DNA of 64,000 nucleotides from positions 73,303-137,302 of the forward strand of contig CACYHO010000001.1 of assembly GCA_902774285.1 (NCBI GenBank), read 5' to 3'. Below are positions 1 through 64,000 of this stretch, in pieces. The DNA is from an uncultured Pseudomonadota bacterium. Lineage in GTDB: Bacteria > Pseudomonadota > Alphaproteobacteria > Rs-D84. The position numbers and the translations under genes were made by a program. The notes beneath the pieces were generated by a model. It was not told the DNA's origin, did no database searches, and was given only the letters and a program-made list of their open reading frames with translations. How positions within the stretch are numbered: the first letter of the stretch is position 1; every line of letters starts with the position of its first letter.

Positions 1-2
1 GA

Positions 3-863
3 TCTATTCTTTCAACAATGATGGAAGGTTTGGCAATATTCCGTAACGCTGCGGTTCGTAACAGAACGTCTCATTCTGATTTTCATTTCAGTGACCTGCG
101 TGGAATGAAAGATCCAAGGGATGGCAAAATAAAACCTGTCAGCGTATATTTATCTATTAACATGGTGGACGCCCAGGCTTTAAACCCAATTACCGCTATC
201 TTTATCGAACTAATGTCCAGTTATTTGTTGGCACACAACACTGATCAAGTCGTAGACGGTATCAAAATGGGACCATATCCTGTATTATTCGTTCTTGATG
301 AAATGCCAAAGATGCAAAAATTGGATGCGGTTATCCAAGGACCAGACCTTGGGCGCGGTCAAAAAGTGTCTTATTTAATTATCGGTCAAGACATTCACCA
401 AATAAGCGAAAGATATGGTGCAGATGCTGCCGCTACTATTATTTCTACAACGGCCGCAAAAATAGTTATGCGTCAAAACGATCCTGAAACTGCCGAACGT
501 TTTTCAAAAATGATAGGGTTGAAAAAAACAAAAAAAATCGAAAAGAAAGACGACAAGGAAGTTGAGGTTCCAAAAGAAGAATATCTTTATTCGGAAATGG
601 ATATTATGAAATTAGAAAAAATGAAACAGATTGTTATTTACCAAGGTTGGTATCATCGTCCAATCGAAGCCGATCAAGAATGGCACTTCCTTAACAAAAC
701 ACCTGTTCAAAAGAAATTACATGAAAAAGTCCTTATGGGCGAAACATCCCCATTACCAGAATTTTTAATTCCATCACATCACGCGATTATGGGATACGAA
801 GGCGCACCACGTGTTCTAAACCCACAAACAAATGAAATAAAAATATTGGAACCTTTGCATTAA
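3..863 (+). CDS. TraG/VirD4-family type IV secretion coupling protein, C-terminal part (5' end off-window)
   Basis: The frame is open from nt 3, so the M at 18 is internal. PVLFVLDEMPKMQKL (Walker-B-like DE box), LIIGQDIHQISERYG and NDPETAERFSKMIG match the conserved T4CP core layout of VirD4/TraG. Confidence 0.7.
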   Translation, partial: SILSTMMEGLAIFRNAAVRNRTSHSDFHFSDLRGMKDPRDGKIKPVSVYLSINMVDAQALNPITAIFIELMSSYLLAHNTDQVVDGIKMGPYPVLFVLDEMPKMQKLDAVIQGPDLGRGQKVSYLIIGQDIHQISERYGADAAATIISTTAAKIVMRQNDPETAERFSKMIGLKKTKKIEKKDDKEVEVPKEEYLYSEMDIMKLEKMKQIVIYQGWYHRPIEADQEWHFLNKTPVQKKLHEKVLMGETSPLPEFLIPSHHAIMGYEGAPRVLNPQTNEIKILEPLH

Positions 864-881
864 GTGTTTTATAATCAGGGT

Positions 882-2084
882 ATGCGAAAAATTCTTTATC
901 TTGTATTTTGTCTGTTTTTATGTGGTTGTGCATCGACAATGCAATCGCATTTGAATGACATACAAAATAATTTTGCAGATTCAAATTTTCAAACAACAAC
1001 AGAAGATTTACCGTCCCAGCAAAACAATCTTGATTTATTAATAAACGGGAACGCCCTATTTCTTGATGGCAAATACAGCGAAAGCGATAAAACATTTGAA
1101 GAATTTAATAAAAGAAACCTAAGCGAAACATCGACATCTGTATCACGCGAAACAGCCGGTTTGTTGCTTGGTCAAAGCGTTAACTCATACAAACCATATA
1201 TGATGGATTCGCTGTTTGTATCTTATTATCAGATATGGGATTTGTTGGCCATGCATGAATGGTCTAATGCGCGTGTTGTTATAAATCAATCTTATCAGCG
1301 CCAACAAAATATGTCACGCGAATACAAAAAATTAATTGAAGAAAACAAAAAAGAAGTCAGCGAAAACAATCAAGTTGCAGAATTCATCGAAAAAAATTCA
1401 TCTGATTGGTTGGCGTTTCGTGATATTATGAATCCTGCATTGATGTATTTATCTGGAATCTATTTCCTTAATGATGGTGATTTTGATACCGCCATAACAT
1501 ATCTTAAACGTGCGAACGGTATGGTACCAGATAATAAATATATAAAACAAGACTTGGAAATGGCACAAAAAAGAATCAGACCAACAAACACACAATGGAA
1601 ATTTACAGAAACCGGTTTTGCACCACGACTTCGCGAATCGAACGCGTCTATTTATTTATTCGGCATCGGTCTTGTTCAATTTACTTTTTCTGATGCATAT
1701 CAAATGCCAAACTATACTATTCCAGAAAAATCAGAAATGTTGGCCAATGTGGACGCTATGTTCATGACAGAATATAATGAATATAAAACAAATGAAATAT
1801 TGCGCGCCTATGCGGCGGCCATTTCAAAAACTGCCGCCCAAACAATGATCTATAATTCTAATTCAGATTATGCGGCATTGTTTGGAATAATGTCTTCAAT
1901 TTATACCGCCGCATCTTCAAATGCAGATGTTCGCACATGGGCAACATTACCAAAATATATTTATGTTGAGCGCACAAAAAAATCTGATAACATCAAAACG
2001 AATGCTTTAGTTTATGTTCGTGAAATCAATGGAAAAATAACAGGAACAAAAACAATAGAATTAACAAAAGGAGAACACAAATGA
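882..2084 (+). CDS. Lipoprotein with helical/TPR-like repeats (uncharacterised family)
   Basis: The ORF-track start is GTG 864. The ATG at 882 gives MRKILYLVFCLFLCGCAS, a signal peptide plus lipobox. The stop overlaps the next start (ATGA at 2081). Confidence 0.6.
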   Translation: MRKILYLVFCLFLCGCASTMQSHLNDIQNNFADSNFQTTTEDLPSQQNNLDLLINGNALFLDGKYSESDKTFEEFNKRNLSETSTSVSRETAGLLLGQSVNSYKPYMMDSLFVSYYQIWDLLAMHEWSNARVVINQSYQRQQNMSREYKKLIEENKKEVSENNQVAEFIEKNSSDWLAFRDIMNPALMYLSGIYFLNDGDFDTAITYLKRANGMVPDNKYIKQDLEMAQKRIRPTNTQWKFTETGFAPRLRESNASIYLFGIGLVQFTFSDAYQMPNYTIPEKSEMLANVDAMFMTEYNEYKTNEILRAYAAAISKTAAQTMIYNSNSDYAALFGIMSSIYTAASSNADVRTWATLPKYIYVERTKKSDNIKTNALVYVREINGKITGTKTIELTKGEHK

Positions 2085-2686
2085 AACGAATGATACCTGT
2101 GGCACTTTGTCTTGCACTTGCTGCTTGTGGCGGAACACGTGTTGTCGATTTAAACGACAAAGATGAAGTTAACGCGATGCAACATGTTATGGAATTGGAA
2201 TATCGCGATTGGACAAACACTGCTGAAAAAATGACTAATTCTATGATTAACAGTGGCGCATTAAAATCAGAATCAAAACCGGTTATTGCAATGGGCAATA
2301 TTGTTAACGATACAACACAACGTTTTGATACCGATATCTTGACCAAGAAAATCAGAACAACCTTGTTGAATTCTGGCAAAGCACAAATCGCCACTAACTT
2401 CTCTGGCACAGATACAAATTCAGAAAAAATGCGTGCACAACGTGGTAATGACGAATATGCTCAAAAAACAATCGCCCAAAAAGGAACCTTAGTTGCACCA
2501 AACATGTCATTGTCCGGAAAAATGTTGCAAAGAAATTTGAAATTGGAATCCGGGTGGTTTTCATCTGTTGATACACGTGTAGAATATTATTTGCAATTAA
2601 CATTAACTGATTTGAAAACAGGTTTATCTGTTTGGGAAGACGAACAACCTATTATCAAAGAAGGTAAAGACGCACCAACTTGGTAA
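2081..2686 (+). CDS. LpoB-like (COG3417-type) lipoprotein, putative PBP activator
   Basis: Lipobox LALAACGG. PVIAMGNIVNDTT, LNSGKAQIA, APNMSLSGKM and YYLQLTLTDLKTGLSVWEDE follow the layout of the LpoB C-terminal domain. Confidence 0.5.
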   Translation: MKRMIPVALCLALAACGGTRVVDLNDKDEVNAMQHVMELEYRDWTNTAEKMTNSMINSGALKSESKPVIAMGNIVNDTTQRFDTDILTKKIRTTLLNSGKAQIATNFSGTDTNSEKMRAQRGNDEYAQKTIAQKGTLVAPNMSLSGKMLQRNLKLESGWFSSVDTRVEYYLQLTLTDLKTGLSVWEDEQPIIKEGKDAPTW

Positions 2687-2700
2687 TCATAAACAAAAGA

Positions 2701-2731
2701 AAAAAACACCGACAAAATGTCGGTGTTTTTT
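2701..2731. terminator. Bidirectional rho-independent terminator
   Basis: CACCGAC (2707-2713), loop AAAAT, GTCGGTG (2719-2725), with an A-run before and a T-run after. It lies between convergent genes. Confidence 0.7.
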
Positions 2732-3473
2732 ATAACCATGACGATTTTACAAACGAACCATCTTTGGAATTTATTCTCTGTTTCCCAACAGTTATAATTT
2801 GTTTACTATATTTTGGTTCAATTTGTTTTTTAACTTCAACTTTCCAATAAACTCCACCATTTTGTTTATTGATCGCATATAAATTATTATCTGTTCCAAC
2901 AACAAAAAGATAATCATCAACCATTATAAAATCTATACCAGTTGATATATTCAAACACCATACTTTATTACCATTGCTTGCATTTAATTTACAAAATGCG
3001 TCACCCAGACCACCCGCATAAACATACTTACTATCCAAACCAACATGCGCGACAATATCAACCATTGACGCACCGCCGGTTAAATTATTAGCACGAAAAA
3101 CATCTGTAGCCCAAACCTGTTTCTTGTTCGATGTATTTATTTTTACTATTTCACCTGTAGAAAGCCCCGTGTAAATAAAACTGCCGTCACATATTGGTGA
3201 TTGATTTGATTTAACAGCACTGTTTGTTGCAAAACCAGTCCAAACTTTCTGACCATCCAACCATATTGTATTTAACGCATCTTGTTTATACCCACAATTT
3301 GCATCACCATATATATTTGTCATATTATCCGACAATTGCGGTAATTCACGATTTTGAACAACAACATCGTTTGCATCAAAAATATCATTACGCACACCCG
3401 GCAATATCGGATCATGCTTTGAACACGAAGATATTGCAATCGCACACAATGAAAATATCGCTACTTTTTTCAT
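2730..3473 (-). CDS. bamB: Short PQQ-repeat beta-propeller lipoprotein, BamB-like
   Basis: Lipobox AISSCSK. Repeated x(I/L)Nxx(N/K)Gxx(V)W blades are present (VKINTSNKKQVWATDV, CKLNASNGNKVWCLNI, LYAINKQNGGVYWKVEV). It sits directly downstream of a YfgM-like gene, as in the yfgM-bamB arrangement. Confidence 0.6.
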   Translation of the reverse strand: MKKVAIFSLCAIAISSCSKHDPILPGVRNDIFDANDVVVQNRELPQLSDNMTNIYGDANCGYKQDALNTIWLDGQKVWTGFATNSAVKSNQSPICDGSFIYTGLSTGEIVKINTSNKKQVWATDVFRANNLTGGASMVDIVAHVGLDSKYVYAGGLGDAFCKLNASNGNKVWCLNISTGIDFIMVDDYLFVVGTDNNLYAINKQNGGVYWKVEVKKQIEPKYSKQIITVGKQRINSKDGSFVKSSWL

Positions 3474-3475
3474 AT

Positions 3476-4129
3476 TTATCTTAATGTTTGTGCTGTTGCA
3501 GAAATAGATGCGGGTGCATTTTTATCGCTTACAATTACATCCAATATCTTGTCTGCTTTTTCTTTTTCACCACTGGCAAGATATTTTTGTGCAACCATTA
3601 AACGCGATGTATAAAAGAAAGGTGATTTTTTTGTATCCATTGACGATACAAATTTTTCAAATTCATCCGCTTTCATTTTATCACCATTGATTGTAGCCAA
3701 GTGTAATTTTGCCAAATCTTTGAAATCACGGGTATGGCCTTTATTCGCCAAAGTTTCCAGTTTGTTAACATCTTTATCTATCACATAAGCCTGAAACAAT
3801 GCCAAATCTGATGTTGCCCCACCCTTGTCATGTGCCAAATTTGCCAAAGCATTTGCATCAATGTTGGCAATAGCACTTTCATAAACCGTCGCAGTTGCAA
3901 CTTTGGATGAATAATATATACGTGTTCCAATTTGAATCGCACTTACCAATATCATTATTCCCAAGACAGCCGCTGTTATATGACGCCAATATTTTTTCAA
4001 AAACTCTTGGGTTTTTTCATTATTTACATCTTCCCAGACTTCACGATAAAGAGCATCTTCCGCGTATTCTTCGCGTGTTTTCTTAACTGGTTGTTTAAGA
4101 TTCTTTTTTCTTTCTAAGATTGTGGTCAT
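3476..4129 (-). CDS. YfgM-like membrane-anchored TPR-like protein
   Basis: Charged N-terminus, a single TM helix (ITAAVLGIMILVSAIQIG) and a helical C-terminal domain. It lies immediately upstream of the BamB-like gene. Confidence 0.55.
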   Translation of the reverse strand: MTTILERKKNLKQPVKKTREEYAEDALYREVWEDVNNEKTQEFLKKYWRHITAAVLGIMILVSAIQIGTRIYYSSKVATATVYESAIANIDANALANLAHDKGGATSDLALFQAYVIDKDVNKLETLANKGHTRDFKDLAKLHLATINGDKMKADEFEKFVSSMDTKKSPFFYTSRLMVAQKYLASGEKEKADKILDVIVSDKNAPASISATAQTLR

Positions 4130-4144
4130 AATAAATCTCCTGTC

Positions 4145-4172
4145 TTGATAATTTGTATTTTATTGCTATACT
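4145..4172 (+). promoter_or_regulatory. Sigma70-type promoter candidate for rpoH
   Basis: TTGATA (4145-4150), 16-nt spacer, TATACT (4167-4172). Only 9 nt separate the -10 box from the ATG at 4182. Confidence 0.4.
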
Positions 4173-4181
4173 ATAAAAGTT

Positions 4182-5114
4182 ATGAGCAAGGAAATCAAGA
4201 CAACTTTACCAGCAACTAAAACAAATGCCCCTGTTCCTTTTGTTGGGGGTGCTGGTGACGATGTCAGTTTGTCCAAATACATCACAGAAATTCAAAAGTT
4301 CCCTATTTTGTCTGCCGAACAAGAATATGAATATGCCACAAAATGGGTCAAAGAGCACGACAATATTGCGGCTGAAAAATTGGTGGCATCACATTTGCGC
4401 CTTGTGGTATCTGTGGCATACGATTTCAAAAACTATGGGTTACCAGTATCCGATTTGATTGCCAGTGGTAATATGGGATTAATGCAGGCATTGCAAAAAT
4501 TTGACCCAGAAAAAGGCTTCCGTTTTTCAACTTATGCGATGTTTTGGATCAAAGCAGAAATATATGAAACAATTCTTAACAATTGGTCCATCGTCAAAAT
4601 GGGTAATTCTGCGAATCAGAAACGTGTTTTCTTTAATCTTACACGTGCAAAGCGCGCATTGGGCATAATGGACAATTCATTATCCGGCGAACAAACAAAA
4701 CAAATTGCGGAATATTTATCTGTTCCAGAAAACGACGTTGAACGCGTGGCCACACGTATGTCTGCACGCGATGTATCACTTAATTCGCCTCTTAATACAG
4801 ATTCTGATTCAAAAGACATCTTATCAAATATGGCCGATTCCCGTATTAATATTGAAGACGGTCTGGAACAACTGGAATTCAAACGCAAAGGTTATGAATT
4901 ATTAAAAAAGCATCTGGAAACACTGCCAGAACGCGATCGTGAAATTTTGCGTGCAAGACGCCTTTCTGATCCAGCGATGACCCTTGAAACGCTTTCACAA
5001 AAATATGGTATATCACGTGAACGTGTCCGCCAAATTGAAGAAAGGGCTTTTAATAAATTAAGAAATGCTATATTATCTGAATCAGAACCAAAGAAAATAA
5101 CAGGAACAAAATGA
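4182..5114 (+). CDS. rpoH: RNA polymerase sigma-32 (heat-shock) factor
   Basis: Sigma70 regions 2-4 are present, with the RpoH-box-like QKRVFFNLTRAKR, plus FRFSTYAMFWIKAEI and GISRERVRQIEERA. Confidence 0.93.
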   Translation: MSKEIKTTLPATKTNAPVPFVGGAGDDVSLSKYITEIQKFPILSAEQEYEYATKWVKEHDNIAAEKLVASHLRLVVSVAYDFKNYGLPVSDLIASGNMGLMQALQKFDPEKGFRFSTYAMFWIKAEIYETILNNWSIVKMGNSANQKRVFFNLTRAKRALGIMDNSLSGEQTKQIAEYLSVPENDVERVATRMSARDVSLNSPLNTDSDSKDILSNMADSRINIEDGLEQLEFKRKGYELLKKHLETLPERDREILRARRLSDPAMTLETLSQKYGISRERVRQIEERAFNKLRNAILSESEPKKITGTK

Positions 5115-6151
5115 TAAAAAAAGTATCGTTGGTTTCATCATTATGTTGTTTATTTTGCGCAAATGCGTTTGCGTTTGATTATTCTACACAAAAATGGGAT
5201 TTTCAACTTGATGCAGATGGCATGGCTGGATTTTTAGAAACAAAAGACGATAAACCACTTGGCATATTTGATTGGGATGTAAAAGCCAGCGCAATCTATC
5301 ATCTTAATTCCACACAACGTATCGGTGCAGTGTATTCGATCGATGCTGATTGCGTTGAAGATGACGAATATATACACGATGCTTTTGTTTTATTCCAAGA
5401 CAGAACTGTCGGCCGTGTCGAATTTGGTTTAACACACTCAATTGCCAGAAAAATGGGATTGGGGCTACCAGATGTTGGTTATTTAAGACTAAACAACAAA
5501 TCTATTTTATACAGAAAACTTAATTTAAACAAAGTTTTAATATCAGACACAACAGCAACCACAGGTCATGAATCATTGCGATTAAACCTTGCTACAATAT
5601 CAACTGATTACGGACAATATGGTTTATCTATTGCTGGTGGCGGTGATGATTTTGATTTTGCATTTGATACCGCGGCAAAATTTAAACAACCTTTTGGGAA
5701 ATTAAAAGCCGCCTATTCCATCGCATTATCGTACATGGACAAACCACATGGTTATGAAGAAAATTCTTATACACCACCAGTATATGCAGATTGGCGCGGT
5801 CAAGCAGCTTTGGGATTGAATCTGCAATACAATAGCTTTGTCTTTGGTCTATCCGCACGTTTAATATACGATAACGATCCGATTGGTCTAACATCTGACG
5901 GGTTGGTTGCAGGAACTGGGCTTAGTTACGACTTCTTACAAAGCAGTCTTTCAGTAAACTATTTGTTCTCTGATACAAATTTATGGACACATCGCGATAA
6001 AATTACCGGCAAAGAAATTTCTGGGAATTACACAAATACAGTTATCGCATCTTTCAGACACAAATACAGTGAACACACATCTTTGTTTATGTCTGGCGGA
6101 ATTGCAGACACAACACCATTTTTTGCCGTTGGTATAAAAACAGGTTTTTAA
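5111..6151 (+). CDS. Beta-barrel outer membrane protein (porin-like), uncharacterised
   Basis: Signal peptide ending ANAFA-FD, alternating beta-strand pattern and C-terminal Phe (IKTGF). The start overlaps the rpoH stop (ATGA). Confidence 0.6.
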   Translation: MIKKVSLVSSLCCLFCANAFAFDYSTQKWDFQLDADGMAGFLETKDDKPLGIFDWDVKASAIYHLNSTQRIGAVYSIDADCVEDDEYIHDAFVLFQDRTVGRVEFGLTHSIARKMGLGLPDVGYLRLNNKSILYRKLNLNKVLISDTTATTGHESLRLNLATISTDYGQYGLSIAGGGDDFDFAFDTAAKFKQPFGKLKAAYSIALSYMDKPHGYEENSYTPPVYADWRGQAALGLNLQYNSFVFGLSARLIYDNDPIGLTSDGLVAGTGLSYDFLQSSLSVNYLFSDTNLWTHRDKITGKEISGNYTNTVIASFRHKYSEHTSLFMSGGIADTTPFFAVGIKTGF

Positions 6152-6154
6152 AAA

Positions 6155-6181
6155 AACGCCGTATTGGCGGTCTTTTTTTTA
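6155..6181. terminator. Weak bidirectional terminator hairpin
   Basis: A-run, CGCC (6157-6160), loop GTATT, GGCG (6166-6169), then a T-run (6172-6180), between convergent genes. The stem is only 4-5 bp. Confidence 0.4.
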
Positions 6182-6781
6182 GAAAGTACAAATCGAATTT
6201 GCATCTATGTTTTTAACCATAAACCAAACCGTTTTATAATCAGACATATATATGCATCCCAATAATACGAAACATGCCATAACAACAAATAATACACTTA
6301 CCCTTTTGCCATGCATACAATAAACAGCTATGTTATAAAGCAAAAACGCCATGTATAAATCTGTCAGCAAACTGATAAACCAAATAGATACACAATCAAC
6401 TGCTAATGAATTCAAAATTAATGCCAATGGATAAATAAAGAATATAGAAGCAATACCTTTAACTGCGATTTCCCAATCACGTTCACCACCAGTGATTTCA
6501 GATACCAACATCATCAATCCGGAAAAGATAAACAGCAACATTACCGCCAACACAGGATAAATTATCAAAGATTTGAAAAAGGCACCTATTGTAAACGCAT
6601 CCAAACCGGCACGACAAATGTTTATTACAAAAACCAATATACCGCCAACCAATCCCCAAAGGAAAGCCTTTAACATCGCGTCTTCCATTTTACCATCTGC
6701 AACAATACGTGAAAAGAAGTATTTTGGACGAAAGAATATATCTGTTAAACGTGAAAACCAGTTTCTTTTCTTTGCTTTCAT
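6179..6781 (-). CDS. Polytopic inner-membrane protein (possibly Yip1-like)
   Basis: 200 aa with about 5 hydrophobic helices after a basic N-terminus. The family call is tentative. Confidence 0.5.
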   Translation of the reverse strand: MKAKKRNWFSRLTDIFFRPKYFFSRIVADGKMEDAMLKAFLWGLVGGILVFVINICRAGLDAFTIGAFFKSLIIYPVLAVMLLFIFSGLMMLVSEITGGERDWEIAVKGIASIFFIYPLALILNSLAVDCVSIWFISLLTDLYMAFLLYNIAVYCMHGKRVSVLFVVMACFVLLGCIYMSDYKTVWFMVKNIDANSICTF

Positions 6782-6837
6782 TTTTTGCCCCCGATGTTTG
6801 ATTATTTATATTTTTGCTTTATAATTATAAAAAATCA

Positions 6838-8175
6838 ATGGAAAAAGACATGAAGAACATAGTTATTGTCGGTCGTCCAAATACTGGCAAATCGACACTT
6901 TTTAATGGATTAACAAATTCACGCGATGCACTGGTTCACGATCGCCCAGGTGTTACACGTGACGTTATTTCTGGAAAAATTCCAAACCGTCCATGGACTG
7001 TATATGATACTGCTGGTCTTGAAAATGAAAAATCCGGCATTGCGCATAATTCAACAGACATGGCAATAAAAACTATTGAAAACGCTGATGCTATTTTATT
7101 TGTGGTAGATGGTCGTGTTGGATTGAACCCTATGGATTTAGAATGGGCAAAATTAGTCCATAAAAAAAGCAAAGCGCCCGCCCTGCTTTTGATAAACAAA
7201 TCAGAATCTGCAAAAAGATTATCTGATGTTCATGATTTTTACAAATTGGGATTTGGTGAACCATTGTTAATATCAGCAGAACATAAACGCGGTTTTGATG
7301 AAGTCTACGAATTTATGGATAAAATTTCCGGTACAGAAAATACAGAAGAAGAAACCGAAGATAAAACAATTAAGATTGCCGTTCTTGGACAACCTAACGT
7401 TGGAAAATCTACATTTGTAAATCGTGTATTGGGCGAACAAAGACAAATCGTTATGGATGCCCCAGGAATTACACGCGATACAGTTAAAATTCCAACACGT
7501 TTTTATGGTCGTGATATTGTTATTATGGATACAGCAGGCCTTCGTAGAAAAGCTGGTGTCAAAGATGACGTAGAAACATTATCTGCATTAAAATCATTGG
7601 ATGCTATTGAAAAATCAGATATTGTTATTTTGATAGTGGACGCAACAAAGAATATTGAAAATCAGGCGCTTGGGATTGCTTCCCGTGTATATGATGCTGG
7701 CAAAATTTTATGTGTAGCCCTTAATAAATGGGATTTGGTTGAAGAAGCAGAACGTGATGAAAAACTTTTAAAACTAAAACACCAATTTACAAATTCTTTC
7801 CATCAAATTATAAAGCCTTTGATATTGGCTATATCTGCAGAAAAAGGCACAGGCGTTCAAAATCTTTTCAAAAGAATTTATGAACAATGGGATATTTCTA
7901 ACACGGATGCCCCAACAAGTTTGATTAACCGCATAATTGAAAAATTAGTGGCAGAACGTCAACCACCTATGTCACGTCTTAAACGTCCAATGAAAATTAA
8001 ATTTGCGCGTCAGACTGGACACCATCCTGTAAAGATCACTATCAATGTTGGTGGCGCATCAGATATTCCAGAATCTTATACGCGTTATCTGCGACGTGGT
8101 ATCGCAACGGCATTACATATGGAACATTTACCAATTATTATTGAATACAAAAAAGAAGAAAATCCGTTTGATTAA
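6838..8175 (+). CDS. der: Ribosome-associated GTPase Der (EngA)
   Basis: Two tandem GTPase domains (GRPNTGKST and GQPNVGKST, DTAG twice, NKSE/NKWD) plus a KH-like C-terminus. The ATG at 6838 (or 6850) is preferred over the TTG at 6814. Confidence 0.93.
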   Translation: MEKDMKNIVIVGRPNTGKSTLFNGLTNSRDALVHDRPGVTRDVISGKIPNRPWTVYDTAGLENEKSGIAHNSTDMAIKTIENADAILFVVDGRVGLNPMDLEWAKLVHKKSKAPALLLINKSESAKRLSDVHDFYKLGFGEPLLISAEHKRGFDEVYEFMDKISGTENTEEETEDKTIKIAVLGQPNVGKSTFVNRVLGEQRQIVMDAPGITRDTVKIPTRFYGRDIVIMDTAGLRRKAGVKDDVETLSALKSLDAIEKSDIVILIVDATKNIENQALGIASRVYDAGKILCVALNKWDLVEEAERDEKLLKLKHQFTNSFHQIIKPLILAISAEKGTGVQNLFKRIYEQWDISNTDAPTSLINRIIEKLVAERQPPMSRLKRPMKIKFARQTGHHPVKITINVGGASDIPESYTRYLRRGIATALHMEHLPIIIEYKKEENPFD

Positions 8176-8198
8176 AAAACCGCCTGTACGGCGGTTTT
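8176..8198. terminator. Bidirectional terminator
   Basis: A-run, CCGCC (8180-8184), loop TGTAC, GGCGG (8190-8194), TTTT. It lies between der and the convergent hemolysin-III gene. Confidence 0.6.
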
Positions 8199-8199
8199 A

Positions 8200-8976
8200 T
8201 TATGCTATACATTTTGTTGCAAAATCTATGATTGAACCGTAAAGGACAGAGAAAAAGAAACACACACTGCCCCCAATCACGAACAAATGCCAAAGTGCGT
8301 GCGCGAACTTCATACGGCGCCACAAATAGAATATAACACCAACAGAATAAGACAAACCACCAGCTAATAAAAACCACATACCACGTGCGGAAATTGTTTG
8401 AATCATCGCAGGTAATATCCAAAGCAACGCCCATCCCATAACCAAATACAATGCAACCATCCATTTTGGTTGTTTATGCGGGCTGATTATTTTCATAACT
8501 GCACCAAATATAACTATGGCCCACAATATACCAAACATGGTCCAACCCAGCGCAGTATGACCACAGCGATTCAAATTTACCAATAAAAACGGGGTATAAG
8601 TTCCAGCAATCAACGCATATATTGCGATAGTGTCCCACACTTCAAAAAAACATTCGCATCTATCACCGATTGTTGCATGACACATTGTTGAACCGAAATA
8701 CAAAGTGAACATTGTTGCACCAAATATAGAACATGCAACCGTTGCCCAAACATTATGATGAACCACTGCGAAAGCCACCAATAAACACAATGCAGCAATT
8801 GCCAAACCAATTCCAATACCATGTGTTAAAATATTGATTGCTTCTTCTGCATGAGTACTTGGGCGTTCCCAACGAAATAAACCTGTTGCTTGTAATACTT
8901 TCAATAACTTTGACGCGTGTTTATCTTTCTTTACCGCACGCAATTTCTGCTTGATAACTTTTTTTGTCTTTGTCAT
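8200..8976 (-). CDS. Hemolysin III / PAQR family channel protein
   Basis: Seven-TM protein with INILTHGIG near TM1 and conserved His residues (CHATI, HALWHLFV), typical of the HlyIII/YqfA family. Confidence 0.85.
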   Translation of the reverse strand: MTKTKKVIKQKLRAVKKDKHASKLLKVLQATGLFRWERPSTHAEEAINILTHGIGIGLAIAALCLLVAFAVVHHNVWATVACSIFGATMFTLYFGSTMCHATIGDRCECFFEVWDTIAIYALIAGTYTPFLLVNLNRCGHTALGWTMFGILWAIVIFGAVMKIISPHKQPKWMVALYLVMGWALLWILPAMIQTISARGMWFLLAGGLSYSVGVIFYLWRRMKFAHALWHLFVIGGSVCFFFSVLYGSIIDFATKCIA

Positions 8977-9005
8977 TAAAAATTCCCCTTTCTTTCCATT
9001 TTTAA

Positions 9006-10583
9006 CTACAAAATTTTGTTTATTCTTTCTTTAACTCGATTATCACCCAATACTTGCATTACAGAATACAAATCTGGCGTATTAGTCCGACCGGTCATTG
9101 CAACACGCAAATTCATCGCGATTTCACCAGGCTTTAAACCCAATTTTTCCGCCGTATAGACAATTTTTTGCCACCAAGAATCTTTATCATCTTTTATATC
9201 AAATGTTGCCAAGAATTCTTTCAAAGCGTCAACATTATATTCATATTCTTTATTGGCATTAAACAAGAAATCCCAGAAATAAGAAACTTCGTTTAATGTC
9301 TGTTGCCATGTGATAAAATCTTTACGTATACGTTTTGGATTGTCGCGTTCAATAGATAACACAGCTGTCAAATAATCTATATCTGCAACTTGTTTTTTGT
9401 TATCTTCGCTGCCATATTCATTTGCCCAATCAACAACAGATTTTACCAATACATCAACCGGCAATGTGGCAATATATTCTTTGGCCCACCATTCCAATTT
9501 TTTCATATCGAACAGCGATCCAGACATTGGTATCTTCTTTGGCTTTAACTCATAATCCCAAAAAGACTTAACCTGCCCTTTCATTTTTGCTTCTTCATAA
9601 CCGGATGCCAAAATATTACCAAGATAATCTATCACAGATTCTGTTGGCCAACCTTCTTGCAAGAAAAATTCAACATTTGCTTCTGGATCTTTACGTTTTG
9701 ACAGTTTTCTTTGCTTGCCTGTTTCAGCATCAATTTTATCCAATGTTGCAGTATGAATATATTTAGGCAATTCCCATCCCATCATATGAAACATTTGAAT
9801 ATGTAAAGCAACGGTTCCAAAATATTCTTCACCACGAACAACATGTGTTACACGCATAAAATGGTCATCACACAAATGTGCAAAATGATATGTCGGCAAT
9901 CTATCTGTAGATTTAATTAAAACAATATCTTCATTGTTTTCTGGTACAGATATAGATCCACGTACAGAATCTTTAAAGAAAATACGTTTGTTTATATCAC
10001 CCATTGAATACAAACGAACAGAAGGAGTTTCTCCATTATCAAGATGTTTGATTATATCTTCTTCACTTATATCTCTATCGCGAGCATATTCACCATAAAT
10101 ACCTGTTGCCAAACCATTTAATTTTTGTTTTTCACGAAGGGCGTCCATTTCTTCTTGGGTTAAAAAGCAAGGATAAGCCCAACCTTTTTCCAATAAATAC
10201 GCAGCAACTGAATGATAAATATCTTTACGTTGTGATTGATAATACGGACCATAATCAGCAACATCATTATCGTTTTTAATACCAAATTCAGACAAAGAAT
10301 TAATTATGATATCAACTGCTTCTTTGATTTCACGTTTTGTATCTGTATCTTCTATGCGCAACAAAAACAACCCACCAGATTGTTTTGCCAATTTATAGTC
10401 TATCAAAGTACTATATAAACCACCCAAGTGCATATACCCTGTTGGACTTGGTGCAAAACGTGTCACCATTGCGCCTTCTGGTAATTGGCGTGGTGGATAT
10501 TTTGCTTCCAATTCTTCCAATGTATATTTTGGGACACCGCCCAATACACGCGCTATTAAATCTTTCGATAGTCCGTTACGCAT
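9006..10583 (-). CDS. gltX: Glutamate--tRNA ligase
   Basis: Class I HIGH region (RFAPSPTGYMHLGG) and a KMSKS-type KLSKRK motif; GluRS-like length and layout. Confidence 0.9.
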   Translation of the reverse strand: MRNGLSKDLIARVLGGVPKYTLEELEAKYPPRQLPEGAMVTRFAPSPTGYMHLGGLYSTLIDYKLAKQSGGLFLLRIEDTDTKREIKEAVDIIINSLSEFGIKNDNDVADYGPYYQSQRKDIYHSVAAYLLEKGWAYPCFLTQEEMDALREKQKLNGLATGIYGEYARDRDISEEDIIKHLDNGETPSVRLYSMGDINKRIFFKDSVRGSISVPENNEDIVLIKSTDRLPTYHFAHLCDDHFMRVTHVVRGEEYFGTVALHIQMFHMMGWELPKYIHTATLDKIDAETGKQRKLSKRKDPEANVEFFLQEGWPTESVIDYLGNILASGYEEAKMKGQVKSFWDYELKPKKIPMSGSLFDMKKLEWWAKEYIATLPVDVLVKSVVDWANEYGSEDNKKQVADIDYLTAVLSIERDNPKRIRKDFITWQQTLNEVSYFWDFLFNANKEYEYNVDALKEFLATFDIKDDKDSWWQKIVYTAEKLGLKPGEIAMNLRVAMTGRTNTPDLYSVMQVLGDNRVKERINKIL

Positions 10584-10631
10584 TTTTTATTTCACCTTGT
10601 TTTTATAACAAACTGATTTTATACTAATTAT

Positions 10632-11306
10632 ATGGAAAAACAAGAATTAAAAAATTTTGAATCACAAAATTTGCGAACTTTTGGGCGCAGACATGGTAAG
10701 AAGTTATCTAACCGCAAACAATGGCTTATGGATAATTTGTTGCCAGATATCGCACCAAAATCACAAAATTTTGGCAAAAAACCGCTTATTTTAGAAATAG
10801 GTTTTGGCAATGGCGAACATTTGCGCGACCTAGCGATACAAAATCCAGATTCAATTATTATTGGCGCAGAACCATTTGCAAACGGTGTTGCCGCCCTGCT
10901 TTCCGCTATTACAAACGAATCGGATAATACATTATTTGATGAATATAAAAACATTAGAGTTTGGCCAGACGATGTTCGTTTGATATTAGAAGACGACACA
11001 TTCAAAGATATCAAATTTGATGAAATTTGGGTTTTGCACCCTGACCCATGGCCAAAGGCAAGACACGAAAAACGTCGCCTGTTAAACCATAATTTTTTAA
11101 ATCTGTTGTCTAAATTTATGGATAAAAACAGCCAGATTATTATAGGTACAGACCATTGGGAATATTACGATTGGATTGTGGAACAATTAAAACAAACCAA
11201 TCTTGTTATAAAATCAACAGAATTAGATACTATACAGACCAGATATCAATTGAAAAACAAGGCCGGAACAACAAACCCAAAATATTTGATTTTATCAATT
11301 AATTAG
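10632..11306 (+). CDS. trmB: tRNA (guanine-N7)-methyltransferase
   Basis: LEIGFGNGEHL SAM-binding motif and HPDPWPKARHEKRRL, typical of TrmB. Confidence 0.85.
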   Translation: MEKQELKNFESQNLRTFGRRHGKKLSNRKQWLMDNLLPDIAPKSQNFGKKPLILEIGFGNGEHLRDLAIQNPDSIIIGAEPFANGVAALLSAITNESDNTLFDEYKNIRVWPDDVRLILEDDTFKDIKFDEIWVLHPDPWPKARHEKRRLLNHNFLNLLSKFMDKNSQIIIGTDHWEYYDWIVEQLKQTNLVIKSTELDTIQTRYQLKNKAGTTNPKYLILSIN

Positions 11307-11992
11307 TAATCAAGAAAAAATCTTAATTTGTCGTTTAATTCAGGGCGCAAACATTCTGTAAGTCGGATAACTTGATCTATCCTGTCAAAGTTATTCCCCA
11401 ATATAAAATGTAATTCACCGTCAAAATCAAAATGTTGCAAAAGCCCATAAATGCGACCAACAAAATCAGAACGATTGCCCATATCTTCATTCAAAGTAAG
11501 AGTTAAAGCATTTGCACGAATATCACGCAATTTTTGGAATATAAAATTAAGACTGTTGATGTCTATATCTTCTGTATCCATCGCAATACATAAATCATGT
11601 CCAAAAAACAAATCGTCCCGCACTATTTCTAATTTATTTATAAACTGTTCAAAATATTGCATTTTGATAAATATTTGAACCCCGTCCGCCCCAGATTTAC
11701 AGACGTTTGTTATTTTTGCACCCAATGCATACATGTCTTCATCTATATCATTAGATACAGGATTAAAATCATAACGTGTTAAAACCTTAACGTCTGTTTT
11801 TTCAAGATACATCCAAACATTAGCGACCATTTCTGCCGGCACAGATATTAAATGCACACCATTGTTAACAATATTGTCACACATTATTGCTAAATCATTG
11901 GTGTCTGCCATATTTTCGCACCAAACAGCAATTCTTTTGTCCGAATCAGAAAAAATTTCGTTTATCTCTATCATTTTATTCCAGTTTATCAT
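11303..11992 (-). CDS. Hypothetical cytoplasmic protein (possible degenerate DeoC-like TIM-barrel)
   Basis: 229-aa ORF. HLISVP...GADGVQIFI loosely parallels the DeoC layout, but Lys is absent at the positions I align to the Schiff-base lysines. The family call is weak. Confidence 0.45.
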   Translation of the reverse strand: MINWNKMIEINEIFSDSDKRIAVWCENMADTNDLAIMCDNIVNNGVHLISVPAEMVANVWMYLEKTDVKVLTRYDFNPVSNDIDEDMYALGAKITNVCKSGADGVQIFIKMQYFEQFINKLEIVRDDLFFGHDLCIAMDTEDIDINSLNFIFQKLRDIRANALTLTLNEDMGNRSDFVGRIYGLLQHFDFDGELHFILGNNFDRIDQVIRLTECLRPELNDKLRFFLDY

Positions 11993-12016
11993 AAAATATG
12001 ATAGAATAGAAACGAA

Positions 12017-12898
12017 ATGAAAAACAAATTAGAACATATTTTATTATCTGCACTTTTGGGGCTATCTGTTTTGCTAGGCTTGTCTTTTTGGTTAAATACA
12101 ATATTCAGTTTCAATTTATTTTGCCCTGCACATTGGGAAGAATTTGCAAAATTACAGGCTTCGCACACACCAATCACAACTGGTTTTTATGTGTCTTTTG
12201 CCGTTGCTATCTTTTTATTTGCAATTGGAATTTATTTGATATATCGCCCAACAACGCATCATGTTGTTACACAAACGCAAAAAGACGATATTGTTAGAGC
12301 GCCTGTTATTACCAACATCCATCAAGAACAGACAGAAAAAGAACAAATTGTTGTACAAACATTACCTGTAAGTCGTCCGCCGCGTTTAAATTTACCAAAT
12401 AATATGGCACAGATTGTTGCACAAAACAATCAACACAAAGAACCATCTCCAACCAAAAATCAACAGGACAAACCTTCAGAAAACCCTTATAATCCGATAG
12501 TATCAGAAATATTTGCAAGTGCAGGATATATTATAAAACCAAACCCAACCATTTCTGATTTTGTTCCAAATTTGTTTGCGATCGGTGCTAATGAAATAGT
12601 CTGGATTGGTGGCATAGATTGTGATGTTGAAAAAATTATGAATGCTGTCGAAAAACTACAATCTGTATTCCAAAGCACTTTGGAAGACATACCAATCAAT
12701 GTAAACGCGTTTGTTTTGGATACGATTAACCGATACGATTCTGAAAATTCATCTATGTTAATATTCAAATCAATCGATGAATTAAAAGAATTTGTTTCAG
12801 AACACCCTGCTGATAAAATAGCAGACGAAGAACAAGAAAGTTTTGATTCTTATTCTGAATATATTGATACAATAATACAATATATTAAAAACTTATAG
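12017..12898 (+). CDS. Membrane-anchored hypothetical protein (N-terminal TM helices, Q/P/N-rich linker, C-terminal globular domain)
   Basis: TM helices LLSALLGLSVLLGLSFWL and FYVSFAVAIFLFAIGIYLIY, then a low-complexity linker (QEQTEKEQ...NNQHKEPSPTKNQQDKPSENP), then a ~130-aa domain. It is the first gene of a tight operon. Confidence 0.6.
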   Translation: MKNKLEHILLSALLGLSVLLGLSFWLNTIFSFNLFCPAHWEEFAKLQASHTPITTGFYVSFAVAIFLFAIGIYLIYRPTTHHVVTQTQKDDIVRAPVITNIHQEQTEKEQIVVQTLPVSRPPRLNLPNNMAQIVAQNNQHKEPSPTKNQQDKPSENPYNPIVSEIFASAGYIIKPNPTISDFVPNLFAIGANEIVWIGGIDCDVEKIMNAVEKLQSVFQSTLEDIPINVNAFVLDTINRYDSENSSMLIFKSIDELKEFVSEHPADKIADEEQESFDSYSEYIDTIIQYIKNL

Positions 12899-12911
12899 GG
12901 GACATATAATA

Positions 12912-13418
12912 ATGCAATTAAACGAACATTCTGCAATAGAAAGACTTAGTATGCTGGGAATGGACGATTTGCCCGTAATTGCATATGAACCAAAAAAATG
13001 TTCTTTGGATAATGATTGGTTTAAAAAATATTCTGCATTACGTCATGAATTTTTATCATCGCTTACAGATTCAATTGAAGAAATAGCTTTTATGAATCTT
13101 TCTCAAGAAGATTTTATAAATCTAATTATGGGAAAATCTTTACCAGATAATGTATCTATAAGATTCAGAATACCTTTGCTTTGGGGTGGTGATTTAGATA
13201 TATCAAACATGTTTTTATGTTGGACATTTCCGCACTCTCATAATATGGATCGTTTCATAATAGAACAAAGTGATGCAAAAACAATTTATTTACCCCACCC
13301 AGAAAAAAAAGTATATATTACATCTCACACTGGCGGTGGTGGCGATGGTGGAAACGCAACATCGGACAGATTAAGTCAAATGGCTTTCAATGCAATATCA
13401 GGACGCGGAAACGAATAA
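12912..13418 (+). CDS. Degenerate HNH (beta-beta-alpha-Me)-like protein
   Basis: SD AGGGGA lies upstream. SIRFRIPLLWGGDLDISNMFLCWTFPHSHNMD aligns by eye with the HNH motif HHIIPLSxGGxDxxSNLxxLCxxCHxxxH, but FR replaces HH and the CxxC is missing. Confidence 0.55.
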   Translation: MQLNEHSAIERLSMLGMDDLPVIAYEPKKCSLDNDWFKKYSALRHEFLSSLTDSIEEIAFMNLSQEDFINLIMGKSLPDNVSIRFRIPLLWGGDLDISNMFLCWTFPHSHNMDRFIIEQSDAKTIYLPHPEKKVYITSHTGGGGDGGNATSDRLSQMAFNAISGRGNE

Positions 13419-13419
13419 A

Positions 13420-13854
13420 ATGAAAAAAGAAGAATTTTTATCTTTGATAAAATCACGTGGGGCAACAATTTTTGCCCGTGGCAATTTAACAGATATAAGT
13501 ATTGCGAACACAAATTTGCAAAATATGCGTGCCGCAATGTTACCTTCTTTTCTACAAGATTTTTACACAACTTGCTTCGGCGCATCTTTGGGATCTGCAT
13601 GTGTATTTGGACCAACAGAAATAGATCGTGGCACCAAATACCCATTACCAGATATTGCAAAAATTAACAAAGATATTGTCGGTAATAAAAATCTTTTTGG
13701 TAAAACAGTTTTTGGAAGAAACGACTTGTTTTGGTTTGCATTTGATACATATGGTAATTGTTTTATGTTGGACAATTTAACATTATCTGTTTTAAGAAAA
13801 TACGACGATCCATATCGCGCAATGCTTGATTGCTTAATTGTTGGGAAAATATAA
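13420..13854 (+). CDS. SMI1/KNR4 (SUKH)-like protein, possible immunity-type partner
   Basis: The ATG at 13420 is 1 nt after the upstream stop. LPSFLQDFYTTCFGASLGSACVFG and FGRNDLFWFAFDTYGNCFMLD resemble the SUKH pattern. The call is tentative. Confidence 0.45.
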   Translation: MKKEEFLSLIKSRGATIFARGNLTDISIANTNLQNMRAAMLPSFLQDFYTTCFGASLGSACVFGPTEIDRGTKYPLPDIAKINKDIVGNKNLFGKTVFGRNDLFWFAFDTYGNCFMLDNLTLSVLRKYDDPYRAMLDCLIVGKI

Positions 13855-13855
13855 A

Positions 13856-14068
13856 ATGCATAAAATATCAGTATCTTTATCTGGACACCAAACCAGTATA
13901 TCATTGGAAAAAGAATTTTGCGATGTGTTGCAACACATTGCAAAAATACGCAATATATCAATTGCTTCTATTATAAAAAACATTGATGAAAATCGCGATC
14001 CAAAATCTAATCTTTCTTCTGAAATAAGGATATGGATATTGAAGCAAATATTGAAAACATCAAAATAA
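13856..14068 (+). CDS. Ribbon-helix-helix (RHH_4-type) protein
   Basis: The ATG at 13856 is 1 nt after the upstream stop. ISVSLSGHQTSISLEKEFCDVLQHIA...NLSSEIRIWIL matches the alphaproteobacterial RHH_4 pattern (S-V-x-L-x-G-H-x-T-S-x-S-L-E ... NLSSAIR). Confidence 0.65.
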   Translation: MHKISVSLSGHQTSISLEKEFCDVLQHIAKIRNISIASIIKNIDENRDPKSNLSSEIRIWILKQILKTSK

Positions 14069-16010
14069 ATATCATCCATAAATCACGTCCCAATATTCTG
14101 TATGGCGTATCATGTGCGCCCCATACAAAACCGTCCAAAGAACCAGTTTCCCCAGCCGGTATAGTCGATATAATATTTCCATCTGCCCCAATAAATGCAC
14201 TTATACCAGAATAGTTAGATCGAACAACTGGAACGCCTGATTCAATAGCATATCTGCGAACCATATCAAGATGCTGATATATTCCTGGTGTTAAACCAAA
14301 CCAAGTATCATTTGTTATATTGATAATGGCATCTGGCGTCGTTCCTGTTGGAATCAAAGAATCAGTAAATATAATTTCATAACAAATCGCCGGGGCAAAA
14401 GTAAAATCACCCTTGTTTGTATTTATTGTTATTAATTCTTTACCATTGCCTCGACTTAATTGACCTGGGGTTGGTATAATATCACCAAACGGTCTGTATT
14501 CACCAAATGGAACCAAATGAGATTTACTATATAAATGTTTAACAACACCTGTCTTATCAGCAATGACCATCGAATTATATAAATTTCCACCACTATAAGA
14601 GTTTGTTCCCATAATAACATTTGTATTTAATACACGCGACAAAGGAAAACTCTTATCAACAACAGTATATGGATATGCTGTTTCTGGGTACACAATTAAA
14701 TCTGGGGATTCGCTTTTATCTTCTGTTGCCCAAACAAACAAATCACGTATTTTTTGTTTTGCTATATTTTGTGCTTCTTCTTTTGATGTCGGCATCTTGT
14801 ATACGGCAGATTTTGCCGGTTGCACAATTCTTATTAACGGTGCCTTGTGCATATTATCAGATAAAATCATATTGTGATATCCGGCAACACAACCAATTAA
14901 AAACAGCACAATGTACAAACCAAAAACAAACCAATTTGATTTTTGATTTTTACGAACTAATTCAACAAAAGCAGCGATCAATCCAATTATAACAAAACTT
15001 AATCCCATCGCACCCCACAAAGACATTGAATTAACAACCATTGGTATATTCATTGTTATGTTTGCAATTGGATTCCACGGAAAACCAGTTAAAAACCATT
15101 CGCGTCCCCATAAAACAAGAGTCCAAGCACACGCAAACAAAATCGCCCTTTGCGCAGGATTCCTTGAAACATAACGAACAACAGCAAATGGTAAAGAAAG
15201 TATCGCACCACATAATAAACCTATTCCGATCAGTGCTGGTAATGTCCATATTGCGAATTGTGCAGCAAGTTCTGGAATCACATATATAGAATTTAAAACC
15301 CACCAGAACATCGCGATACCATAACAAGCACCAAAAGGGAACGCAAATAAATAAGATTTCCAAAAACTGATATGATTTGTTTGTTTGGTGGTTAAGGCAT
15401 ACATTGCACCAATACCAAATAAAGATAATACCCATAAATTAAATGGTGCAAAACCTAACGATGTTATAACACCTAAAATCGCAGCCGTTATATACCACCA
15501 AAAACTGTTTTCACGAATTTTTATAGACCTTAATTTATTGATGAATTTACAAGATCCACAAGATAAATCACATGCGCAAACTTCATCAATATAAGGATCT
15601 TTATATCCCAACTTTTTTAATATTTTTATTTCTTTATCTTCCATAACTTTAGCATCTTTGTCCTTAATATGATCATATCCTTGCAAATGTAACATTCCAT
15701 GAACAATCATATGCGCCGTATGTTCTTCAACAGAAATACCGGCAACTTTTGCTTCGCGTTTAACAGTATCAAGTGATATAAAAATATCACCCAGCAAAAC
15801 ATCATCGCCTAATTCAAAAGATAAAACATTTGTCGGCTTATCAATACCACGATATTGTTTATTTAATTTATGAATTTGTTTATCATCAATCAAAGTAATT
15901 GAAACTTCAGCGTTTTTGTGGATTGGTAACACAGCAGCATTTGCGATTTTTTCAAAATCTATTTTATATTTTTTCCATGCTTTATCTTCTGTATTTACAT
16001 AAACCTGCAT
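14007..16010 (-). CDS. ybeY-lnt: In-frame fusion of YbeY endoribonuclease (N-terminal ~140 aa) and apolipoprotein N-acyltransferase Lnt (C-terminal ~500 aa)
   Basis: HMIVHGMLHLQGYDH zinc motif and NVLSFE (YbeY), then multi-TM plus CN-hydrolase domain motifs (YPETAYP, YSKSHLVPFGEY, ICYEIIF; Lnt). There is no stop and no in-frame ATG/GTG/TTG between the domains. Confidence 0.85.
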   Translation of the reverse strand: MQVYVNTEDKAWKKYKIDFEKIANAAVLPIHKNAEVSITLIDDKQIHKLNKQYRGIDKPTNVLSFELGDDVLLGDIFISLDTVKREAKVAGISVEEHTAHMIVHGMLHLQGYDHIKDKDAKVMEDKEIKILKKLGYKDPYIDEVCACDLSCGSCKFINKLRSIKIRENSFWWYITAAILGVITSLGFAPFNLWVLSLFGIGAMYALTTKQTNHISFWKSYLFAFPFGACYGIAMFWWVLNSIYVIPELAAQFAIWTLPALIGIGLLCGAILSLPFAVVRYVSRNPAQRAILFACAWTLVLWGREWFLTGFPWNPIANITMNIPMVVNSMSLWGAMGLSFVIIGLIAAFVELVRKNQKSNWFVFGLYIVLFLIGCVAGYHNMILSDNMHKAPLIRIVQPAKSAVYKMPTSKEEAQNIAKQKIRDLFVWATEDKSESPDLIVYPETAYPYTVVDKSFPLSRVLNTNVIMGTNSYSGGNLYNSMVIADKTGVVKHLYSKSHLVPFGEYRPFGDIIPTPGQLSRGNGKELITINTNKGDFTFAPAICYEIIFTDSLIPTGTTPDAIINITNDTWFGLTPGIYQHLDMVRRYAIESGVPVVRSNYSGISAFIGADGNIISTIPAGETGSLDGFVWGAHDTPYRILGRDLWMIFILMFSIFASISISLFQKKD

Positions 16011-16085
16011 TTTATTTTTCCTTCATTTTCTGGTTATCTGCCACAAATAAAAGCAACGCAACATTTAAAATTCTTATTAAGCGAC

Positions 16086-16114
16086 TTGATAATCATTTGT
16101 TTTTTTACTATGAT
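16086..16114 (+). promoter_or_regulatory. Sigma70-type promoter candidate for rarA
   Basis: TTGATA (16086-16091), 17-nt spacer, TATGAT (16109-16114), about 40 nt upstream of the ATG at 16156. Confidence 0.4.
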
Positions 16115-16155
16115 ACATTATATCACAAATAGACATTAAATAAAACAAAACTGAA

Positions 16156-17412
16156 ATGACACGACCACTTGCAGATTTAATGCGCCCACAAACTATAGAC
16201 GACATTGTCGGTCAATCAGATTTATTGGGTGAAAACGGCATAATTCACAGAATGGTTGCAAGTGGCAATTTATCAAACTTACTTTTATGGGGACCGCCGG
16301 GATGTGGAAAAACCACAATAGCACGCGCATTGGCTAATTCTGTTGATATGGATTTTGTGCCATTATCTGCTGTATTTTCTGGAACAGCGGATATAAAAAA
16401 AGTAATGGATGTTGCGCGACAAAACCATAACATTGGTCGAAACACTTTATTATTTATTGATGAAATTCACAGATTTAATAAAACACAACAAGATACTCTT
16501 TTACCGTATCTTGAAGACGGCACGGTGACCTTCATTGGTGCAACAACAGAAAACCCAAGTTTTAATTTAAATAACGCCCTACTTTCAAGATGTCATATTG
16601 GCGTATTAAAACCACTGTCTACGGCAGATTTATTGGTTTTACTTGAACGCGCAGAAAAATTTTTAGACAAAAAATTACCGTTAACTAAAGACGCAAAAAC
16701 TCATCTTGTTCAAATGGCAGATGGCGATGCAAGATTTCTGTTAAACACAATAGAATATATCTCTGGTGCAAAATTTAAAAAAGATTTAAATGCGGACAAA
16801 TTAAATGAGATTATTCAAAAACGCGCACCTATGTCTGATAAAAGTGGCGATGAACATTATAATTTGATTTCCGCTGTTCATAAATCATTACGTTCATCAG
16901 ATACAGATGCCGCACTTTATTGGGTTGCACGAATGATTACATCCGGTCAAGATCCACGATATGTTTTACGTCGCCTTACACGTTTTGCAATGGAAGATGT
17001 TGGTTTGGCAGATCCTAATGCAATGCAAATTGCTTTATCTGCCTGGCAAATTTATGAACGAATGGGATCACCAGAAGGCGATATAGCTTTGACAGAATTG
17101 GTGATATATTTAGCAACAGCTCCTAAAAGCATTTCTGCCTATAAGGCACAAATGGCATCGTATAGCACAGCTCGTAATACAGGTTCATTAATGCCACCAA
17201 AAAATATATTAAACGCACCAACCAAGATGATGAAAAATCTTGGATATGGTGATGGTTATATATACGATCCAGAAACAGAAACTGGATGCAGTGGTCAAAA
17301 TTGTTTTCCAGAAAATATGGAACGTGTAAGTTTTTACAAACCGGTTGAACGCGGTTTTGAACGCGAAATCAAAAAACGTTTTGATTATTGGAATTCTTTT
17401 CGTAAAAAATAA
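16156..17412 (+). CDS. rarA: Replication-associated recombination protein A (AAA+ ATPase)
   Basis: LLLWGPPGCGKTT Walker A, LFIDEIHRFNK Walker B/sensor, and the MgsA C-terminal domain (HYNLISAVHKSLRSSD, ALYWVARM). Confidence 0.92.
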   Translation: MTRPLADLMRPQTIDDIVGQSDLLGENGIIHRMVASGNLSNLLLWGPPGCGKTTIARALANSVDMDFVPLSAVFSGTADIKKVMDVARQNHNIGRNTLLFIDEIHRFNKTQQDTLLPYLEDGTVTFIGATTENPSFNLNNALLSRCHIGVLKPLSTADLLVLLERAEKFLDKKLPLTKDAKTHLVQMADGDARFLLNTIEYISGAKFKKDLNADKLNEIIQKRAPMSDKSGDEHYNLISAVHKSLRSSDTDAALYWVARMITSGQDPRYVLRRLTRFAMEDVGLADPNAMQIALSAWQIYERMGSPEGDIALTELVIYLATAPKSISAYKAQMASYSTARNTGSLMPPKNILNAPTKMMKNLGYGDGYIYDPETETGCSGQNCFPENMERVSFYKPVERGFEREIKKRFDYWNSFRKK

Positions 17413-17419
17413 TATTTAA

Positions 17420-18298
17420 TTAAAATAATATTTTTACATCCACACCCAATCCAATTTCATTATCTTCAAATTCATAATCAAAGTGTGCAACATATTGTGT
17501 ATTGCCATATTGACGCAATAATTTCAAATTCAACCATTCTTGATTTGGTAACCAGCGTGTATTAGTCGATTTACGAATATCAAATCCTATACCTGCGCGC
17601 CAATCATATTGAAAACGAAAATATGCTTCTGGAATAAAATCAAGATATGACAACCCGCGAGTATCATCAAACACCCATGTAGATTTTACCGTTCCTGCTA
17701 ATGTTATACCTGTGTACTGACGGCCAAAGCGCAAGCCTGCAAAATAAGTAGAATCTGCATATTGTGGTGTTCTTACGTGTGAAGAACCCCAAAGTTTTAA
17801 ACCAAACAACACATCAGATATAATGTGATTTTCATTAAACCCATGGCTCATACGGTATGTTCCGCCAAATTCAGTACTTGAAAAACCATTTTCATCATTA
17901 CCGGACCAATCCCATTGATATAACATATTTGCATGTATAACAAAATTATTGTTTATACCATAACCAATATATTCCCCCACATGCAGACGATCATCATAAT
18001 GTGAAACATATGTATCAGATAAAAATTGGTTATCCCCAATTAAAAATAAAGGATCAGACAAATCATTAGATAACACACTTTTAGTAGCAGGTTTTATCTG
18101 TTTACTAACATAAGAACCAGATTGAGACACAGAATAATTATTTGAAGTAGATGTTTTCGGCGCAACAAATGGTTCTTCATTAGCCGCCACATTAACACTT
18201 TCGTCATCAGACACATAAGTATCAGATAAAACAACACCTTCGCCGTATGCACTTGTTATGCCGAATATAGCAATCATCAAAAATAAATATTTTTTCAT
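17420..18298 (-). CDS. Beta-barrel outer membrane protein, uncharacterised
   Basis: Signal peptide (FGITSAYG-EG), aromatic-rich alternating strands and C-terminal Phe (VKILF). Confidence 0.6.
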   Translation of the reverse strand: MKKYLFLMIAIFGITSAYGEGVVLSDTYVSDDESVNVAANEEPFVAPKTSTSNNYSVSQSGSYVSKQIKPATKSVLSNDLSDPLFLIGDNQFLSDTYVSHYDDRLHVGEYIGYGINNNFVIHANMLYQWDWSGNDENGFSSTEFGGTYRMSHGFNENHIISDVLFGLKLWGSSHVRTPQYADSTYFAGLRFGRQYTGITLAGTVKSTWVFDDTRGLSYLDFIPEAYFRFQYDWRAGIGFDIRKSTNTRWLPNQEWLNLKLLRQYGNTQYVAHFDYEFEDNEIGLGVDVKILF

Positions 18299-18329
18299 AT
18301 CTTAAACACCAATTTGTTAAATAAGAATA

Positions 18330-19613
18330 TTAGAAGTACAAGATAGCCTGAACCCCAATTTTCCATTCGTTATAATCTTTGATTTTATAATCACCAATAG
18401 TATACAAATGTTTACTATCTGTGAATTGTTCTACATCGTTTACTTTTGGATAAGCTGTTGGATTAATATCATTATTCATATACTGTCTTATTTTTCCTTT
18501 TGCAGAATCATACAGACTTGTTGAAGCATATAGATTTAAAGCAAAACTATCCGCAGGTTGCCAACCGATTGCACCCTTGATATTCAATTGATTGTGCCAA
18601 TCATAATGCCCATACATCATTTCACCGTTTAATGTAAAATATTTATTCAAGACAGCAAATGCACCAATACCACCTTCTACTTGTAAAATATTTTTTATAT
18701 CTGTTTTATAAGAAAGCATTAAATAATCGCCAGTGCTGTTATCAACATAAATACCGTATGTATCACCCTTGATCAAATTACTGTAAGAAATACGACCAAT
18801 TCCATATATTGTTGCTCTGTTAACTTTATATCCAGCCTTTACAGCCCCCATAAATGTATTTGCTGCATCTTTTTGGTGTTGATAAAAGAATTCAGCCATA
18901 GCAATCCATTCATTTGTATCAACAAAACGATTCTGTAAACCAATACCAAATACATTCAATCCAGAATCAGACTTGCTATCCCCTGCAGTTCCATCAGACC
19001 AACCATTAAATTCTACTTTGGTTTTATCGTATTGCGCCATCAAAACCAAAGACAAAGTGTCTGTTAAACCATAACTTAAGTCTTCTTTAACTGCGAATTG
19101 AGATGTATTTGCTTTACCAGAAACAACTGGATTTACAATACCACTTACAGGTGTGCCAAGATAAGTACTTGATGAAGGATCAATGTTGTATACTGTACCA
19201 TTTAACATATCAAAATTAAAATGATTACGTGCATAAGATAAATCTGTAACAGATCCAACCTTACCTTTTAATGGTTGAAAGAAAGGATTGGCCAAAAAGA
19301 ATTTTCTTTCTTGGGCCGAATAAGATTTTTTGACTGTTGTAGATTGTTTTTTACCTGGATTATAATAACCGGTATTTTTATATACACCCCTTGATGTGTA
19401 AGATTGTACAGGTTGATTATAATAAAAATTATTAGTTATTACATTGCCATAACCGCCTGTTTTACGACTTGTACTAGCCCTTTTATAAGTACTTGTCTTT
19501 ACAGTTGGTGTTGTATAATACCCACTTCTTGATTGCTTATACTCATATGCAGATGCAGAAACAAACGGCACCAATGCAACCAAAGCCAAAGCAAGCGTGT
19601 ACTTTTTCATCAA
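18330..19613 (-). CDS. Beta-barrel outer membrane protein, uncharacterised
   Basis: Signal peptide (VPFVSASA-YE), a Y/T/S/K-rich N-terminal segment, then a beta-barrel pattern ending AILYF. Confidence 0.6.
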   Translation of the reverse strand: MMKKYTLALALVALVPFVSASAYEYKQSRSGYYTTPTVKTSTYKRASTSRKTGGYGNVITNNFYYNQPVQSYTSRGVYKNTGYYNPGKKQSTTVKKSYSAQERKFFLANPFFQPLKGKVGSVTDLSYARNHFNFDMLNGTVYNIDPSSSTYLGTPVSGIVNPVVSGKANTSQFAVKEDLSYGLTDTLSLVLMAQYDKTKVEFNGWSDGTAGDSKSDSGLNVFGIGLQNRFVDTNEWIAMAEFFYQHQKDAANTFMGAVKAGYKVNRATIYGIGRISYSNLIKGDTYGIYVDNSTGDYLMLSYKTDIKNILQVEGGIGAFAVLNKYFTLNGEMMYGHYDWHNQLNIKGAIGWQPADSFALNLYASTSLYDSAKGKIRQYMNNDINPTAYPKVNDVEQFTDSKHLYTIGDYKIKDYNEWKIGVQAILYF

Positions 19614-19681
19614 AAAACTCCTTTCCGTTTTGTTATATTATATCATAAAAAAGACCTGTAAAAAAGACAAAAAAACATAAA

Positions 19682-21904
19682 TTATAAAATATGTCTTTTA
19701 CCACCAGCGTCAGGTGCACTTACCACACCTTCATTTTCCATGCGTTCTATAAGGGTGGCCGCTTTATTATACCCAATACCAAGTCTACGTTGAATATAAG
19801 AAATTGTTGGTTTTTTATCACGGATTACTATTTCTTTAGCTTGTTCATAAAGGTCATTAGATTTTGCTTCTTTGGACATAGGCATTCCTGGTATCACACC
19901 ACCAGTATCACCGGATTCTTCATTTGTAACACCTTCTGCATATTCTGGTTCTCCTTGTTCGCGCAAGAAATCAGCAACACGATTAACTTCTTCGTTATCA
20001 ACCAATGCGGCATGTATACGAACAGGTGCACGCCCTGCCTCACTGAACAACATGTCTCCCTGTGGCAATAATTGTTCTGCGCCTTTTTCACCCAATGTTG
20101 TCATAGAATCAATTGCTGAACGCGCTTGGAAAGATATACGTGTTGGGAAATTAGCCTTGATAACACCAGTGATAACATCGGCACTTGGACGCTGAGTTGC
20201 CATGACAAGATGAATACCAGCCGCACGCGCTTTTTGTGCCAATCTCTGAACACACATTTCAACATCTTTACGTGCAATTGTCATAAGGTCTGCAACCTCG
20301 TCTATAATTATAACAAGATAAGCCATATCAGATAAATCAACAGCTTTTGTTTCAAATTCAAATTCACCAGTCTCAGGATCTGTTCCAACAACAACCTGTT
20401 CTGTCATAACTTCGCCACTTTCACGTAATTTTGCAACTTTTTCATTATATTCGCCAATATTACGAACGCCCATCTTTTTAAGTTTTTGATATCTGTCTTC
20501 CATATCACGGACAGACCATTTTAATGCATTAACTGCTTCAGTAGCATCAGTTACCACAGGAGTAATAAGATGTGGCACATTATCCCATGCTGCAAAATCA
20601 ACAGCCTTTGGATCAATGATCATTAATTTACATTTATCCGGTGTAAAGTGGTAAACGATAGATGTTATAATTGATTGAACAAATACGGATTTTCCAGAAC
20701 CCGTACGCCCTGCAACCAACATATGTGGCATTTTCGCCAAATCATAATACATTGCTTCGCCACTTATATTAACTCCCAATGCCAAAGGTATCGCATATCT
20801 AGAATTAACAAAAGATGGATTGGACATCAGTGTTTGATAACGTACAATTTTGCGATCAACATTAACCATTTCAACACCAATATACTGTGTTCCTGCAATT
20901 GGTGTTATACGAATTTTTTCTGTTGCCATTGCACGTGTCATATCTTTTGCAGTATCAGTAATTTTATTTATACGCGTCCCTGGTTCTGGTTCAAATTCAT
21001 ATTGCGTAACAATTGGGCCTGGTTTTATACCAACAACTTTACCAAATATACCAAATTCTTCAAAATGATCTTGCAACAAAACAGCTGTCTGTTTGAATTC
21101 CGGCGTAATAACATTTTTACCAAACAAAGATTTTTCTAATAATTCAGGTGGAGGTAATTCATATTCATGTGCTTCAGCAGCCCCAACGGCAACAACACGC
21201 TTACGCACAGCCTTGCGACGTTTGGGTTTTTCTTCTAATTCTTCCTCTTCATCTTCTTCTGTTTCTTCTTCGTATTCCTCTTCTTCGTCTTCATATTCTT
21301 CTTCTGGTTCAACAGGTGTTATTAAATGGAATACAGACAATAACCATTTTATTACATTAACAGTAGATACAAAAGCAGCCTTTACATGTAACCATTTTAT
21401 ATGCAATAAAATACCAGACATCACCAAGAACAATAAAAATAATAAAATACCAATCGGCAGTGACGCAAACCCAAGTATAGGTGCAACATCTCCGGCAACA
21501 ACAGCCCCTGCAAGTCCACCAAAACTTTTACTTGGCCACATTAATCCCAATGCAGCACACCCAATACATAATGTCACAAAACCACGTAATAAATTGTATT
21601 CTGGCGCACGTTCTTCATCCCAACCAATAAATAAACTTAAACCAAAGCGTCCAAGACACAAAAACAAGAATAATGCTGGTATAAAACCAACAACATATCT
21701 TGCAAACAAGACAATATTTCCAATAATACCTTGGTTTCCAAATGTCCCCTTGACAGCAAAACCCGACAAGTATGGATTATAAAAAAACAACGCGAAAACC
21801 AACCACAAAGAACACAAACAAAACAAAACACCAATTGCACGCACAGATAACTTGCGTAACATAACAGATATGCTGGTTGGTAAAAAATTCGACTTTCTGC
21901 TCAT
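19682..21904 (-). CDS. ftsK: DNA translocase FtsK
   Basis: N-terminal TM helices, an acidic linker, a motor domain (AGRTGSGKSV Walker A, LVIIIDEVADL Walker B) and a gamma winged-helix (ISYIQRRLGIGYNKAATLIERME). The ATG at 21904 is preferred; the alternative TTG is at 21940. Confidence 0.93.
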   Translation of the reverse strand: MSRKSNFLPTSISVMLRKLSVRAIGVLFCLCSLWLVFALFFYNPYLSGFAVKGTFGNQGIIGNIVLFARYVVGFIPALFLFLCLGRFGLSLFIGWDEERAPEYNLLRGFVTLCIGCAALGLMWPSKSFGGLAGAVVAGDVAPILGFASLPIGILLFLLFLVMSGILLHIKWLHVKAAFVSTVNVIKWLLSVFHLITPVEPEEEYEDEEEEYEEETEEDEEEELEEKPKRRKAVRKRVVAVGAAEAHEYELPPPELLEKSLFGKNVITPEFKQTAVLLQDHFEEFGIFGKVVGIKPGPIVTQYEFEPEPGTRINKITDTAKDMTRAMATEKIRITPIAGTQYIGVEMVNVDRKIVRYQTLMSNPSFVNSRYAIPLALGVNISGEAMYYDLAKMPHMLVAGRTGSGKSVFVQSIITSIVYHFTPDKCKLMIIDPKAVDFAAWDNVPHLITPVVTDATEAVNALKWSVRDMEDRYQKLKKMGVRNIGEYNEKVAKLRESGEVMTEQVVVGTDPETGEFEFETKAVDLSDMAYLVIIIDEVADLMTIARKDVEMCVQRLAQKARAAGIHLVMATQRPSADVITGVIKANFPTRISFQARSAIDSMTTLGEKGAEQLLPQGDMLFSEAGRAPVRIHAALVDNEEVNRVADFLREQGEPEYAEGVTNEESGDTGGVIPGMPMSKEAKSNDLYEQAKEIVIRDKKPTISYIQRRLGIGYNKAATLIERMENEGVVSAPDAGGKRHIL

Positions 21905-21944
21905 AATTGGTATTTTATCACAAATTAAGGCAAAGTGCAAAAAT

Positions 21945-22622
21945 CTATTTTGAATTGATTTTCTTTAATAATGCTTTTGCAAAATCAGCACACAACATAC
22001 CAACAAATGCACCAACAATAACATCGCTGACCCAATGTGCACCAATATAAATACGTGATGCACCAACCATTATTGCCAAAGTCCAAGTGGCCCATTTAAT
22101 TTTTGGGAACAACATCCCTAACATAACCAGTGTCGCGAAAGCGACAGCTGTATGACCAGACGGCATTGAATGAAATTCGCTGCTGTTAGAAAACATATTG
22201 AACAATGTTGGATCTGCAAACATTGGGCGTGCACGTCCAATAATTATCTTTAATATCTTTGTAAAACCACATGCAAACAATATTGATAAAAAAACATAAA
22301 ACACATAACTGTTTTTGATCTTTACAAAAGCATATCTAAAATCATTTTCATTTTTGATGGCTTTAATTCCAAAAAACGCAATGACAGATATTAATGAAAC
22401 AATCAATAAAACTTTCCAATTAAAGATTGTGCCCAAAACCAATGTAGCAACACATAAATCATTTTTTGTATCAGGAACATTAACATTACATGATGGGTTA
22501 TTAATTAAATCAAACAAAGGTTTGTCAAAAAATAAAACACCTAATAAAGCCAATACTAAAGTGATTAAAGCACCCCAACCAATCCATTTCCATTTCAATG
22601 TATTATCTTTTTTTATAAACAT
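21945..22622 (-). CDS. PAP2-family lipid phosphatase
   Basis: KxxxxxxRP (KIIIGRARP), PSGH (SMPSGHT) and SRxxxxxHxxxD (SRIYIGAHWVSD) acid-phosphatase motifs in a multi-TM protein. Confidence 0.85.
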   Translation of the reverse strand: MFIKKDNTLKWKWIGWGALITLVLALLGVLFFDKPLFDLINNPSCNVNVPDTKNDLCVATLVLGTIFNWKVLLIVSLISVIAFFGIKAIKNENDFRYAFVKIKNSYVFYVFLSILFACGFTKILKIIIGRARPMFADPTLFNMFSNSSEFHSMPSGHTAVAFATLVMLGMLFPKIKWATWTLAIMVGASRIYIGAHWVSDVIVGAFVGMLCADFAKALLKKINSK

Positions 22623-22623
22623 T

Positions 22624-24132
22624 TTATAAATCCATTAATTCATTATATATATTTTTATCAGTTAAAATTTTCAAACTGACCGCTGATGCCATACTGTCTT
22701 CATCTTCGCCACTGGTGATATTTGGACATGCTTTACGCAAAGCTTTTACATCTACATTTTTATTACTGTTATAATCACGCGCATTAAAATCACCGTTAAT
22801 TATATTAAGAAAGAAAGCTTCACGTTGTTGTGTATTTCTTATATTAGATAAACAAACCAACGGGAACACGCCTCGTCCATCAATGGAATTTCCTTTACCA
22901 GTCTTTACAGATTTATTTAACAATACCAAAACGCCACCATTATTTAAATCTATATGACTTGCGATTCTTGCGCGACCTGCTGTTGGCGTTCCAATTAAAA
23001 CACCACGTTTATTTTCATAAAAAGCAGATGCTATCGCTTCGCTTGTACCACTGGTATTATCGGAAATTAAAACAACAACAGGCGCTTTTGTAATAGCTTC
23101 ACCACCAGGAATAATTTCTAATTCATCAACCGCTGTTTCTCTTATTCTCATCACAGGAACAGATCCCATAAACAAACCCGCCATTTTTGCAGCCGCTTTT
23201 TCATCATCGCCCTTGGCGGTTCTTAAATCTAAAATAATTCCACCAACATCATTATATTTTGCCAATGCTTCATTAACAATATCAACAGCCCCATCAGATA
23301 CTTTGTGAACAACTATTTCTAATATACCGTCTGTTGTTGCATTTTTTGCACGATGAATAATATCAGCATCTGCCAACACAACTGTTGCACGACGCAATGT
23401 TACATTTCTGTTTCCAAAAGGTGTTAATAATTTTATTTTCACAGTCCCAGAATTATACCCAGATAACACAGCACTCATATCTGCATCAGACATTTGTGCA
23501 ACACGTTTACCATTAACTTCTGATATTATATCGCCTTCATGAATTCCGGCAATATCCGCAGGTGAATCTTTATAAACCCCAGTTATTCTGAAATTAGATT
23601 TAAAATCACGTCCGCCATCAAAACCTATACTGGTCAAAATACGCGTGTCTGCATCATTAATTGCATCACGTGAATATACATATGTTCCATTTTGATCTAT
23701 GCCACTAAGCAACGCATTAACAACAACTTGATACAAACTTGTTTCAGGCAAAGAATGTAATTGTTTGTCTTTTTCGCGCATCTTTAAAATCAAAGCTGTT
23801 GTAATTTCACCATACGCCTTCCAATCTTTACTTTCTGGATAAGGATAATTAGCAATCAATTCATCACCCCAAACCAAAACGGCCCTTTCACCAGTTGCAG
23901 CAATATGTGCATCAGGGTTTATTTTTTCCAGATTTTCTATTGCAACACCAACATTCTTTCCAGCCCAATTCACACCATCTAATTTCTCATAAATATCAGC
24001 AAACACATCAGATACAGCATGAACATTTATACCATCAATATACTTAGCGTCATCATAAAATAATTCAGATGCACAAAGCAGCCCAGGGAAACAGATTAAA
24101 CCTGTCGCCAACAGTAAATTTGTTATTTTCAT
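22624..24132 (-). CDS. S41 (C-terminal processing peptidase)-like periplasmic protein with PDZ domain, catalytic dyad apparently substituted
   Basis: Signal peptide, PDZ (ITGVYKDSPADIAGIHEGDIISEVNGKRV), GIILDLR and VVVLISDNTSGTSEAIASAF...GTPTAGRA. In my by-eye alignment to GSASASE...TFGKG, Ser becomes Gly and Lys becomes Arg. Confidence 0.65.
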   Translation of the reverse strand: MKITNLLLATGLICFPGLLCASELFYDDAKYIDGINVHAVSDVFADIYEKLDGVNWAGKNVGVAIENLEKINPDAHIAATGERAVLVWGDELIANYPYPESKDWKAYGEITTALILKMREKDKQLHSLPETSLYQVVVNALLSGIDQNGTYVYSRDAINDADTRILTSIGFDGGRDFKSNFRITGVYKDSPADIAGIHEGDIISEVNGKRVAQMSDADMSAVLSGYNSGTVKIKLLTPFGNRNVTLRRATVVLADADIIHRAKNATTDGILEIVVHKVSDGAVDIVNEALAKYNDVGGIILDLRTAKGDDEKAAAKMAGLFMGSVPVMRIRETAVDELEIIPGGEAITKAPVVVLISDNTSGTSEAIASAFYENKRGVLIGTPTAGRARIASHIDLNNGGVLVLLNKSVKTGKGNSIDGRGVFPLVCLSNIRNTQQREAFFLNIINGDFNARDYNSNKNVDVKALRKACPNITSGEDEDSMASAVSLKILTDKNIYNELMDL

Positions 24133-24163
24133 TTTTATCTCCTTTCCCCTGGTGTGTGTATCT

Positions 24164-25027
24164 TTAATAATCTGTTTCTCTTAAATTAAAGTGATACAAA
24201 ATAACATTTGAAATGTAAATACTTGTTAATGTTCCACTTATGATAGAGAATGTCATTGCAACAGCAAATTCGCGTAACATTTGACCACCGAACAAATAAA
24301 TACCAACCATCGCCAAAATAGTAGATACACTGGTCATAATTGTTCGATACAACATTTCGTTAACGGACAAATCGATAACATCACTTATCGGCATTTTATG
24401 ATATTTTTTGATATTTTCGTCAATACGATCATAATTCACAACCTTGTCATTAACAGAATAACCGACACCCATCAAAATAACCGCAATTGCTGTTTGATTA
24501 AATTCAAGGCCTGCTATTGAAAAGAATCCAAACATTAATACAAGGTCGAATATCAATGACACAAAAGAACCAACAGCATATCCACCACGATATCTTATCC
24601 AAATATATATAGACATCATTATAAATGATACCAATATAGCCAAGATACCACCGCGAATTAATTCACCGCCAATCTTTGGTCCAACAACTTGCACCTGGGA
24701 ATAAGTTACACGATTGCCCAAAATATTTTTAATTTCTGCAACACGAATATTTTGTTCTTCATCGGTTGACCCCTTTGGCAAACCGACACGCAACAAAACA
24801 GCATTTCCGTCAATAGCCTGTAATTCAGGTTTAAATGCCGCCAAATCATGACGCATCTTATCAACAGTATATTCTGCATTGGTTGGAACAACTTCCATAG
24901 AAATACCACCAGAAAAGTCGATACCATAATTAAAACCTTTGAATACAATTGAAATAATGGAAAGCGCAATACAGATTGCAGAAATCCAATATGATAATTT
25001 ACGATATTTCATAAAATGCAGTTTCAT
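24164..25027 (-). CDS. secF: Protein translocase subunit SecF
   Basis: Six-TM SecF layout (GIDFSGG, GYSVNDKVVNYDRI) directly downstream of secD. Confidence 0.92.
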   Translation of the reverse strand: MKLHFMKYRKLSYWISAICIALSIISIVFKGFNYGIDFSGGISMEVVPTNAEYTVDKMRHDLAAFKPELQAIDGNAVLLRVGLPKGSTDEEQNIRVAEIKNILGNRVTYSQVQVVGPKIGGELIRGGILAILVSFIMMSIYIWIRYRGGYAVGSFVSLIFDLVLMFGFFSIAGLEFNQTAIAVILMGVGYSVNDKVVNYDRIDENIKKYHKMPISDVIDLSVNEMLYRTIMTSVSTILAMVGIYLFGGQMLREFAVAMTFSIISGTLTSIYISNVILYHFNLRETDY

Positions 25028-25059
25028 AATTTTACCCCTTTGATTGCATTTTCTTTATA

Positions 25060-26619
25060 TTATTTATTTCTTATATAACCAATTTTTTTGCTTTTGCCGT
25101 TCATATAATAATCAACAAAAACACGTGTTAACAACAAGCAAGTAAACAATGTTGTTGCCACACCAATTGATAATGTAACTGCAAACCCACGAATTGGACC
25201 TGCACCAAATTGGAACAAAATCAATGCACAGATAAGGTTGGTTAATTCACCGTCCAAAACAGTTTTGGTAGAACGTGTAAATCCATAATCAACAGCACGC
25301 AAAGTTGGAACACCTTCACGAACTTCATCACGAATTCTTTCAAATGGCAATATGTTTGCGTCCACTGCCATACCAAGTGTTAACACGATACCAGCAATAC
25401 CAGGCAATGTAAGTGTTGCACCAAACAACGCAGATACACCAACGATCATCAAAAGGTTAACAATCAAAACAATATCTGCAAACAAACCAAATATTCCATA
25501 CAACATTGCCATAAATACAAGAACAAACAAAACACCAACCGCAGAACCAATTTTACCAGTTGCGATTGTATCAGCACCAAGTCCGGCACCGACTGTTCTT
25601 TCTTCTATAACTTCCAATGGGGCTGGCAATGCACCTGAACGCAATAACACAGCCAAATCTTTTGCACTTTGCAATGTAAAGTTTCCAGAAATTTGACCAC
25701 GACCACCAGGAATCGGTTCACGAATTGTTGGGGCGGACAAAACTTTTTCATCCAAAACAATTGCAAATCTTTCATTAACATGTTCTGTCGTTAACTTGGC
25801 AAAACGACGCGCACCAGATGCATCAAATTCAGTTGTAACAACAGGCATATTATTTTGATCAAATGACGCTTCTGAATTTTTCAAGCTATCGCCAGATACT
25901 TCAACACGTGAATACACAGGGATCTTTTGACCTGGATTTTCCATATATTCCAAGAACATAGTCCCACTTGGCGCATGACCAGATGCCAATTGTTCATTTG
26001 TAATATTTTCATTTACCAAATGAAAAGTCATCTTTGCGGTACGTCCAATCAATTCTTTGATATGTTCAGGATTGTCTACACCAGGTAATTGAACTAAGAT
26101 ATATTTACCACCTTGGGATTGGATTGATGGTTCTTTTGTTCCCAACGCATCAATACGACGACGCACAATTTCAATACTGCGTGTCATCGCATCGTCTATC
26201 ATTTCTTGACGTGCTTTTGATGTATAAGCAATCGTCAAAGTTCTACCAGACGAAGAAACATCTACGATATTACCCAAAACACTTTTAAGACGGCCTTTGG
26301 CTTTTGATACTTCGCCACTTTCACGAACAACCAAAGACACACCATTACCAGTATTACGTAATTCTGAAAAACGAATAACGCCTTTGCTTCTGTCAATCAA
26401 AGCACTGCGCACTTCATCATAAAGTTGTGCAGATTTTTCTTTTAACATAACATCTGTATCAACTTCCAACAAAAGTTGTGCCCCACCTTTCAAATCCAAC
26501 CCAAGTGGAATTGGTTGAATCCAAGATGGAAAATATGGTGCCAATTTTGGAGAAATCGTTGGAACAGCCAACAACATGCCAAACAACGATATAAATATAA
26601 TTGCTAATTTCCTAAACAT
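25060..26619 (-). CDS. secD: Protein translocase subunit SecD
   Basis: LGLDLKGG, a large periplasmic loop, and a C-terminal TM bundle with LTLPGIAGIVLTLGMAVDANIL. Confidence 0.93.
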   Translation of the reverse strand: MFRKLAIIFISLFGMLLAVPTISPKLAPYFPSWIQPIPLGLDLKGGAQLLLEVDTDVMLKEKSAQLYDEVRSALIDRSKGVIRFSELRNTGNGVSLVVRESGEVSKAKGRLKSVLGNIVDVSSSGRTLTIAYTSKARQEMIDDAMTRSIEIVRRRIDALGTKEPSIQSQGGKYILVQLPGVDNPEHIKELIGRTAKMTFHLVNENITNEQLASGHAPSGTMFLEYMENPGQKIPVYSRVEVSGDSLKNSEASFDQNNMPVVTTEFDASGARRFAKLTTEHVNERFAIVLDEKVLSAPTIREPIPGGRGQISGNFTLQSAKDLAVLLRSGALPAPLEVIEERTVGAGLGADTIATGKIGSAVGVLFVLVFMAMLYGIFGLFADIVLIVNLLMIVGVSALFGATLTLPGIAGIVLTLGMAVDANILPFERIRDEVREGVPTLRAVDYGFTRSTKTVLDGELTNLICALILFQFGAGPIRGFAVTLSIGVATTLFTCLLLTRVFVDYYMNGKSKKIGYIRNK

Positions 26620-26637
26620 TTACATACCCCTGTGAAA

Positions 26638-26952
26638 TTATTCAATTGATGCAACAGCGTGTTTGTTAACTTCAATAACAACACCTTTTGCAATTTCCAT
26701 TTCTATTGTTTTTTCATTTACTTTTTTGACAGTGCCATAAATACCAGCAGCCAAAATACGATTGCCAACCTTGATACTGTCTAACATTTTCTGATATTCG
26801 GCCATACGTTTTTTATTTGGACGTATCATAAACAAATACAATACAGCCATTATAATAATGCAATAAACAATCATACCCCACATACTGCCTTGTGGTTGAG
26901 CAGCAGGAACAGTTTGCGTCACTTGATTTGCAACTTCAATCGTTTGATTCAT
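26638..26952 (-). CDS. yajC: Preprotein translocase subunit YajC
   Basis: 104 aa with a single TM helix then RPNKKRMAEYQKMLDSIKVGNRILAAGIYGTV, upstream of secDF. Confidence 0.9.
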   Translation of the reverse strand: MNQTIEVANQVTQTVPAAQPQGSMWGMIVYCIIIMAVLYLFMIRPNKKRMAEYQKMLDSIKVGNRILAAGIYGTVKKVNEKTIEMEIAKGVVIEVNKHAVASIE

Positions 26953-27019
26953 GAAAAATCTCCTTTTTTATATACCAAGCCTAGTAAAAATTGAGAGATA
27001 AGTAAAGCAAAAAGAGAGC

Positions 27020-28753
27020 TTAAATTCTTTCGAACATGGCATCTAATTCAGATATGGAAATAACCTTGTAAACTGGGCGTCCATGATTACATTCGCCCCC
27101 CCGCTCTGTGCGTTCAATATCCCGCAAAAGCGCGTCCATTTCCGCCATATTCAATTTACGGCCAGAACGAACAGAATGATGACATGCGTAATTTGCCAAT
27201 TTCAAATGTAATTTTTCCTGGATACGCGACGAATGCCCATATGCGCGCACCTCATCAGCAATTTCTTGGAAACATTTTTCCCAATTCAAATCCCAATCTG
27301 CCGGTTTTTCAAAGATTGCTATTGCGCCATCACCAAAAGAATCTATCTGCAAACCACATTGTTTTAATTCATCTTTGATTGTTAAAACAGATATGACATC
27401 TTCCGATTTCAAACTGATAACAATTGGCGCCAATAATGGTTGTGTTTTAATTTCATGCTTTCTTAATTTTTCATATGTAATACGTTCGTGTGCCGCATGT
27501 TGATCAATAATTACAAAACCATCTTTGTTTTCTGCCAATATATATTTATTGTTTAATTGCCCAATCACACGTCCAAATGGTAAATCAAAAGCATCTGGTT
27601 CAAAAACAGTTGCAACAGTATCATCTTTTTTATGTTGGTTAAATGTTGGTGTCGCGACAAAAGCCTGGGCAAAAGACACACTATTAGACCGTGGTGCATT
27701 TGAATGAAAATAAGTTTGTGTTGGCGCCAATTTAAATTCTTTATTTCCTTCATTTTGAATTGTTGGCTGCGACATATTTTGATTCAAAGTTTGTGCCAAA
27801 ACATCACGCAAAGTTTTTATTATAAATGCACGAACATGTGCTGGTTCTAAGAAATGAACTTCTGTTTTTGCTGGTGACACATTAACGTCAACATTCCGCG
27901 ATGGCAATTCCAAATAAAGTGCACAAAGTGGGAATTCGCGCGCATGCATAACATCCATATAAGCCGCACGTAAAGCAGCAACCAAAACCTTATCTTTAAC
28001 TGGACGGCCATTTACAAATAAATACTGATCAACACTTGATGCACGACGCAATGTTGGATTGGAAATATAACCATGTATGCGCATTTGTGATGATGAAGAT
28101 GTTGCGTCAACCGGCAACATTTGTCCCCGAACATCTTCGCCCATAACAGAAATTATACGTTCCAATAAATCCTGATTTTTTGGGAAACGCCATTTGTCGT
28201 TTAAAACAAATCCGACGTCTACACGGGCCATTGCCAATCTTTTTACAACATCTAAAACAGCCAACATTTCTGATTTATCAGAATTCAAAAACTTTAAACG
28301 CGCCGGTGTTTTTACAAACAAATTTGCAACACGAATACGCGTTCCACTTTCCCACGGGGACGGACGAATTTCACCAGTTGACGCATTCAAACACCAACCA
28401 TTTGGTTCGGTTGTTTTGAAAGTATCAATACTCATATCAGATACAGATGCAATTGATGGTAAAGCTTCACCGCGAAAACCCATAAAATTAATATTCAATA
28501 AATCATCATCTGGTAATTTGGAAGTTGCATGTCTTAATACAGAATTTGCCAAATCTTGTTTATCCATACCAGAACCATTATCAATCACAGATATCATTGT
28601 GCGTCCACCATCAACAACATCTATGATAATTTGGTCAGCCCCAGCATCCAGCGCATTTTCAACCAATTCCTTTACCACACTGGCCGGTCTTTCAACTACT
28701 TCGCCCGCAGCGATTTGGTTTATCAAGAAATCAGGCAAAACACGAACAGACAT
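27020..28753 (-). CDS. mutL: DNA mismatch repair protein MutL
   Basis: GHKL ATPase motifs (IAAGEVVERPASVVKELVENALDAGA, DNGSGM, GFRGEAL) and a C-terminal endonuclease-type domain (DQHAAHERI, ACHHSVRSG). Confidence 0.93.
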   Translation of the reverse strand: MSVRVLPDFLINQIAAGEVVERPASVVKELVENALDAGADQIIIDVVDGGRTMISVIDNGSGMDKQDLANSVLRHATSKLPDDDLLNINFMGFRGEALPSIASVSDMSIDTFKTTEPNGWCLNASTGEIRPSPWESGTRIRVANLFVKTPARLKFLNSDKSEMLAVLDVVKRLAMARVDVGFVLNDKWRFPKNQDLLERIISVMGEDVRGQMLPVDATSSSSQMRIHGYISNPTLRRASSVDQYLFVNGRPVKDKVLVAALRAAYMDVMHAREFPLCALYLELPSRNVDVNVSPAKTEVHFLEPAHVRAFIIKTLRDVLAQTLNQNMSQPTIQNEGNKEFKLAPTQTYFHSNAPRSNSVSFAQAFVATPTFNQHKKDDTVATVFEPDAFDLPFGRVIGQLNNKYILAENKDGFVIIDQHAAHERITYEKLRKHEIKTQPLLAPIVISLKSEDVISVLTIKDELKQCGLQIDSFGDGAIAIFEKPADWDLNWEKCFQEIADEVRAYGHSSRIQEKLHLKLANYACHHSVRSGRKLNMAEMDALLRDIERTERGGECNHGRPVYKVISISELDAMFERI

Positions 28754-28754
28754 A

Positions 28755-29225
28755 TTAATCCTTGAATTTTACATCAACGATTTCAAATTCTTTTTCGCCA
28801 CCCGGCAAACGAACAGTGCAAGTATCACCAACACAATGTCCAATCAATGCACGTCCAACCGGTGACGTACAGGAAATTACCAAACGACCATCAGATTCAA
28901 TATCTGACAAAATACGACATTCCATTTTGTTACCATCTTCGTCTTCGGTAATAACCTTGGCACCAAAAACAACGCGGTCGCCAGAAAGGCTGTCCACATC
29001 AATAACCTGGGCATTTTCAATTGTGTTTTCAATAAATTGAATACGTTTATCGATTTGACGCTGTTTTTCTTTGGCGGCACTGTAATCTGCATTTTCAGAC
29101 AAATCACCCAGCGAACGCGCCCATTGGACCACTTTCAATATTTCTGGTCTTTGGTTTTCTTTTAAATCTTTTAATTCTGCCAACAATTTATCAAAGCCTT
29201 GGCGTGAAATTGGTTTCTTTTCCAT
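28755..29225 (-). CDS. greA: Transcription elongation factor GreA
   Basis: Coiled-coil N-terminus with GDLSENADYSAAKE and a C-terminal FKBP-like domain. The stop lies 1 nt before the mutL start. Confidence 0.93.
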   Translation of the reverse strand: MEKKPISRQGFDKLLAELKDLKENQRPEILKVVQWARSLGDLSENADYSAAKEKQRQIDKRIQFIENTIENAQVIDVDSLSGDRVVFGAKVITEDEDGNKMECRILSDIESDGRLVISCTSPVGRALIGHCVGDTCTVRLPGGEKEFEIVDVKFKD

Positions 29226-29310
29226 AACAAATCCTTAATTTTAAGTATAAAGATATAACATTAATTTTAATTTTGCAATTATCAATTCAAACTATTATAC
29301 TATATATATT

Positions 29311-30378
29311 ATGTATAGATTTAAACCAAATGTTTTGACATTATTCCTGATGCGTCGGTTCTTTACCAGTTTTCTTCTGGTTATGTTGACGACATGTGGG
29401 ATTATATTCGCAGTCACTTTCGTTGAAAGACTTTCTTCAAATCCCGATGCATTGTCCACATTAATGGATGCATGGGTACGTTTATTGGAATATGTTCCTA
29501 TGTTTTTACCGCTGGCTGTGTTTATGGGGACATTGGTTGCTTTTTATAATTTAACAAAATCATCGGAACTGATAATTGTATCAGGAACTGGTTTATCACC
29601 TTTTCAAATTGCAAAACCATTTTTAACGGGTGCTTTCTTGATTGGTGTTTTTGCCGCAACAATTGTTAATCCCTATTCCGTAGATTTAACAACACGCAAC
29701 TTAACAAACCATCAATTAAAGTTAATAGATAACGCAATATGGTTGCGCGAATCTTCTGAAAACGGATATTTGACGGCACGCGCAATGGGTATGAACATAT
29801 CCAAAGATCACGAAATTATCTTTAACGATGTAACAATATTATTGCAAGATAATGAATTTAAATTAAAAGAACGCATATCTGCCAAAGTTGCAAATTTATC
29901 AAATGACGGTATTGATGTCCAAAAGGCCAGTATTATTGGACCTGATGGTGCAACAACAAACGGATCACGTCATATTGAAACAAAATTAACACCACAAACT
30001 GTATTGGACAGATATTTACAACCTGATCAAATTTCATTTTGGAAATTACCAACATTTATAAGCAAAATGAACGCCATTGGTGTTTCAACACGTGGACATT
30101 TGGTGCAATTCTGGACATTGTTATTTTTGCCATTAACAATGATAGCAATGACTGTGTTGGGCATCGCTTTTTCCCAAACAAAACAACGCAGAAATTACAG
30201 TTTTGGCGTTAAATTCAGTTTGGGTATTGTCACATGTTTTGGACTTTATTTTATTGTGAATATATTTAACGCATTGGGAAACACTGGTGCTTTGCCACCA
30301 ATTATCGCAATTGTCGCACCACAAATAATTATCATAACTGGTGCATGTACTTTCATAACCAGTTTTGACACGATATAG
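29311..30378 (+). CDS. LPS export ABC permease, LptF/LptG (YjgP/YjgQ) family
   Basis: 355 aa with 3 TM helices, a periplasmic beta-jellyroll insert, then 3 more TM helices, typical of this family. I cannot tell LptF from LptG by eye. Confidence 0.75.
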   Translation: MYRFKPNVLTLFLMRRFFTSFLLVMLTTCGIIFAVTFVERLSSNPDALSTLMDAWVRLLEYVPMFLPLAVFMGTLVAFYNLTKSSELIIVSGTGLSPFQIAKPFLTGAFLIGVFAATIVNPYSVDLTTRNLTNHQLKLIDNAIWLRESSENGYLTARAMGMNISKDHEIIFNDVTILLQDNEFKLKERISAKVANLSNDGIDVQKASIIGPDGATTNGSRHIETKLTPQTVLDRYLQPDQISFWKLPTFISKMNAIGVSTRGHLVQFWTLLFLPLTMIAMTVLGIAFSQTKQRRNYSFGVKFSLGIVTCFGLYFIVNIFNALGNTGALPPIIAIVAPQIIIITGACTFITSFDTI

Positions 30379-30387
30379 GAATCAAAA

Positions 30388-30519
30388 ATGCCAATTCGCA
30401 GAAGAGAAAAAAACAAAAAGAAATTTCTGATTTGGACAATAATAATTATATTGGCCATTGGTATGATTTGGTCTTTTTCTAACAATCCGGTATTTACAGA
30501 AATAGTTCTTTATCCATGA
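30388..30519 (+). CDS. Candidate 43-aa small membrane protein (below the ORF-track size cutoff)
   Basis: AGGA SD 7 nt upstream of the ATG at 30388. MPIRRREKNKKKFLIWTIIIILAIGMIWSFSNNPVFTEIVLYP has a basic N-terminus and one TM helix. Its TGA overlaps the xerD ATG (ATGA at 30516-30519). Confidence 0.4.
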   Translation: MPIRRREKNKKKFLIWTIIIILAIGMIWSFSNNPVFTEIVLYP

Positions 30520-31379
30520 ATTACATTGATATTTTCTTAGAGGCTTTATCCGCAGAAAAAGGACGCAGTCAAAAAACACTAAGCGCCTATTCTTCTGATT
30601 TAAAACATGCCCAAGATTCAATTGGAAATTTATTGGAAGCAAATGCCCAAGATATTCAAAACTATTTATCTGAATTACCAGACAAACCATCATCAATTGC
30701 GCGAAAAGCCAGCGCATTACGCAGTTTTTATAAATTCTTGATGTTGGAAAAAATCATAACAAAAAATCCGACATCTAATTTGGAATTACCAAAACGCGGA
30801 CGTGCATTACCAAAATATTTATCCCCAGAAGAAATCGAATTATTAATATCGTCCAGTGGTGATATAAAAACATCTGTGCGTCTTAAATGTATGATAGAAT
30901 TATTATATGCATCTGGCCTGCGCGTAAGTGAATTATGTGAATTACCGTTATCTGCAAATTTGGGCGATAAATTATTAATACATGGCAAAGGGGCAAAAGA
31001 AAGATTGGTCCCCATGCACGAAGCCGCCCAAGATGCATTACACAAATGGTTGGAAATGCGTGGCGATATTGATTCAAAATATGTATTCCCAACAAATTCA
31101 CAAACTGGCCATATTACACGTGATGGCTTTTTCAAGATATTAAAAAAATGTGCTGTATTGGCTGGTATAGATCCACATCGCGTATCACCGCACGTGTTGC
31201 GTCATTCGTTTGCTTCGCATCTGTTGGCCGGTGGTGCAAATTTACGCGTAATACAAACAATGTTGGGACACGAAGATATTTCAACAACACAAATATATAC
31301 ACATGTATTACCTGAAAAATTACGTGATACAGTGGAAAGCGCACACCCATTGGCACATAATGAAATCAAGGATATATAA
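30516..31379 (+). CDS. xerD: Site-specific tyrosine recombinase XerD
   Basis: N-terminal SAM-like domain (LSAEKGRSQKTLSAYSSDL) and catalytic RHSFASHLL...GHEDISTTQIYTHV. Confidence 0.8.
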   Translation: MNYIDIFLEALSAEKGRSQKTLSAYSSDLKHAQDSIGNLLEANAQDIQNYLSELPDKPSSIARKASALRSFYKFLMLEKIITKNPTSNLELPKRGRALPKYLSPEEIELLISSSGDIKTSVRLKCMIELLYASGLRVSELCELPLSANLGDKLLIHGKGAKERLVPMHEAAQDALHKWLEMRGDIDSKYVFPTNSQTGHITRDGFFKILKKCAVLAGIDPHRVSPHVLRHSFASHLLAGGANLRVIQTMLGHEDISTTQIYTHVLPEKLRDTVESAHPLAHNEIKDI

Positions 31380-31382
31380 ACA

Positions 31383-31880
31383 ATGATAACAAAATGCGAA
31401 CATCCAGGTTGTACAAAAGCAGGAACATGCCGCGCGCCAAAAACGCGTGACTTAAAAGAATATTGGTGGTTCTGCAAAGAACATGCGGCCGAATATAATA
31501 AAAATTGGAATTATTATGCCAATATGACACCTGATGAAATTGATGCAGAATGGGAACGCGAAACATTTGGAATTGCTGATAAAGACAAAGAACAAGCAAA
31601 CAAAAACGAAGCCGATTATGTAAACTTTCTTAATGATTTTATATCTGGTCGTGGAACGTTCGACAGAATGCCAGCAAAGAAATCAATCCCTTCACAAATC
31701 GTATCTGCATTGCATACTTTTGATTTACCAATCAGTGCAACATGGCGCGAAGTTGGGGCAAAATATCGTGCATTGGCAAAAAAATATCACCCAGATACTG
31801 CGACAGATAAAACTTCAACCACTGAATTTACGCGTATAACATCCGCATACGAAACACTAAAAAAATATTTCAAAAAATAA
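31383..31880 (+). CDS. J-domain (DnaJ-like) protein with N-terminal Cys-rich segment
   Basis: The C-terminal J-domain carries HPD (KYRALAKKYHPDT). The N-terminal CEHPGC...WWFCKEHAAEYNKNWNYY is typical of small alphaproteobacterial J proteins. Confidence 0.75.
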   Translation: MITKCEHPGCTKAGTCRAPKTRDLKEYWWFCKEHAAEYNKNWNYYANMTPDEIDAEWERETFGIADKDKEQANKNEADYVNFLNDFISGRGTFDRMPAKKSIPSQIVSALHTFDLPISATWREVGAKYRALAKKYHPDTATDKTSTTEFTRITSAYETLKKYFKK

Positions 31881-31956
31881 CCGTAATACCCTATTTTATA
31901 TTTGCACAGAAATCATTTTGTGCTATGATTTTGCAAACGAAACGAATGGATTAAAT

Positions 31957-32853
31957 ATGCAAGATGTTGTTATTTTGGGTTCTGGACCTGCGGGATTAAC
32001 CGCTGCGATTTATACTGGTCGCGCCAACAAATCTACTATTGTGCTGGCAGGTGCATCCCTTGGGGGACAAACTGGTGAAATTGCAAAACTGGAAAATTAT
32101 CCCGGTTGGGCTGGTTCTGGTATGGAACTGATTCAGTTTATGAAAAAGCAAGCAGAATCTTTCGGTGCAAAAATTGAATTTGCGTCTGCAACAGATATCA
32201 AATTTAACGAAGATAAAACTTTCACTGTCATTTGCGACAATGGCAAAACAATTGATACCAAAACAGTTATTCTTGCAACTGGTGCAATGGCACGCAGATT
32301 GGAAATCGCTGGTGCACGTGAATTTTTTGGCAAAGGTGTTTCATATTGTGCAACATGTGATGGTTTCTTTTACAGTGGTCGCGATGTGTTGGTATATGGC
32401 GGCGGCAACGCTGCACTAAATGATGCGCTGTATTTAGCTGATGTTGCAAAATCTGTCCGGATTGTTTATCGCAAATCTGAATTCTTCCGCGCAGAAGCAG
32501 TCTTACGTGACCGCGTTGCCGAAAAAGAAAACATTGAATGCATTTATAATACCGAATTAAAATCTATTTCACAAAAACCAGACAGTGAAAAATTGATTGC
32601 AACCACTACAACTGGTGATGAAATTGAATGCGATGGAATCTTTGTTGCTATTGGTCACGAAGCAAACACAGACTATTTATCAGAATCAATCAAACGCGAT
32701 GATATGGGACGCATAATACCAGAATCCTTGCCGAAAGGAATGTTCGTTGCTGGCGATGTGCACAGTAATATTAAAATGCAAATCGCAACCGCTGTTGGTA
32801 CAGGATGCAGCGCTGGTATGGATGCAATTGCTTATTTGAATTCAAAGGATTAA
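31957..32853 (+). CDS. trxB: Thioredoxin-disulfide reductase
   Basis: GSGPAG FAD motif, redox-active CATCDG and GGGNAA NADPH motif. The ATG at 31957 (MQDVVILG) is preferred over the upstream ORF-track start. Confidence 0.93.
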   Translation: MQDVVILGSGPAGLTAAIYTGRANKSTIVLAGASLGGQTGEIAKLENYPGWAGSGMELIQFMKKQAESFGAKIEFASATDIKFNEDKTFTVICDNGKTIDTKTVILATGAMARRLEIAGAREFFGKGVSYCATCDGFFYSGRDVLVYGGGNAALNDALYLADVAKSVRIVYRKSEFFRAEAVLRDRVAEKENIECIYNTELKSISQKPDSEKLIATTTTGDEIECDGIFVAIGHEANTDYLSESIKRDDMGRIIPESLPKGMFVAGDVHSNIKMQIATAVGTGCSAGMDAIAYLNSKD

Positions 32854-32855
32854 AA

Positions 32856-33035
32856 ATGGAATCGTTTAAAAGTTTTTCAGATTATCCAAGTGTTCCAAGC
32901 AAAATTTTCACTGCAGAAAATCTTGCTAAATATAATGACTACATTCAAGAAGCGGTTGAACAATCAAGAAAAATGGAATTGGCAGCAAGAGAATGGGCCA
33001 GTAAAAATATAATTTGGTTTCACAGCGGAAGATAA
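32856..33035 (+). CDS. Small hypothetical protein (59 aa)
   Basis: The ATG at 32856 follows an AAGGA SD and lies 3 nt after the trxB stop. No recognisable motif. Confidence 0.4.
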   Translation: MESFKSFSDYPSVPSKIFTAENLAKYNDYIQEAVEQSRKMELAAREWASKNIIWFHSGR

Positions 33036-33050
33036 ACAAGAAGGTAAAAA

Positions 33051-34331
33051 ATGTTAGATATAAAATTTATTCGTGAAAATAAAGATGTTGTTAAAAATGC
33101 TTGTGCGGTAAAAAATTTTCCAGATGTCGTTGATGAACTTTTGGCATTGGATGTTCGCGTTCGTGAATTGAAAACAATCACACAAACTAAAACAGCAGAA
33201 AAAAATAAAATTACAAAAGAAATTCCAACTGCAACTGACAAGGCCCCACTAATTGCACAATCAAAAGCGATAAGCGAAGAAATCGCAAATGATATGGCTG
33301 AACTTGCTGAAAAAGAAGCGCAATTAAACGATTTGATGCATCGTGTTCCTCAAATCCCAGACGCATCTGCCCCGGTCGGCGCAGATGAATCTGCTAATGT
33401 CGAAGTAAAACGTATTGGTACACCACGTGAATTTGATTTTACACCACGTCCACAATGGGAATTGTTGGAAATGAATGGTTGGTGGATGCCAGAAAAAATC
33501 GCAGGCATTTGTGGGACACGTGTTTATGCATTGTGTGGCGAATTGGCAGAATTGGCATTGGCTGTTCAAACTTATGTTGTTCAAAATTTGATTTCCAAAG
33601 GATTCAAATATATCGAATGCCCATCAATTACAAAACCACAAACTATATTTAATGCTGGTCACTTTATGGGATCTGATTTGTCTGTTATGAATAACGATGT
33701 ATTTATGTTGGAAAACACCGACAGATGTTTGGCTGGTACCGCTGAAATCATTATCAATTCATTACACGCAGATGAAATTTTGAATGAAAATGAATTACCA
33801 CTTAAATATGCCGGTTATTCACCATGCTTCCGCAAAGAAGCCGGTGCCGCTGGTCGTGATACTCGTGGCATTGTTCGCGTTCATCAATTCAACAAGGTTG
33901 AACAATATGTATTCTGCAAACCAGAACAAAGCGATGAAATGCACGAACATATTTTAAACAACCTTTGCGAATTTATGGAAGCCTTTGAATTACCATATCG
34001 CGTAATTGCAAATTCAACTGGTGACATGGGATTCAATAAAGTAAAAATGAATGACGTCGAAGCATGGTTCCCATCTGAAAACGCATATCGTGAATTGGGT
34101 TCCTGTTCATCGATTGGTCAATTCCAGGCACGCAGAACAAACACACGTTATCGTGAAAATGCAACCGGCGAAGTCAAATATGTTGCAACATTAAATAACA
34201 CAGCGATTGCCCTGCCACGTGCATTGGTTCCAATTATTGAAAACCATCAAAACCCAGACGGTTCTGTAAACATACCAAAGGCATTACAACCATACATGGG
34301 TGGCCGAACAAAAATTGGTGGTAAACATTAA
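33051..34331 (+). CDS. serS: Serine--tRNA ligase
   Basis: N-terminal coiled-coil arm and class II motifs (YAGYSPCFRKEAGAAGRDTRGIVRVHQFNKVE, GSCSS...FQARR, LNNTAIA.PRALVPIIENHQ). Confidence 0.93.
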   Translation: MLDIKFIRENKDVVKNACAVKNFPDVVDELLALDVRVRELKTITQTKTAEKNKITKEIPTATDKAPLIAQSKAISEEIANDMAELAEKEAQLNDLMHRVPQIPDASAPVGADESANVEVKRIGTPREFDFTPRPQWELLEMNGWWMPEKIAGICGTRVYALCGELAELALAVQTYVVQNLISKGFKYIECPSITKPQTIFNAGHFMGSDLSVMNNDVFMLENTDRCLAGTAEIIINSLHADEILNENELPLKYAGYSPCFRKEAGAAGRDTRGIVRVHQFNKVEQYVFCKPEQSDEMHEHILNNLCEFMEAFELPYRVIANSTGDMGFNKVKMNDVEAWFPSENAYRELGSCSSIGQFQARRTNTRYRENATGEVKYVATLNNTAIALPRALVPIIENHQNPDGSVNIPKALQPYMGGRTKIGGKH

Positions 34332-34358
34332 AAATACCGGCAAACGCCGGTATTTTTT
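34331..34358. terminator. Bidirectional rho-independent terminator
   Basis: ATACCGGC (34334-34341), loop AAAC, GCCGGTAT (34346-34353), with an A-run before and a T-run after. Confidence 0.75.
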
Positions 34359-34896
34359 ATCTTTCATTTTTATGTAAATCAACTGCAAACACTGATGATG
34401 GCAACATTTGCTTTATTGCCGCCACGAAAGTATTTGATTTCCAAGTATCAACTTCACGATTCATCTTTATGATACTTTCTGCGTCTAAATCAAAAACCAA
34501 AGAATTACCATAATAAACCCAAACACCATTATTATCATTTTTACCATGATTCACATGATGCGCAATTGCTTCACTCAATCTTTGCAATAAATGTTTACCG
34601 CTGCGATCATAAGGCATATCCAAAATTGGTTCTAATTTATTATAATTTATTAAATCTGAATAAATAATATCTTTACCAGAATACAAATATTTTTTCGGAT
34701 CTTTTGCGATTTCCAACAAATATTCGTAAGCATTTCTCTCACGCGTGTATTCTTGTGCCTCTTTTACACGATCTTCTGGTGTAAAGTATTTTTTCTTTTG
34801 AATTGTTTTTAATTTCTTATCCAAAATACCATAGCACCATTCCACGTATCCATATAGTAATTTCTGTATTGTTTCATCTATATTTTTTGGTACCAT
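34357..34896 (-). CDS. Hypothetical cytoplasmic protein (179 aa)
   Basis: Clean ORF with no signal peptide and no recognisable motif. It is wedged between serS and typA on the opposite strand. Confidence 0.5.
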   Translation of the reverse strand: MVPKNIDETIQKLLYGYVEWCYGILDKKLKTIQKKKYFTPEDRVKEAQEYTRERNAYEYLLEIAKDPKKYLYSGKDIIYSDLINYNKLEPILDMPYDRSGKHLLQRLSEAIAHHVNHGKNDNNGVWVYYGNSLVFDLDAESIIKMNREVDTWKSNTFVAAIKQMLPSSVFAVDLHKNER

Positions 34897-35017
34897 AAAA
34901 AACTCCTTTTATCAGACAGATTGTACCATAAAAACGCATAAAATCATATATAATTTGTTGATTTTACAAAAATATAGTATAATATTTTCGTTTGCGACAA
35001 AAAATAAGAGATAACAC

Positions 35018-36862
35018 ATGAAAATAAGAAATATTGCTATCATAGCTCACGTTGACCACGGAAAAACAACCCTGGTTGATAATATGTTGAAACAGGCCGG
35101 TACTTTCCGTGAAAACGAACACGTTGAAGATCGCGTAATGGACAGTGGTGATATTGAACGCGAGCGCGGAATCACAATATCCGCAAAACCAACATCTATC
35201 CAATGGGGCGAATATAAAATTAATATCGTTGATACCCCTGGACACGCTGACTTTGGTGGCGAAGTAGAACGTATTTTATCTATGGTTGATGGTGTGGTTT
35301 TATTGGTGGACAGTGCCGAAGGCCCATTACCACAAACCAAATTTGTATTATCAAAGGCATTGAAATTAAACCTGCGCCCTATTGTTTGTATCAATAAAAT
35401 TGATCGTGGCGATGCGCGTCCAGATGAAGTTCTAACAGAAACTTTTGATTTGTTTGATAAACTTGGTGCAACAGATTCCCAACTTGATTTCCCATATTTG
35501 TACGCTTGCGGACGTGACGGTTGGGCAATTCGCGATTTAAAAGATATTGATAACCCCAACAAAGATTTAACACCTTTGTTCCAATTGATTGTAGATCATG
35601 TTCCTGCCCCAGATTGTAATGGCGAAAGATGTCAATTGGATGCACCTTTTAAAATGTTGGCTACAACATTGGAAGCAGATCCATATGTAGGACGTATTTT
35701 GACTGGAAAGATTGAATCTGGAACAGTAAAGGTTGGACAATCTGTCAAAGCAATTAATATGGCTGGCGAATTTATTGAAAACGCAAAAATCACAAAAATT
35801 ATTGAACATCAAGGTGTGAACAAAGTATCACGCGAAAGCGCATCTGCTGGCGATATCGTTGTTATCGCGGGTTTTTCAAAAGCGACTGTGGCAGATACAC
35901 TTTGTGATCCATCTGTTAACGAACCAATTCCAGCTATGCCTATTGATCCACCAACATTAACTATGACATTCTTTGTTAATACATCACCTTTGGCTGGACA
36001 AAGTGGTAAGAAATTAACATCACGTATGATCGGCGAAAGATTGTTCCGCGAAGCAGAAACAAATATTGCATTAAAAGTTTCACAAAGTGAAAACAATGAA
36101 GCATTCGAAGTTTCTGGTCGTGGCGAATTACAATTGGGTATTTTGATTGAAACAATGCGCCGTGAAGGATTTGAATTATCTGTATCACGCCCACGCGTAG
36201 TTATGAAAACGGATGAAAACGGTGAAAAATTGGAACCTATCGAAGAAGTTGTTATTGACGTTGACGATGAATTCAGTGGTGTTGTTATTGAAAAAATGAC
36301 TAAGCGCAAGGCAACAATTACCGAAATGAAACCATCTGGTGTCGGCAAAACACGTATTGTATTTTCTGCCCCATCACGTGGTTTGATTGGTTATTTATCC
36401 GAATTCAGAACCGACACACGTGGCACAGGTATTATGAACCGCGTATTTGATAAATATGATTTATACCGCGGTCCAATCACCCAATATCGTCCTGGCGTTT
36501 TGGTATCTATGGAAGCAGGCAGCACAACTACATATGCCCTGCACAATCTTGAACCACGTGGTGTATTGTTCGTTGGCCCGCAAACAGAAGTTTATTCTGG
36601 CATGATTGTTGGCGAACACAGCAAAGAAAACGATATCGAAGTTAACCCTGTTCGTGGAAAACAATTAACAAATGTTCGTTCTGTTACTGCAGATGAAAAA
36701 TTGTTCTTGGCCCCACCAAGAAAGATGTCTTTGGAAGAAGCACTGTCTTATATCCAAGATGACGAATTGGTAGAAGTCACACCAGCGACAATTCGTTTGC
36801 GCAAAAAAGAATTGGACAGCGGTAAACGTAAAAAAGCATACCGTTTTGCCGAAACAGATTAA
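35018..36862 (+). CDS. typA: Translational GTPase TypA/BipA
   Basis: AHVDHGKTT, DTPGHADFGGEV and NKIDR GTPase motifs, with EF-G-like domains. At 614 aa it has BipA length. Confidence 0.93.
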   Translation: MKIRNIAIIAHVDHGKTTLVDNMLKQAGTFRENEHVEDRVMDSGDIERERGITISAKPTSIQWGEYKINIVDTPGHADFGGEVERILSMVDGVVLLVDSAEGPLPQTKFVLSKALKLNLRPIVCINKIDRGDARPDEVLTETFDLFDKLGATDSQLDFPYLYACGRDGWAIRDLKDIDNPNKDLTPLFQLIVDHVPAPDCNGERCQLDAPFKMLATTLEADPYVGRILTGKIESGTVKVGQSVKAINMAGEFIENAKITKIIEHQGVNKVSRESASAGDIVVIAGFSKATVADTLCDPSVNEPIPAMPIDPPTLTMTFFVNTSPLAGQSGKKLTSRMIGERLFREAETNIALKVSQSENNEAFEVSGRGELQLGILIETMRREGFELSVSRPRVVMKTDENGEKLEPIEEVVIDVDDEFSGVVIEKMTKRKATITEMKPSGVGKTRIVFSAPSRGLIGYLSEFRTDTRGTGIMNRVFDKYDLYRGPITQYRPGVLVSMEAGSTTTYALHNLEPRGVLFVGPQTEVYSGMIVGEHSKENDIEVNPVRGKQLTNVRSVTADEKLFLAPPRKMSLEEALSYIQDDELVEVTPATIRLRKKELDSGKRKKAYRFAETD

Positions 36863-36867
36863 TAAAG

Positions 36868-36897
36868 ATACCGCCATTGCTGGCGGTATTTTTTTTA
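36868..36897 (+). terminator. Rho-independent terminator of typA
   Basis: ATACCGCCA (36868-36876), loop TTGC, TGGCGGTAT (36881-36889), followed by T8. Confidence 0.8.
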
Positions 36898-36958
36898 TTC
36901 CCTTGCAGAAAAAAATCCTATTTATTATAATAGACATATCCAAAAAACAGGATTTCAT

Positions 36959-37876
36959 ATGAATTGGAAACTTAAAAAATTTCTTTGCAATATTCTTGCT
37001 ATGACAGCTTTTACAAAAACACACAGAAGACAGATACGCGACAGATTAATGTTCTATGATTTTATCAAAGAGACCAATATCCCAACGGTTGCATCACCAT
37101 CTGTCCCTGTAAAAAGCAAAACAAAAATAAATGTAGCATTTTGTTCTGATAAACGTGGAATCAAATTGGCTGCTGTTTCGATAAAATCATTACTAAATGT
37201 TTCAAAAGGCAAATGTGATTACAACATATATTGTGTAATTGATGAGGACGCAAACATAAAAGAAAAAAAATCTTTATCTGATTTAGTCAAAGGAACAGGT
37301 TCCACAATTACATTTTTAAAACCAAACAAGGACTTTGATAAATCTTATCTTGAAGGTTGGACCAAAGCCATTTATTATCGCACTATGTTGCCAGCCCTGT
37401 TACCAAAGGTTGATAAAATAATTTACGCAGATATCGACGTGATATTCTGTAACGATTTGATAGAAGCATATAATTTTGATATGGGTAATAACTATATTGG
37501 CGGTGTAAAAACATTTGCAGACGGTTATATAAATTCTGGTTTTTTAATAATGAATTTAAAACAAATCCGCAAAGACAAACTTTATAAAAAATGGATTTCT
37601 GTATCACAAAAAGAAAAGTATCCTAATCCAGATCAAGATTTATTGAACTATACTTGCAAAGGGCGAATTTTATATTTACCTTTGAAATATAACTTTCAAA
37701 CTATGGATGGGGCAAACATATACAAATGTCATCCACAATGGGAAATACAGGATATTCAATATCATTTAGTTGTGTTGCATTTTTCTAATTGGATGAAACC
37801 ATGGCACGAAAAGAAAAACCGACCAATTTTTGAAGAACTATGGTGGAAATACGCCAAACAAACAGGGTTATGGTAA
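36959..37876 (+). CDS. Family 8 glycosyltransferase (LPS/LOS glycosyl transferase-like)
   Basis: INVAFCSD, YYRTMLP, IIYADIDV (DxD), NSGFLIMNL and HFSNWMKPW are typical GT8 (RfaI/J, LgtC-like) motifs. Confidence 0.75.
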   Translation: MNWKLKKFLCNILAMTAFTKTHRRQIRDRLMFYDFIKETNIPTVASPSVPVKSKTKINVAFCSDKRGIKLAAVSIKSLLNVSKGKCDYNIYCVIDEDANIKEKKSLSDLVKGTGSTITFLKPNKDFDKSYLEGWTKAIYYRTMLPALLPKVDKIIYADIDVIFCNDLIEAYNFDMGNNYIGGVKTFADGYINSGFLIMNLKQIRKDKLYKKWISVSQKEKYPNPDQDLLNYTCKGRILYLPLKYNFQTMDGANIYKCHPQWEIQDIQYHLVVLHFSNWMKPWHEKKNRPIFEELWWKYAKQTGLW

Positions 37877-37895
37877 AATATAAAAAGGAAATATT

Positions 37896-38768
37896 ATGAA
37901 AAAACCTTTATTTACAGTTGTTGTTCCAATATATAACGCATCTAAATTTATTCGCAAAGCAATGGAACATCTTGTCCATCAAACTTTCCAAGACTTTGAA
38001 ATAATCATTGTTGATGATGGTTCAACTGACAACAGTGCACAAATTATTAAAGATTACGCTAAACATGATAAACGCATAAAATTAATACAACAAAAAAATG
38101 CCGGCGTTTCCGCTGCATCTAATACAGGCATCAAGGCTGCAAGTGGCGAATATGTGTGCATACACGACCATGATGATTTTGTAAATCTTGATTATTTTGA
38201 AAAAATGGCGGTTGCTGCAAATCAAACACATGCGGATATTTTATGTGGCGAAGTTAACGAACCAGGTTGGTCTTTTCCAGAATTTACACACATTCAAATT
38301 GCGACATCTCTATCCGATAAAATCTTTATAACACATGCCAACGCTTTTAACTGCGCATGGCGTTATGCTTATAAAACAGAATTTTTGCGTAAAACAAAAT
38401 TATTGTTTGAAACATCTGTTTGGGGCGCCCAAGATGTTATATTTTCCAAATCTGCAATTGTATTAGCAGACACAGTGGCAACTGTTCCTGGTGCTATATA
38501 CAACGTTGTTGATCAACCAACATCTCTTGGTAAAGACAACAAAAAGAAAAACGCACACTGTACTGCTGAAACAGCAAAAGCATGGCAAAGATATGCCGAA
38601 TTACTGCAAAAACATGGTGCAACCGAATTATTAAACACACCAGATAAACCATCACACATTAATACATTCAAAATGTTTAATCGTGTAATCTATAAGGTAG
38701 AAATTTACCCACGTAAAAAAAGATATTTCTTGTTTGGTATAAACATAGGAACAAAACATATGGATTAA
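37896..38768 (+). CDS. Family 2 glycosyltransferase
   Basis: FTVVVPIYNASKFI...IIIVDDGSTDNS...NAGVSAASNTG...HDHDD is the classic GT2 N-terminal half. Confidence 0.85.
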   Translation: MKKPLFTVVVPIYNASKFIRKAMEHLVHQTFQDFEIIIVDDGSTDNSAQIIKDYAKHDKRIKLIQQKNAGVSAASNTGIKAASGEYVCIHDHDDFVNLDYFEKMAVAANQTHADILCGEVNEPGWSFPEFTHIQIATSLSDKIFITHANAFNCAWRYAYKTEFLRKTKLLFETSVWGAQDVIFSKSAIVLADTVATVPGAIYNVVDQPTSLGKDNKKKNAHCTAETAKAWQRYAELLQKHGATELLNTPDKPSHINTFKMFNRVIYKVEIYPRKKRYFLFGINIGTKHMD

Positions 38769-38770
38769 AA

Positions 38771-38797
38771 AAATCTCCGAAATGGGGATTTTTTTAT
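38771..38797. terminator. Bidirectional terminator hairpin
   Basis: AAATCTCC, loop GAAAT, GGGGATTT (one G-T wobble), with A/T runs on both sides, between convergent genes. Confidence 0.5.
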
Positions 38798-39714
38798 AAA
38801 TCTATATCATATGATTTGTCAGCAATTGCCGCATATACACCTGTATATCCGTGTATATATGACAATTCAAACAAATCATCAACATCCAATTTCATCATCA
38901 TTTGAAAAACAGCTTGTTCAGTTGAAACATAACCATGTTTTTTCATTATTTTGCGTGTCCTTTCAAAATCATTATAAAATCTATGAATATTATCGGCCGT
39001 TCCCATAATACTGCATGCTGGGACATCATAATCTGCATTTATCATAGCAATATCCTGTAAGTTTTGTTTTACAAGACTTTCTTTCGTAGCTAATGGAATT
39101 TTTACTGTTTTTCTGTATAGTTTATAAATAAAATTTGGAATAAAATGTGGTCTTGTTTTGCCAAGTGTTTTCGCTATCGTTATGCGAACACGTTCTGGTT
39201 TTGCTTTTATAGAACCATCCCAATTTTGCCAAAAATCTTCATAGTAAGGATTAAAAGAACCAGCGTCCAACCACATAAAATACTTTGTTTTAAACTTGTT
39301 ATTATTTGCAGCCCATTCCATCACCCAAGGTTTCGCCATAATAACTAATAAATAGTCAATCCAATCTTGGGGCGTTTTATGATGAAAAAAGAATCCGCGT
39401 TTACCATGCATGCCATCCAAAATTTTTAACCACTCATCCCTTTCTTTATAATGCGGCAAATTTGAAAACTTTATAACATGCATATCAACATATTTATCCA
39501 ATTTATTTCTTTTTATATAATCCGCCGTTTCCATATCACACCAAATGGCAACCTTTTTAAAAGTTTCTATTAAATTTTTTAGTGACGGCAAATAAAATTC
39601 TTCAAATTTTCTGTTCGCCTTTTTTATAGCCGCCAAATTATCCTGTTGTGGCATTTTAAACAACATTGTACAAAAAGTAATATCCTTTCTTTTGTTATCG
39701 TATGATATAGACAT
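38794..39714 (-). CDS. WlaTC/HtrL-like glycosyltransferase-family protein
   Basis: The ATG at 39714 follows an AAGGAAA SD (the ORF-track start at 39765 is probably too long). ITFCTMLF, VAIWCD and FMWLDAGSF resemble the HtrL/YibB family layout. Confidence 0.55.
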   Translation of the reverse strand: MSISYDNKRKDITFCTMLFKMPQQDNLAAIKKANRKFEEFYLPSLKNLIETFKKVAIWCDMETADYIKRNKLDKYVDMHVIKFSNLPHYKERDEWLKILDGMHGKRGFFFHHKTPQDWIDYLLVIMAKPWVMEWAANNNKFKTKYFMWLDAGSFNPYYEDFWQNWDGSIKAKPERVRITIAKTLGKTRPHFIPNFIYKLYRKTVKIPLATKESLVKQNLQDIAMINADYDVPACSIMGTADNIHRFYNDFERTRKIMKKHGYVSTEQAVFQMMMKLDVDDLFELSYIHGYTGVYAAIADKSYDIDL

Positions 39715-39776
39715 TATGTTTTCCTTTGTTGCAAAACGTTTATAAAACATGTATATTATAATCAAAGAATTATTTT

Positions 39777-40628
39777 ATGTCCACACATAAACGTTTATTT
39801 TTATTTGCAGGTTTTGATAAAGATTGCATTATTGACGATGCGCTGATTTATTATGTAAAGTCACTTTCAAAATACGGTGATATTGTTTTGTGTATGGATT
39901 GTGATTGTCCACAAAAAGAAATCAATAAAATAAAAAAATACGTAATTCATACTATTTCTAAAAAACATGGCGAATATGATTTTGGTTCTTACAAGCGTTG
40001 TTTTCAATATGCACGCGATAAAAAAATATTAAAAAATTATGATTATTTATATTTGGTGAACGATTCTGTTTTTGGACCAACAATTAACATAAAACAAACT
40101 TTACAAAACATAGAATCTATCAAAACTGACGCATGTGGTATTATTATTTCAAAACATAAAACACATGCTTTCATGGAATCTTGGTTTATCCGCCTTGATA
40201 AAAAAATATTTAGCTCGGATTGGTTTGCTGATTTTATGGATTCTGTAACAAAAGAACAGAACAAAGAAGACATAACCGTAAAATACGAACACGGATTAAC
40301 TAATTTAATTAAAAACAATGATTGTTCTTGGTCTGGATTACACACTGTGCGTGGTCGAAAAACATATAACAAACCAAAATATTTATTCCAACACGGTGTG
40401 CCTTTTATAAAAAAAGTGTCTTTTGTTCGACACAATGGTGCATTGGGACAACAAATTAAATATATATTGAACAATTGTGATAAAACCGCATCAAAATCAA
40501 TTATAAAAACCGCAAATCGTATATACGGGAAAAAATATATGAATTGGTTTTTGACCGACAATCCATTAAAAATATTATTTAGAAATATTCAATACAGTAT
40601 AAAGAAACTAAATAACGGTGAAATATGA
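39777..40628 (+). CDS. Rhamnan-synthesis-F (RgpF)-like polysaccharide biosynthesis protein
   Basis: LFLFAGFDKDCIIDDALIYYVKSL...GEYDFGSYK...YDYLYLVNDSVFGP matches the RgpF-family N-terminal signature. Confidence 0.6.
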   Translation: MSTHKRLFLFAGFDKDCIIDDALIYYVKSLSKYGDIVLCMDCDCPQKEINKIKKYVIHTISKKHGEYDFGSYKRCFQYARDKKILKNYDYLYLVNDSVFGPTINIKQTLQNIESIKTDACGIIISKHKTHAFMESWFIRLDKKIFSSDWFADFMDSVTKEQNKEDITVKYEHGLTNLIKNNDCSWSGLHTVRGRKTYNKPKYLFQHGVPFIKKVSFVRHNGALGQQIKYILNNCDKTASKSIIKTANRIYGKKYMNWFLTDNPLKILFRNIQYSIKKLNNGEI

Positions 40629-41464
40629 TAAAAAAACAAAAAAATATTGCAGCACTTACTATGGCACGTGATGATGAATTCTTTTTGTCACGCTGGATTG
40701 CATATTATGGAAAACAATTTGGAACTGAAAACCTGTACATCTTATTAGACGGCGAAGATCAAACAATTCCTGAAAACGCTGGACACGCACATATAACAAA
40801 ACTGCCGCATGAACAATTATCTCGCACAGCTGGTGATAAATATCGCATAAATAAATTATCTGAATTGGCGCGCGAATTATTAAAAACTTATGACATAGTT
40901 ATTGGATGTGACAGTGACGAATTTTTAATTGTCGACCCAAAACTCCATACAACTTTGTCAAAATATCTATCAAATAAAAAAATTCACATAACTCTATCAG
41001 GACTTGGATTGGATATTGGGCAACATTTGTACAATGAAGCAATATTAGACACAACTGCACCATTTTTGGAACAACGCGAATACGCCCTACTTTCAACACG
41101 TTACACAAAACCAGTTGTTATAAACAAACCAATAACATGGGGCAGTGGTTTCCACAGTATACGCCACCATAATTTCCACATAGATAAAAATTTATATCTG
41201 CTTCATTTTGGTGCGATTGATATGAATATGTTGGAAGAAAAAGCAAAAAAACGTGGATCAGATTGGTTAAAACATTTAAAAAGACGTGGCAATGGAACAA
41301 TTAATACAATCACAAAACACAAGCCAAAATCCGAAAAATGGTTGCGTATTGCACGTGTTTTACAAACATATTGTCGTCCAATATATGCTTTTCGAAAGCC
41401 AGCAATGTTTGGATTAAAACCAGTTGTAAAAATACCTGCCCGTTTCAAGAAATCTGGGATATAA
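40625..41464 (+). CDS. Glycosyltransferase family 2-like (Glyco_tranf_2_4-type) protein
   Basis: AALTMARDDEFFLSRWIAYY...LYILLDG...GCDSDEFL pattern. The start overlaps the upstream stop (ATGA). Confidence 0.55.
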   Translation: MIKKQKNIAALTMARDDEFFLSRWIAYYGKQFGTENLYILLDGEDQTIPENAGHAHITKLPHEQLSRTAGDKYRINKLSELARELLKTYDIVIGCDSDEFLIVDPKLHTTLSKYLSNKKIHITLSGLGLDIGQHLYNEAILDTTAPFLEQREYALLSTRYTKPVVINKPITWGSGFHSIRHHNFHIDKNLYLLHFGAIDMNMLEEKAKKRGSDWLKHLKRRGNGTINTITKHKPKSEKWLRIARVLQTYCRPIYAFRKPAMFGLKPVVKIPARFKKSGI

Positions 41465-42467
41465 AATTGTCAATTCTGCGTTTATATTTACGTGCACGCA
41501 TTGTTGGCGGATTATCAAAAACACCTTGTTTATATAATTTTATAAACTCTGTCTTTATTGTTTCTTTATCACTTTGTAAATCAACAGCACTTATTTTACG
41601 CATAGCAATAATAATAAAAGGCCACAAGAAATATTTTGCATAATATTTTTGTTCCCTGATATTTGCCTTTTTCTTGTATAAATCATATGACAAAGATAAC
41701 CCCTTGCAAACAGACAAAATCATATTAACCGCCTTTGAACTGTTTAGTATAGAAGACATATTCGGCATATAAAAATACAAAGGTGCACGCACAATGACCG
41801 TATGTGGTCGCATCAACATAATTTTTGACCACCAAGGAAAATCTTCCATTATAATATTTTTTTGAAACAGATTATTTTTAGCAAAATTTTTACGTAACAT
41901 TTTCAACACTGGGTAACAATGTCTTACCCTGAAAAAACCTATATCATGATTTTTTTCTGTTGAATGAAATAATATTTTATCTGTTACACAATGAGCCAGC
42001 CGACAAATGTTATATTTTTTATTATACGTGTTCGGAAAAATATTTAAAACATCAAATCCAGATAACATTTTTTGTTTTAATGAATTATGTGCTTTGTTAT
42101 CTATATCAAAAACCACCATATCAGCATTATTTTTATTTGCATAAAAATAAAGTATTTCCATGGTTTGTGGATGAATAAAATCATCACTATCCAAATACAT
42201 TATATATTCGCCTTTGGCAAAAGACAAACCTGCATTTCGCGCATCAGAAAGACCGCCATTATCTTTGTGAACAACAATAAATCTTTTATCTTTTTTGGCA
42301 TATTCATCCAAAATTTTTCCTGATTTATCAGGACTCCCATCATCAACACATATTGCCTGCCAATCTTGAAAAGTTTGACTTTTAACACTGTCCAAACATC
42401 TGCGCAAGTATTTTTCAACATTATACACAGGTATTATTATCGATATTATTGGTTTTGATAATTTCAT
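41445..42467 (-). CDS. Family 2 glycosyltransferase (tandem paralogue B)
   Basis: ISIIIPVYNVEKYLRRCLDSV...CVDDGSPDKSG...GGLSDARNAG...LDSDDF. Confidence 0.85.
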   Translation of the reverse strand: MKLSKPIISIIIPVYNVEKYLRRCLDSVKSQTFQDWQAICVDDGSPDKSGKILDEYAKKDKRFIVVHKDNGGLSDARNAGLSFAKGEYIMYLDSDDFIHPQTMEILYFYANKNNADMVVFDIDNKAHNSLKQKMLSGFDVLNIFPNTYNKKYNICRLAHCVTDKILFHSTEKNHDIGFFRVRHCYPVLKMLRKNFAKNNLFQKNIIMEDFPWWSKIMLMRPHTVIVRAPLYFYMPNMSSILNSSKAVNMILSVCKGLSLSYDLYKKKANIREQKYYAKYFLWPFIIIAMRKISAVDLQSDKETIKTEFIKLYKQGVFDNPPTMRARKYKRRIDNFISQIS

Positions 42468-43486
42468 TATTTTACACCTATAAAATCATATATTTTTTCA
42501 CGCAAATCATACCATTCATTTGGAACATAATTAAATACGCCGATATTATTCATTTCAATAAATTCTGCGCGTGCTTCATCTAATTCATCATTGGTCTTCA
42601 AATATTTCAACTTACGAAAAGCCCAATTAACAAATAACCACATAAATTGAGATTGCCATTTTTTCATTTGATATTCATCAGCTTTTTCTGCGTACAACCG
42701 ATAGGCAGTTTTTATACCGGTACATAAACTTTTCATTATTCTTAATTGTTTTGCACTTAATACTATCCCACCAAAGTTAGGTATATAATAATAAAGTGGC
42801 AATGGAATAACTGTCACACGTGGTTTTTTCAACATAATTGCAGACCACCAAGGAAAATCTTCAAACAAAATCCCCTTGATAAAAGGCGTGTCTTCAATTA
42901 AAGATTTTTTATAAAGATTTTTCCAAACCTGACAATGTTTTATCAACCATTTACGATTTGGATTTGTTTTATTATGTGCACGTTCAGTTGCCAATTCAAA
43001 AACATCATCTGTTGTTTTTGTTTTTATTTTATCAAGATTGTATCTTTTTTTAATTCCAAATGGTACAACATTGTCTGTATCTAAATGCAAAACATGGCGA
43101 ACCATCAATTGTGGACGATAAAACCTGTCATAAGTAAACGACACAATATCAGATTTATTTTTTCGTGCAGTTTCATATGCAATTTTCATGGTTTGTGGAT
43201 GAATAAAATCATCACTATCCAAATACATTATGTATTCACCTTTTGCATACGGCATACCAAAATTACGCGCATCAGACAAACCGCCGTTTTCTTTATGGAC
43301 TACAATAAATCTTTTGTCTTTTTTTGCATATTCTTCGGCAATTTCTCCAGATTTATCAGGACTGCCATCGTCAACACATATGGCTGTCCAATCTGTAAAA
43401 GTTTGATTTAAAACACTATCCAAACATCTTTTCAGATATTTCTCTACACCCCACATTGGAATGATAATTGATATCTTTGGTTTCAT
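42467..43486 (-). CDS. Family 2 glycosyltransferase (tandem paralogue A)
   Basis: ISIIIPMWGVEKYLKRCLDSV...CVDDGSPDKSG...GGLSDARNFG...LDSDDF. The N-terminal ~100 aa are nearly identical to the neighbouring gene. Confidence 0.85.
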   Translation of the reverse strand: MKPKISIIIPMWGVEKYLKRCLDSVLNQTFTDWTAICVDDGSPDKSGEIAEEYAKKDKRFIVVHKENGGLSDARNFGMPYAKGEYIMYLDSDDFIHPQTMKIAYETARKNKSDIVSFTYDRFYRPQLMVRHVLHLDTDNVVPFGIKKRYNLDKIKTKTTDDVFELATERAHNKTNPNRKWLIKHCQVWKNLYKKSLIEDTPFIKGILFEDFPWWSAIMLKKPRVTVIPLPLYYYIPNFGGIVLSAKQLRIMKSLCTGIKTAYRLYAEKADEYQMKKWQSQFMWLFVNWAFRKLKYLKTNDELDEARAEFIEMNNIGVFNYVPNEWYDLREKIYDFIGVK

Positions 43487-43499
43487 ATATTTACCTTTT

Positions 43500-44399
43500 C
43501 TACATTTTATTTATCATGACATCTGCAAAAGATCCTGGCACAGGATGTTCAGAACCACGATATGTCACCTTTTGAAAAAACGCCCCAGATGTCACTTTAT
43601 CAAATGTTTTTTGATCAAAAGGTTTGTGTTGATAATCCCACCAAAGTGAATGTGTTGGATCTTGATCAACATGTGGCATTTTAGCAAAATATTTTTTTGC
43701 CCTTTCGTCATTCATAACCAAAGTTTTAAATAACAACTGATGCATAAAATAATCAAAATTATGGTTTTCGTGCATCCAATAATCCAATATCATCGCACGC
43801 CATGCATCTAATAAATAAGCACCTTTGCGTGAACGAATAAAACAATTTTGCATAAAACTGTAAGGACTGCCAACATGTTGTCCTGCTAAATAAACAAAGA
43901 AATCTTCTTTTTCTATCCATTCGGGTAATGGCGCCGTTACAAATGCAGTAGCGTCCAACCAAATCCCACCATGTTCATACAACAATTCAACACGACAAAT
44001 GTCTGCAAAATGTGCATGTGCTATTTTACCAGTATGATATTTATCAATAATTTCTTGTGGCAAAGTTATATAATCAAAAATTGTTTTATCATCCAACACA
44101 ATCAATTCCTGTTTACAATGACGACGAACGCTACGAAAACACGCTTTCACTAAAGCCGGTGCTTTTTCTTCACCCTGAAACCAAATTGTCCATATTTTTT
44201 CGTTTTTATTGTTTTTAACAACTTTGCGTTCTTTTATAGCCGCAGCAGCAGGAAGATAACGTTTAAAATATTGCGGTATTATTTTCGATATAACATCACT
44301 GCGCACCTGACGCCTATGCACACGACTACGCCACGGCCAATTAAGAATATGCCCCCGTAAAACGACATCTGTCATTGCGAAAAATCTTGCTATATTCAT
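43500..44399 (-). CDS. Capsular-polysaccharide-synthesis (Caps_synth / OCH1-like DXD) glycosyltransferase
   Basis: IWTIWFQGEE..AP, LIVLDD, HFADICRVELLYEHGGIWLDATAFV are typical of the Caps_synth family. Confidence 0.65.
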   Translation of the reverse strand: MNIARFFAMTDVVLRGHILNWPWRSRVHRRQVRSDVISKIIPQYFKRYLPAAAAIKERKVVKNNKNEKIWTIWFQGEEKAPALVKACFRSVRRHCKQELIVLDDKTIFDYITLPQEIIDKYHTGKIAHAHFADICRVELLYEHGGIWLDATAFVTAPLPEWIEKEDFFVYLAGQHVGSPYSFMQNCFIRSRKGAYLLDAWRAMILDYWMHENHNFDYFMHQLLFKTLVMNDERAKKYFAKMPHVDQDPTHSLWWDYQHKPFDQKTFDKVTSGAFFQKVTYRGSEHPVPGSFADVMINKM

Positions 44400-44423
44400 A
44401 CCGATACTCCCTTTTTTATAAGT

Positions 44424-44445
44424 AAGCGGGCAGATTTGCCCGCTT
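44424..44445 (-). terminator. Hairpin downstream of recA (no U-tract on the recA strand)
   Basis: AAGCGGGCA (44424-44432), loop GATT, TGCCCGCTT (44437-44445), a perfect 9-bp stem 9 nt after the recA stop. Confidence 0.45.
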
Positions 44446-44453
44446 ATAAAGTA

Positions 44454-45521
44454 TTATTCAGACATACTGTCTTCGTCATCAATCGGACCAGTTGTCATTT
44501 CTTCAGCGATACCGCTAGCTTTTGCCATGATTTTATCAAGTAACTCTTTTTGGACATCTTCATGATCTTTCAACCATTGACGTGCATTTGCTTCGCCTTG
44601 TCCGATACGTTCATCATTATAAGAATAGAACGAACCAGCTTTTTCAATAAGGTTATATTTCACACCCATATCAAGTATTTCACTTATTCTCGATATGCCT
44701 TCGCCATACATAATTTTGAAATCAACTGTACGGAAAGGTGGCGCAACTTTATTTTTTACAACCTTTACACGTGTTTCATTACCAATAACGTTTTCTTTAT
44801 CTTTGATTGCACCAGTTCTGCGAATATCTAAACGAACAGAAGCATAGAATTTCAATGCATTACCACCAGATGTTGTTTCAGGACTGCCAAACATAACACC
44901 GATTTTCATACGAATTTGATTGATGAAAATTAAAAGTGTATTACTGCGTGACACAGAACCAGCCAACTTTTTCAAAGATTGTGACATTAATCTTGCAGTT
45001 GTTCCCATATAAGTATCACCAATATTACCTTCCAATTCAGCCTTTGGCACCAATGCCGCAACAGAATCAACAACAACCACATCAACCGCACCTGATTTAA
45101 TAAGAGTATCTGCGATTTCCAATGCCTGTTCACCAGAATCTGGTTGTGATATAATAAGGTTAGAAACGTCTACACCTAATTTTTTTGCATAACTTGGATC
45201 CAATGCGTTTTCTGCATCTATATAAGCACATGTACCACCTTTCTTTTGAGATTCAGCAACAGCATGTAATGCCAATGTTGTTTTACCAGAAGATTCTGGT
45301 CCATAAATTTCAACAATACGTCCTTTTGGATAACCACCAATGCCCAACGCAATATCAAGTCCCAAAGAACCTGTTGAAATTGCTTCGATGTTTTGCTGTG
45401 AACCATCGCCCATTTTCATGATGGCTTCTTTACCAAACTGTTTTTGTATTTGCGCCAAAGCTGATTCTAATGCAGGATTTTTAGCAGGCGCTGTTTCTTT
45501 AACTACTTCTTTTTTTGCCAT
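44454..45521 (-). CDS. recA: Recombinase RecA
   Basis: GPESSGKTT Walker [21 protein letters not shown] and the L2 loop region [34 protein letters not shown]. Confidence 0.97.
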
Positions 45522-45587
45522 AAAATACCCCTTTCGTTTTATACCGAAATCATACTAAGAAAAACATGTTAACGCAAGGGCTATTAT

Positions 45588-46799
45588 TTAATGTTTTGAC
45601 CATAAAACTATAGTTGACAAAACCGCCATTATTGCAGTAATCATCCAAACAGCAGATGTCGAACCAAATATTGTTATACACAACATACCTAATAACGGCG
45701 CAAAAACTTTTGGAAAATTCACACTTGTTCTAAAAACCCCATAAAAACGGGCCTGTTCTGTTTTTGGCATATCATTAAAGAATAATAAATCATGACAAGC
45801 TTCCATAAGAGCACCAGATATTTGCCACAAAACAAACAACACCAACAGTGTATATCCACTGGCAAACGTAGCAATCAATGAAAACATCCCAAACGATAAG
45901 AATCCCAAAGTCAACCATAATTTAACACCATACTTTTTCATCAGTTTACCCATAAATAAATCTAGTATTATATATGGCAGAATACCGATAGATAAAACAA
46001 GCCCCAACGTTTCATTCGAAAAACCGTTTTCCACAACAATGATTGGAACATAAAGCAAACGCATAGAACTTAACGCATAAAAACCAAAGTTAACAATATA
46101 AGCACGCAACATGCCTTGCTTTTTAAAGAACGCTTTTGCACTTATACGCAAAGCACGTATTGTCTTGTACAATTTCACAGGCTTTATTACTTTATCTTCT
46201 TGAACTATACCAAAATGTTTAAAGAACAAAAGCCCAGATATATATATCATACCAGCCGACAACAAAGGCATCCTGTAATTTCCATCAAACAAACCAACAA
46301 TCCACATAGCGAACATTGGTGCAACAAACGCACCGATATTAACCCATAACAAATACCTGGCGTTTAATTTTTCCATACCGATACCACGTGAAAAATCAGA
46401 CATAAAAAGTGGTAATAAAATACCCAACATTGTCGAAGCAAAACAAACAACATAATCAAGAATAATAAACGTTGACGGTTGCACAGAAAAACTCATCATG
46501 CAATAACAAACACCCATTGCAGCCATAGTTATATAAAGCAATCTTGTTTTTGTGAACCAACGCAATATTTCCGCAGAAAAAATTCCTACAAATACCGCAA
46601 ACATCGCATAAGCTGCCGCATATACACCAACCGCAGCAGATGCCATTTCTTCATTTAAAAAAACTTTAAAAATACCCAAAAGCACCAACGAATAAACAGC
46701 ATGAACAATCCCACTACCAAAACCAGTAAACAACCCCAGATTCGCAAAAGAAAATCCGTTCACACTATTCTTAATGGAAAGATATTTTTCCCTTCTCAC
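45588..46799 (-). CDS. MFS-type transporter
   Basis: About 12 TM helices. The GTG at 46799 is preceded by an AAGGGG SD with 5-nt spacing and is preferred to the TTG at 46832. Substrate unknown. Confidence 0.7.
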   Translation of the reverse strand: MRREKYLSIKNSVNGFSFANLGLFTGFGSGIVHAVYSLVLLGIFKVFLNEEMASAAVGVYAAAYAMFAVFVGIFSAEILRWFTKTRLLYITMAAMGVCYCMMSFSVQPSTFIILDYVVCFASTMLGILLPLFMSDFSRGIGMEKLNARYLLWVNIGAFVAPMFAMWIVGLFDGNYRMPLLSAGMIYISGLLFFKHFGIVQEDKVIKPVKLYKTIRALRISAKAFFKKQGMLRAYIVNFGFYALSSMRLLYVPIIVVENGFSNETLGLVLSIGILPYIILDLFMGKLMKKYGVKLWLTLGFLSFGMFSLIATFASGYTLLVLFVLWQISGALMEACHDLLFFNDMPKTEQARFYGVFRTSVNFPKVFAPLLGMLCITIFGSTSAVWMITAIMAVLSTIVLWSKH

Positions 46800-46852
46800 T
46801 TTAACCCCTTGGCATAAATATAGCACAAACAAATATTTTATAAACAGATTTT

Positions 46853-47332
46853 TTATTTATCAAATCTGGAAGTATTTGCATGCGTCAAAGCAATTGCAAT
46901 CGCATCACTTTCATCTGCCGTTTTTGGATGCGCTGTTGGCAATAAAATAGAAAGCATTTTATATATTTGATCTTTGTCTGCATGACCCATACCGGTCAGC
47001 GCTTTTTTTACTTTGTTTGGTTCGTATTCAAAAACAGGAATATTGTTTACAGCAACAGCTGTTATAGCGGCCGCACGCGCATGTCCCAAAAGCAATGTTG
47101 TTTTTCCATTTTTATTAACAAATATAACTTCGATACTGCATTCGGTCGGATTAAATTCTTTACATAAATCTTTAACGCCATTAAATATGAAAGCCAATCT
47201 TTCGGCCAATGTTAATTTTGTTGGCGGCAAAATAACACCACTGGCAATATACTTACGCGCCGAACCAGCAATATCTATAATTGCCCAACCAGTATGTAAA
47301 AGCCCAGGATCGATTCCTATAATTCTTTTCAT
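46853..47332 (-). CDS. ruvC: Holliday junction resolvase RuvC
   Basis: IIGIDPGLLHTGWAII, ECSIEVIFVNKN and DESDAIAIALTHA are the RuvC catalytic acidic motifs. Confidence 0.93.
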   Translation of the reverse strand: MKRIIGIDPGLLHTGWAIIDIAGSARKYIASGVILPPTKLTLAERLAFIFNGVKDLCKEFNPTECSIEVIFVNKNGKTTLLLGHARAAAITAVAVNNIPVFEYEPNKVKKALTGMGHADKDQIYKMLSILLPTAHPKTADESDAIAIALTHANTSRFDK

Positions 47333-47664
47333 TTTCGTATGGTTATTTTACCGACACAATCTCTGCCGTAATATTTATTAACTTTTGTTTTTATTTCATC
47401 AATCTTGTATGATAATTCCAGCGCAAACGCAGGCGACACGGGACGAACAACTATATTAAATTTTTTATCGCGTGCTAATTTTACAGCAACAACTTTTGAT
47501 ATTTTTGCAATATCATCACCAATTATTTTTTTCCAATTATTTACCAAATCAGCATCGCTTGTTCGAACACCAAACATTTCCATTAAACCGCCAAATGCAG
47601 CAGCCAAAGTTTGTGGGCGACTTTTACGTAAATCTAAATTAACTTTTTTATCTTGGTTTGACAT
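47329..47664 (-). CDS. DUF721 / DciA-like protein
   Basis: 111 aa. W..IIGDDIAKISKVVAVK...FNIVVRPVSPAFALELSYKIDEIKTKVN fits the DUF721 pattern. The stop overlaps the ruvC start. Confidence 0.6.
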   Translation of the reverse strand: MSNQDKKVNLDLRKSRPQTLAAAFGGLMEMFGVRTSDADLVNNWKKIIGDDIAKISKVVAVKLARDKKFNIVVRPVSPAFALELSYKIDEIKTKVNKYYGRDCVGKITIRK

Positions 47665-48742
47665 AACTGTATTCTTTTGGCATTAAAATAAACATTTGTC
47701 CTTGTGAATGTTGACCATGCGCAACTTGATATGCTTCATCCCCAGAACCAAAGAATATGTCTGCGCGTATCCATCCACGAATTGCACCACCAGTATCTTG
47801 GGCAATCATCAATCTGTTAAACGAACGACCATCAGATAATGATGTATTTATATATACAGGCAACCCCAATGTATAAATACTGTCGTCCATAGCAACACTT
47901 CGTATCTTGGAAAGCGGTGTTCCCAATTTTCCAATTACACTGTGTTGTGGTGTTTCATAAAAATACACATAACGTGGATTGTTGTAAATAACTTCTTTGG
48001 CTAAAGATGGATTTTGTTTCAAATGTGTCCACACAGCATCAGCGCTGTATCCACCGGCCGGCTTAATGCCTCTTTCTTGTAATTGTGTTCCAATAGATTT
48101 AAATGGCATATCATTAACAGCAGCAAAATTTAATTTAACCATTGTCCCGTCTTCCAGTTTTAACATACCGCTGCCTTGGATCTGTAAATTTTGAACATCA
48201 ACAATGTTTGCCCAATATAATACACGCCCTATTTTCTTGTTTACGATATCGCGTTTTGAAACTCCTTTGTAATTACGTCCATCAATTGGCACACCCATAA
48301 TAGGTTCATTGCATTGTGCGGTGCGTGTTTTACATCCCGGTATCACAGGCGAATAATATCCGGTATATGTTCCCGTTTTGCCACCTTTTTCATTATAAAC
48401 CTGATATGGTTGGAAATTAGATTCAAACCATGCGCGCACTGTTTTTACATCCGCGGAACTGCTTGGCAACATATTACATTTTTCACGCAATAATTCTGGA
48501 TCTGGGATAACAGAACCAGTATATTGAATCTTTGCATTACAAGTATTACGGAAAGCCTGCAAAGCATATCTTACATCATCATCGCGCCAACCCGGCAATG
48601 CAGCATAAGAAACCGCTGTCAAATTAGATGGTATCTTGGAATCATCACCAACATGTGTCGGTGCAGACAAATCACACCCAGACATCAATGCTACAAGGCA
48701 ACAAATTCCGCAAAAACGCATAAAATTACAAAAAGACAACAT
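47648..48742 (-). CDS. mltA: Membrane-bound lytic murein transglycosylase A (lipoprotein)
   Basis: The ATG at 48742 follows a GGGGGGA SD and gives MLSFCNFMRFCGICCLVALMSGCD (lipobox). It has an MltA domain and a 3D domain (AQDTGGAIRGWIRADIFFGSGDEA). The longer ORF-track start would overlap secB. Confidence 0.88.
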   Translation of the reverse strand: MLSFCNFMRFCGICCLVALMSGCDLSAPTHVGDDSKIPSNLTAVSYAALPGWRDDDVRYALQAFRNTCNAKIQYTGSVIPDPELLREKCNMLPSSSADVKTVRAWFESNFQPYQVYNEKGGKTGTYTGYYSPVIPGCKTRTAQCNEPIMGVPIDGRNYKGVSKRDIVNKKIGRVLYWANIVDVQNLQIQGSGMLKLEDGTMVKLNFAAVNDMPFKSIGTQLQERGIKPAGGYSADAVWTHLKQNPSLAKEVIYNNPRYVYFYETPQHSVIGKLGTPLSKIRSVAMDDSIYTLGLPVYINTSLSDGRSFNRLMIAQDTGGAIRGWIRADIFFGSGDEAYQVAHGQHSQGQMFILMPKEYSYVKPR

Positions 48743-48823
48743 TTTAACATCCCCCCACTTGTAAAAAGTATTTCTTAATGCTATATTATCATAAAACGAT
48801 GGATAAAAAAAGGAGCAATCGCA

Positions 48824-49270
48824 ATGCCAAAGTTTAATGTTATATCTCAATTCTTAAAAGACATCTCGTTTGAAAGCCCAAATGTGCCTGAATTATTCTT
48901 TAAACAGGACGGTGGCCAGGCAAAAATGGAAATCAACATTGATATTAATATCAAAGGCGCCGAAAACAATTTATTTATGGTAGATTTGATTACACGTGTT
49001 CATTCTAAATTGGAAAAAGACAATAAAACAGTATTTTTGATTGAATCAACATATACTGGCATGGTCCAATACGAAGAAAAAGACGAAGAAATCAAAAAGA
49101 AAACATTATTGATAGATGTTCCAACTGTTTTGTTCCCATATGTTCGTTCCATGGTGACAAGATTAACCGCAGAATCTGGTTTCCCACCACTTTCTATGCC
49201 ATTGGTTGATTTTGCAGATCTTTATGAACAAAGACAAAAACAAGCTGCTGAACAAAAACCAGCAAATTAA
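48824..49270 (+). CDS. secB: Protein-export chaperone SecB
   Basis: AGGAG SD. FLKDISFESPNVPELF, LLIDVPTVLFPYVRSMVTRLTAESGFPPLSMPLVDF. Confidence 0.92.
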   Translation: MPKFNVISQFLKDISFESPNVPELFFKQDGGQAKMEINIDINIKGAENNLFMVDLITRVHSKLEKDNKTVFLIESTYTGMVQYEEKDEEIKKKTLLIDVPTVLFPYVRSMVTRLTAESGFPPLSMPLVDFADLYEQRQKQAAEQKPAN

Positions 49271-49292
49271 TAAGATTTGAAAAATAATAAAA

Positions 49293-49318
49293 ACACCGGC
49301 AATCGCCGGTGTTTTTTT
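49293..49318. terminator. Bidirectional rho-independent terminator
   Basis: ACACCGGC (49293-49300), loop AATC, GCCGGTGT (49305-49312), with an A-run before and T7 after. Confidence 0.8.
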
Positions 49319-49334
49319 ATTTCTTTAATAACAA

Positions 49335-50051
49335 TTATGCTGCTGCGGTGAATACTTTTTGGACATCGTCATTATCGTCCAGCGCATCAACCAATTTTTC
49401 AATCTTTGCATAAGCTTCGTCATCTAAATCAACTGGCATATTTGGAACCCATGTGATTTCTGCGTTTTCTGGTTCGCCCAATTTATCAGCCAAAGCCTTT
49501 TGAATATTCATAAAGTTGTCTGGCTTTGTTGTGATGATGAAACCTTCTTCGGATGATTCCAGGTTATCTGCATCAACTTCCATAACCAATTCCATCATTT
49601 CATCTTCTGTTTTACCAATGGATGCAGGATACATAATTTGTCCCACATGTGAAAACATAAATACAACAGAACCTTCTTCGCCCATATTTCCACCGTTTTT
49701 GGCAAAGATGTTACGAATTTCCGGAACTGTTCTGCGTGGATTATCAGTCAAAGCTTCAACAATAACAGGAACAGCATTTGGACCATAACCTTCATAACGT
49801 ACTGCTACGAAATTATCTGTATTTGCCCCAGATGCTTTTTCAATTGCGCGTTTAATGTTATCATTAGGCATCGACGCTTTACGAGCCTGTAAAATTGCCA
49901 AACGCAATCTTGGGTTGTTATCTGGATTTTTATCGCCCAATTTTGCCGCCATAGTTATTTCACGTGCCAGTTTTGTAAACAAACCACTACGTGCTGCATC
50001 AACCAATCCTTTTTTATGTTGGATGTTGTGCCATTTACTGTGTCCACTCAT
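49335..50051 (-). CDS. yebC: YebC/PmpR-family transcriptional regulator
   Basis: MSGHSKWHNIQHKKG...NPRLRLAILQARKASMPNDNIKRAI is the canonical YebC N-terminus. Confidence 0.93.
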   Translation of the reverse strand: MSGHSKWHNIQHKKGLVDAARSGLFTKLAREITMAAKLGDKNPDNNPRLRLAILQARKASMPNDNIKRAIEKASGANTDNFVAVRYEGYGPNAVPVIVEALTDNPRRTVPEIRNIFAKNGGNMGEEGSVVFMFSHVGQIMYPASIGKTEDEMMELVMEVDADNLESSEEGFIITTKPDNFMNIQKALADKLGEPENAEITWVPNMPVDLDDEAYAKIEKLVDALDDNDDVQKVFTAAA

Positions 50052-50101
50052 ATTTGACCTTTTGATTTTATTATATTAAAATTACACCAAAAGGATAACA
50101 A

Positions 50102-50668
50102 ATGATTGGAAAATTGCAAGGTGTAATTGATTATATTGGGCCTGATTATGTTATTTTAATGGTTGGCGGTGTCGGATATAAAGTTCACACTGCGGAAATC
50201 TTTGCTTTAAAAACCCCTGTTTCGCTTTGGATAGAAACAGTTGTTCGCGAAGATTCTATAAGATTATTCGGGTTTTCAACTGTTGCCGGACAAAACCTGT
50301 TTAACCAATTAACAACAGTATCCGGTGTCGGTCCAAAGGTCGCATTGGCCATTATGGGTACCATTAAAACAGATACTTTGATGACCGCAATTGCAACTGG
50401 TGATGCAAAAACAATTGCAACTGCCCCGGGGGTTGGTAAAAAAGTAGCCGAAAAGATTATTGTAGAATTAAAGAATAAGATGGGTGGTGGCAATTTTGAT
50501 TTTGGTGCTGAATCTGGCGTTTTACCTGATTTATTGGCTGCGTTAGAATCACTTGGTTATCGCCGTATGGATATAATAGATATGGCACAACACCTTGTAT
50601 CACAAAACCCAGATGCAGATATATCTAAACTGGTCCCATTGGCATTAAAAGAAATAAGCGGTAAATAA
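50102..50668 (+). CDS. ruvA: Holliday junction DNA helicase subunit RuvA
   Basis: MIGKLQGVI...VGGVGYKV, and helix-hairpin-helix pairs (LTTVSGVGPKVALAI, TAPGVGKKVAEKIIVELK). Confidence 0.93.
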   Translation: MIGKLQGVIDYIGPDYVILMVGGVGYKVHTAEIFALKTPVSLWIETVVREDSIRLFGFSTVAGQNLFNQLTTVSGVGPKVALAIMGTIKTDTLMTAIATGDAKTIATAPGVGKKVAEKIIVELKNKMGGGNFDFGAESGVLPDLLAALESLGYRRMDIIDMAQHLVSQNPDADISKLVPLALKEISGK

Positions 50669-51963
50669 TGGAAAACAACGATACAATTTTCGCATTATCA
50701 AGTGCACCTGGTAAATCAGGTGTTGCAGTTGTTCGCATAAGCGGAAACAATTTAAGTGATTTATTTAAACGCATAATAAATAAAAAAGTATTCGAACCGC
50801 GCCATGCTTATTTTACTAATTTCAAAGACGACAATGGCGAATTAATTGATCAATGTGTTGCCATATTTTTTGCGTCGCCAAATTCTTTTACAGGCGAAGA
50901 TATTATCGAAATCCATTCACACGGTGCAATGGCAGTTATAAATAAAATATTTGATTTCTTGCGCGAACACAAATGCCGTATCGCAACACGCGGTGAATTT
51001 TCAAAACGTGCTTTCTATAACAATAAAATGGATTTAACCGATGTTGATGGATTAATTGCATTGCTTGATGCACAAACAGATAAACAGCGCACACTTGCAT
51101 TAAAATCTTTAACTGGAAACGATTCAAAAACTTATGCCGATTGGCGAAATCAAATGATTGAAATATCAGCCTATGCGGCGGCTATTTTGGATTATGATTC
51201 TGACGATTTGCCGGCAAACATCGATAAAAAGATTTTATCAAAAACAAAAGATTTATTATCTGAAATAAAAAAATCTATGTCCGGATATCGCGCAACACGT
51301 GCAATTCAAAATGGATTTAATATTGTTTTGGTTGGCGAAACTAATGTTGGTAAATCATCTATATTTAATAAACTTGTTGGTTCAAATCGCGCGATAGTTT
51401 CCGATATAGCCGGCACGACACGTGATGTAGTTTCCCAACAAATTGATATTGATGGATATCTGGTAAATCTGTCTGATACAGCAGGCATTCGCGACGCATC
51501 TGACACAATAGAAAAAATCGGTATCGAACGTACACATGCAGAAATCAAAAATGCAGATTTGGTTATACATGTGTATAACACAGTTCCAAAAACAATAAAT
51601 AAAAATGAAATCAATGTTATAAATAAATCTGATTTATTAAAAAACACTTCAAATAAAACTGTTATTTATACATCGGTATTAAAAGATACAGGTTTTGATA
51701 AATTATTAAACACCATCAAAAATAAAATGCATGAATTGATGGGCGGCAGCGAATCAAAAATCGCAATCAATGAACGCACTTATGAATTATTAAACGAATG
51801 CGTTTTTGAATTGGATAATGCAATAAATAAATACGAAGGCAATTATGATATATTCGCTGAACACGTCCGTCGTGGGGGCGATGCAATAGGAAAAATACTT
51901 GGTGTAATAACAACAAGCGAAATTGCCGACGCCACATTTTCAAGATTGTGTTTGGGAAAATAA
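50668..51963 (+). CDS. mnmE: tRNA modification GTPase MnmE
   Basis: DTIFALSS..GKSGVAVVRISG, G-domain GETNVGKSS / DTAGIR / NKSD, and C-terminal CLGK. Confidence 0.93.
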   Translation: MENNDTIFALSSAPGKSGVAVVRISGNNLSDLFKRIINKKVFEPRHAYFTNFKDDNGELIDQCVAIFFASPNSFTGEDIIEIHSHGAMAVINKIFDFLREHKCRIATRGEFSKRAFYNNKMDLTDVDGLIALLDAQTDKQRTLALKSLTGNDSKTYADWRNQMIEISAYAAAILDYDSDDLPANIDKKILSKTKDLLSEIKKSMSGYRATRAIQNGFNIVLVGETNVGKSSIFNKLVGSNRAIVSDIAGTTRDVVSQQIDIDGYLVNLSDTAGIRDASDTIEKIGIERTHAEIKNADLVIHVYNTVPKTINKNEINVINKSDLLKNTSNKTVIYTSVLKDTGFDKLLNTIKNKMHELMGGSESKIAINERTYELLNECVFELDNAINKYEGNYDIFAEHVRRGGDAIGKILGVITTSEIADATFSRLCLGK

Positions 51964-51976
51964 GAACTAAAAAAAT

Positions 51977-52000
51977 ACCGCCCGATTGGGCGGTTTTTTT
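51977..52000. terminator. Bidirectional rho-independent terminator
   Basis: ACCGCCC (51977-51983), loop GATT, GGGCGGT (51988-51994), with an A-run before and T7 after. Confidence 0.8.
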
Positions 52001-53557
52001 ACTCTTTTCTGTCTGGATATTTTCCATCGATAAGATTCTTGCGAACAATATGATGTTTTACCTTTTGTGTACTGGTCATTGGTAAATCTTCTGTTGTCAT
52101 CGCAAAATGGGTCACCCATTTATAAGATGCAACCTTTTTATTTTGTTCGGCAATTTCTTTTGCCAACTTATCTATGGTCATATCTTTATCAACACTGAAC
52201 ACACCATAGGCAACTGTTTTATCGCCAACCTTGTGTTCAAATACTGCGACATTTTTTACACCTGGGATTTCAATGAATAATCCTTCCAATTCGTCAGGAT
52301 AAACATTTTTACCACTGTCCAAAACAATCACTTGTTTTTTACGTCCGGCAAAATGCAATTCGCCATTTTTATCCATGTACATCATATCGCCTGTGTTAAA
52401 CCAACCGTCTTGATCAAAGACTTCTGCATTTACTTCGTCATTATTCAAATAACCATTGAATACCTGGTGTCCACGAAGCCATAACACACCAACGCCATTT
52501 TCATCTTTATCACGAATTTGACATTCATTATTAGATGTTGGTGCACCAATTGAATACGCCAATCTTTTATTTGTTGGTTTTGAAATACAGATTGGTCCAA
52601 CAGTTTCTGTCAAACCATAACCCTGGATAAATGCCATACCCAATGATTCATAGAAATTTTCTACTTCTGGTTTTGTTGCAGCACCGCCAGCAATCAATAA
52701 TTTAGCACGTCCACCAAAAACACTTAAAATTGGTTCTTGGACTTTGCGAACGAAAAATTCAAGTCCCATATCTTTCAATGTTTTTTGGTTTCTTAAAATA
52801 AATGATGCAACGCGCCATTTACCTTGTTCTTTCATTGTTGTAACAATTTTGTTACGGAACAATTCCCAAACACGTGGCACAGCCGGAATAACATGTGGTT
52901 GGAATTTTTTGAAATCGTCCAAAATATATTTCGGATTAACTGTTGGTTGCAAAACCAATGATGCACCATAATGAACAGTTGCCAAAATACCAATCGCAAA
53001 ACCAAAGATGTGATAAAGTGGCAAAAATCCATACATAACATCACCAGAATGGAAATAATCGCACATTCTGTTAAATTAAAATGTGTTAATGGTACAACCT
53101 TTGGTGTTCCTGTTGAACCAGACGTGAACGACATTGTCGCAACGTCTGTTGATTCAGAAGGGAAAGGTCTTAAATCATAATCAATATCACCATCTTTCTT
53201 TGTTATATCATAAAACTTGAATTGTTTTGTTTTATAAAAGAAAGAAGGTTCTGCGCAAACAAATTTACACCCAGCAATTTCGCACATTTTATCGTATTCA
53301 ATCGGTGTAAGATTTGTATCCAACATTAATGCTGTTGCACCCAAATACCATATAGCAAACAATGTTAATGGAAACTGAGGCAAATTGTGTGATAACACAC
53401 CAATAATATCGCCATGTTTCACACCTGCTTTGTTAAGTGTTGATGCGCGTGCACGTACCTGTTCCAAGAATTCGGAATAAGTAACATTTTCACGGACCAG
53501 GAATAAATTTTCTGGCCATTGATTAACTGCATTTTCTAACTTTTGATACATATTCAT
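51999..53557 (-). pseudogene. Frameshifted long-chain acyl-CoA synthetase paralogue (copy 3)
   Basis: The N-terminal ORF (53557 down to about 53070, ...SFTSGSTGTPKVVPLTHFNLTE) and the C-terminal ORF (53066-51999, CDYFHSGDVMYGFLPLYH...) are collinear with the two intact neighbours but in different frames. The segment between the NL and MYGF landmarks is also about 7 aa shorter. Confidence 0.65.
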
Positions 53558-53581
53558 GTTATACCTACCTTTGTATCTTTA

Positions 53582-55162
53582 TTATTCATGTCTTAAAGTG
53601 TATTTACCATCAATCAACCATTGACGAACAACATGGTGTTTGATTTTTTGTGTGCTTGTAACTGGCAAATCATCAGTTGTCATCGCAAAGTGTGTTACCC
53701 ATTTATAAGAAGCAACTTTTTTATTTGCATTTGCAACTGCGGCTGCCAATTTTTCCATTGTCATATCTGATTCAACACTGAATACACCATATGCAACAGT
53801 TTTACCATTTACTTCGTGTTCAAACACAGCGACACTTTTTACACCTGGAATTTCAATAAATAAACCTTCTAGTTCATCAGGATAAACATTTTTACCAGAA
53901 TCTAAAACAATCACTTGTTTTTTACGTCCGGCAAAATGCAATTCGCCATTTTTATCCATTGATACCAAATCGCCAGTACAGAACCAACCTTCTTTATCAA
54001 AGGCTTCTTTGTTTGCTTCCTCATTATTCAAATAACCACCAAAGATTTGTTTACCCTTGACCCATAACATACCGATACCATTTTCATCTTTGTTACGAAT
54101 TTGAATTTCTGTATCACCCATTGGTGCACCAAAGGCATACGCAACACGTTTTTTCAATGGTCTTGAACAACAGATTGGTCCAACAGTTTCTGTCATACCA
54201 TAACCTTGAACAAAAGCCATTCCCAGTTGTGTATAGAATTTTTCAACTTCTGGTTTTGTAGCAGCACCACCGGCAACCAATAATCTTGCACGTCCACCGA
54301 ACACAGAACGAATTTGGTTTAATACTTTGTTAACCAATTTACCCATTCCAAGTGCGCGTAATAATTTTTGGTTATTCATAATAAACGATACCAGCCACCA
54401 TTTCTTTTTAGCACGGACACCTTCAATAATTTTCTTGCGGAAAATTTCCCATAACTTTGGCACAGCAGGTATAACCTGTGGTTTATATTGTGCAAAGTCT
54501 GCCATAATCGCATTTGGATTAATGGTAGATTGTAATAATATACCCATACCAAAATGAAGTGGTGCCAAGAAACCAACCGCAAAACCGAACACATGATAAA
54601 GCGGCAAGAAAGCATAGAACATTTCACCTGGCTTTAACCATTGATTCAAATATTCCAAATTATCAGAACAAGAAACCAAATTAAAGTGTGTTAATGGCAC
54701 AACCTTTGGTGTTCCTGTTGATCCAGATGTGAAAGATAATGTTGCAATATCTTCATCTTTTAATGGATACGGTTTCAAAGATTTATCTGTATTTGTATCT
54801 TCTGTTTCTATATCAAAAAATTTGAAATTTTTTGTTTCAAAGAAAAAAGATTTTTCTGCACATACAAATTTAGCATCTGTAATTTTTGCCATATTGTCAT
54901 ATTCTTCGGAAGTCAAATTTGTATCCAACAATAAAACTTTTGCGCCCAAATACCAGACAGCAAAAAGTGTCATTGGAAACTGTGGTAAATTATGTGATAA
55001 CACACCAATAACATCGCCAGGTTTAACACCCAATTTATGCAAAGTGGTTGCACGTGCTTTTACTAATTCCAGAAATTCTTTAAATGTTACATTTTCACGA
55101 ACCAAAAATATAGTTTCTGGATTTCTTTCTACATTTTTTTCTAACAATTGATACATATTCAT
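53582..55162 (-). CDS. AMP-forming long-chain acyl-CoA synthetase (FAA1/COG1022-like), copy 2
   Basis: SFTSGSTGTPKVV (AMP-binding core), GYGMTE, TGDLV, GRKKQVIVLDSGKNVYPDELE. Confidence 0.85.
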   Translation of the reverse strand: MNMYQLLEKNVERNPETIFLVRENVTFKEFLELVKARATTLHKLGVKPGDVIGVLSHNLPQFPMTLFAVWYLGAKVLLLDTNLTSEEYDNMAKITDAKFVCAEKSFFFETKNFKFFDIETEDTNTDKSLKPYPLKDEDIATLSFTSGSTGTPKVVPLTHFNLVSCSDNLEYLNQWLKPGEMFYAFLPLYHVFGFAVGFLAPLHFGMGILLQSTINPNAIMADFAQYKPQVIPAVPKLWEIFRKKIIEGVRAKKKWWLVSFIMNNQKLLRALGMGKLVNKVLNQIRSVFGGRARLLVAGGAATKPEVEKFYTQLGMAFVQGYGMTETVGPICCSRPLKKRVAYAFGAPMGDTEIQIRNKDENGIGMLWVKGKQIFGGYLNNEEANKEAFDKEGWFCTGDLVSMDKNGELHFAGRKKQVIVLDSGKNVYPDELEGLFIEIPGVKSVAVFEHEVNGKTVAYGVFSVESDMTMEKLAAAVANANKKVASYKWVTHFAMTTDDLPVTSTQKIKHHVVRQWLIDGKYTLRHE

Positions 55163-55173
55163 AATTCTGTTCC

Positions 55174-56766
55174 TTACCTTAATATATTTTCCGTATTATT
55201 TGGATATTTGCCATCTATTAAATTCTGACGAACCATATGATGCTTTACCTTTTGCGTACTTGTTACAGGTAAATCTTCCGTTGTCATGGCAAAATGTGTC
55301 ACCCATTTATAAGGTGCAACCTTGCGATTTGCCAGCGCAATCTGCGCCCCCAATTTAACAAGTGTTGTCCCTTTTTCAACCTGTAATACGGCATAAGTTA
55401 CTGTTTTATCTTTGATTTTATGTTCAAACACAGCAACATTTTTAACACCATCCATTTCCATGAATAACGCTTCCAGTTCGTCTGGATAAACATTTTTACC
55501 ACTGTCCAAAACAATTACTTGTTTTTTACGTCCGGCAAAATGATATTGTTTATACTTATCCAAATAAACAAGGTCCCCCGTATTAAACCAACCATCTTTA
55601 TCAAAAGATTCATCATTGGCTTCTTTGTTATTCAAATAACCTTTGAAGATATTTGGACCACGAACCCACAATGTTCCAATACCTTTTTCATCGGCATCAC
55701 GAATAGTGCATTCTGAACAACCAATTGGTGTCCCAAACGCAAATGGAACACGATGTTTTGCTGGACGTGAACAACAGAAAGGCCCAACCGTTTCAGTCAT
55801 GCCATAGCCCTGAACAAAAGTAATACCCAAAGATTCATAGAATTTTTCAACCTCTGGCTTTGTAGCGGCACCACCAGCAATCATAAGATTTACACGACCA
55901 CCAAAAATATCACGCAAAGGTTTTTGGACTTTCTTTACCAGTTTTGATAAACCAATCGCATTTAAAAACTTTTGATGTTTAAGCACGAAAGATACAATCC
56001 ACCACATATGTTTTTCTTTGGCGCCTTCTATAATCTTGTTACGAAAAACTTCGTAAAGACGTGGCACTGCAGGAATACAATGCGGCTTATATACTTTGAA
56101 ATCTTCCAAAATATTGCGCGGATTAATTGTAGGCTGTAACAATATTCCCATATGGAAATACATTGGTGCCAAAATACCAGCTGCAAAACCAAAAATATGA
56201 TAAAGCGGTAAAAATCCGTACATTATTTCATTTTTGTGAATCCAATCGCCCATATCTGCATAATAATCTGAAGAATTTTTCAAATTACCATGTGTTAATG
56301 GAACAACCTTTGGATTGCCAGTAGATCCAGATGTGAAAGATAGTGTTGCAATATCTTCTGAATCCAATTCAGCAGGTTTTAATTTTGCATCTGCTTTTTC
56401 ATCTGCTGATTGTATATCAAAGAATTTGAAACCTTTTGCATCATAGAAAAATGATTTTTCAGCGCATACAAATTTACACTTTACCAATTTGGTCATATTG
56501 TCATATTCAAAAGGTGTTAAATTTGTATCCAACAAAAGAACCGTTCCACCAAGGTACCATATTGCGAAAAGAGTCAATGGAAATTCTGGTATATTATGCG
56601 CCAACAAACCAACAACATCACCTGATTTAACCCCGGCCTTGTGTAATGTAGTTGCCCGCGCATGAATTAATTTCAAAGCTTCCTTGAATGTGATTTTTTC
56701 GCGTACCAGATAGAAAGCATTTGGCGATTCTTTCGCCACTTGCTTAAACACTTGATACATATTCAT
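55174..56766 (-). CDS. AMP-forming long-chain acyl-CoA synthetase (FAA1/COG1022-like), copy 1
   Basis: SFTSGSTGNPKVV, GYGMTE, TGDLV, GRKKQVIVLDSGKNVYPDELE. It lies 11 nt upstream of copy 2. Confidence 0.85.
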   Translation of the reverse strand: MNMYQVFKQVAKESPNAFYLVREKITFKEALKLIHARATTLHKAGVKSGDVVGLLAHNIPEFPLTLFAIWYLGGTVLLLDTNLTPFEYDNMTKLVKCKFVCAEKSFFYDAKGFKFFDIQSADEKADAKLKPAELDSEDIATLSFTSGSTGNPKVVPLTHGNLKNSSDYYADMGDWIHKNEIMYGFLPLYHIFGFAAGILAPMYFHMGILLQPTINPRNILEDFKVYKPHCIPAVPRLYEVFRNKIIEGAKEKHMWWIVSFVLKHQKFLNAIGLSKLVKKVQKPLRDIFGGRVNLMIAGGAATKPEVEKFYESLGITFVQGYGMTETVGPFCCSRPAKHRVPFAFGTPIGCSECTIRDADEKGIGTLWVRGPNIFKGYLNNKEANDESFDKDGWFNTGDLVYLDKYKQYHFAGRKKQVIVLDSGKNVYPDELEALFMEMDGVKNVAVFEHKIKDKTVTYAVLQVEKGTTLVKLGAQIALANRKVAPYKWVTHFAMTTEDLPVTSTQKVKHHMVRQNLIDGKYPNNTENILR

Positions 56767-56836
56767 AACATAAAATCCTTGTTGTTTTTATATTGGACAT
56801 TGTGTATTATAGACTTATAAAAAAAAGATTGCAATT

Positions 56837-57610
56837 ATGAAAATACTTACTTTAAATATCAATTCAATTCGCGCACATATTGAAAGTTTTATGGATATTT
56901 TGCGTAAAAATGAATATGACACTATATTGGTCCAAGAATTAAAGGTTGAAAACGCCAATTTTCCATATAATTTATTGGACGAATACGGATATAATATCAA
57001 GGTTTTTGGCCAAAAATCTTGGAACGGTGTTGCAACTTTTTCAAAATATTCCATCGAAGATGTCACAATGGGCATGCCAACATACCCAGATATTAATTCA
57101 AGATTCTTGGAAAGCGTGATTGATGGTCGTGTTCGCCTGATAAATGTATATATGCCAAATGGCGATTGTATTGAATCACCAAAGTTTCCATATAAACTGG
57201 ATTGGATGCGTGCATTTACACAATATATATCACAATACATCGACAGCGAAGAACCGGTTATAATCGCCGGCGATTATAATGTAGCAGTAGAAGACCGTGA
57301 TATTTGGAATCCAAAAAATTATATTGGGTCTTCTATATCTGCACCAGCGGCACGTGATATCATGCAACAATGGTTGGATGCCGGCTGGGTTGACGCATGG
57401 CGCGAATTACACCCGGACGACATAGATTACACATGGTATGGTTATCGTGGTCGCGATACAGTCGGCAACAAACAGGGACTTCGCTTAGACTATTTCCTTT
57501 GTAATAAAACCGCAGCCAAAATGATTAAAAACTGTGAAATAGATATCGAACCAAGATTGGCCAACAAACCAACCGATCATTGTGGTTTAATGTTGGAATT
57601 AAAAGATTAA
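56837..57610 (+). CDS. xthA: Exodeoxyribonuclease III
   Basis: MKILTLNINSIRA, LVQELK, NVYMPNG, AGDYNV, WYGYRG..., LRLDYF and PTDHCGL are EEP-family Xth motifs. Confidence 0.92.
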   Translation: MKILTLNINSIRAHIESFMDILRKNEYDTILVQELKVENANFPYNLLDEYGYNIKVFGQKSWNGVATFSKYSIEDVTMGMPTYPDINSRFLESVIDGRVRLINVYMPNGDCIESPKFPYKLDWMRAFTQYISQYIDSEEPVIIAGDYNVAVEDRDIWNPKNYIGSSISAPAARDIMQQWLDAGWVDAWRELHPDDIDYTWYGYRGRDTVGNKQGLRLDYFLCNKTAAKMIKNCEIDIEPRLANKPTDHCGLMLELKD

Positions 57611-58401
57611 TCATTCAGACATTCTGGGACACTGTCATTACATATTAAATATTCAACATTGTCTATCGTCACATGAAATCCCTTTGACATACCTTCGGAC
57701 ATTTTTGGGAAAGTATTTGAATTCATATCTCGCGCAACTGCATTTGCCGAATATATACCATTAGGGTGACCAATGTATAATCTGTGTATAGTTGGATGTG
57801 CAGGTTGTTGGTGCATGTATAAAATATCTTCACCAACATGTAATTTTCGACCACATTGTGATTCCAACCACATACCAGCCGGAGCAAATGGATGGTTGCT
57901 CGGACACTCTATAAGTCCCTGTGGGGCTGTTTCGTTAAATGTAAGTTGTCCACCCGGACAATAATGGTCATTTAAGCATTTTCTACACTCGTCAATATTT
58001 GCCGGTAAATAATATCCAGGATTACAATTATGGACATTAGGTGTAAAGGTTGCGGTTATATTTGCAGAATTATTATATGCTCTTAGGAAATCGTTTTTAC
58101 AACCATTGGCTATATTTCCTGTGATTTGAACCTTGAATTTATTACCTTGGTCAACATATTCATTAAAACTGAAAGTTCCACCATTGCAATCATAAATATC
58201 AGGACACACCACACAACCATCATTATTTGCCGGAACATAATATCCGGAATTACATTGATATTGACTTGGGGTAAAGGTTGCTAATAAAAAAGTGTCATTA
58301 TTCAAACCAGAAGAACAACCATGTGGAATGTTTGACATAATCAAATCGTCCGCAAATGCGGGTATTGATATTATTAAAAAAATCAAAAATAATTTTTTCA
58401 T
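57607..58401 (-). CDS. Secreted Cys-rich protein with two internal repeats (furin/VSP/ephrin-receptor-like CxxGYY...CxxC modules)
   Basis: Signal peptide MKKLFLIFLIISIPAFA-DD. The repeats are TFTPSQYQCNSGYYVPANNDGCVVCPDIYDCNGGTFSFNE and TFTPNVHNCNPGYYLPANIDECRKCLNDHYCPGGQLTFNE. Confidence 0.7.
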   Translation of the reverse strand: MKKLFLIFLIISIPAFADDLIMSNIPHGCSSGLNNDTFLLATFTPSQYQCNSGYYVPANNDGCVVCPDIYDCNGGTFSFNEYVDQGNKFKVQITGNIANGCKNDFLRAYNNSANITATFTPNVHNCNPGYYLPANIDECRKCLNDHYCPGGQLTFNETAPQGLIECPSNHPFAPAGMWLESQCGRKLHVGEDILYMHQQPAHPTIHRLYIGHPNGIYSANAVARDMNSNTFPKMSEGMSKGFHVTIDNVEYLICNDSVPECLND

Positions 58402-58424
58402 TTTTTGTTATGTTTCCAGAACAT
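58398..58424 (-). CDS. Candidate 8-codon leader peptide (uORF) MFWKHNKK
   Basis: ATG at 58424-58422 lies 4 nt after GAGGAG. Its TGA (58400-58398) overlaps the ATG (58401-58399) of the Cys-rich gene, which has no SD of its own. Confidence 0.35.
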   Translation of the reverse strand: MFWKHNKK

Positions 58425-58547
58425 AGTTCTCCTCTGGCTAGAAGAGTACGGCGTCAGCCGAGAGGTGTCGCAATTACATAATTTATTTTTGGGCGACACC
58501 CCGTCACTTTGTGACACCCCTATAGCCAGAGGGGAACTTTTACTCCG
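58425..58547 (-). promoter_or_regulatory. G+C-rich nested-hairpin intercistronic element
   Basis: The outer 10-bp stem pairs 58431-58440 (cctctggcta) with 58523-58532 (tagccagagg). The inner 8-bp stem pairs 58464-58471 (ggtgtcgc) with 58493-58500 (gcgacacc) around a 21-nt AT-rich loop. There are small extra hairpins (gtcac ttt gtgac, cggc gtca gccg). Confidence 0.55.
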
Positions 58548-59303
58548 TCACAACACTGGGCCAGCTATAAATTGACCAGTGCCTTGGTTGTAATAAAATT
58601 TAGCTTCTACTTTGTCGAACAAACAAGGTATATTGTCTTGATCGAGAACAGGGATAAAATCACGAACAAGAGCGTCATTTTCGTAAATTTGTACAAAATA
58701 CATTTTTATTTTTGCGTATTCCATTGCACTGAATCTATTGCTCGTAGCAAACAAAAAGTAAGAGTATATTGAAGAAGGAGGACTTGTGTTTTTGCTTTCT
58801 GTTGTTCCATTGATGTTTAAGGTGAAAATATTGCTATTTTGTGTCATCTCTAGAGTATAAACTGTGTTTACAGATATTGGTGTTTCTAAAGCACCAGAAA
58901 GTGATGAATGATAAATAGAGACAAAGCCATTAGTTCTTATATATGGTATAAAATAATAACTTGGTTGAGCCCCTGCAATCGATTGACCAGCACTTACATT
59001 TGTGTATTCATATTTTATAATAACGCGGTAATTATTTTGATTTGAAAATTTAAATCCTGTATCAATATATTGTGTTCCTGTACTTTCTAAATATTCGATT
59101 GGTGTATAGTCTGACATTTTCCATCCTGTAAAAGTATAACCATATTTTGTTGGTGGGGTGGATGGGATAATTAAATCACTATCAATTACACATGTTGAAT
59201 TTTGATATGTTGTTCCGTCATAATTTTTCCAATATAAATTTATAGTATCTGCACATACCGTATTACAGAACAGTAATGATAATAATATTAAAAGCCGTTT
59301 CAT
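58548..59303 (-). CDS. Secreted protein: Listeria-Bacteroides (Flg_new) repeat plus C-terminal jelly-roll/lectin-like domain
   Basis: Signal peptide MKRLLILLSLLFCNTVCA-D. PPTKYGYTFTGWK is the Flg_new signature. EYLESTGTQYIDTGF ... LFDKVEAKFYYNQGTGQFIAGP recalls a family I have seen in phage tail-fibre-like and gut-bacterial surface proteins. Confidence 0.65.
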   Translation of the reverse strand: MKRLLILLSLLFCNTVCADTINLYWKNYDGTTYQNSTCVIDSDLIIPSTPPTKYGYTFTGWKMSDYTPIEYLESTGTQYIDTGFKFSNQNNYRVIIKYEYTNVSAGQSIAGAQPSYYFIPYIRTNGFVSIYHSSLSGALETPISVNTVYTLEMTQNSNIFTLNINGTTESKNTSPPSSIYSYFLFATSNRFSAMEYAKIKMYFVQIYENDALVRDFIPVLDQDNIPCLFDKVEAKFYYNQGTGQFIAGPVL

Positions 59304-59547
59304 TTGATGTTTTCTCCCCGAATGTTAAATAAAAAGACCGTCACAAAGGGCGGTCAGGGAGTTCCTAATCACTAAATTACTGATTCCGTGGTCTTTCAGT
59401 TTCCCGTGTTTTATAACCAACGGCTCCCCGACCATAAAGTGTCAGGGATGATAACGGTGCAAAAAACACCGATAACATCATTTTAACGATGCTTTCGCAC
59501 CGAATTTAGTGGACTAGGAAAGTCCAAAACCCAATCCCTTGGATTCA
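59304..59547 (-). promoter_or_regulatory. Long structured 5' leader (riboswitch- or attenuator-like) of the 58548-59303 gene
   Basis: On the minus strand, a 10-bp helix GGUCGGGGAG (59433-59424) / CUCCCUGACC (59361-59352) closes two hairpins (59423-59404 and 59385-59367). There is a competing upstream UCCCUGAC (59448-59441), a GACCG/CGGUC hairpin plus U-run (59355-59327), and the SD GGGGAG (59319-59314). Confidence 0.5.
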
Positions 59548-59553
59548 AAAATC

Positions 59554-59582
59554 ATTATAAAATACAGGTTATCAAATGTAAA
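59554..59582 (-). promoter_or_regulatory. Near-consensus sigma70 promoter
   Basis: Minus strand: TTTACA (59582-59577), 17-nt spacer, TATAAT (59559-59554). It starts 11 nt downstream of the addB stop. Confidence 0.55.
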
Positions 59583-59592
59583 CAGAAAAAAC

Positions 59593-62073
59593 TTAATCAT
59601 CCACGCGGGCTAAATCATCATATTCATGATATTTGGCACCAACACTGTCGCGGTATTCATATTCGGCAACTTTGTCTGTGCTGTATTGCCCGAATAATTC
59701 GCGAACCTTTTGCACAGATGTATCTATCATTTCTTGTGCAATTTCATCGCTGTATTCTATCAATTCTGGATTTCCATTTTTTAATTGTAAAAATTGTATT
59801 ATCGGTGTGATTGAAACATCGTACATTTTAAGCGGAAAACCATTGTTTTGCATTATAAATGCTTCCAATGGTAATTGTGGCATTGTGCCGTCCAATAATT
59901 GTTTTTTTGTTGGTGCAGATCCTGTTTTTATGTCCATAACCACACCGTCCCATATAATATCTGCACGCGCACGAACATTGCGCCCGGCAATATTTACTGA
60001 GCCAAGAACCTCTTTATACTTAATCGATTTATTCTTAAAGAATTCTTCGACAAACGGTGCGATTTCACAAAATCTTTTATGCCAAAAATAAAATAAAATT
60101 GAATTATCTGGTAATACTTGCTTTGCACGTATATCCATTTCATCTATTAATTTTTTCGCATTAAAATCTTTTGCGTTTTCAATTACATCATGAACCAAGA
60201 TTCCAAAATTACGTGCATCTGGCAAAACCCAATAATCATCTTTTTTGCGCAATTTCAAAATATGTTTTACATAAAATGCATACGGATTATGAATTAACAA
60301 TTCAATTTCTGTGACATAAACATCACTTTTATCAATTGGTGGTGTTGGCGCGGAATAATCAAGTGGTTTGTATGGCACATCGTCGTCCGCCCTAACCTGT
60401 TTTAAAATTTCACTATCTATTTCTATATCACCAACCGCGACACGAACACGTGAAAGAAAACGTGATTCTGTTGTTAATGTTCCGCCCATCTGTTTTGAAC
60501 GCAACCAATAGACTTCCGTCGCACAAGATAAATTCATAAAATCAAGCGCCATCAAAGATACCTTCCTATTTGGTGATGGCAATCCGATTTCGTTTGCTAT
60601 ATTACGTGGCAACCAGGCATTTTCATAACCAAGTCCCGGGAACATTCCTTCATTAAGGCCTGTTAAAATAATAACATCTGCGGTTTGCATACGCGATTCA
60701 ATTGTTCCCAATACACACACCTTGCAATCTTCATTTTTTATCGGACGTATTGATACAGAACCAATTGCATCTGCAATAAATGCACGCGCATCAAAAATAT
60801 TTAATACTATTTCGTTTGCCCTTAAAATATCTGCGGTTTCTTTTATAGCATTCCAAATTGGAATATAGCTTTCGTTTTCTATTGTGAAACTTGGTTGAAA
60901 ATTATACCCATTTTCAGAATCAACAAATGCAACCAACATATTAAATAAATTGTAATCACTTTGCGCATACAATTTTTCAAATTCTTTTTGATTATTTTCA
61001 ATCCAATCATCAAATAAATTTAATATCGCACGTCCTGTTTCACTCATTGCCCCGGACAAACCAGACGAAAAGTCTGCATCAATGCCTAACTTGGTCATTT
61101 CTGACTTGATACGCTGATTCGCAGCGGCATCTGGTGTAATAATTAAAACAGATTTATTTTCAGACACTGCACGTTTTGCAATTTGTGTTGCAGTTAACGC
61201 TTCTTCGCTTTCACGTGCACATTCAATCAATTTACAATTATTTAATTTGCTATCAACATGTTCACCAGTATTACCAAAGGCGATATTCATAATATCTATA
61301 TCACTTTTACCAACATCAATTGTTTGAACATCATCAACAGACAAACCCAACTTTTTCAAAAATAAATATTCGCTTTTGTATGGATTAGTATCCAATTCAA
61401 AATCTTTTGTTTCGCCATCAATTTTCCCAGATAAAATTATTTTACCATTTGGTATACGCGCGACATATTTCATTAAATCTGCCGTGGCCGGCACAGAAGC
61501 AGTTGATCCACAAACAATCACACAATCATATTTATCCAAATGATTTTTCCATGCACGAATATCGGCATTTCTTTTTTGTGTTGTTGTAGGTCTGTCATTT
61601 GGTAATTGTTTCAAAATATCCAAAATGCGTGCTTTATTTTGAAAATGTGTTGCATATTTATCATCTATTAATTCGGCCCAATTAACATCCGTGATTTGAA
61701 CACCTTCGTTTTCCATATAATCTTGCATACGAATAAAATCATGCGCCAAAGGCAATGCCGTCGCTATGTTTCTGACATTTGCATCCATTGATAAAAGTTT
61801 AGATAAAATAATCACGCGTTCGCGATTTGATATTGTGTCTGTGCAAACATCTTCTTCGTCTTCTGATCCTTCGCCCAATGGAACAAGGTTTGGCAAAATA
61901 ACCGCATGCCCTACTTTTTCAACAATGAATTTTTCAACACTTCGTATAGCACGACGCGATGGCAAGAAAATTAAAACACGTGAAAAATCATTGATATACT
62001 GCGCAATCTGTCCCCACAGCGCATCTAGCACACGCATGGGATTCGATACATTAAAAATATTATTATTTGACAC
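59593..62073 (-). CDS. addB: Double-strand break repair protein AddB (alphaproteobacterial type)
   Basis: N-terminal RVLIFLPSRRAIRSVEKF, a C-terminal PD-(D/E)XK nuclease (GRNVRARADIIWDGVVMDIKTGSAPTKKQL...PQLPLEA) and a DDLARV tail. Confidence 0.8.
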   Translation of the reverse strand: MSNNNIFNVSNPMRVLDALWGQIAQYINDFSRVLIFLPSRRAIRSVEKFIVEKVGHAVILPNLVPLGEGSEDEEDVCTDTISNRERVIILSKLLSMDANVRNIATALPLAHDFIRMQDYMENEGVQITDVNWAELIDDKYATHFQNKARILDILKQLPNDRPTTTQKRNADIRAWKNHLDKYDCVIVCGSTASVPATADLMKYVARIPNGKIILSGKIDGETKDFELDTNPYKSEYLFLKKLGLSVDDVQTIDVGKSDIDIMNIAFGNTGEHVDSKLNNCKLIECARESEEALTATQIAKRAVSENKSVLIITPDAAANQRIKSEMTKLGIDADFSSGLSGAMSETGRAILNLFDDWIENNQKEFEKLYAQSDYNLFNMLVAFVDSENGYNFQPSFTIENESYIPIWNAIKETADILRANEIVLNIFDARAFIADAIGSVSIRPIKNEDCKVCVLGTIESRMQTADVIILTGLNEGMFPGLGYENAWLPRNIANEIGLPSPNRKVSLMALDFMNLSCATEVYWLRSKQMGGTLTTESRFLSRVRVAVGDIEIDSEILKQVRADDDVPYKPLDYSAPTPPIDKSDVYVTEIELLIHNPYAFYVKHILKLRKKDDYWVLPDARNFGILVHDVIENAKDFNAKKLIDEMDIRAKQVLPDNSILFYFWHKRFCEIAPFVEEFFKNKSIKYKEVLGSVNIAGRNVRARADIIWDGVVMDIKTGSAPTKKQLLDGTMPQLPLEAFIMQNNGFPLKMYDVSITPIIQFLQLKNGNPELIEYSDEIAQEMIDTSVQKVRELFGQYSTDKVAEYEYRDSVGAKYHEYDDLARVDD

Positions 62074-62617
62074 CGATAATATCTCTTAATTCTTCCAAAC
62101 CAAATTTCTTTTCAGCAGATGTTTCTAAAACTTTTTCAATCATCGCAGGATGATTTTCATGTGACAATTTAACCTGATCGCTTTCACGAATTTTTTTATC
62201 TTTTTTTGTATAAACAACCTGATAACAAATTCCATTTTTATCACAGAAATCCATCAAATCCAGATCAGAATCTTTTGGACCAATACGCGAATCTATTAAA
62301 ACAAACAACCTACGTAATTGTGAACGATTTAATAAATATTCTTCTAATCTTTCCAGCCATTTCAATGCTTCAGCCTTTGACACCCGCGCAAAACCGTACC
62401 CCGGCAAATCTACAATCATAGATTTATCATCCATATTGAATAAATTTAAACTTTGTGTACGCCCCGGTGTATTAGAAGTACGTGCAACTTTTTCACCCAA
62501 CACAGCATTTATAAGTGAAGATTTGCCAACATTACTGCGCCCAACAAAAGCATATTCTGCAAATTGCGTATTAGGCAGTGATTTAACAGTTTCAAAAGAT
62601 CCAACAAATTTAATCAT
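62063..62617 (-). CDS. engB: Ribosome biogenesis GTPase EngB (YihA/YsxC)
   Basis: FVGRSNVGKSSLINAV, VDLPGYGFA and YTKKDK are G1/G3/G4 motifs in the EngB arrangement. Confidence 0.9.
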   Translation of the reverse strand: MIKFVGSFETVKSLPNTQFAEYAFVGRSNVGKSSLINAVLGEKVARTSNTPGRTQSLNLFNMDDKSMIVDLPGYGFARVSKAEALKWLERLEEYLLNRSQLRRLFVLIDSRIGPKDSDLDLMDFCDKNGICYQVVYTKKDKKIRESDQVKLSHENHPAMIEKVLETSAEKKFGLEELRDIIGVK

Positions 62618-63402
62618 TATTTATTCACCAATTTTTTATACGCTTCTTTTTTTGAAATACCAGCACGCGCAGCCAATTCAGCCGCCGCAGATTTCGTAGA
62701 ACCAGACACAATATCATTAACGATTTCACTTATTTCATCATCAGTCATTTTTTTATCAGGTGCCGGCGCAACAACAATAACTATTTCACCACGTGGCGAT
62801 TCTATGTTTAATAAATCGGCCGGATATCCAATAATTGTTTCTTCGTGAATTTTTGTAATTTCACGAACAATTGCAATTTGGCGTTCTGGCATTACTGTTG
62901 CCAAAGTCTTTATTGTATCCATAACACGATTGGGGCTTTCATAATAAATAATAGTGTGACGAATCTTGTTATCTTCATGAACTTTCTTTTCATCAAAGAA
63001 ACCACAGAAAGTAAATCTATCTGTTGGAAATCCTGTTAAAACCAGCGCAGATATAGCAGCCGTTGGCCCCGGAACAACAAATACAGGAACATGGGCAGCA
63101 CGCGCCGCACGAATAAGACGAAAACCTGGGTCGCTTATCCCTGGCATGCCAGCATCGCTTACTGTTGCGACAGATTGTCCGTTAATTATTTTTTCAACCA
63201 AAGAATCTACGACTTCGCGTTCATTGTATTCATGGCACGATACTGTTTTTGTCTTGATATCGAAATGTTGCGCCAATTTACCGAATACACGCGTATCTTC
63301 GGCGGCAATTAAATCAACACCACGCAAAATTTCTATTGCGCGTGGCGACATATCTGACAAATTTCCAATTGGCGTTCCAACAACATAAAGCCCTGATTGC
63401 AT
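62617..63402 (-). CDS. rsmI: 16S rRNA (cytidine1402-2'-O)-methyltransferase RsmI
   Basis: The ATG at 63402 follows an AGGA SD and gives MQSGLYVVGTPIGNLSDMSPRA. DAGMPGISDPG and YESPNR are present. The ORF-track N-terminal extension is probably not translated. Confidence 0.9.
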   Translation of the reverse strand: MQSGLYVVGTPIGNLSDMSPRAIEILRGVDLIAAEDTRVFGKLAQHFDIKTKTVSCHEYNEREVVDSLVEKIINGQSVATVSDAGMPGISDPGFRLIRAARAAHVPVFVVPGPTAAISALVLTGFPTDRFTFCGFFDEKKVHEDNKIRHTIIYYESPNRVMDTIKTLATVMPERQIAIVREITKIHEETIIGYPADLLNIESPRGEIVIVVAPAPDKKMTDDEISEIVNDIVSGSTKSAAAELAARAGISKKEAYKKLVNK

Positions 63403-63451
63403 TTTGAATCCTTTTATAGTAGAATAATACATACAAAAAGTAGGTTTTTCA

Positions 63452-64000
63452 ATGTATATGAATAAATTTTTAGTTTTTTTGTCTGTTTTATTGTCTGGCT
63501 GTGGCGCAAACCAGATAACTAAACAGGCATCTATCGCGACTTCCAACCCAACAGATATTCAAAATGATTATCTTTATTCGGCTACAAATTACGGATCAGA
63601 CGATGCCGGTCCAAAGGCAAATATTGCCATATTATTACCAATGAACGGTCCGTCTAAATCTGTTGGTAATAACATAAAAACATCGATAGAAGCTGCTTTT
63701 TTACGCAAACCAAAACAAAACATCAGCGTTTCTTTCTATGATATGTCTGGCGAAGCATCAAGACGCGACCTGGTTGTACGCGACATGCTTAATACCAACC
63801 CAGATGTTATTATAGGCCCATTATTTGCCGAAGATGCTAATTTCTTACGCAGTGCAAAACCATCAAAAACACCTGTTATTTCATTCACATCTGATGTAGA
63901 AGCTTTGGGCAGCAATGTTATAACTATGAATTTAATTCCAACCCAAAGCATTGAAACTATTATCAAACAAATGAAAGATGATGGTGCACAAAACATGATT
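63452..64000 (+). CDS. LpoA-like / type-1 periplasmic-binding-fold lipoprotein, N-terminal part (3' end off-window; not in ORF track)
   Basis: The frame is open from the ATG at 63452 to the window end (183 codons, checked by hand). MYMNKFLVFLSVLLSGCGAN has a lipobox. ANIAILLPMNGPSKSVGNNIKTSIEAAF is PBP1-fold-like. It is divergent from rsmI, like yraM (lpoA) in E. coli. Confidence 0.6.
   Translation, partial: MYMNKFLVFLSVLLSGCGANQITKQASIATSNPTDIQNDYLYSATNYGSDDAGPKANIAILLPMNGPSKSVGNNIKTSIEAAFLRKPKQNISVSFYDMSGEASRRDLVVRDMLNTNPDVIIGPLFAEDANFLRSAKPSKTPVISFTSDVEALGSNVITMNLIPTQSIETIIKQMKDDGAQNMI

Follow-up and report, generated by a model that had tools for sequence, protein, structure and literature searches.

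What function is served by four tightly packed genes, here termed P1 to P4, in the chromosome of a Candidatus Enterousia-like bacterium of the order Rs-D84? Hosts of this type have genomes of less than 1 Mb and are predicted to depend on a partner organism (PMC12306168). The original prediction, based on the 64,000-nucleotide stretch of DNA analyzed here (the window), was of a toxin-immunity, addiction, or defense module.

Operon layout and conservation

The four open reading frames span 12017-14068 on the forward strand, and their intergenic gaps of 13, 1, and 1 nt bear out the tight packing that had been described. The operon and its immediate neighbors are as follows.

11303-11992, reverse strand: g229, 229 aa, unknown family, divergent from P1 and 24 nt away
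12017-12898, forward strand: P1, 293 aa, predicted inner-membrane protein
12912-13418, forward strand: P2, 168 aa, putative HNH-derived protein
13420-13854, forward strand: P3, 144 aa, predicted SUKH protein
13856-14068, forward strand: P4, 70 aa, ribbon-helix-helix (RHH_4) protein
14007-16010, convergent: ybeY-lnt fusion gene

The P3 reading frame opens at 13390, and its start was placed at the Met of 13420 since most homologs are 144 aa long and begin at this residue. P4 overlaps the 3' end of ybeY-lnt by 62 nt. The operon had been placed between trmB and ybeY-lnt; the downstream neighbor is as proposed, but the gene immediately upstream is the divergent g229 and not trmB. Terminator-like sites are absent from positions 11200-14400, and promoter-like sites in this interval are fewer than in shuffled sequences.

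The g229 gene adjoins the module in Rs-D84 genomes and has a counterpart at the distant locus L080 (24% identity, E = 2e-12), with no match in Pfam, NCBIfam, or PADLOC. It is a conserved neighbor whose membership in the module is uncertain. Searches against the PADLOC models returned no family for any of five proteins at E values up to 1.

The four genes do occur together elsewhere. Of 76 related species genomes, 73 have P1 to P4 collinear and syntenic with their neighbors; the remaining three loci are broken off by contig ends. On the basis of this collinearity, P1 to P4 are real genes. A genome scan with close P2 homologs gave matches only in Rs-D84 genomes, and window P2 has no plasmid match. 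The dN/dS ratios, which are approximate because dS is near saturation, are 0.05-0.14 for P2, 0.06-0.14 for P3, and 0.15-0.22 for P1, with 0.07-0.11 for trmB. Median identities are 34% (P1), 61% (P2), 58% (P3), and 66% (P4), as compared with 65% for trmB, making P1 the fastest evolving of the four. The operon is thus under strong purifying selection and is a core, slow-evolving, chromosomally fixed, and vertically inherited feature of Rs-D84.

The P2 and P3 proteins

The third protein had been likened to SMI1/KNR4 (SUKH) proteins, and structure prediction leads to the same assignment. The best four PDB matches found by Foldseek for the P3 AF2 model (pLDDT 90.6) are all SUKH proteins (3d5p, 2prv [YobK], 2icg, and 2pag; probability 0.98-1.00, TM 0.6-0.65). 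Window P3 scores 21.7 bits (E = 1.5e-4) with the NCBIfam YrhA model NF038335, below the curated cut-off of 55 bits, while orthologs encoded beside coupling ATPases (T4CPs; see below) score 64.1, 60.9, 53.8, and 47.4 bits, the upper two passing that cut-off. Window P3 is therefore a divergent relative of this family and not a scored member. An HMM of the P3 family scores K-12 YrhA at 40 bits and IncHI2 YrhA at 36.8 bits. From model and sequence, P3 is assigned a SUKH fold and a place in the YrhA lineage of SMI1/KNR4-like immunity proteins. Its gene directly follows that of P2 in every locus examined.

The degenerate, catalytically altered HNH motif originally ascribed to the second protein is recovered at the level of the family, but not from profile or structure searches with window P2 itself. 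The latter gave no family in Pfam or NCBIfam and nothing in the PDB or Foldseek, and the only match of window P2 alone to a bona fide HNH domain was by blastp (E = 4.5e-5). In a Pfam scan of 22 P2 family members, none matched the HNH models and one gave a weak match to Col-Pyo_DNase (E = 0.29). The HNH link surfaced only when a T4CP-linked relative (L171_371) was searched against annotated plasmids using tblastn, where it matched an IncHI2 "HNH endonuclease" with E = 2e-9; the aligned plasmid segment passes Pfam HNH with 27.1 bits (gathering score 21.4). Scored with the P2 family HMM, E. coli YhhZ reaches 62 bits, with homology to its C-terminal domain, and the IncHI2 protein 62.7 bits. The similarity between the P2 family, YhhZ, and the IncHI2 protein extends over approximately 130 residues and includes the core ...VHHK.P...GG.....NLVLI..PYH...

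Within this core, the VHHK of YhhZ and the IncHI2 protein is IRFR in window P2, with R84 and F85 replacing His. The second His, presumably the general base by analogy with colicin E9 H103 and Cas9 H840, is replaced by Leu, Ile, Val, Met, or Phe in all 22 family representatives, and the last His of the HNH motif is unconserved in the window P2 subgroup. P2 therefore appears to be an HNH-derived protein without the general-base His and, in the window, devoid of all of its His ligands. In addition, the P2 family has a conserved C-terminal tail (GG-x3-4-D-R/K) that is absent from both YhhZ and the IncHI2 protein.

The AF2 model of P2, computed from a shallow alignment of close homologs, has a pLDDT of only 62.7. 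This low-confidence model places strands at residues 82-85 and 100-104 and a helix at residues 108-118, and a Foldseek search of the PDB with it returned nothing with E < 1. Two candidate relatives from PDB profile searches were rejected: XPB as a chance match, and cytochrome b5 as a match driven by a His-tag. In one PDB alignment of P2, itself insignificant, a group II intron maturase was matched at its HNH motif.

These comparisons suggest that P2 and P3 descend from a YhhZ/YrhA-type HNH DNase toxin and its cognate immunity protein. An active toxin-immunity, addiction, or anti-phage cassette, with P2 as toxin, P3 as immunity protein, and P4 as a regulator of antitoxin type, would account for the order of a toxin-domain gene followed by a SUKH gene, the true homology to the YhhZ/YrhA polymorphic-toxin pair, and the presence of an RHH protein. 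It has precedent in the Hcp-ET1 toxins, HNH DNases that are paired with cognate immunity proteins (PMC6099711). Such a cassette is nevertheless very improbable. No family member retains the general-base His, so DNase killing by P2 is not expected, and the substitutions at R84 and F85 in the window add to this. Window P2 also lacks an N-terminal trafficking domain. The locus is empty in PADLOC, P2 has no plasmid counterpart, and the polymorphism of toxin cassettes is absent from what is a core locus, syntenic in 73 of 76 species with genomes of less than 1 Mb and with dN/dS of approximately 0.1. The toxin-immunity or defense module first proposed thus survives as ancestry and not as function.

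The P1 and P4 proteins

The first protein had been described as membrane-anchored with a Q/P/N-rich linker, in agreement with its hydropathy and composition. P1 has two hydrophobic segments (residues ~4-36 and ~51-79), a linker rich in Gln, Pro, and Asn (residues ~85-165), and a conserved loop motif, W..F....HW. Window P1 has no match in Pfam, NERD included, or in NCBIfam, but three of its relatives give sub-threshold matches to Pfam NERD (PF08378; E = 0.007, 0.016, and 0.037; 15-17 bits compared with a threshold of 22.1). In the P1 family alignment (A6), comprising the P1-like proteins of L080, L083, L082, L077, L167, L170, and L171, the conserved ExK of the D...(D/E)xK motif is not visible. 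Window P1 carries deletions within the NERD-like domain, and the P1 HMM does not match the IncHI2 NERD protein. P1 is predicted to be an inner-membrane protein with a shortened, degenerate NERD-like C-terminal domain.

P4 had been recognized as a ribbon-helix-helix protein, and it matches Pfam RHH_4 (PF13467) over residues 3-64 with 70.7 bits (cut-off 25, E = 1.1e-19). It is a putative DNA-binding regulator or accessory factor. The RHH_4 gene ends the module in the window, L080, and L083, and begins it in L082.

Association with a coupling ATPase

A further gene is cut by the left edge of the window, 11.15 kb upstream of P1 and on the same strand:

1-863, forward strand: VirD4/TraG-family T4CP, C-terminal 286 codons, found by tblastn

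The family assignment of the T4CP rests on Pfam and NCBIfam. A full-length Rs-D84 T4CP (L085) comprises 755 aa, with matches to PF02534, PF10412, and PF12696 and with intact Walker A and B motifs. A search of the PDB by sequence found no relative.

In seven independent loci from uncultured Alphaproteobacteria (L077, L078/79, L081, L082, L167, L170, and L171), the genes are found in the order P1-T4CP-P2-P3, often with overlapping start and stop codons. The P1-like gene lies directly 5' of the T4CP gene in these loci wherever the contig reaches. L170 and L171 were picked from a list of T4CP homologs blind to their neighbors, and both carry this arrangement. The T4CPs of Rs-D84 are 44-47% identical over their full length to those flanked by P1, P2, and P3, and the window fragment is 49% identical to the T4CP of L082 (tblastn). 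By this sequence comparison, the window T4CP is an ortholog of the flanked T4CPs. It belongs to a clade with 65-81% identity among many uncultured Alphaproteobacteria, and is kept in 80 Rs-D84-like metagenome loci despite extreme genome reduction; a metagenome scan with the T4CP alignment was filled by Rs-D84 loci, at 61-92% identity. Since P1 to P3 flank the T4CP in relatives, the operon most likely serves this ATPase, and not an active toxin or defense function.

The association is looser within Rs-D84 itself. In the window, as in all Rs-D84 loci, the T4CP gene lies outside the operon; it is approximately 11 kb away in close relatives, and linkage is lost in more distant Rs-D84 loci. L083 and L169 carry P2-P3 with no T4CP in the stretch of contig seen. 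These features would be expected if P1 to P4 of Rs-D84 worked independently of the T4CP, as a DNA- or envelope-associated housekeeping or regulatory complex of the RHH regulator, P1 as a membrane sensor, and the dead-nuclease/SUKH pair, this pair serving as a DNA-binding switch; linkage to the T4CP elsewhere would then be historical. The position of the operon among housekeeping genes, in the region between trmB and ybeY-lnt, also fits. This account is considered unlikely, given the retention of the T4CP in reduced genomes and the recurrence of P1-T4CP-P2-P3 with overlapping codons in seven loci.

VirB channel genes were absent from the 30 large window ORFs scanned, from the surroundings of the Rs-D84 T4CP in L085, and from those of most T4CPs. 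Searches of the window for VirB6-like and pilin-like sequences found nothing. TrbL/VirB6-like paralogs adjoin the L171 module only (27 bits, gathering score 25.9).

Proposed function

The homologies and folds described above, the P1-T4CP-P2-P3 order in relatives, and the T4CP gene 11 kb upstream are brought together by a reading in which the operon encodes a domesticated pair of dead toxin and immunity protein, a membrane protein, and an RHH protein that jointly serve as the accessory set for an orphan T4CP of the VirD4 family. This reading is given an even chance of being correct. An ancestral HNH DNase toxin domain would have lost its catalytic His and gained the conserved C-terminal tail to become P2, and P3 would bind P2 in the manner of an immunity protein with its toxin. 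Both P1 and the P2-P3 complex would dock on the membrane-bound T4CP hexamer, with the NERD-like domain of P1 on the cytoplasmic side. A substrate, most likely DNA, may then be bound by the RHH protein and the inactive domains of nuclease origin, which would leave it uncut for the T4CP hexamer to act upon. P4 may also autoregulate the operon. There is precedent for RHH proteins as T4CP accessory factors in TrwA, TraM, and PcfF.

The same gene order might instead reflect a translocated T4SS effector. P2 would be this effector, its C-terminal tail read by the T4CP, with P3 as immunity protein or chaperone and P1 and P4 in accessory or regulatory roles, much like the bactericidal effector-immunity pairs that VirD4 recognizes in Xanthomonas and Stenotrophomonas. 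T4SS signals are typically C-terminal, and it is an additional C-terminal tail that distinguishes the P2 family from YhhZ and the IncHI2 protein. Descent from a toxin-immunity pair, the position of P2 and P3 directly after the T4CP in seven loci, and the TrbL/VirB6-like cluster beside the L171 module are all compatible with export. As a precedent, VirD4 is known to bind a nuclease effector of the HNH superfamily for which a cognate immunity protein exists (PMC11253643). However, the catalytic general-base His is gone across the P2 family, P2 is present as a single copy and changes at the slow rate of housekeeping genes, unlike typical effectors, and neither the window nor most loci showed T4SS channel genes. 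An effector role for P2 is accordingly judged improbable.

If the accessory-set reading is true, a toxin-immunity pair has been disarmed and then fixed as a core part of another machine. It would also mean that the VirD4-type coupling ATPases include a new clade, widespread and highly conserved, that works with unrecognized partners outside the canonical T4SS operon, and would give a functional context to the uncharacterized HNH-YrhA pair of IncHI2 resistance plasmids and to yhhZ-yrhA of E. coli. It is tempting to speculate further that P1 to P4 and the T4CP represent an uncharted translocation module, chromosomally fixed in uncultured Alphaproteobacteria, in which a VirD4-derived ATPase detached from VirB, with obligatory P1-P4-type partners, carries out stand-alone exchange of DNA or protein with the partner cells that sustain these metabolically dependent hosts. 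This wider proposal is tentative and rather less probable than the accessory role itself. For gut and rumen Alphaproteobacteria that have genomes of less than 1 Mb and are predicted to live off other cells, such a conserved module of translocation type would be a candidate means of interacting with partners. Literature searches on orphan VirD4, on SUKH with VirD4, and on Rs-D84 with type IV secretion yielded no description of such a module.

Comparison with known systems

The P2-P3 pair resembles YhhZ-YrhA and the HNH-YrhA pair of the IncHI2 plasmid transfer region in being a homologous two-gene cassette with the same gene order. In contrast to these pairs, P2 has neither Hcp nor any other delivery region at its N terminus, no longer has the general-base His, and carries the extra C-terminal tail. 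The known pairs are borne on islands or plasmids, whereas P2-P3 is chromosomal, core, and slow-evolving, and is accompanied by P1 and an RHH_4 gene, with the T4CP added in relatives.

A second parallel is with the VirD4-dependent bactericidal effector-immunity pairs of Xanthomonadales T4SSs (X-Tfe/X-Tfi, and the S. maltophilia nuclease TfdA), in which a protein of HNH-superfamily nuclease descent and a cognate partner gene are likewise tied to a VirD4-type coupling protein, and a C-terminal region may mediate recognition (PMC11253643). Unlike X-Tfe proteins, P2 has no detected XVIPCD domain and is predicted to be catalytically dead, and it is a single conserved copy, with no VirB channel genes seen nearby, in place of a variable arsenal.

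In composition, the set is also reminiscent of the assemblies around other coupling ATPases. The partners of Legionella DotL include DotM, DotN, IcmS, and IcmW, and relaxosomes contain the RHH factors TrwA, TraM, and PcfF. In these sets, much as proposed here, the ATPase is surrounded by a membrane-anchored partner that has a cytoplasmic domain, by small soluble adaptors, and by an RHH protein. The adaptors here differ, originating in a toxin-immunity pair and in a NERD-like fold and showing no sequence similarity to DotM, DotN, or IcmSW, and a Dot/Icm-like coupling complex was rejected after PDB profile searches with the P1, P2, and P3 families returned no such match. These searches found no sequence similarity to another solved structure either. 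Unlike in relaxosome sets, no relaxase or oriT was identified.

Among cultured organisms, the closest T4CPs are those of Sphingosinicella p1 and an Erythrobacter aureus plasmid, with 33-35% identity over 85-89% of the protein. These plasmid T4CPs end a virB8-virB9-virB10-virB11-virD4 operon and have no P1, P2, or P3 neighbors, whereas the Rs-D84-type T4CP has no VirB genes beside it in most loci and is, in relatives, flanked by P1 on one side and P2-P3 on the other.

Operon organization and conservation

The genes P1–P4 share one strand between a divergent ORF (g229) and a convergent ybeY-lnt fusion.

Features of the P1–P4 locus in the window
10632–11306: trmB, beyond g229 as seen from P1
11303–11992, minus strand: g229, divergent 229-aa ORF, 24 nt from P1
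12017–12898, plus strand: P1, ORF of 293 aa
12912–13418, plus strand: P2, ORF of 168 aa
13420–13854, plus strand: P3, ORF of 144 aa
13856–14068, plus strand: P4, ORF of 70 aa
14007–16010, minus strand: ybeY-lnt fusion, single 667-aa ORF (Pfam YbeY, LNT_N, CN_hydrolase)

The intergenic gaps of 13, 1, and 1 nt in the original prediction are reproduced from the ORF coordinates, and no terminator-like sites lie between or around the four ORFs. The predicted flanking genes were trmB and ybeY-lnt; the latter adjoins the module, but g229 intervenes on the trmB side. No family match was obtained for g229, and its 24-nt spacing from P1 leaves almost no space for two promoters. Even at L080, a distant locus, it is a neighbor of the module (24% identity). 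P4 and the 3′ end of ybeY-lnt share 62 nt, which probably depresses the dS of P4. The fusion of ybeY (rRNA maturation RNase) and lnt (apolipoprotein N-acyltransferase) is kept across Rs-D84 genomes, and also in L080.

The sources of all close homologs of P2 (471 clusters) and P3 (644 clusters) are gut and rumen metagenomes, together with MAGs labeled Candidatus Enterousia or "Alphaproteobacteria bacterium". Enterousia belongs to the order Rs-D84, has genomes below 1 Mb, and is a predicted obligate symbiont or parasite (PMC12306168). A scan in which a single genome represented each GTDB species gave 76 loci; P1–P4 are collinear in 73, with the remaining three interrupted by contig ends, and the wider synteny is gltX-trmB-g229-P1-P2-P3-P4-ybeY/lnt-rarA. 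The order P1-P2-P3-RHH_4 recurs in L080 and L083. Median identities to the window are 61% for P2, 58% for P3, and 66% for P4, alongside 65% for trmB, 72% for gltX, and 57% for ybeY-lnt; P1 (34%) and g229 (39%) evolve faster. Purifying selection is evident in dN/dS against eight relatives (P2 0.05–0.14, P3 0.06–0.14, similar to trmB at 0.07–0.11), values that are rough because dS is close to saturation. Pfam assignments for 30 larger ORFs elsewhere in the window are mostly housekeeping (including FtsK, MutL, SecDF, BipA, SerRS, RecA, a Xer-type recombinase, LptF/G, and glycosyltransferases), with no match for three. The P1–P4 locus is core chromosomal and not an island. The window also encodes tandem full-length paralogous AMP-binding enzymes of 526 and 530 aa (51999–56766, minus strand), followed by a third, 355-aa copy without the N-terminal half of the domain.

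Identity of P1, P3, and P4

The predicted characters of P1 (membrane protein with a Q/P/N-rich linker), P3 (SUKH-like), and P4 (ribbon-helix-helix, RHH) are all borne out. P4 matches Pfam RHH_4 (E = 1.1e-19). The AF2 model of P3 is confident (pLDDT 90.6), and its four top PDB matches (3d5p, 2prv (YobK), 2icg, and 2pag) are all SUKH/SMI1-KNR4 structures, with probabilities of 0.98–1.00 and TM about 0.6. P3 also matches the NCBIfam YrhA family model (E = 1.5e-4), and relatives scoring 64.1 and 60.9 bits pass the NCBI cut-off of 55 bits, a third nearly so (53.8). P1 has two hydrophobic segments, at about residues 4–36 and 51–79, besides a linker of the stated composition. The C-terminal domain of longer P1 relatives gives repeated NERD matches, all sub-threshold, and has no conserved catalytic motif across the family alignment, in which the window P1 is shortened here by deletions. 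By the positive-inside rule, this domain should be cytoplasmic.

P2 and its nuclease ancestry

For window P2, direct support is absent from Pfam, NCBIfam, PADLOC, PDB, and Foldseek alike, AF2 yields a poor model (pLDDT 62.7), and an exhaustive HMMER search returned only 44 representative clusters. Their alignment has a conserved core, P-x-N...P...GG.....N...P...F...Q, and a conserved C-terminal tail, GG-x3-4-D-R/K, with no conserved His. A longer relative (L171_371) used as query against annotated plasmids matched 458 records (E = 2e-9), 433 of them conjugative, with IncHI2 in the majority among the 458. The match falls in a gene annotated "HNH endonuclease", and the very next gene codes for a "YrhA family protein"; the aligned plasmid segment VHHKIPLDDGGTNAIDNLVLIQNS exceeds the Pfam HNH gathering score (27.1 vs. 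21.4 bits). The P2 family HMM matches Escherichia coli YhhZ (62 bits) and the IncHI2 HNH protein (62.7 bits), and that of P3 matches K-12 YrhA (40 bits) and IncHI2 YrhA (36.8 bits). The K-12 yhhZ-yrhA pair is the same gene pair, with yrhA disrupted by IS1E. YhhZ combines an N-terminal Hcp1 domain (TIGR03344, E = 4e-34) with a C-terminal HNH domain, an architecture suggesting the Hcp-ET1 type; Hcp-ET1 proteins, Hcp-fused HNH DNases, have been established by experiment as T6SS toxins that have cognate immunity proteins (PMC6099711).

Homology to YhhZ, the IncHI2 HNH protein, and YrhA thus indicates that P2–P3 descends from a genuine toxin-immunity cassette, and the call of a degenerate HNH protein plus SUKH, including an HNH-derived motif in P2, is correct on these grounds. 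The predicted catalytic alteration is also seen. The second His of "VHHK", which comparison with colicin E9 H103 and Cas9 H840 suggests is the general base, is gone in 22/22 P2 representatives. In place of "VHHK", long forms read "VH[ILVM]K" and window P2 reads "IRFR"; the subgroup of window P2 has likewise lost the remaining His positions. The suggested toxin-immunity or defense module stands only as ancestry: a still active cassette is very unlikely, with catalytic residues lost, a core locus, no PADLOC matches, and no plasmid match for window P2.

Association with a coupling ATPase

In the surroundings of distant P2 homologs (L077, L078/79, L081, L082, and L167), a P2-like gene directly follows a VirD4/TraG-type coupling ATPase (T4CP) gene (705–784 aa; PF02534, PF10412, PF12696) and directly precedes a P3-like gene (143–148 aa). 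On every contig with sufficient upstream sequence, the T4CP is preceded by between one and three P1-like genes, whose products combine a NERD-like domain with two TM segments and a low-complexity linker, and an RHH_4 gene is the first of the L082 cluster. In the reverse test, a homology search from the T4CP side, two matches picked blind to their neighbors (L170 and L171) both have P1-like, T4CP, P2-like, and P3-like genes in that order. L169 has P2–P3 alone, and neither there nor in L080 and L083 does the operon include a T4CP.

The window's left edge falls inside an orthologous T4CP gene, whose last 286 residues are encoded at 3–863 (plus strand), on the strand of P1 and 11.15 kb upstream of it; the complete 755-aa ortholog is found in L085. 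Window-type T4CPs share 44–47% full-length identity with those flanked by P1, P2, and P3, and their Walker motifs are intact. This clade is large and strongly conserved among uncultured Alphaproteobacteria, with clear Pfam T4SS-DNA_transf matches, and its scores fall far short of all curated VirD4/TraG equivalog cut-offs. Neither profile nor single-sequence searches (L082 2449–4803; T4CP alignment A5) found a solved-structure relative, and it is a T4CP branch without known experimental structure. The nearest T4CPs of cultured organisms (33–35% identity) are the last genes of canonical virB8-9-10-11-virD4 operons on Sphingomonadales plasmids, which, unlike the clusters here, lack P1, P2, and P3. 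No VirB genes lie beside the T4CP in Rs-D84.

In Rs-D84, the T4CP is directly followed by a 400–406-aa lipoprotein and an LpoB-family lipoprotein (window 3–2686; L085 6516–10606), an order seen in 28/45 metagenome loci with enough downstream sequence and surviving other synteny breaks. On IncHI2 plasmid NZ_CP102375.1 (L173, 81–103 kb), the HNH-YrhA pair lies within the transfer region beside trhG and trhH, about 14–20 kb from genes for mobI, a MobH relaxase, a TraD coupling protein, and a NERD-domain protein; the same four domain types are thus found again in the surroundings of a coupling protein, here on a clinical resistance plasmid.

Proposed role

The best-supported reading is that P2–P3 is a disarmed toxin-immunity pair that, together with P1 and P4, serves an orphan T4CP of the VirD4 type as its accessory set. 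A toxin-immunity pair would have been disarmed, fixed as P2–P3, and joined by P1 (membrane) and P4 (RHH). P3 would bind P2, P2–P3 and P1 would dock onto the T4CP, and the nuclease-derived domains and RHH protein would bind substrate, probably DNA, without cleavage; P4 may autoregulate the operon. There are precedents for such a role: TrwA, TraM, and PcfF are RHH accessory factors of T4CPs, and DotM, DotN, and IcmSW belong to T4CP adaptor sets. Another is that VirD4 recognizes nuclease effectors with immunity proteins (PMC11253643).

Counting against this role, nowhere in Rs-D84 is the T4CP linked to the operon, spacing is variable in distant members, and no secretion channel was found among the 30 larger window ORFs or beside the Rs-D84 T4CP. 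Two alternatives are each improbable: a function of P1–P4 independent of the T4CP in Rs-D84, and P2 as itself a translocated substrate.

No account of the module was found in the literature searched. Its components are of known kinds (HNH/YrhA toxin-immunity, RHH, T4CP); novelty lies in their combination, in the pair's domestication, and in a conserved VirD4 on the chromosome, separated from a VirB operon.

Other genes near related loci

TrbL/VirB6-like paralogs occur near the T4CP in L171 only, where three paralogous polytopic membrane proteins (1–4966, minus strand) are divergent from the module and one passes Pfam TrbL/VirB6 (27 bits; gathering score 25.9). L083_547 (L083 1790–3433) is weakly similar to this L171 protein. 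These proteins hint that some lineages have a T4SS that is scattered or divergent. A 177–178-aa protein with a Cys-rich N-terminus and C-terminal DnaJ-type J-domain is encoded divergently, upstream of the P1-T4CP-P2-P3 cluster, in L082 (315–851) and L167 (5736–6269), the copies being 44% identical. Type IV pilin-like N-termini (e.g., GRSMVEMLGVLAIIG) are encoded no more than a few kb from the P2–P3 pair in several loci.

Proteins with pilin-like N-termini
L082 6156–7016
L169 5945–9818
L170 4784–5524
L167 3999–4523

Weak matches also occur near some Rs-D84 T4CPs, and the proximity of these genes to P2–P3 may reflect chance or a functional link.

Follow-up and report, generated by a model that had tools for sequence, protein, structure and literature searches.

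On the minus strand of the 64,000-nt window (the whole stretch of DNA analysed here), which comes from Candidatus Enterousia, a gut alphaproteobacterium with a small genome, two genes for secreted proteins lie between addB and xthA, each preceded by a structured non-coding region. Upstream, the interval is bounded by a gene for an AddB-like nuclease of 826 aa (59593-62073, minus strand), which matches TIGR02786 with an E-value of 2e-90 and 304 bits, below the cut-off of 486; downstream, it is bounded by the convergent xthA (56837-57610, plus strand), which encodes exodeoxyribonuclease III and scores 220 bits against TIGR00195, above the cut-off. Reading away from addB, there follow a promoter, a leader of about 215 nt, gene A (251 aa; 58548-59303, with a Shine-Dalgarno sequence GGGGAG at 59314-59319), a spacer of 146 nt (58402-58547) and gene B (264 aa; 57607-58401), all on the minus strand, the last overlapping xthA by 4 nt (57607-57610). 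The open reading frames and their overlaps, this one included, are as an earlier interpretation made from the letters of the DNA (hereafter the sequence-only reading) had placed them.

The order rsmI-yihA-addB-slot-xthA is kept in four relatives, with AddB 74-89% identical, and the slot is filled in L035 by the leader, the spacer element (hereafter IGR2) and genes A and B, in L036 by an unrelated gene, in L037 by a membrane protein, and in L038 by the leader with a different secreted protein. The addB-xthA gap is a variable slot that holds different genes in different relatives, and the comparison between related genomes that the sequence-only reading had proposed does find the content of the interval varying. 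The same reading had held that addA should follow addB, and had named separation of the two genes as the norm in this lineage as the finding that would speak against it; that is the finding here, since addA is absent from the 64-kb window and does not adjoin addB in any of the four related genomes. Gene-order expectations drawn from model alphaproteobacteria fail in this lineage at this slot.

Protein A has 794 homologues and combines a signal peptide with a small Flg_new-like beta unit and, at the C terminus, a jelly-roll of the LamG/pentraxin type. The secreted Flg_new/jelly-roll protein proposed earlier is borne out in its signal peptide and its predicted jelly-roll, while the Flg_new assignment falls below the Pfam cut-off (PF09479, 19.7 bits, E 9.5e-4, cut-off 27 bits); several homologues do carry a precomputed PF09479 match. 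An AlphaFold2 model has a pLDDT of 86.8 overall and above 90 in the jelly-roll domain, and a Foldseek search with it, as had been suggested, returned neurexin LNS domains, pentraxins, laminin G and a Bacteroides carbohydrate-binding protein at E-values of 8e-6 to 1e-3 and TM-scores of 0.5-0.64, so that a LamG-type fold for the C-terminal 185 residues is predicted with high confidence. These residues share the predicted jelly-roll of LamG, LNS and pentraxin domains and differ from them in sequence, the identity being only 8-16%, and no Pfam LamG match was found in the protein. Protein B, described beforehand as a secreted cysteine-rich repeat protein, is just that: it carries a signal peptide and a pair of cysteine-rich repeats, its cysteines are conserved, and its C-terminal part is a beta domain of no recognised fold. 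Its predicted structure (pLDDT 77.5) found no PDB match at E<2, with only a faint similarity to TNFR cysteine-rich domains.

Transcription of the two genes would begin at a sigma-70-type promoter, TTTACA-N17-TATAAT (59554-59582, minus strand), which agrees with the consensus at 11 of 12 positions. The promoter had been noticed before, correctly except for its distance from the addB stop, which is 10 nt and not 11. The block AGTTTTTTCTGTTTACATTT...TATAAT also stands upstream of the leaders in L008, L024 and L035, and in nearly all leader copies a -10-like hexamer ends 6-10 nt 5' of the first leader helix. The leader itself (59329-59547, minus strand) is supported by nhmmer and by covariation in an alignment of 21 copies (A4). 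From its 5' end it comprises the hairpin P1 (59527-59546), the 5' strand of a long-range closing helix (59503-59526), the hairpin P3 with a GNRA-type loop (59487-59502), P4 (59447-59479), the hairpin P5 (59425-59448), P6 (59386-59423), the 3' strand of the long-range helix (59356-59378) and, recognised from its sequence, an intrinsic terminator with the stem GACCG(C)..CGGUC followed by UUUUUAUUU (59331-59355). Each copy has a promoter to itself and ends in such a terminator, and the terminator stem is conserved with compensatory changes across the 21 copies. The regions described earlier as G+C-rich are indeed structured, and their richness is relative: the G+C content is 39% in the leader region and 47% in the spacer, against 35% for the window.

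Structures of this kind could be incidental, no more than everyday terminators and hairpins arisen by chance where the intergenic sequence is poorly conserved, and it is true that matches to the promoter and terminator consensus are no commoner in this AT-rich region than in shuffled sequences. The leader, however, is 72-89% identical between species in which protein A keeps only 45-65% identity, and IGR2 is 78-86% identical across species. The nhmmer search gave one copy in the window, at E 9e-59. In all, 21 full-length copies and five shorter variants were collected, their sources being Enterousia-like genomes of the gut and rumen, and a genome scan found 17 loci, all of them in Enterousia or uncultured gut Alphaproteobacteria. 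The leader folds better than its shuffles (z = -3.7), and in A4 the pairing of what we call fold 1 is kept in 95.8% of cells. Both sides have changed in 26 of 60 pairs, against 14±1.8 in shuffled alignments (0 of 500 matching the observed value, a significance that is overstated because the leader copies are related to one another) and 7-11 in controls with slid partners, which are free of that weakness. Conserved G-U pairs (columns 58:77 in 20 of 21 copies and 128:150 in 19 of 21, for example) show that the transcribed strand is the strand that folds. The leader, which the sequence-only reading had called structured, is a conserved structured RNA family, and covariation this far above the controls already refutes the incidental explanation, whose chance of being right is close to nil.

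The leader supports, as far as its sequence can tell, two mutually exclusive folds, and appears to switch between them. An antiterminator helix, in which GGUCGGGGAG (59424-59433) pairs with CUCCCUGACC (59353-59362) on the minus strand, shares nucleotides of its 3' strand with the 5' terminator arm and closes a three-way junction that resembles sRNA-Xcc1; alternatively, the GGUCGGGG segment pairs with CCCUGAC in P5. The pairing of fold 2 is kept at 97%, and its antiterminator helix at 98.4% with both sides changed in 4 of 10 pairs when the short-type leaders are included, figures in which the invariance of P5 and of the antiterminator within the main leader type is partly imposed by the pattern used to collect the copies, and the covariation of the two rests on five short-type sequences. 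Across the copies the three switch segments co-vary as if they were alleles, CCCUGAC/GGUCGGGG/CCCUGACC in the first, CUCCAAC/GGUUGGAG/CUCCAACC in the second and CUCCUGC/GGCGGGAG/CUCCUGCC in the third. Sequestration of the ribosome-binding site, which the sequence-only reading had taken for the main logic of the leader, gives way here to the alternative between terminator and antiterminator, which is the conserved feature.

In the mechanism that we propose, the polymerase would start at the first helix of the leader. In fold 1, the long-range helix would join the 5' and 3' regions and close a multi-helix junction, P5 would hold GGUCGGGGAG, the intrinsic terminator would form, and transcription would end short of gene A. 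Fold 2 would have the 5' region folded on itself, and GGUCGGGGAG would pair with CUCCCUGACC to close the sRNA-Xcc1-like junction; with the 5' arm of the terminator taken up in this way, RNA polymerase would continue into genes A and B. The balance between the two folds would be shifted by some signal, perhaps a small ligand, a protein or another RNA. The transcription start, termination and read-through themselves, the direction of the switch and its effector are what we infer from the sequence.

The genes that follow the leader are always on the same strand and start 16-41 nt past the terminator, or 126-161 nt past it where IGR2 intervenes. They vary from copy to copy and encode mostly envelope or secreted proteins: A-B pairs, an outer-membrane beta-barrel protein with LrgAB, lipoproteins and other proteins with signal peptides, and in addition a GT2 glycosyltransferase, a SpoU methylase and a C5 methyltransferase-like protein. 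No common metabolic theme runs through these genes to suggest a metabolite. Further A-B pairs occur in the same genome, and another species has at least four. With its own promoter, structured leader and secreted-protein genes, the interval does have the makings of the self-contained cassette described before, and it is probably one copy of a modular, swappable expression cassette led by an attenuator, of which there would be several per genome in Candidatus Enterousia.

The same leader can be read quite differently, as a multi-copy gene for a free-standing, trans-acting sRNA whose downstream genes are mere neighbours or are reached by leaky read-through, a reading that its own promoter and terminator, bracketing it on both sides, would suit. 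Its 3' domain (59344-59433, minus strand) aligns with the covariance model of RF02221, sRNA-Xcc1, at 36.1 bits (E 5e-5 over 241 nt), under the gathering score of 53, and in gathering mode there is no match. The leaders of relatives reach 41.2, 33.5, 32.8 and 32.4 bits, all below the gathering score; in five leader copies the alignment spans the full model, 1-87, in the same register, and the helices of the junction covary in the leader's own alignment. In Xanthomonas, sRNA-Xcc1 is an 88-nt species on Northern blots (PMC2996969), which as a free sRNA would fit a trans-acting role, and in Xylella it is multi-copy (PMC12189769). Members of RF02221 are, however, also reported immediately 5' of symE (bioRxiv 10.1101/2025.06.18.660453) and of an ORF6N-domain gene (bioRxiv 10.1101/2020.03.17.996009). 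Every leader copy with enough sequence has a same-strand gene with a Shine-Dalgarno sequence 16-41 nt past the U-tract and no separate promoter between the two, and in a free sRNA the conserved alternative pairing over the terminator arm would serve no obvious purpose. We therefore consider a free sRNA unlikely and retain the attenuator-led cassette. The earlier statement that the module maps to no described system is nearly true: the Rfam search that had been recommended found no full-length match between the leader and any family, and what it did find is the sub-threshold resemblance of the 3' half to sRNA-Xcc1.

The second non-coding region, between genes A and B, is of another kind. Folding and the comparison of copies define in it a palindromic element, IGR2 (58426-58537, minus strand), that forms a four-way junction: an outer stem of 23 bp, whose arms are each palindromic (CCCCUCUGGCUAUAGGGG / CUCUUCUAGCCAGAGGAG), encloses three hairpins, and an extra 3' hairpin reaches to about 58412. 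The spacer also carries a Shine-Dalgarno sequence, GAGGAG (58429-58434), which sits inside the outer stem, and an open reading frame of eight codons (MFWKHNKK; ATG 58422-58424 to TGA 58398-58400, minus strand) whose stop overlaps the ATG of gene B (58399-58401). The nested-hairpin spacer with its short upstream frame is thus present as described earlier, and the frame is conserved nowhere else: L001 and L023 have CTG in place of ATG, and the spacer of L024 is without the frame. Most A-B pairs have no spacer at all, and in most other copies genes A and B overlap. Judging from these sequences, the spacer entered between A and B in this lineage as an element in its own right. At the RNA level, its 23-bp stem would probably act as a processing or stabilising hairpin, and here, by supplying a Shine-Dalgarno sequence and a short frame that ends on the start of gene B, it may restore translational coupling; these are the roles that we infer for the spacer and its upstream frame.

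Copies of IGR2 stand in the sense of the genes in L001 (two), L023 and L024 (two), antisense to them in L026, L027, L030, L031, L032 and L035, and in circularly permuted form in L028 and L034. All adjoin leader cassettes except those of L028, L029 and L034, the last of which lies beside a tRNA; in other copies the element is ahead of gene A instead of gene B, and its position or presence differs between close relatives. In the window its arms occur nowhere else, so that there is one copy. The sequence-only reading had made the spacer a dedicated riboregulator, that is, a strand-specific RNA controlling gene B through a hairpin that masks a Shine-Dalgarno sequence and through a regulatory upstream frame. 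The very stable fold (z = -7.95 against shuffles) and the arrangement of the frame, with its Shine-Dalgarno sequence in the outer stem and its stop on the start of gene B, would agree with this. A strand-specific regulator is nevertheless very unlikely, given that both strands fold about equally well, that at least six loci have the element antisense, others have it ahead of gene A and two have it permuted, and that the ATG of the frame is absent from all other copies.

Could IGR2 instead act as DNA, as an inversion switch or an attC-like junction through which cassettes for surface proteins are shuffled or flipped? Each arm resembles a recombinase site, a 4-bp core flanked by inverted half-sites of 7 bp, the element exists in either orientation and also permuted, the cassettes are found at different loci, and the sRNA-Xcc1 family, related to the leader, is found in integron cassettes (bioRxiv 10.1101/2025.06.18.660453). 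In L024 an integrase lies between two modules; it is a phage-type enzyme of 505 aa, 1.5 kb away. Flipped copies of IGR2, however, have turned round in one piece, outer half-sites and asymmetric 3' hairpin included; no chimeric arms, such as a crossover within the arms would leave, are seen among the copies, and the two orientations occur at different loci, with no single locus observed in both states. The ends read GTTCCCC...GGAGAAC (GTTC...GAAC) and depart from the attC pattern RYYYAAC...GTTRRRY, no integron integrase (IntI) was seen beside any copy, and no integrase gene flanks the copy in the window. Neither a target-site duplication nor a transposase or recombinase linked to the element was seen. 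A recombination site of this type is decidedly unlikely, and we keep to an inserted palindromic element.

Candidatus Enterousia and the rest of the order Rs-D84 are uncultured gut bacteria with genomes of less than 1 Mb (PMC12306168), and a two-state leader in front of many envelope and secreted genes suggests control of the cell surface at the level of RNA in this group. Through a link that is sub-threshold, sRNA-Xcc1, which many pathogens and phages carry under the annotation of a trans-acting sRNA, may turn out to be the antiterminator core of a cis-acting switch, and those annotations would then be read differently. More speculatively, the leader could be a new riboswitch-like class that directly senses a signal from the gut or host and turns on surface and secreted proteins as a set, in a bacterium with a reduced genome that probably depends on a host or partner; the widespread sRNA-Xcc1 family would in that case be reread as the core of a cis-acting switch. 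Together with the idea of the spacer as a new structured nucleic-acid element, this is a reading that we put forward tentatively and rather doubt. Strong conservation of sequence across species together with free orientation and circular permutation is rare, and since IGR2 tolerates both inversion and permutation it could be a new kind of structured element, with a role as a recombination site or as a catalytic or processing RNA being possible. No culture of the organism is needed to synthesise and probe the leader RNA.

Among known palindromic elements, the Rickettsia palindromic elements and the Neisseria Correia elements are MITE-like. A REPIN consists of two inverted palindromic REP units with a spacer between them (PMC3116915, PMC3337134), and IGR2 likewise has two inverted arms, each palindromic in itself, that form a long hairpin of about 110 nt; like REPINs and MITE-like elements it is extragenic, stands in either orientation and varies in presence and position between close relatives. 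Unlike REPINs, it does not occur as many dispersed extragenic copies in the 64 kb covered, which contain one, and nearly all known copies lie beside cassettes; it lacks the GTAG/CGTC tag (PMC3733652), its ends reading GTTC, and it has a four-way junction inside it and also occurs circularly permuted. With sRNA-Xcc1, the leader shares a three-way junction whose closing helix is rich in G and C (GGYCGGGG...CCCCGRCC). In both, an inner hairpin carries an internal loop of the AUAcAAuAC type and a GNRA-like loop, another, short hairpin comes next, and a C-rich/U tail follows. Both also occur in multiple copies in mobile or variable DNA, often immediately 5' of a small gene (bioRxiv 10.1101/2025.06.18.660453; PMC12189769; bioRxiv 10.1101/2020.03.17.996009). 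The leader differs in scoring 32-41 bits where the gathering score is 53, and in that its junction, which lies about 115 nt past the predicted start of transcription, makes up no more than the 3' part of the roughly 215 nt, to which a 5' domain (P1, the long-range helix and P3-P5) and a separate terminator are added. The host here is an alphaproteobacterium rather than a gamma- or betaproteobacterium, there is no integron, and the downstream genes encode secreted proteins rather than toxins. Compared with attenuating riboswitches and other terminator-antiterminator leaders, the leader has no full-length Rfam match, and its downstream genes give no metabolic clue. What it shares with them is its place in the 5' UTR, a complex conserved and covarying fold closed by a long-range helix whose 3' strand overlaps the expression platform, an intrinsic terminator and an antiterminator that exclude each other, and a single class of RNA standing, in many contexts, ahead of many different genes on the same strand.

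The open reading frame map of the region reproduces the one drawn in the sequence-only reading: an AddB-like gene (59593-62073, minus strand; NCBIfam match with an E-value of 2e-90, below cut-off) is followed on the same strand by gene A (58548-59303), a 146-nt spacer (58402-58547) and gene B (57607-58401), and the convergent xthA (56837-57610, plus strand; NCBIfam match above cut-off) overlaps B by 4 nt. The promoter-like site that had been proposed, TTTACA-N17-TATAAT, is present at 59582-59554 on the minus strand and is the region's best match to the promoter pattern. The G+C content is 47% in the spacer and 39% in the leader region against 35% in the window, and both non-coding regions fold better than their shuffles (z of -7.95 in the spacer, -3.7 in the leader). 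The spacer also holds the claimed Shine-Dalgarno (SD) sequence and 8-codon uORF, whose TGA overlaps the ATG of B. The observations of the earlier reading are confirmed, and its interpretation, a self-contained, RNA-controlled cassette lying where addA should follow addB, is supported in part.

One part that fails is the displaced addA, since addA never lies 3′ of addB in four relatives and no addA-like open reading frame was found in the window. The gene order rsmI-yihA-addB-slot-xthA-acyl-CoA ligase, where the slot is the addB-xthA interval, is kept in 4/4 of these relatives, whose AddB is 74-89% identical. What fills the slot differs from one relative to the next: a leader, a flipped spacer element, A and B at locus L035; an unrelated 257-aa protein without a leader at L036; a membrane protein of 138 aa that has a promoter of its own at L037; and a leader with a different secreted protein at L038. 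This presence/absence comparison, which the earlier reading had suggested as a check, therefore supports a swappable cassette. The window's AddB falls about 200 residues short of the alphaproteobacterial model, and in this lineage the AddAB system may have undergone reduction or reorganisation. Past xthA lie tandem paralogous AMP-binding (acyl-CoA ligase-like) genes (51999-56766, minus strand; 526 and 530 aa, with further copies upstream), an array kept in L036-L038. Cassettes at different genomic sites (window 59583-59592; L008; L024:4653-4700; L035:7482-7530) share an almost identical promoter block, AGTTTTTTCTGTTTACATTT...TATAAT, so that the mobile unit seems to start a few bases 3′ of the upstream gene's stop codon.

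The main result, and a well-supported one, is a two-state leader RNA family that stands before varied envelope genes in a gut lineage with reduced genomes; the genomes of the order Rs-D84, to which the organism belongs, are under 1 Mb (PMC12306168). The 245-nt region 5′ of A, which holds the leader (59329-59547, minus strand), is 72-89% identical to the regions 5′ of other modules, while the A proteins of those same modules are merely 45-65% identical. When one genome per species was searched for the exact pattern, 17 loci matched, all from Candidatus Enterousia or gut or rumen Alphaproteobacteria, and additional copies were taken from other loci. In nearly all copies a -10-like hexamer ends 6-10 nt 5′ of the first helix, in every copy the RNA ends in a stem and a U-tract, and a same-strand gene bearing an SD begins 16-41 nt past that end, or 126-161 nt where the palindromic element intervenes. 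These downstream genes are A-B pairs, an outer-membrane beta-barrel protein with LrgA/LrgB, lipoproteins and other signal-peptide proteins, a GT2 glycosyltransferase, a SpoU methylase and a C5 methyltransferase-like gene. At L006:1050-1400 (minus strand), a short-type leader without P4 lies 3′ of lrgB and 5′ of a glycosyltransferase-like gene, and a long-type leader precedes the first gene of the same locus. Within the 64-kb window the leader is present as a single copy (nhmmer, and a covariance model with filters off), the next-best matches to its model reaching at most 21.5 bits at intergenic terminators; the second-best covariance-model match (21.5 bits; 8171-8255, minus strand), between convergent genes, is probably a mere terminator hairpin. 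Neither leader nor spacer has a further copy in the window by blastn. A phage or plasmid origin was rejected, as blastn gave no match in phage or plasmid collections, and viral contigs had no exact-pattern match.

The terminator fold (fold 1), tested on 21 distinct copies, consists of P1, a three-part long-range helix, P3 with a GNRA-type loop, P4, P5, P6 and the terminator. In this alignment 95.8% of cells are paired and 26/60 pairs changed on both sides; shuffles gave 14±1.8 such changes (0/500 reached the observed number) and slid-partner controls 7-11. Four different Watson-Crick pair types occur at several positions of the long-range helix, and the transcribed strand is the strand that folds, because G-U pairs are conserved. 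A mutually exclusive fold 2 is also well kept across copies: its helices are a local 5′ hairpin, a hairpin of the 3′ region and one of 9-10 bp, GGUYGGGGAG/CUCCCYGACC, which occupies the P5 3′ strand together with the terminator's 5′ arm and is therefore an antiterminator. Its sequence in the main type is partly fixed by the search pattern used to collect the copies; with the five shorter variant leaders added, 98.4% of it is paired and 4/10 pairs changed on both sides. The three interacting segments co-vary in three versions, CCCUGAC/GGUCGGGG/CCCUGACC, CUCCAAC/GGUUGGAG/CUCCAACC and CUCCUGC/GGCGGGAG/CUCCUGCC. A terminator/antiterminator switch would be expected to show such a pattern. Classical attenuation would call for a leader peptide, and an ATG-initiated frame does run through P4-P6 in the window and in L003, a locus of the same genome; the alignment excludes a conserved peptide, because other copies replace the ATG by GTG or ATA or lack it, and there is no SD.

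The A-B pair itself occurs in many copies. About 800 homologues are known for protein A and at least 150 for protein B, nearly all of them unnamed proteins in uncultured gut or rumen Alphaproteobacteria; the window's genome holds at least two further pairs, one of which adjoins lplA, and at least four are present in GCA_045648665.1, which is another species. The two genes mostly overlap, without a spacer between them. A second further pair of the window's genome, the paralogous leader-A-B module at L003:6001-12178, stands directly 5′ of virB8, virB9 (CagX) and virB10 (TrbI) on the same strand, an adjacency that hints that a type IV secretion system is connected with these secreted proteins. 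Two A-B modules of L024 enclose, at 7298-11604, a phage-type integrase (505 aa), a C5 DNA methylase and a Rep-like gene. One of the modules has a long-type leader, and the other has a short-type leader and two copies of the palindromic element; the stretch looks like an integrated mobile element within a cassette-rich region.

Both A and B have signal peptides. The sequence-only reading had called A a Flg_new/jelly-roll protein; the Flg_new match is below threshold, while the jelly-roll is borne out by the model (pLDDT 86.8, and >90 for residues 65-251), which matches neurexin LNS, pentraxin, laminin G and a Bacteroides carbohydrate-binding protein with E-values of 8e-6 to 1e-3. For B, the model (pLDDT 77.5) contains two cysteine-rich repeats together with a C-terminal beta domain, and its fold search against the PDB gave nothing significant. 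We infer that A and B may act as an adhesin or in surface interaction.

The 146-nt spacer is a palindromic four-way-junction element with 78-86% identity to elements of other species. In those species it stands between the leader terminator and A (loci L001, twice, L023 and L024) or between A and B (L024). A metagenome scan added copies, and at least six loci (L026, L027, L030, L031, L032, L035) have the element antisense to leader and gene. In L034:1431-1580 (minus strand) and L028:8346-8490 the same junction is circularly permuted, with a 27-nt linker joining the arms and the central stem open, and still folds (z -7.6 to -9.2). The L034 copy lies just 3′ of a tRNA gene and its terminator, remote from any leader. 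At L033:1035-1510 (minus strand) a full element lies 5′ of the leader promoter and a half-element, retaining only the 5′ arm and one hairpin, follows that leader's terminator, which suggests that inserted copies decay. Judged by AddB (89% identical), L035 is the closest relative, and it shares the window's promoter and leader, with a diverged, flipped element before A and with A and B overlapping; set against the window, this arrangement shows that the element has moved independently of the cassette. Its arms, absent elsewhere in the window, and its central stem are almost invariant, covariation being confined to the small hairpins, and both strands fold about equally well; the diverged L023 variant aligned poorly in MAFFT, and its fold was checked by single-sequence folding. 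Its end motifs and arm composition speak against an integron attC site or a simple inversion switch, and both readings were dropped. The element resembles REPINs and MITEs in form and differs from them in copy number, end tag and known transposase; the second result of the analysis is this unusual palindromic element, which tolerates being inverted and being circularly permuted. In the window it supplies a 23-bp stem, the SD and the uORF, the last not conserved elsewhere; the stem could serve as a processing or stabilising hairpin, and the SD and uORF may restore translational coupling to B.

The earlier view that the module maps to no described system holds insofar as no family reaches threshold across the whole window in Rfam gathering mode, and is tempered by a sub-threshold match to sRNA-Xcc1 (RF02221) in the leader's 3′ junction. 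T-box, cobalamin, c-di-GMP, c-di-AMP and other known riboswitches were rejected, with no Rfam match at E≤10. The RF02221 match is visible only in searches of short stretches, since on 2.6 kb the filters concealed it and E-value mode gave nothing but noise; in the short stretches the antiterminator three-way junction matches across the whole model, with 36.1 bits in the window and 41.2, 33.5, 32.8 and 32.4 bits in four relatives, all under the gathering score of 53. The short-type leader of L006:1050-1400 scores 32.4 bits. Under Rfam's criterion the leader falls outside RF02221. The link is distant, and the leader carries a 5′ domain in addition, as well as a separate terminator. sRNA-Xcc1 was described in Xanthomonas as an 88-nt RNA (PMC2996969), and an integron cassette that is widespread has it upstream of symE (bioRxiv 10.1101/2025.06.18.660453). 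A Xylella genome contains seven copies (PMC12189769), and in APSE phages it precedes an ORF6N-domain gene (bioRxiv 10.1101/2020.03.17.996009). The likeness is therefore both structural and contextual, for the two RNAs share a three-way junction and occur in multiple copies, on variable DNA, upstream of genes.

Follow-up and report, generated by a model that had tools for sequence, protein, structure and literature searches.

Genomic context of the leader

A 289-nt intergenic region on the minus strand, between the end of an addB-like gene at 59593 and the start of a gene for a 251-aa signal-peptide protein at 59303, raises the question of whether the RNA made from it regulates the gene that it precedes. 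An initial annotation of the window (the whole 64-kb stretch of DNA analyzed here) described the region as a candidate riboswitch or attenuator: a ~245-nt leader, read from the minus strand, with mutually exclusive helices that touch a terminator-like hairpin and the ribosome-binding site (RBS). Both the strand and the length were borne out. The folding z-score relative to shuffled sequence was -3.8 for the minus strand versus -2.5 for the plus strand, and a near-consensus promoter (TTTACA-17-TATAAT, 11/12 matches) lies at 59582-59554, so that transcription would start near 59547 and yield a leader of ~245 nt. Across 54 homologues (described below), the -10 positions are at least 90% conserved and stand at a fixed distance from the first hairpin of the RNA, H1. 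The structured RNA occupies ~220 nt (59547-59326, minus strand), and its terminator lies ~20 nt ahead of the RBS. The elements that would govern expression of the gene are as follows.

59554 to 59582, minus strand: sigma-70-type promoter, with -35 TTTACA (59582-59577), a 17-nt spacer, and -10 TATAAT (59559-59554)
59326 to 59355, minus strand: predicted intrinsic terminator, GACCGCC-CUUUGU-GACGGUC (59355-59336) and then UUUUUAUUUA, with one C.A mismatch in the window
58548 to 59319, minus strand: RBS GGGGAG (59319-59314) and gene for the 251-aa signal-peptide protein (ATG at 59303), which would depend on read-through

As first annotated, GGGGAG at 59319-59314 is the RBS of the gene whose start codon is at 59303, and GACCG (59355-59351) begins a terminator-like hairpin, GACCGCC/GACGGUC, followed by the U-run UUUUUAUUU (59335-59326). 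A simple terminator scan left this hairpin unflagged because its mismatch makes the loop exceed the limit of the scan. The space between the terminator (59326) and the RBS (59319) is too short for a second promoter in the window. The 251-aa protein itself weakly matches the Listeria-Bacteroides repeat domain (Flg_new, E = 9.5e-4, under the Pfam cut-off).

The leader belongs to an insertion of ~2 kb between addB and xth, which also carries the 251-aa gene, a G+C-rich repeat, and a gene for a 264-aa Cys-rich secreted protein. Hundreds of close relatives of the addB protein occur in gut and rumen metagenomes, and a genome scan yielded 59 loci from Candidatus Enterousia and related alphaproteobacterial metagenome-assembled genomes. 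At most of them, the convergent addB and xth genes abut each other. Among the 59, a related cassette occupies the addB-xth site only in L029, L004, L058, and L009; in other genomes the site holds different inserts.

The claim that the core matches no known class also held for the window and related loci. At gathering thresholds, Rfam 15 returned no family in the whole 64-kb window and only tRNAs in six related loci, and ARAGORN found no tRNA or tmRNA in the window. Sub-threshold Rfam matches to Phe_leader (E = 4), a snoRNA, and U2 were rejected as spurious.

A multicopy family of structured leaders with two core types

Four segments of the leader recur throughout the comparisons that follow.

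59441 to 59448, minus strand: X, UCCCUGAC, a C-rich decoy that duplicates X' and has Y as its partner; proposed role, anti-antiterminator
59424 to 59433, minus strand: Y, GGUCGGGGAG, the shared G-rich strand, partner of X or of X' (helix P1)
59352 to 59361, minus strand: X', CUCCCUGACC, with three competing partners: Y (P1, the proposed antiterminator), Z, and the 3' arm of the terminator via GACC
59511 to 59529, minus strand: Z, consensus UC[G/A]GGG, degenerate in the window as UUUUGGA, a G-rich second copy of Y

When the window and 59 syntenic loci were searched with the leader by blastn, L029 was the sole match, indicating that plain sequence search was too weak; pattern searches found the family instead. 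When four syntenic leaders were aligned, Y and X' covaried (for example, GGUCGGGGAG and CUCCCUGACC in the window, GGUUGGAGG and CCUCCAACC in L004), and X followed Y too. The family was collected with a degenerate search pattern that covered Y, X', and the terminator but not X. This pattern found extra copies at other sites in L045 and L046, two genomes that are more distant, and matched at least 120 stretches in a metagenome collection. Once G+C-rich false positives had been dropped, at least 113 distinct homologues were left; their sources are Enterousia-like genomes and metagenomes from rumen, gut, and termites.

These homologues fall into two types, A (at least 56) and B (at least 57). Type A, the kind found in the window, has the core GGUYGGGGRG-CCGUUGGUUAUAAAA...GAAAGRCCRCGG-AAUCA...UGAUU-AACUCCCYGACC; the type B core reads GGUUGGAGGG-YYGYGAAUAUAUUGAAUAAGCRCRC-hairpin-AACCUCCAACC. 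Both types can be present on one contig (L113 and L119), and they substitute for each other at the orthologous addB-xth locus. Two core types at one orthologous locus would be unusual for a ligand-specific aptamer. We conclude that the window leader is one copy of a multicopy, previously uncatalogued structured RNA family of Enterousia-like gut and rumen Alphaproteobacteria. With more than 110 distinct examples, this adds a large and well-supported family to those catalogued, in an uncultured, reduced-genome, gut and rumen lineage whose gene regulation is almost uncharted.

Family copies stand directly ahead of genes. Among the matches listed, 93 copies had 400 nt or more of sequence downstream; 89 of these were followed by a same-strand open reading frame (ORF) of at least 60 aa, which began a median of 30 nt past the terminator arm. 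Of 69 downstream proteins examined among the matches listed, 16 matched the Flg_new surface repeat and ~17 matched small XRE-type helix-turn-helix families, with most of the rest having no Pfam match. Cys-rich secreted proteins also occur downstream of family copies, and a group-1 glycosyltransferase lies downstream of the copy in L047. The RNAs precede variable surface proteins and small regulators, the likeliest mediators of host or phage interaction. In the Pfam comparison of the 69 proteins, there were no metabolic or transport genes and no shared pointer to one metabolite or ion; the downstream genes are so heterogeneous that no ligand can be inferred from them.

Covariation supports a nested, terminated fold

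For covariation, 54 full-length type A leaders were aligned with MAFFT from the -10 box to the terminator. From its start, the RNA consists of H1, Z/H2, the 5' strand of a long-range helix (LR), H3, H4, X, Y, and P2 (with P2b), and then GGAAUCA, the LR 3' strand, UGAUU, a junction strand, X', the terminator, and the U-run. A second long-range helix, LR2, has its strands within H2 and the P3 region. The elements besides the four segments above are listed here.

59528 to 59545, minus strand: H1, the hairpin nearest the 5' end of the RNA, AAUCCAA-GGGA-UUGGGUU, capped by a tetraloop of GNRA type
59525-59511, minus strand: H2, hairpin GGACU-UUCCU-AGUCC, overlapping segment Z
59514 to 59520, minus strand: LR2 5' strand, UUCCUAG, in the loop and 3' side of H2; partner 59368-59362
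59503 to 59511, minus strand: LR 5' strand, CACUAAAUU, the linker after H2; partner 59378-59370
59487 to 59502, minus strand: H3, hairpin CGGUGC-GAAA-GCAUCG, GAAA loop
59447 to 59479, minus strand: H4, long hairpin GAUGUUAUCGGUGU-UUUUU-GCACCGUUAUCAUC
59386 to 59423, minus strand: P2, CCGUuGGU (59423-16) with ACCACGG (59392-86), enclosing a conserved A/U-rich internal loop
59406-59397, minus strand: P2b, hairpin CGG-GAAA-CUG, inside P2
59362 to 59385, minus strand: P3 region, conserved GGAAUCA and UGAUU; possible 5-bp P3 stem, 59385-81 with 59371-67
59378-70, minus strand: LR 3' strand, AAUUUAGUG, within the P3 region
59368-62, minus strand: LR2 3' strand, UUAGGAA, within the P3 region

The alignment strongly supports a nested fold: H3, H4, X:Y, and P2 lie inside a three-part closing stem (Z:X', LR2, and LR), and the terminator comes next. 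In this fold, 93.6% of cells were paired and 38 of 60 pairs showed double changes; sliding the partners by 1 to 3 columns lowered pairing to 40 to 48%, and none of 500 shuffles was as good. The structure is conserved and covarying (38 to 43 pairs with double changes; 0/500 shuffles), as would be expected of a riboswitch aptamer.

The two long-range helices covary very strongly. The LR 5' strand is hypervariable, each copy having its own sequence, and yet LR forms 8 to 11 bp in 52 of the 54 sequences (mean score of 8.6, versus 4.8 for mismatched partners), with all 8 pairs compensatory. LR2 forms 6 to 8 bp in 94% of the 54 sequences (6.4 versus 3.7 for mismatched partners), and its central pairs show 24 to 34 double changes each. 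Local hairpins behave similarly: all five inner pairs of H1 change on both sides (91 to 95% of cells paired), H3 is paired in 97% of cells with double changes in 4 pairs, and the inner 6 pairs of H4 are 86% paired, 5 of them with double changes, while its outer part aligns poorly. Double changes also occur in 7/7 pairs of P2 and 3/3 pairs of P2b, the latter carrying GNRA or UUCG tetraloops among homologues. The stem of the terminator, ACCGCC/GGCGGU in the family, is 97% paired and the T-run is always 3' of it; together they are the most invariant part of the family.

These data substantially redraw the three-way junction of the initial annotation. P2 has a different register, P3 is doubtful, and the large closing stem had been missed. 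The hairpin CCGU...ACGG placed at 59423-59404 is in the wrong register, since CCGUuGGU instead pairs with ACCACGG at 59392-86 with 7/7 pairs compensatory. The AAUCA/UGAUU hairpin is conserved in sequence; however, it shows essentially no covariation and competes with the strongly covarying LR and LR2. The 5' domain, the hypervariable LR and LR2, and the fourth switching segment, Z, are additions to that annotation.

Four segments with competing pairing partners

We next consider pairings that do not fit within one fold. Z pairs with the 5' half of X' (CCC[C/U]) in the terminated fold predicted by RNAalifold. At alignment columns 154 and 398, this pairing is G-C in 41 sequences and A-U in 6, with no A-C (Fisher P = 1e-6), and A at column 154 occurs solely alongside U at column 398 (6/6 cases); in the window copy, Z:X' is weak. 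The H2 stem, which overlaps Z, has double changes of its own, such as A-U at columns 157/168 in the window and a termite-gut clade. Z:X' and the H2 stem are thus each supported by covariation and are mutually incompatible.

The same conflict exists around Y. The pairing first proposed, GGUCGGGGAG (59433-59424) with CUCCCUGACC (59361-59352), is correct in its coordinates and forms P1, 10 contiguous bp with one G.U pair in the window copy. Pairing of GUCGGGGA with its second complement further upstream, UCCCUGAC (59448-59441), is likewise possible, as first described. Because P1 uses GACC of the terminator stem, it excludes X:Y, Z:X', and the full terminator. X was absent from the search pattern, and among the matches listed it is nevertheless found no more than 28 nt upstream of Y in 82% of type A and 96% of type B copies, versus 2 to 15% in control windows. 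X:Y also covaries, G-C in the window being A-U in L029, with further cases in type B and in L047.

Two comparisons bear on P1 itself. Between types, GGGGAG/CCCC in type A becomes GGAGG/CCUCC in type B without an A-C clash in at least 113 sequences; at the three variable P1 positions there are 0 A-C clashes versus ~26 expected at one position, counts that mainly reflect two clades. The second comparison comes from a relaxed search of 1.24 Mb that required full Y:X' complementarity beside a terminator and placed no constraint on the positions found to differ in L047. It returned this one extra member, from a Rickettsiales-labelled genome, with Y GGUCGGGAAG, X' CUUCCCGGCC, X UCCUGAC, and Z CCGGGA. 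In L047, the eighth position of Y carries G>A, X and X' each carry a matching C>U, and Z carries a corresponding G>A; an A>G change in X' has its counterpart in Z as U>C. This four-way change is required by a two-state model; a single fold needs two independent pair changes at equivalent positions.

Mutually exclusive helices that touch the terminator, as initially proposed, are kept in at least 113 homologues, far more than chance would give, with X' sharing ACC or GACC with the terminator stem. The competition between helices is supported by concerted changes of X, Y, X', and Z that separate type A from type B and mark L047; within type A, however, P1 shows no double changes, and its 100% pairing there is largely imposed by the search pattern. 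The single terminated fold accommodates all of the strongly covarying helices, which leaves fewer events in favor of the alternative fold: the split between types A and B, L047, H2, and a resemblance to sRNA-Xcc1 (discussed below). For the window copy, the nested terminated fold was calculated at -75.3 kcal/mol versus -70.7 kcal/mol for a nested fold with P1 forced (pseudoknots excluded), so the two calculated states are close in energy. One further competing pair did not survive. The segment CGGUCUUU is present, although at 59340-59333, one base off the position first given, and its pairing with AAAGACC scored no better for true partners than for mismatched partners.

Relationship to sRNA-Xcc1 and to known attenuators

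The closest catalogued family is sRNA-Xcc1 (RF02221), a discrete 88-nt RNA of Xanthomonas detected by Northern blotting and RACE and described as trans-acting (PMC2996969). Integron cassettes carry it ahead of symE (bioRxiv 10.1101/2025.06.18.660453), a genomic island of Xylella holds five tandem copies (PMC12189769), and APSE phages have it ahead of an ORF6N protein (bioRxiv 10.1101/2020.03.17.996009). Two type B leaders resemble it at scores under its threshold of 53 bits (L110, 34 bits; L064, 32.5 bits), the 34-bit match having E = 2e-4 in a 351-nt search. The model gave no match in the window even at E <= 10, nor in L163, L166, or six type A loci.

Type B cores align over model positions 1 to 87, a three-way junction that includes P1; type A has the same P1/P2 layout, with a P3 that lacks covariation. 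The two families share a G-rich P1 of 9 to 10 bp (GGCCGGGGG/CCCCCGGCC in sRNA-Xcc1 and GGUUGGAGG/CCUCCAACC here), a P2 hairpin whose loop (AAUAYA) is A/U-rich, a P3 hairpin, and a tail rich in C. Each is present in several copies and sits immediately ahead of small genes (XRE regulators in this family). In contrast to sRNA-Xcc1, the RNA described here starts ~115 nt upstream of P1 and adds a conserved 5' domain (H1 to H4), two long-range helices, X and Z as decoys, and a distinct hairpin as terminator. A discrete transcript of ~88 nt starting at P1 is not what its sequence predicts, as the intervening 5' domain covaries with the core. Since the junction and the position ahead of small genes are shared but the threshold score, the start at P1, and the 88-nt form are not, we do not file the window RNA under sRNA-Xcc1; it is regarded as an elaborated relative.

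Two kinds of known leader help in reading the arrangement of helices. The adenine riboswitch of pbuE/ydhL is a transcriptional ON switch in which the 3' strand of P1 is the 5' strand of the terminator. The RNA described here has the same overlap of the P1 3' strand with the terminator, a promoter-proximal leader, and an RBS just past the terminator. Unlike that riboswitch, to which neither sequence nor Rfam comparison links it, it is much larger, has two extra decoys and a closing stem that would stabilize the OFF state, and precedes nonmetabolic genes. The trp leader, the pyr/PyrR system, and SAM-I expression platforms use a series of anti-antiterminator, antiterminator, and terminator. X:Y, Y:X', and X':terminator correspond to the 1:2, 2:3, and 3:4 overlapping helices of this series; in contrast to it, the present family lacks a leader peptide or a known protein-binding motif, and its fourth segment, Z, makes for a symmetric exchange of partners, with two strands rich in G and two rich in C.

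A probable default-off attenuator and its alternatives

Taken together, the sharing of GACC between X' and the terminator and the concerted changes in X, Y, X', and Z suggest that this region acts as a terminator/antiterminator expression platform. Our preferred reading, which we consider probable though well short of certain, is that the leader is a riboswitch-like transcription attenuator, off by default, with two global folds and driven by an effector. In the OFF state, decoy X would pair with Y, while Z, the H2 loop (through LR2), and the linker after H2 (through LR) would pair with X', the junction strand after P3, and the P3 loop, respectively, in one closing stem. GACC of X' would then be free for the terminator hairpin, and polymerase would stop ~20 nt before the RBS. 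In the putative ON state, Y and X' would form the 10-bp P1, closing a P2/P3 three-way junction that resembles sRNA-Xcc1; H2 would re-form, and the variable centers of LR and LR2 could persist as pseudoknots. The terminator would thereby lose 4 of its 7 pairs, allowing transcription to enter the gene. An effector, whether small molecule, protein, or second RNA, presumably shifts the balance toward the ON state. Such a switch would be an unusually explicit natural case of strand exchange, with two decoys and a covarying clamp that persists in both states, and this explicitness would make it a good model for co-transcriptional folding.

A special case of this attenuator is a metabolite or ion riboswitch, in which the P1-P2-P3 junction and two pseudoknots would form an aptamer and the ligand would stabilize P1 to switch the gene on. 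The large, conserved, tertiary-looking architecture with its pseudoknots and GNRA/UUCG tetraloops, and the conserved junction sequences GGAAUCA, UGAUUU, and UAUAAAA/GAAAG, are consistent with an aptamer, and the direct overlap between P1 and the terminator is also a trait of known ON riboswitches. The occurrence of multiple copies per genome upstream of surface-related genes also recalls c-di-GMP riboswitches, which are found in several copies per genome and likewise precede such genes. However, metabolic and transport genes are absent downstream (69 proteins, among the matches listed), and core types A and B swap at one orthologous locus and are found together on one contig (L113 and L119). 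We consider this special case less likely than not.

The main rival to the attenuator is a stand-alone small RNA, a longer relative of sRNA-Xcc1. In this case, the terminated, nested RNA of ~220 nt would be the product, the gene would be expressed only by constitutive, leaky read-through, and the complementarity of Y to X' would be a by-product of X:Y and Z:X'. This would accord with the closest family being a discrete 88-nt RNA (PMC2996969), with all strongly covarying helices fitting one fold that includes the terminator, and with downstream genes that offer no ligand logic. It sits poorly, however, with a same-strand ORF at ~30 nt in 89 of 93 copies (among the matches listed), which leaves no room for a promoter, and the concerted changes in X, Y, X', and Z would be coincidence under a single fold. 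In addition, the H2 stem covaries and yet is incompatible with that fold, and P1 is contiguous over 10 bp and uses exactly the bases of the terminator. We consider a stand-alone RNA unlikely, although it is the rival to be taken most seriously.

Control at the level of translation only, by a thermometer or by sequestration of the RBS, would have CUCCC of X or X' mask GGGGAG, and the hairpin and U-run would be no working terminator. The RBS is indeed complementary to X', as initially noted, and the RBS type tracks the core type, GGGG being commoner in type A and GGAG in type B (14:12 versus 9:31; Fisher P = 0.016, among the matches listed). This covariation between RBS and X' is a weak trend, however, and GGGG-type sites also occur at 8 of 59 other genes in the window, while a nonfunctional terminator would be hard to square with a stem and T-run that are the most invariant part of the family. 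Translational control alone is thus highly unlikely; resemblance of the RBS to Y, with masking of the RBS by X', may instead provide a second layer of control on top of attenuation.

Least credible, to the point of being nearly dismissed, is trp-type, ribosome-mediated attenuation through a leader peptide overlapping X and Y: the 1:2/2:3/3:4 helix arrangement, a 34-codon ORF opened in the window by ATG at 59480-59478, and the weak Rfam match to Phe_leader (E = 4) would favor it, but that ATG sits inside the conserved H4 stem, an RBS-preceded ATG ORF reaching X/Y was found in 4/54 type A and 1/55 type B copies (among the matches listed), and the frames and stop positions of the candidate ORFs are not conserved.

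Returning to the attenuator, we offer one broader reading as speculation that may well prove wrong. The family could constitute a new riboswitch-like class with an aptamer of ~220 nt, built from a three-way junction and two pseudoknots, in which a four-strand swap (Z and Y exchanging X and X') would respond to a signal by turning on surface proteins, XRE regulators, and a glycosyltransferase in uncultured gut symbionts. By extension, sRNA-Xcc1 would be a minimal cis-regulatory form of such RNAs and not purely trans-acting, and the link suggests reinterpreting the small RNA of integron cassettes, phages, and the genomic islands of plant pathogens. As for phages, the sRNA-Xcc1 pattern GGCCGGRGG...CCYCCGGCC gave only G+C-rich chance matches and one tandem repeat in viral contigs. 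Viral contigs were also searched for association of the present family with phages, and they contained one match to it.

Insertions at the addB-xth junction

The junction between the convergent genes addB and xth is a hot spot for insertions. We compared the region of the window that follows the addB match with the corresponding stretch of the addB loci of Candidatus Enterousia and its relatives (L002-L060), in most of which addB and xth abut or overlap. The features of the window discussed here are as follows.

57607-59592: addB-xth insertion region
57607-58401, minus strand: second gene of the cassette, for a signal-peptide protein of 264 aa that contains repeated Cys-rich modules
58425-58540: G+C-rich palindromic repeat units, between the 251-aa and 264-aa genes

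A cassette that combines the structured RNA leader with secreted-protein coding occupies this site in the window and in L029, L004, L009, and L058. The same site holds an unrelated 257-aa open reading frame (ORF) without a Pfam match in L002 and L006, a leader with a glycosyltransferase gene in the opposite orientation in L047, and larger inserts in L019 and L049.

The 264-aa Cys-rich protein has no Pfam match and may belong to a lineage-specific surface protein family; among the matches listed, three proteins downstream of other leader copies matched Ephrin_rec_like.

The palindromic units (e.g., ccccucuggcuauagggg ... cucuucuagccagaggag, or cuccucccccggaggag...) are G+C-rich and lie in intergenic DNA that is otherwise A+T-rich. 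About 20 family members among the matches listed carry repeat units between the leader terminator and the gene, and those with units 3' of the terminator include L062, L077, L089, L096, L103, L150, L153, L116, L122, L144, L147, and L180. In appearance, these repeats suggest a small element that is mobile or REP-like, or else a second RNA motif.

The window as a whole (1-64000) is 35% G+C; searches across all 64 kb found no tRNA or tmRNA, and no Rfam family matched at threshold.

Paralogous leaders and their divergence

Two leader copies lie on one contig in several cases (L068, L071, L063/L117, and L076/L130), and contig Ga0265301_10000062 carries core types A and B together (L113 and L119); therefore, one genome has multiple paralogous leaders, possibly each with a different signal. 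The leader copy at L079:1288-1574 has nearly the same promoter as the window copy, and the genes that follow the two are homologous. The long-range helices LR and LR2 of these two leaders (59503-59520 and 59362-59378 in the window) differ wholly in sequence, each strand complementing its own partner; therefore, either LR and LR2 evolve very rapidly or recombination exchanges them. Such divergence possibly prevents mispairing among paralogous leaders.

Leaders preceding small XRE regulators

A leader subtype whose P3 hairpin reads CUAU...AUAG is reserved for XRE-type regulators of very small size. Proteins of this kind, 70 to 95 aa long, are encoded downstream of type B leaders in L045, L046, L061, L064, L065, L071, L075, L086, L099, L100, L139, L156, L164, and L178. 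The arrangement resembles that of sRNA-Xcc1, which in mobile cassettes lies ahead of symE or ORF6N, both of them small DNA-binding proteins. The sRNA-Xcc1-like pattern also caught a very G+C-rich tandem repeat of about 180 nt on a viral contig (IMGVR_UViG_2974786131_000001; L245:3600-5450), which has no relation to the leaders.
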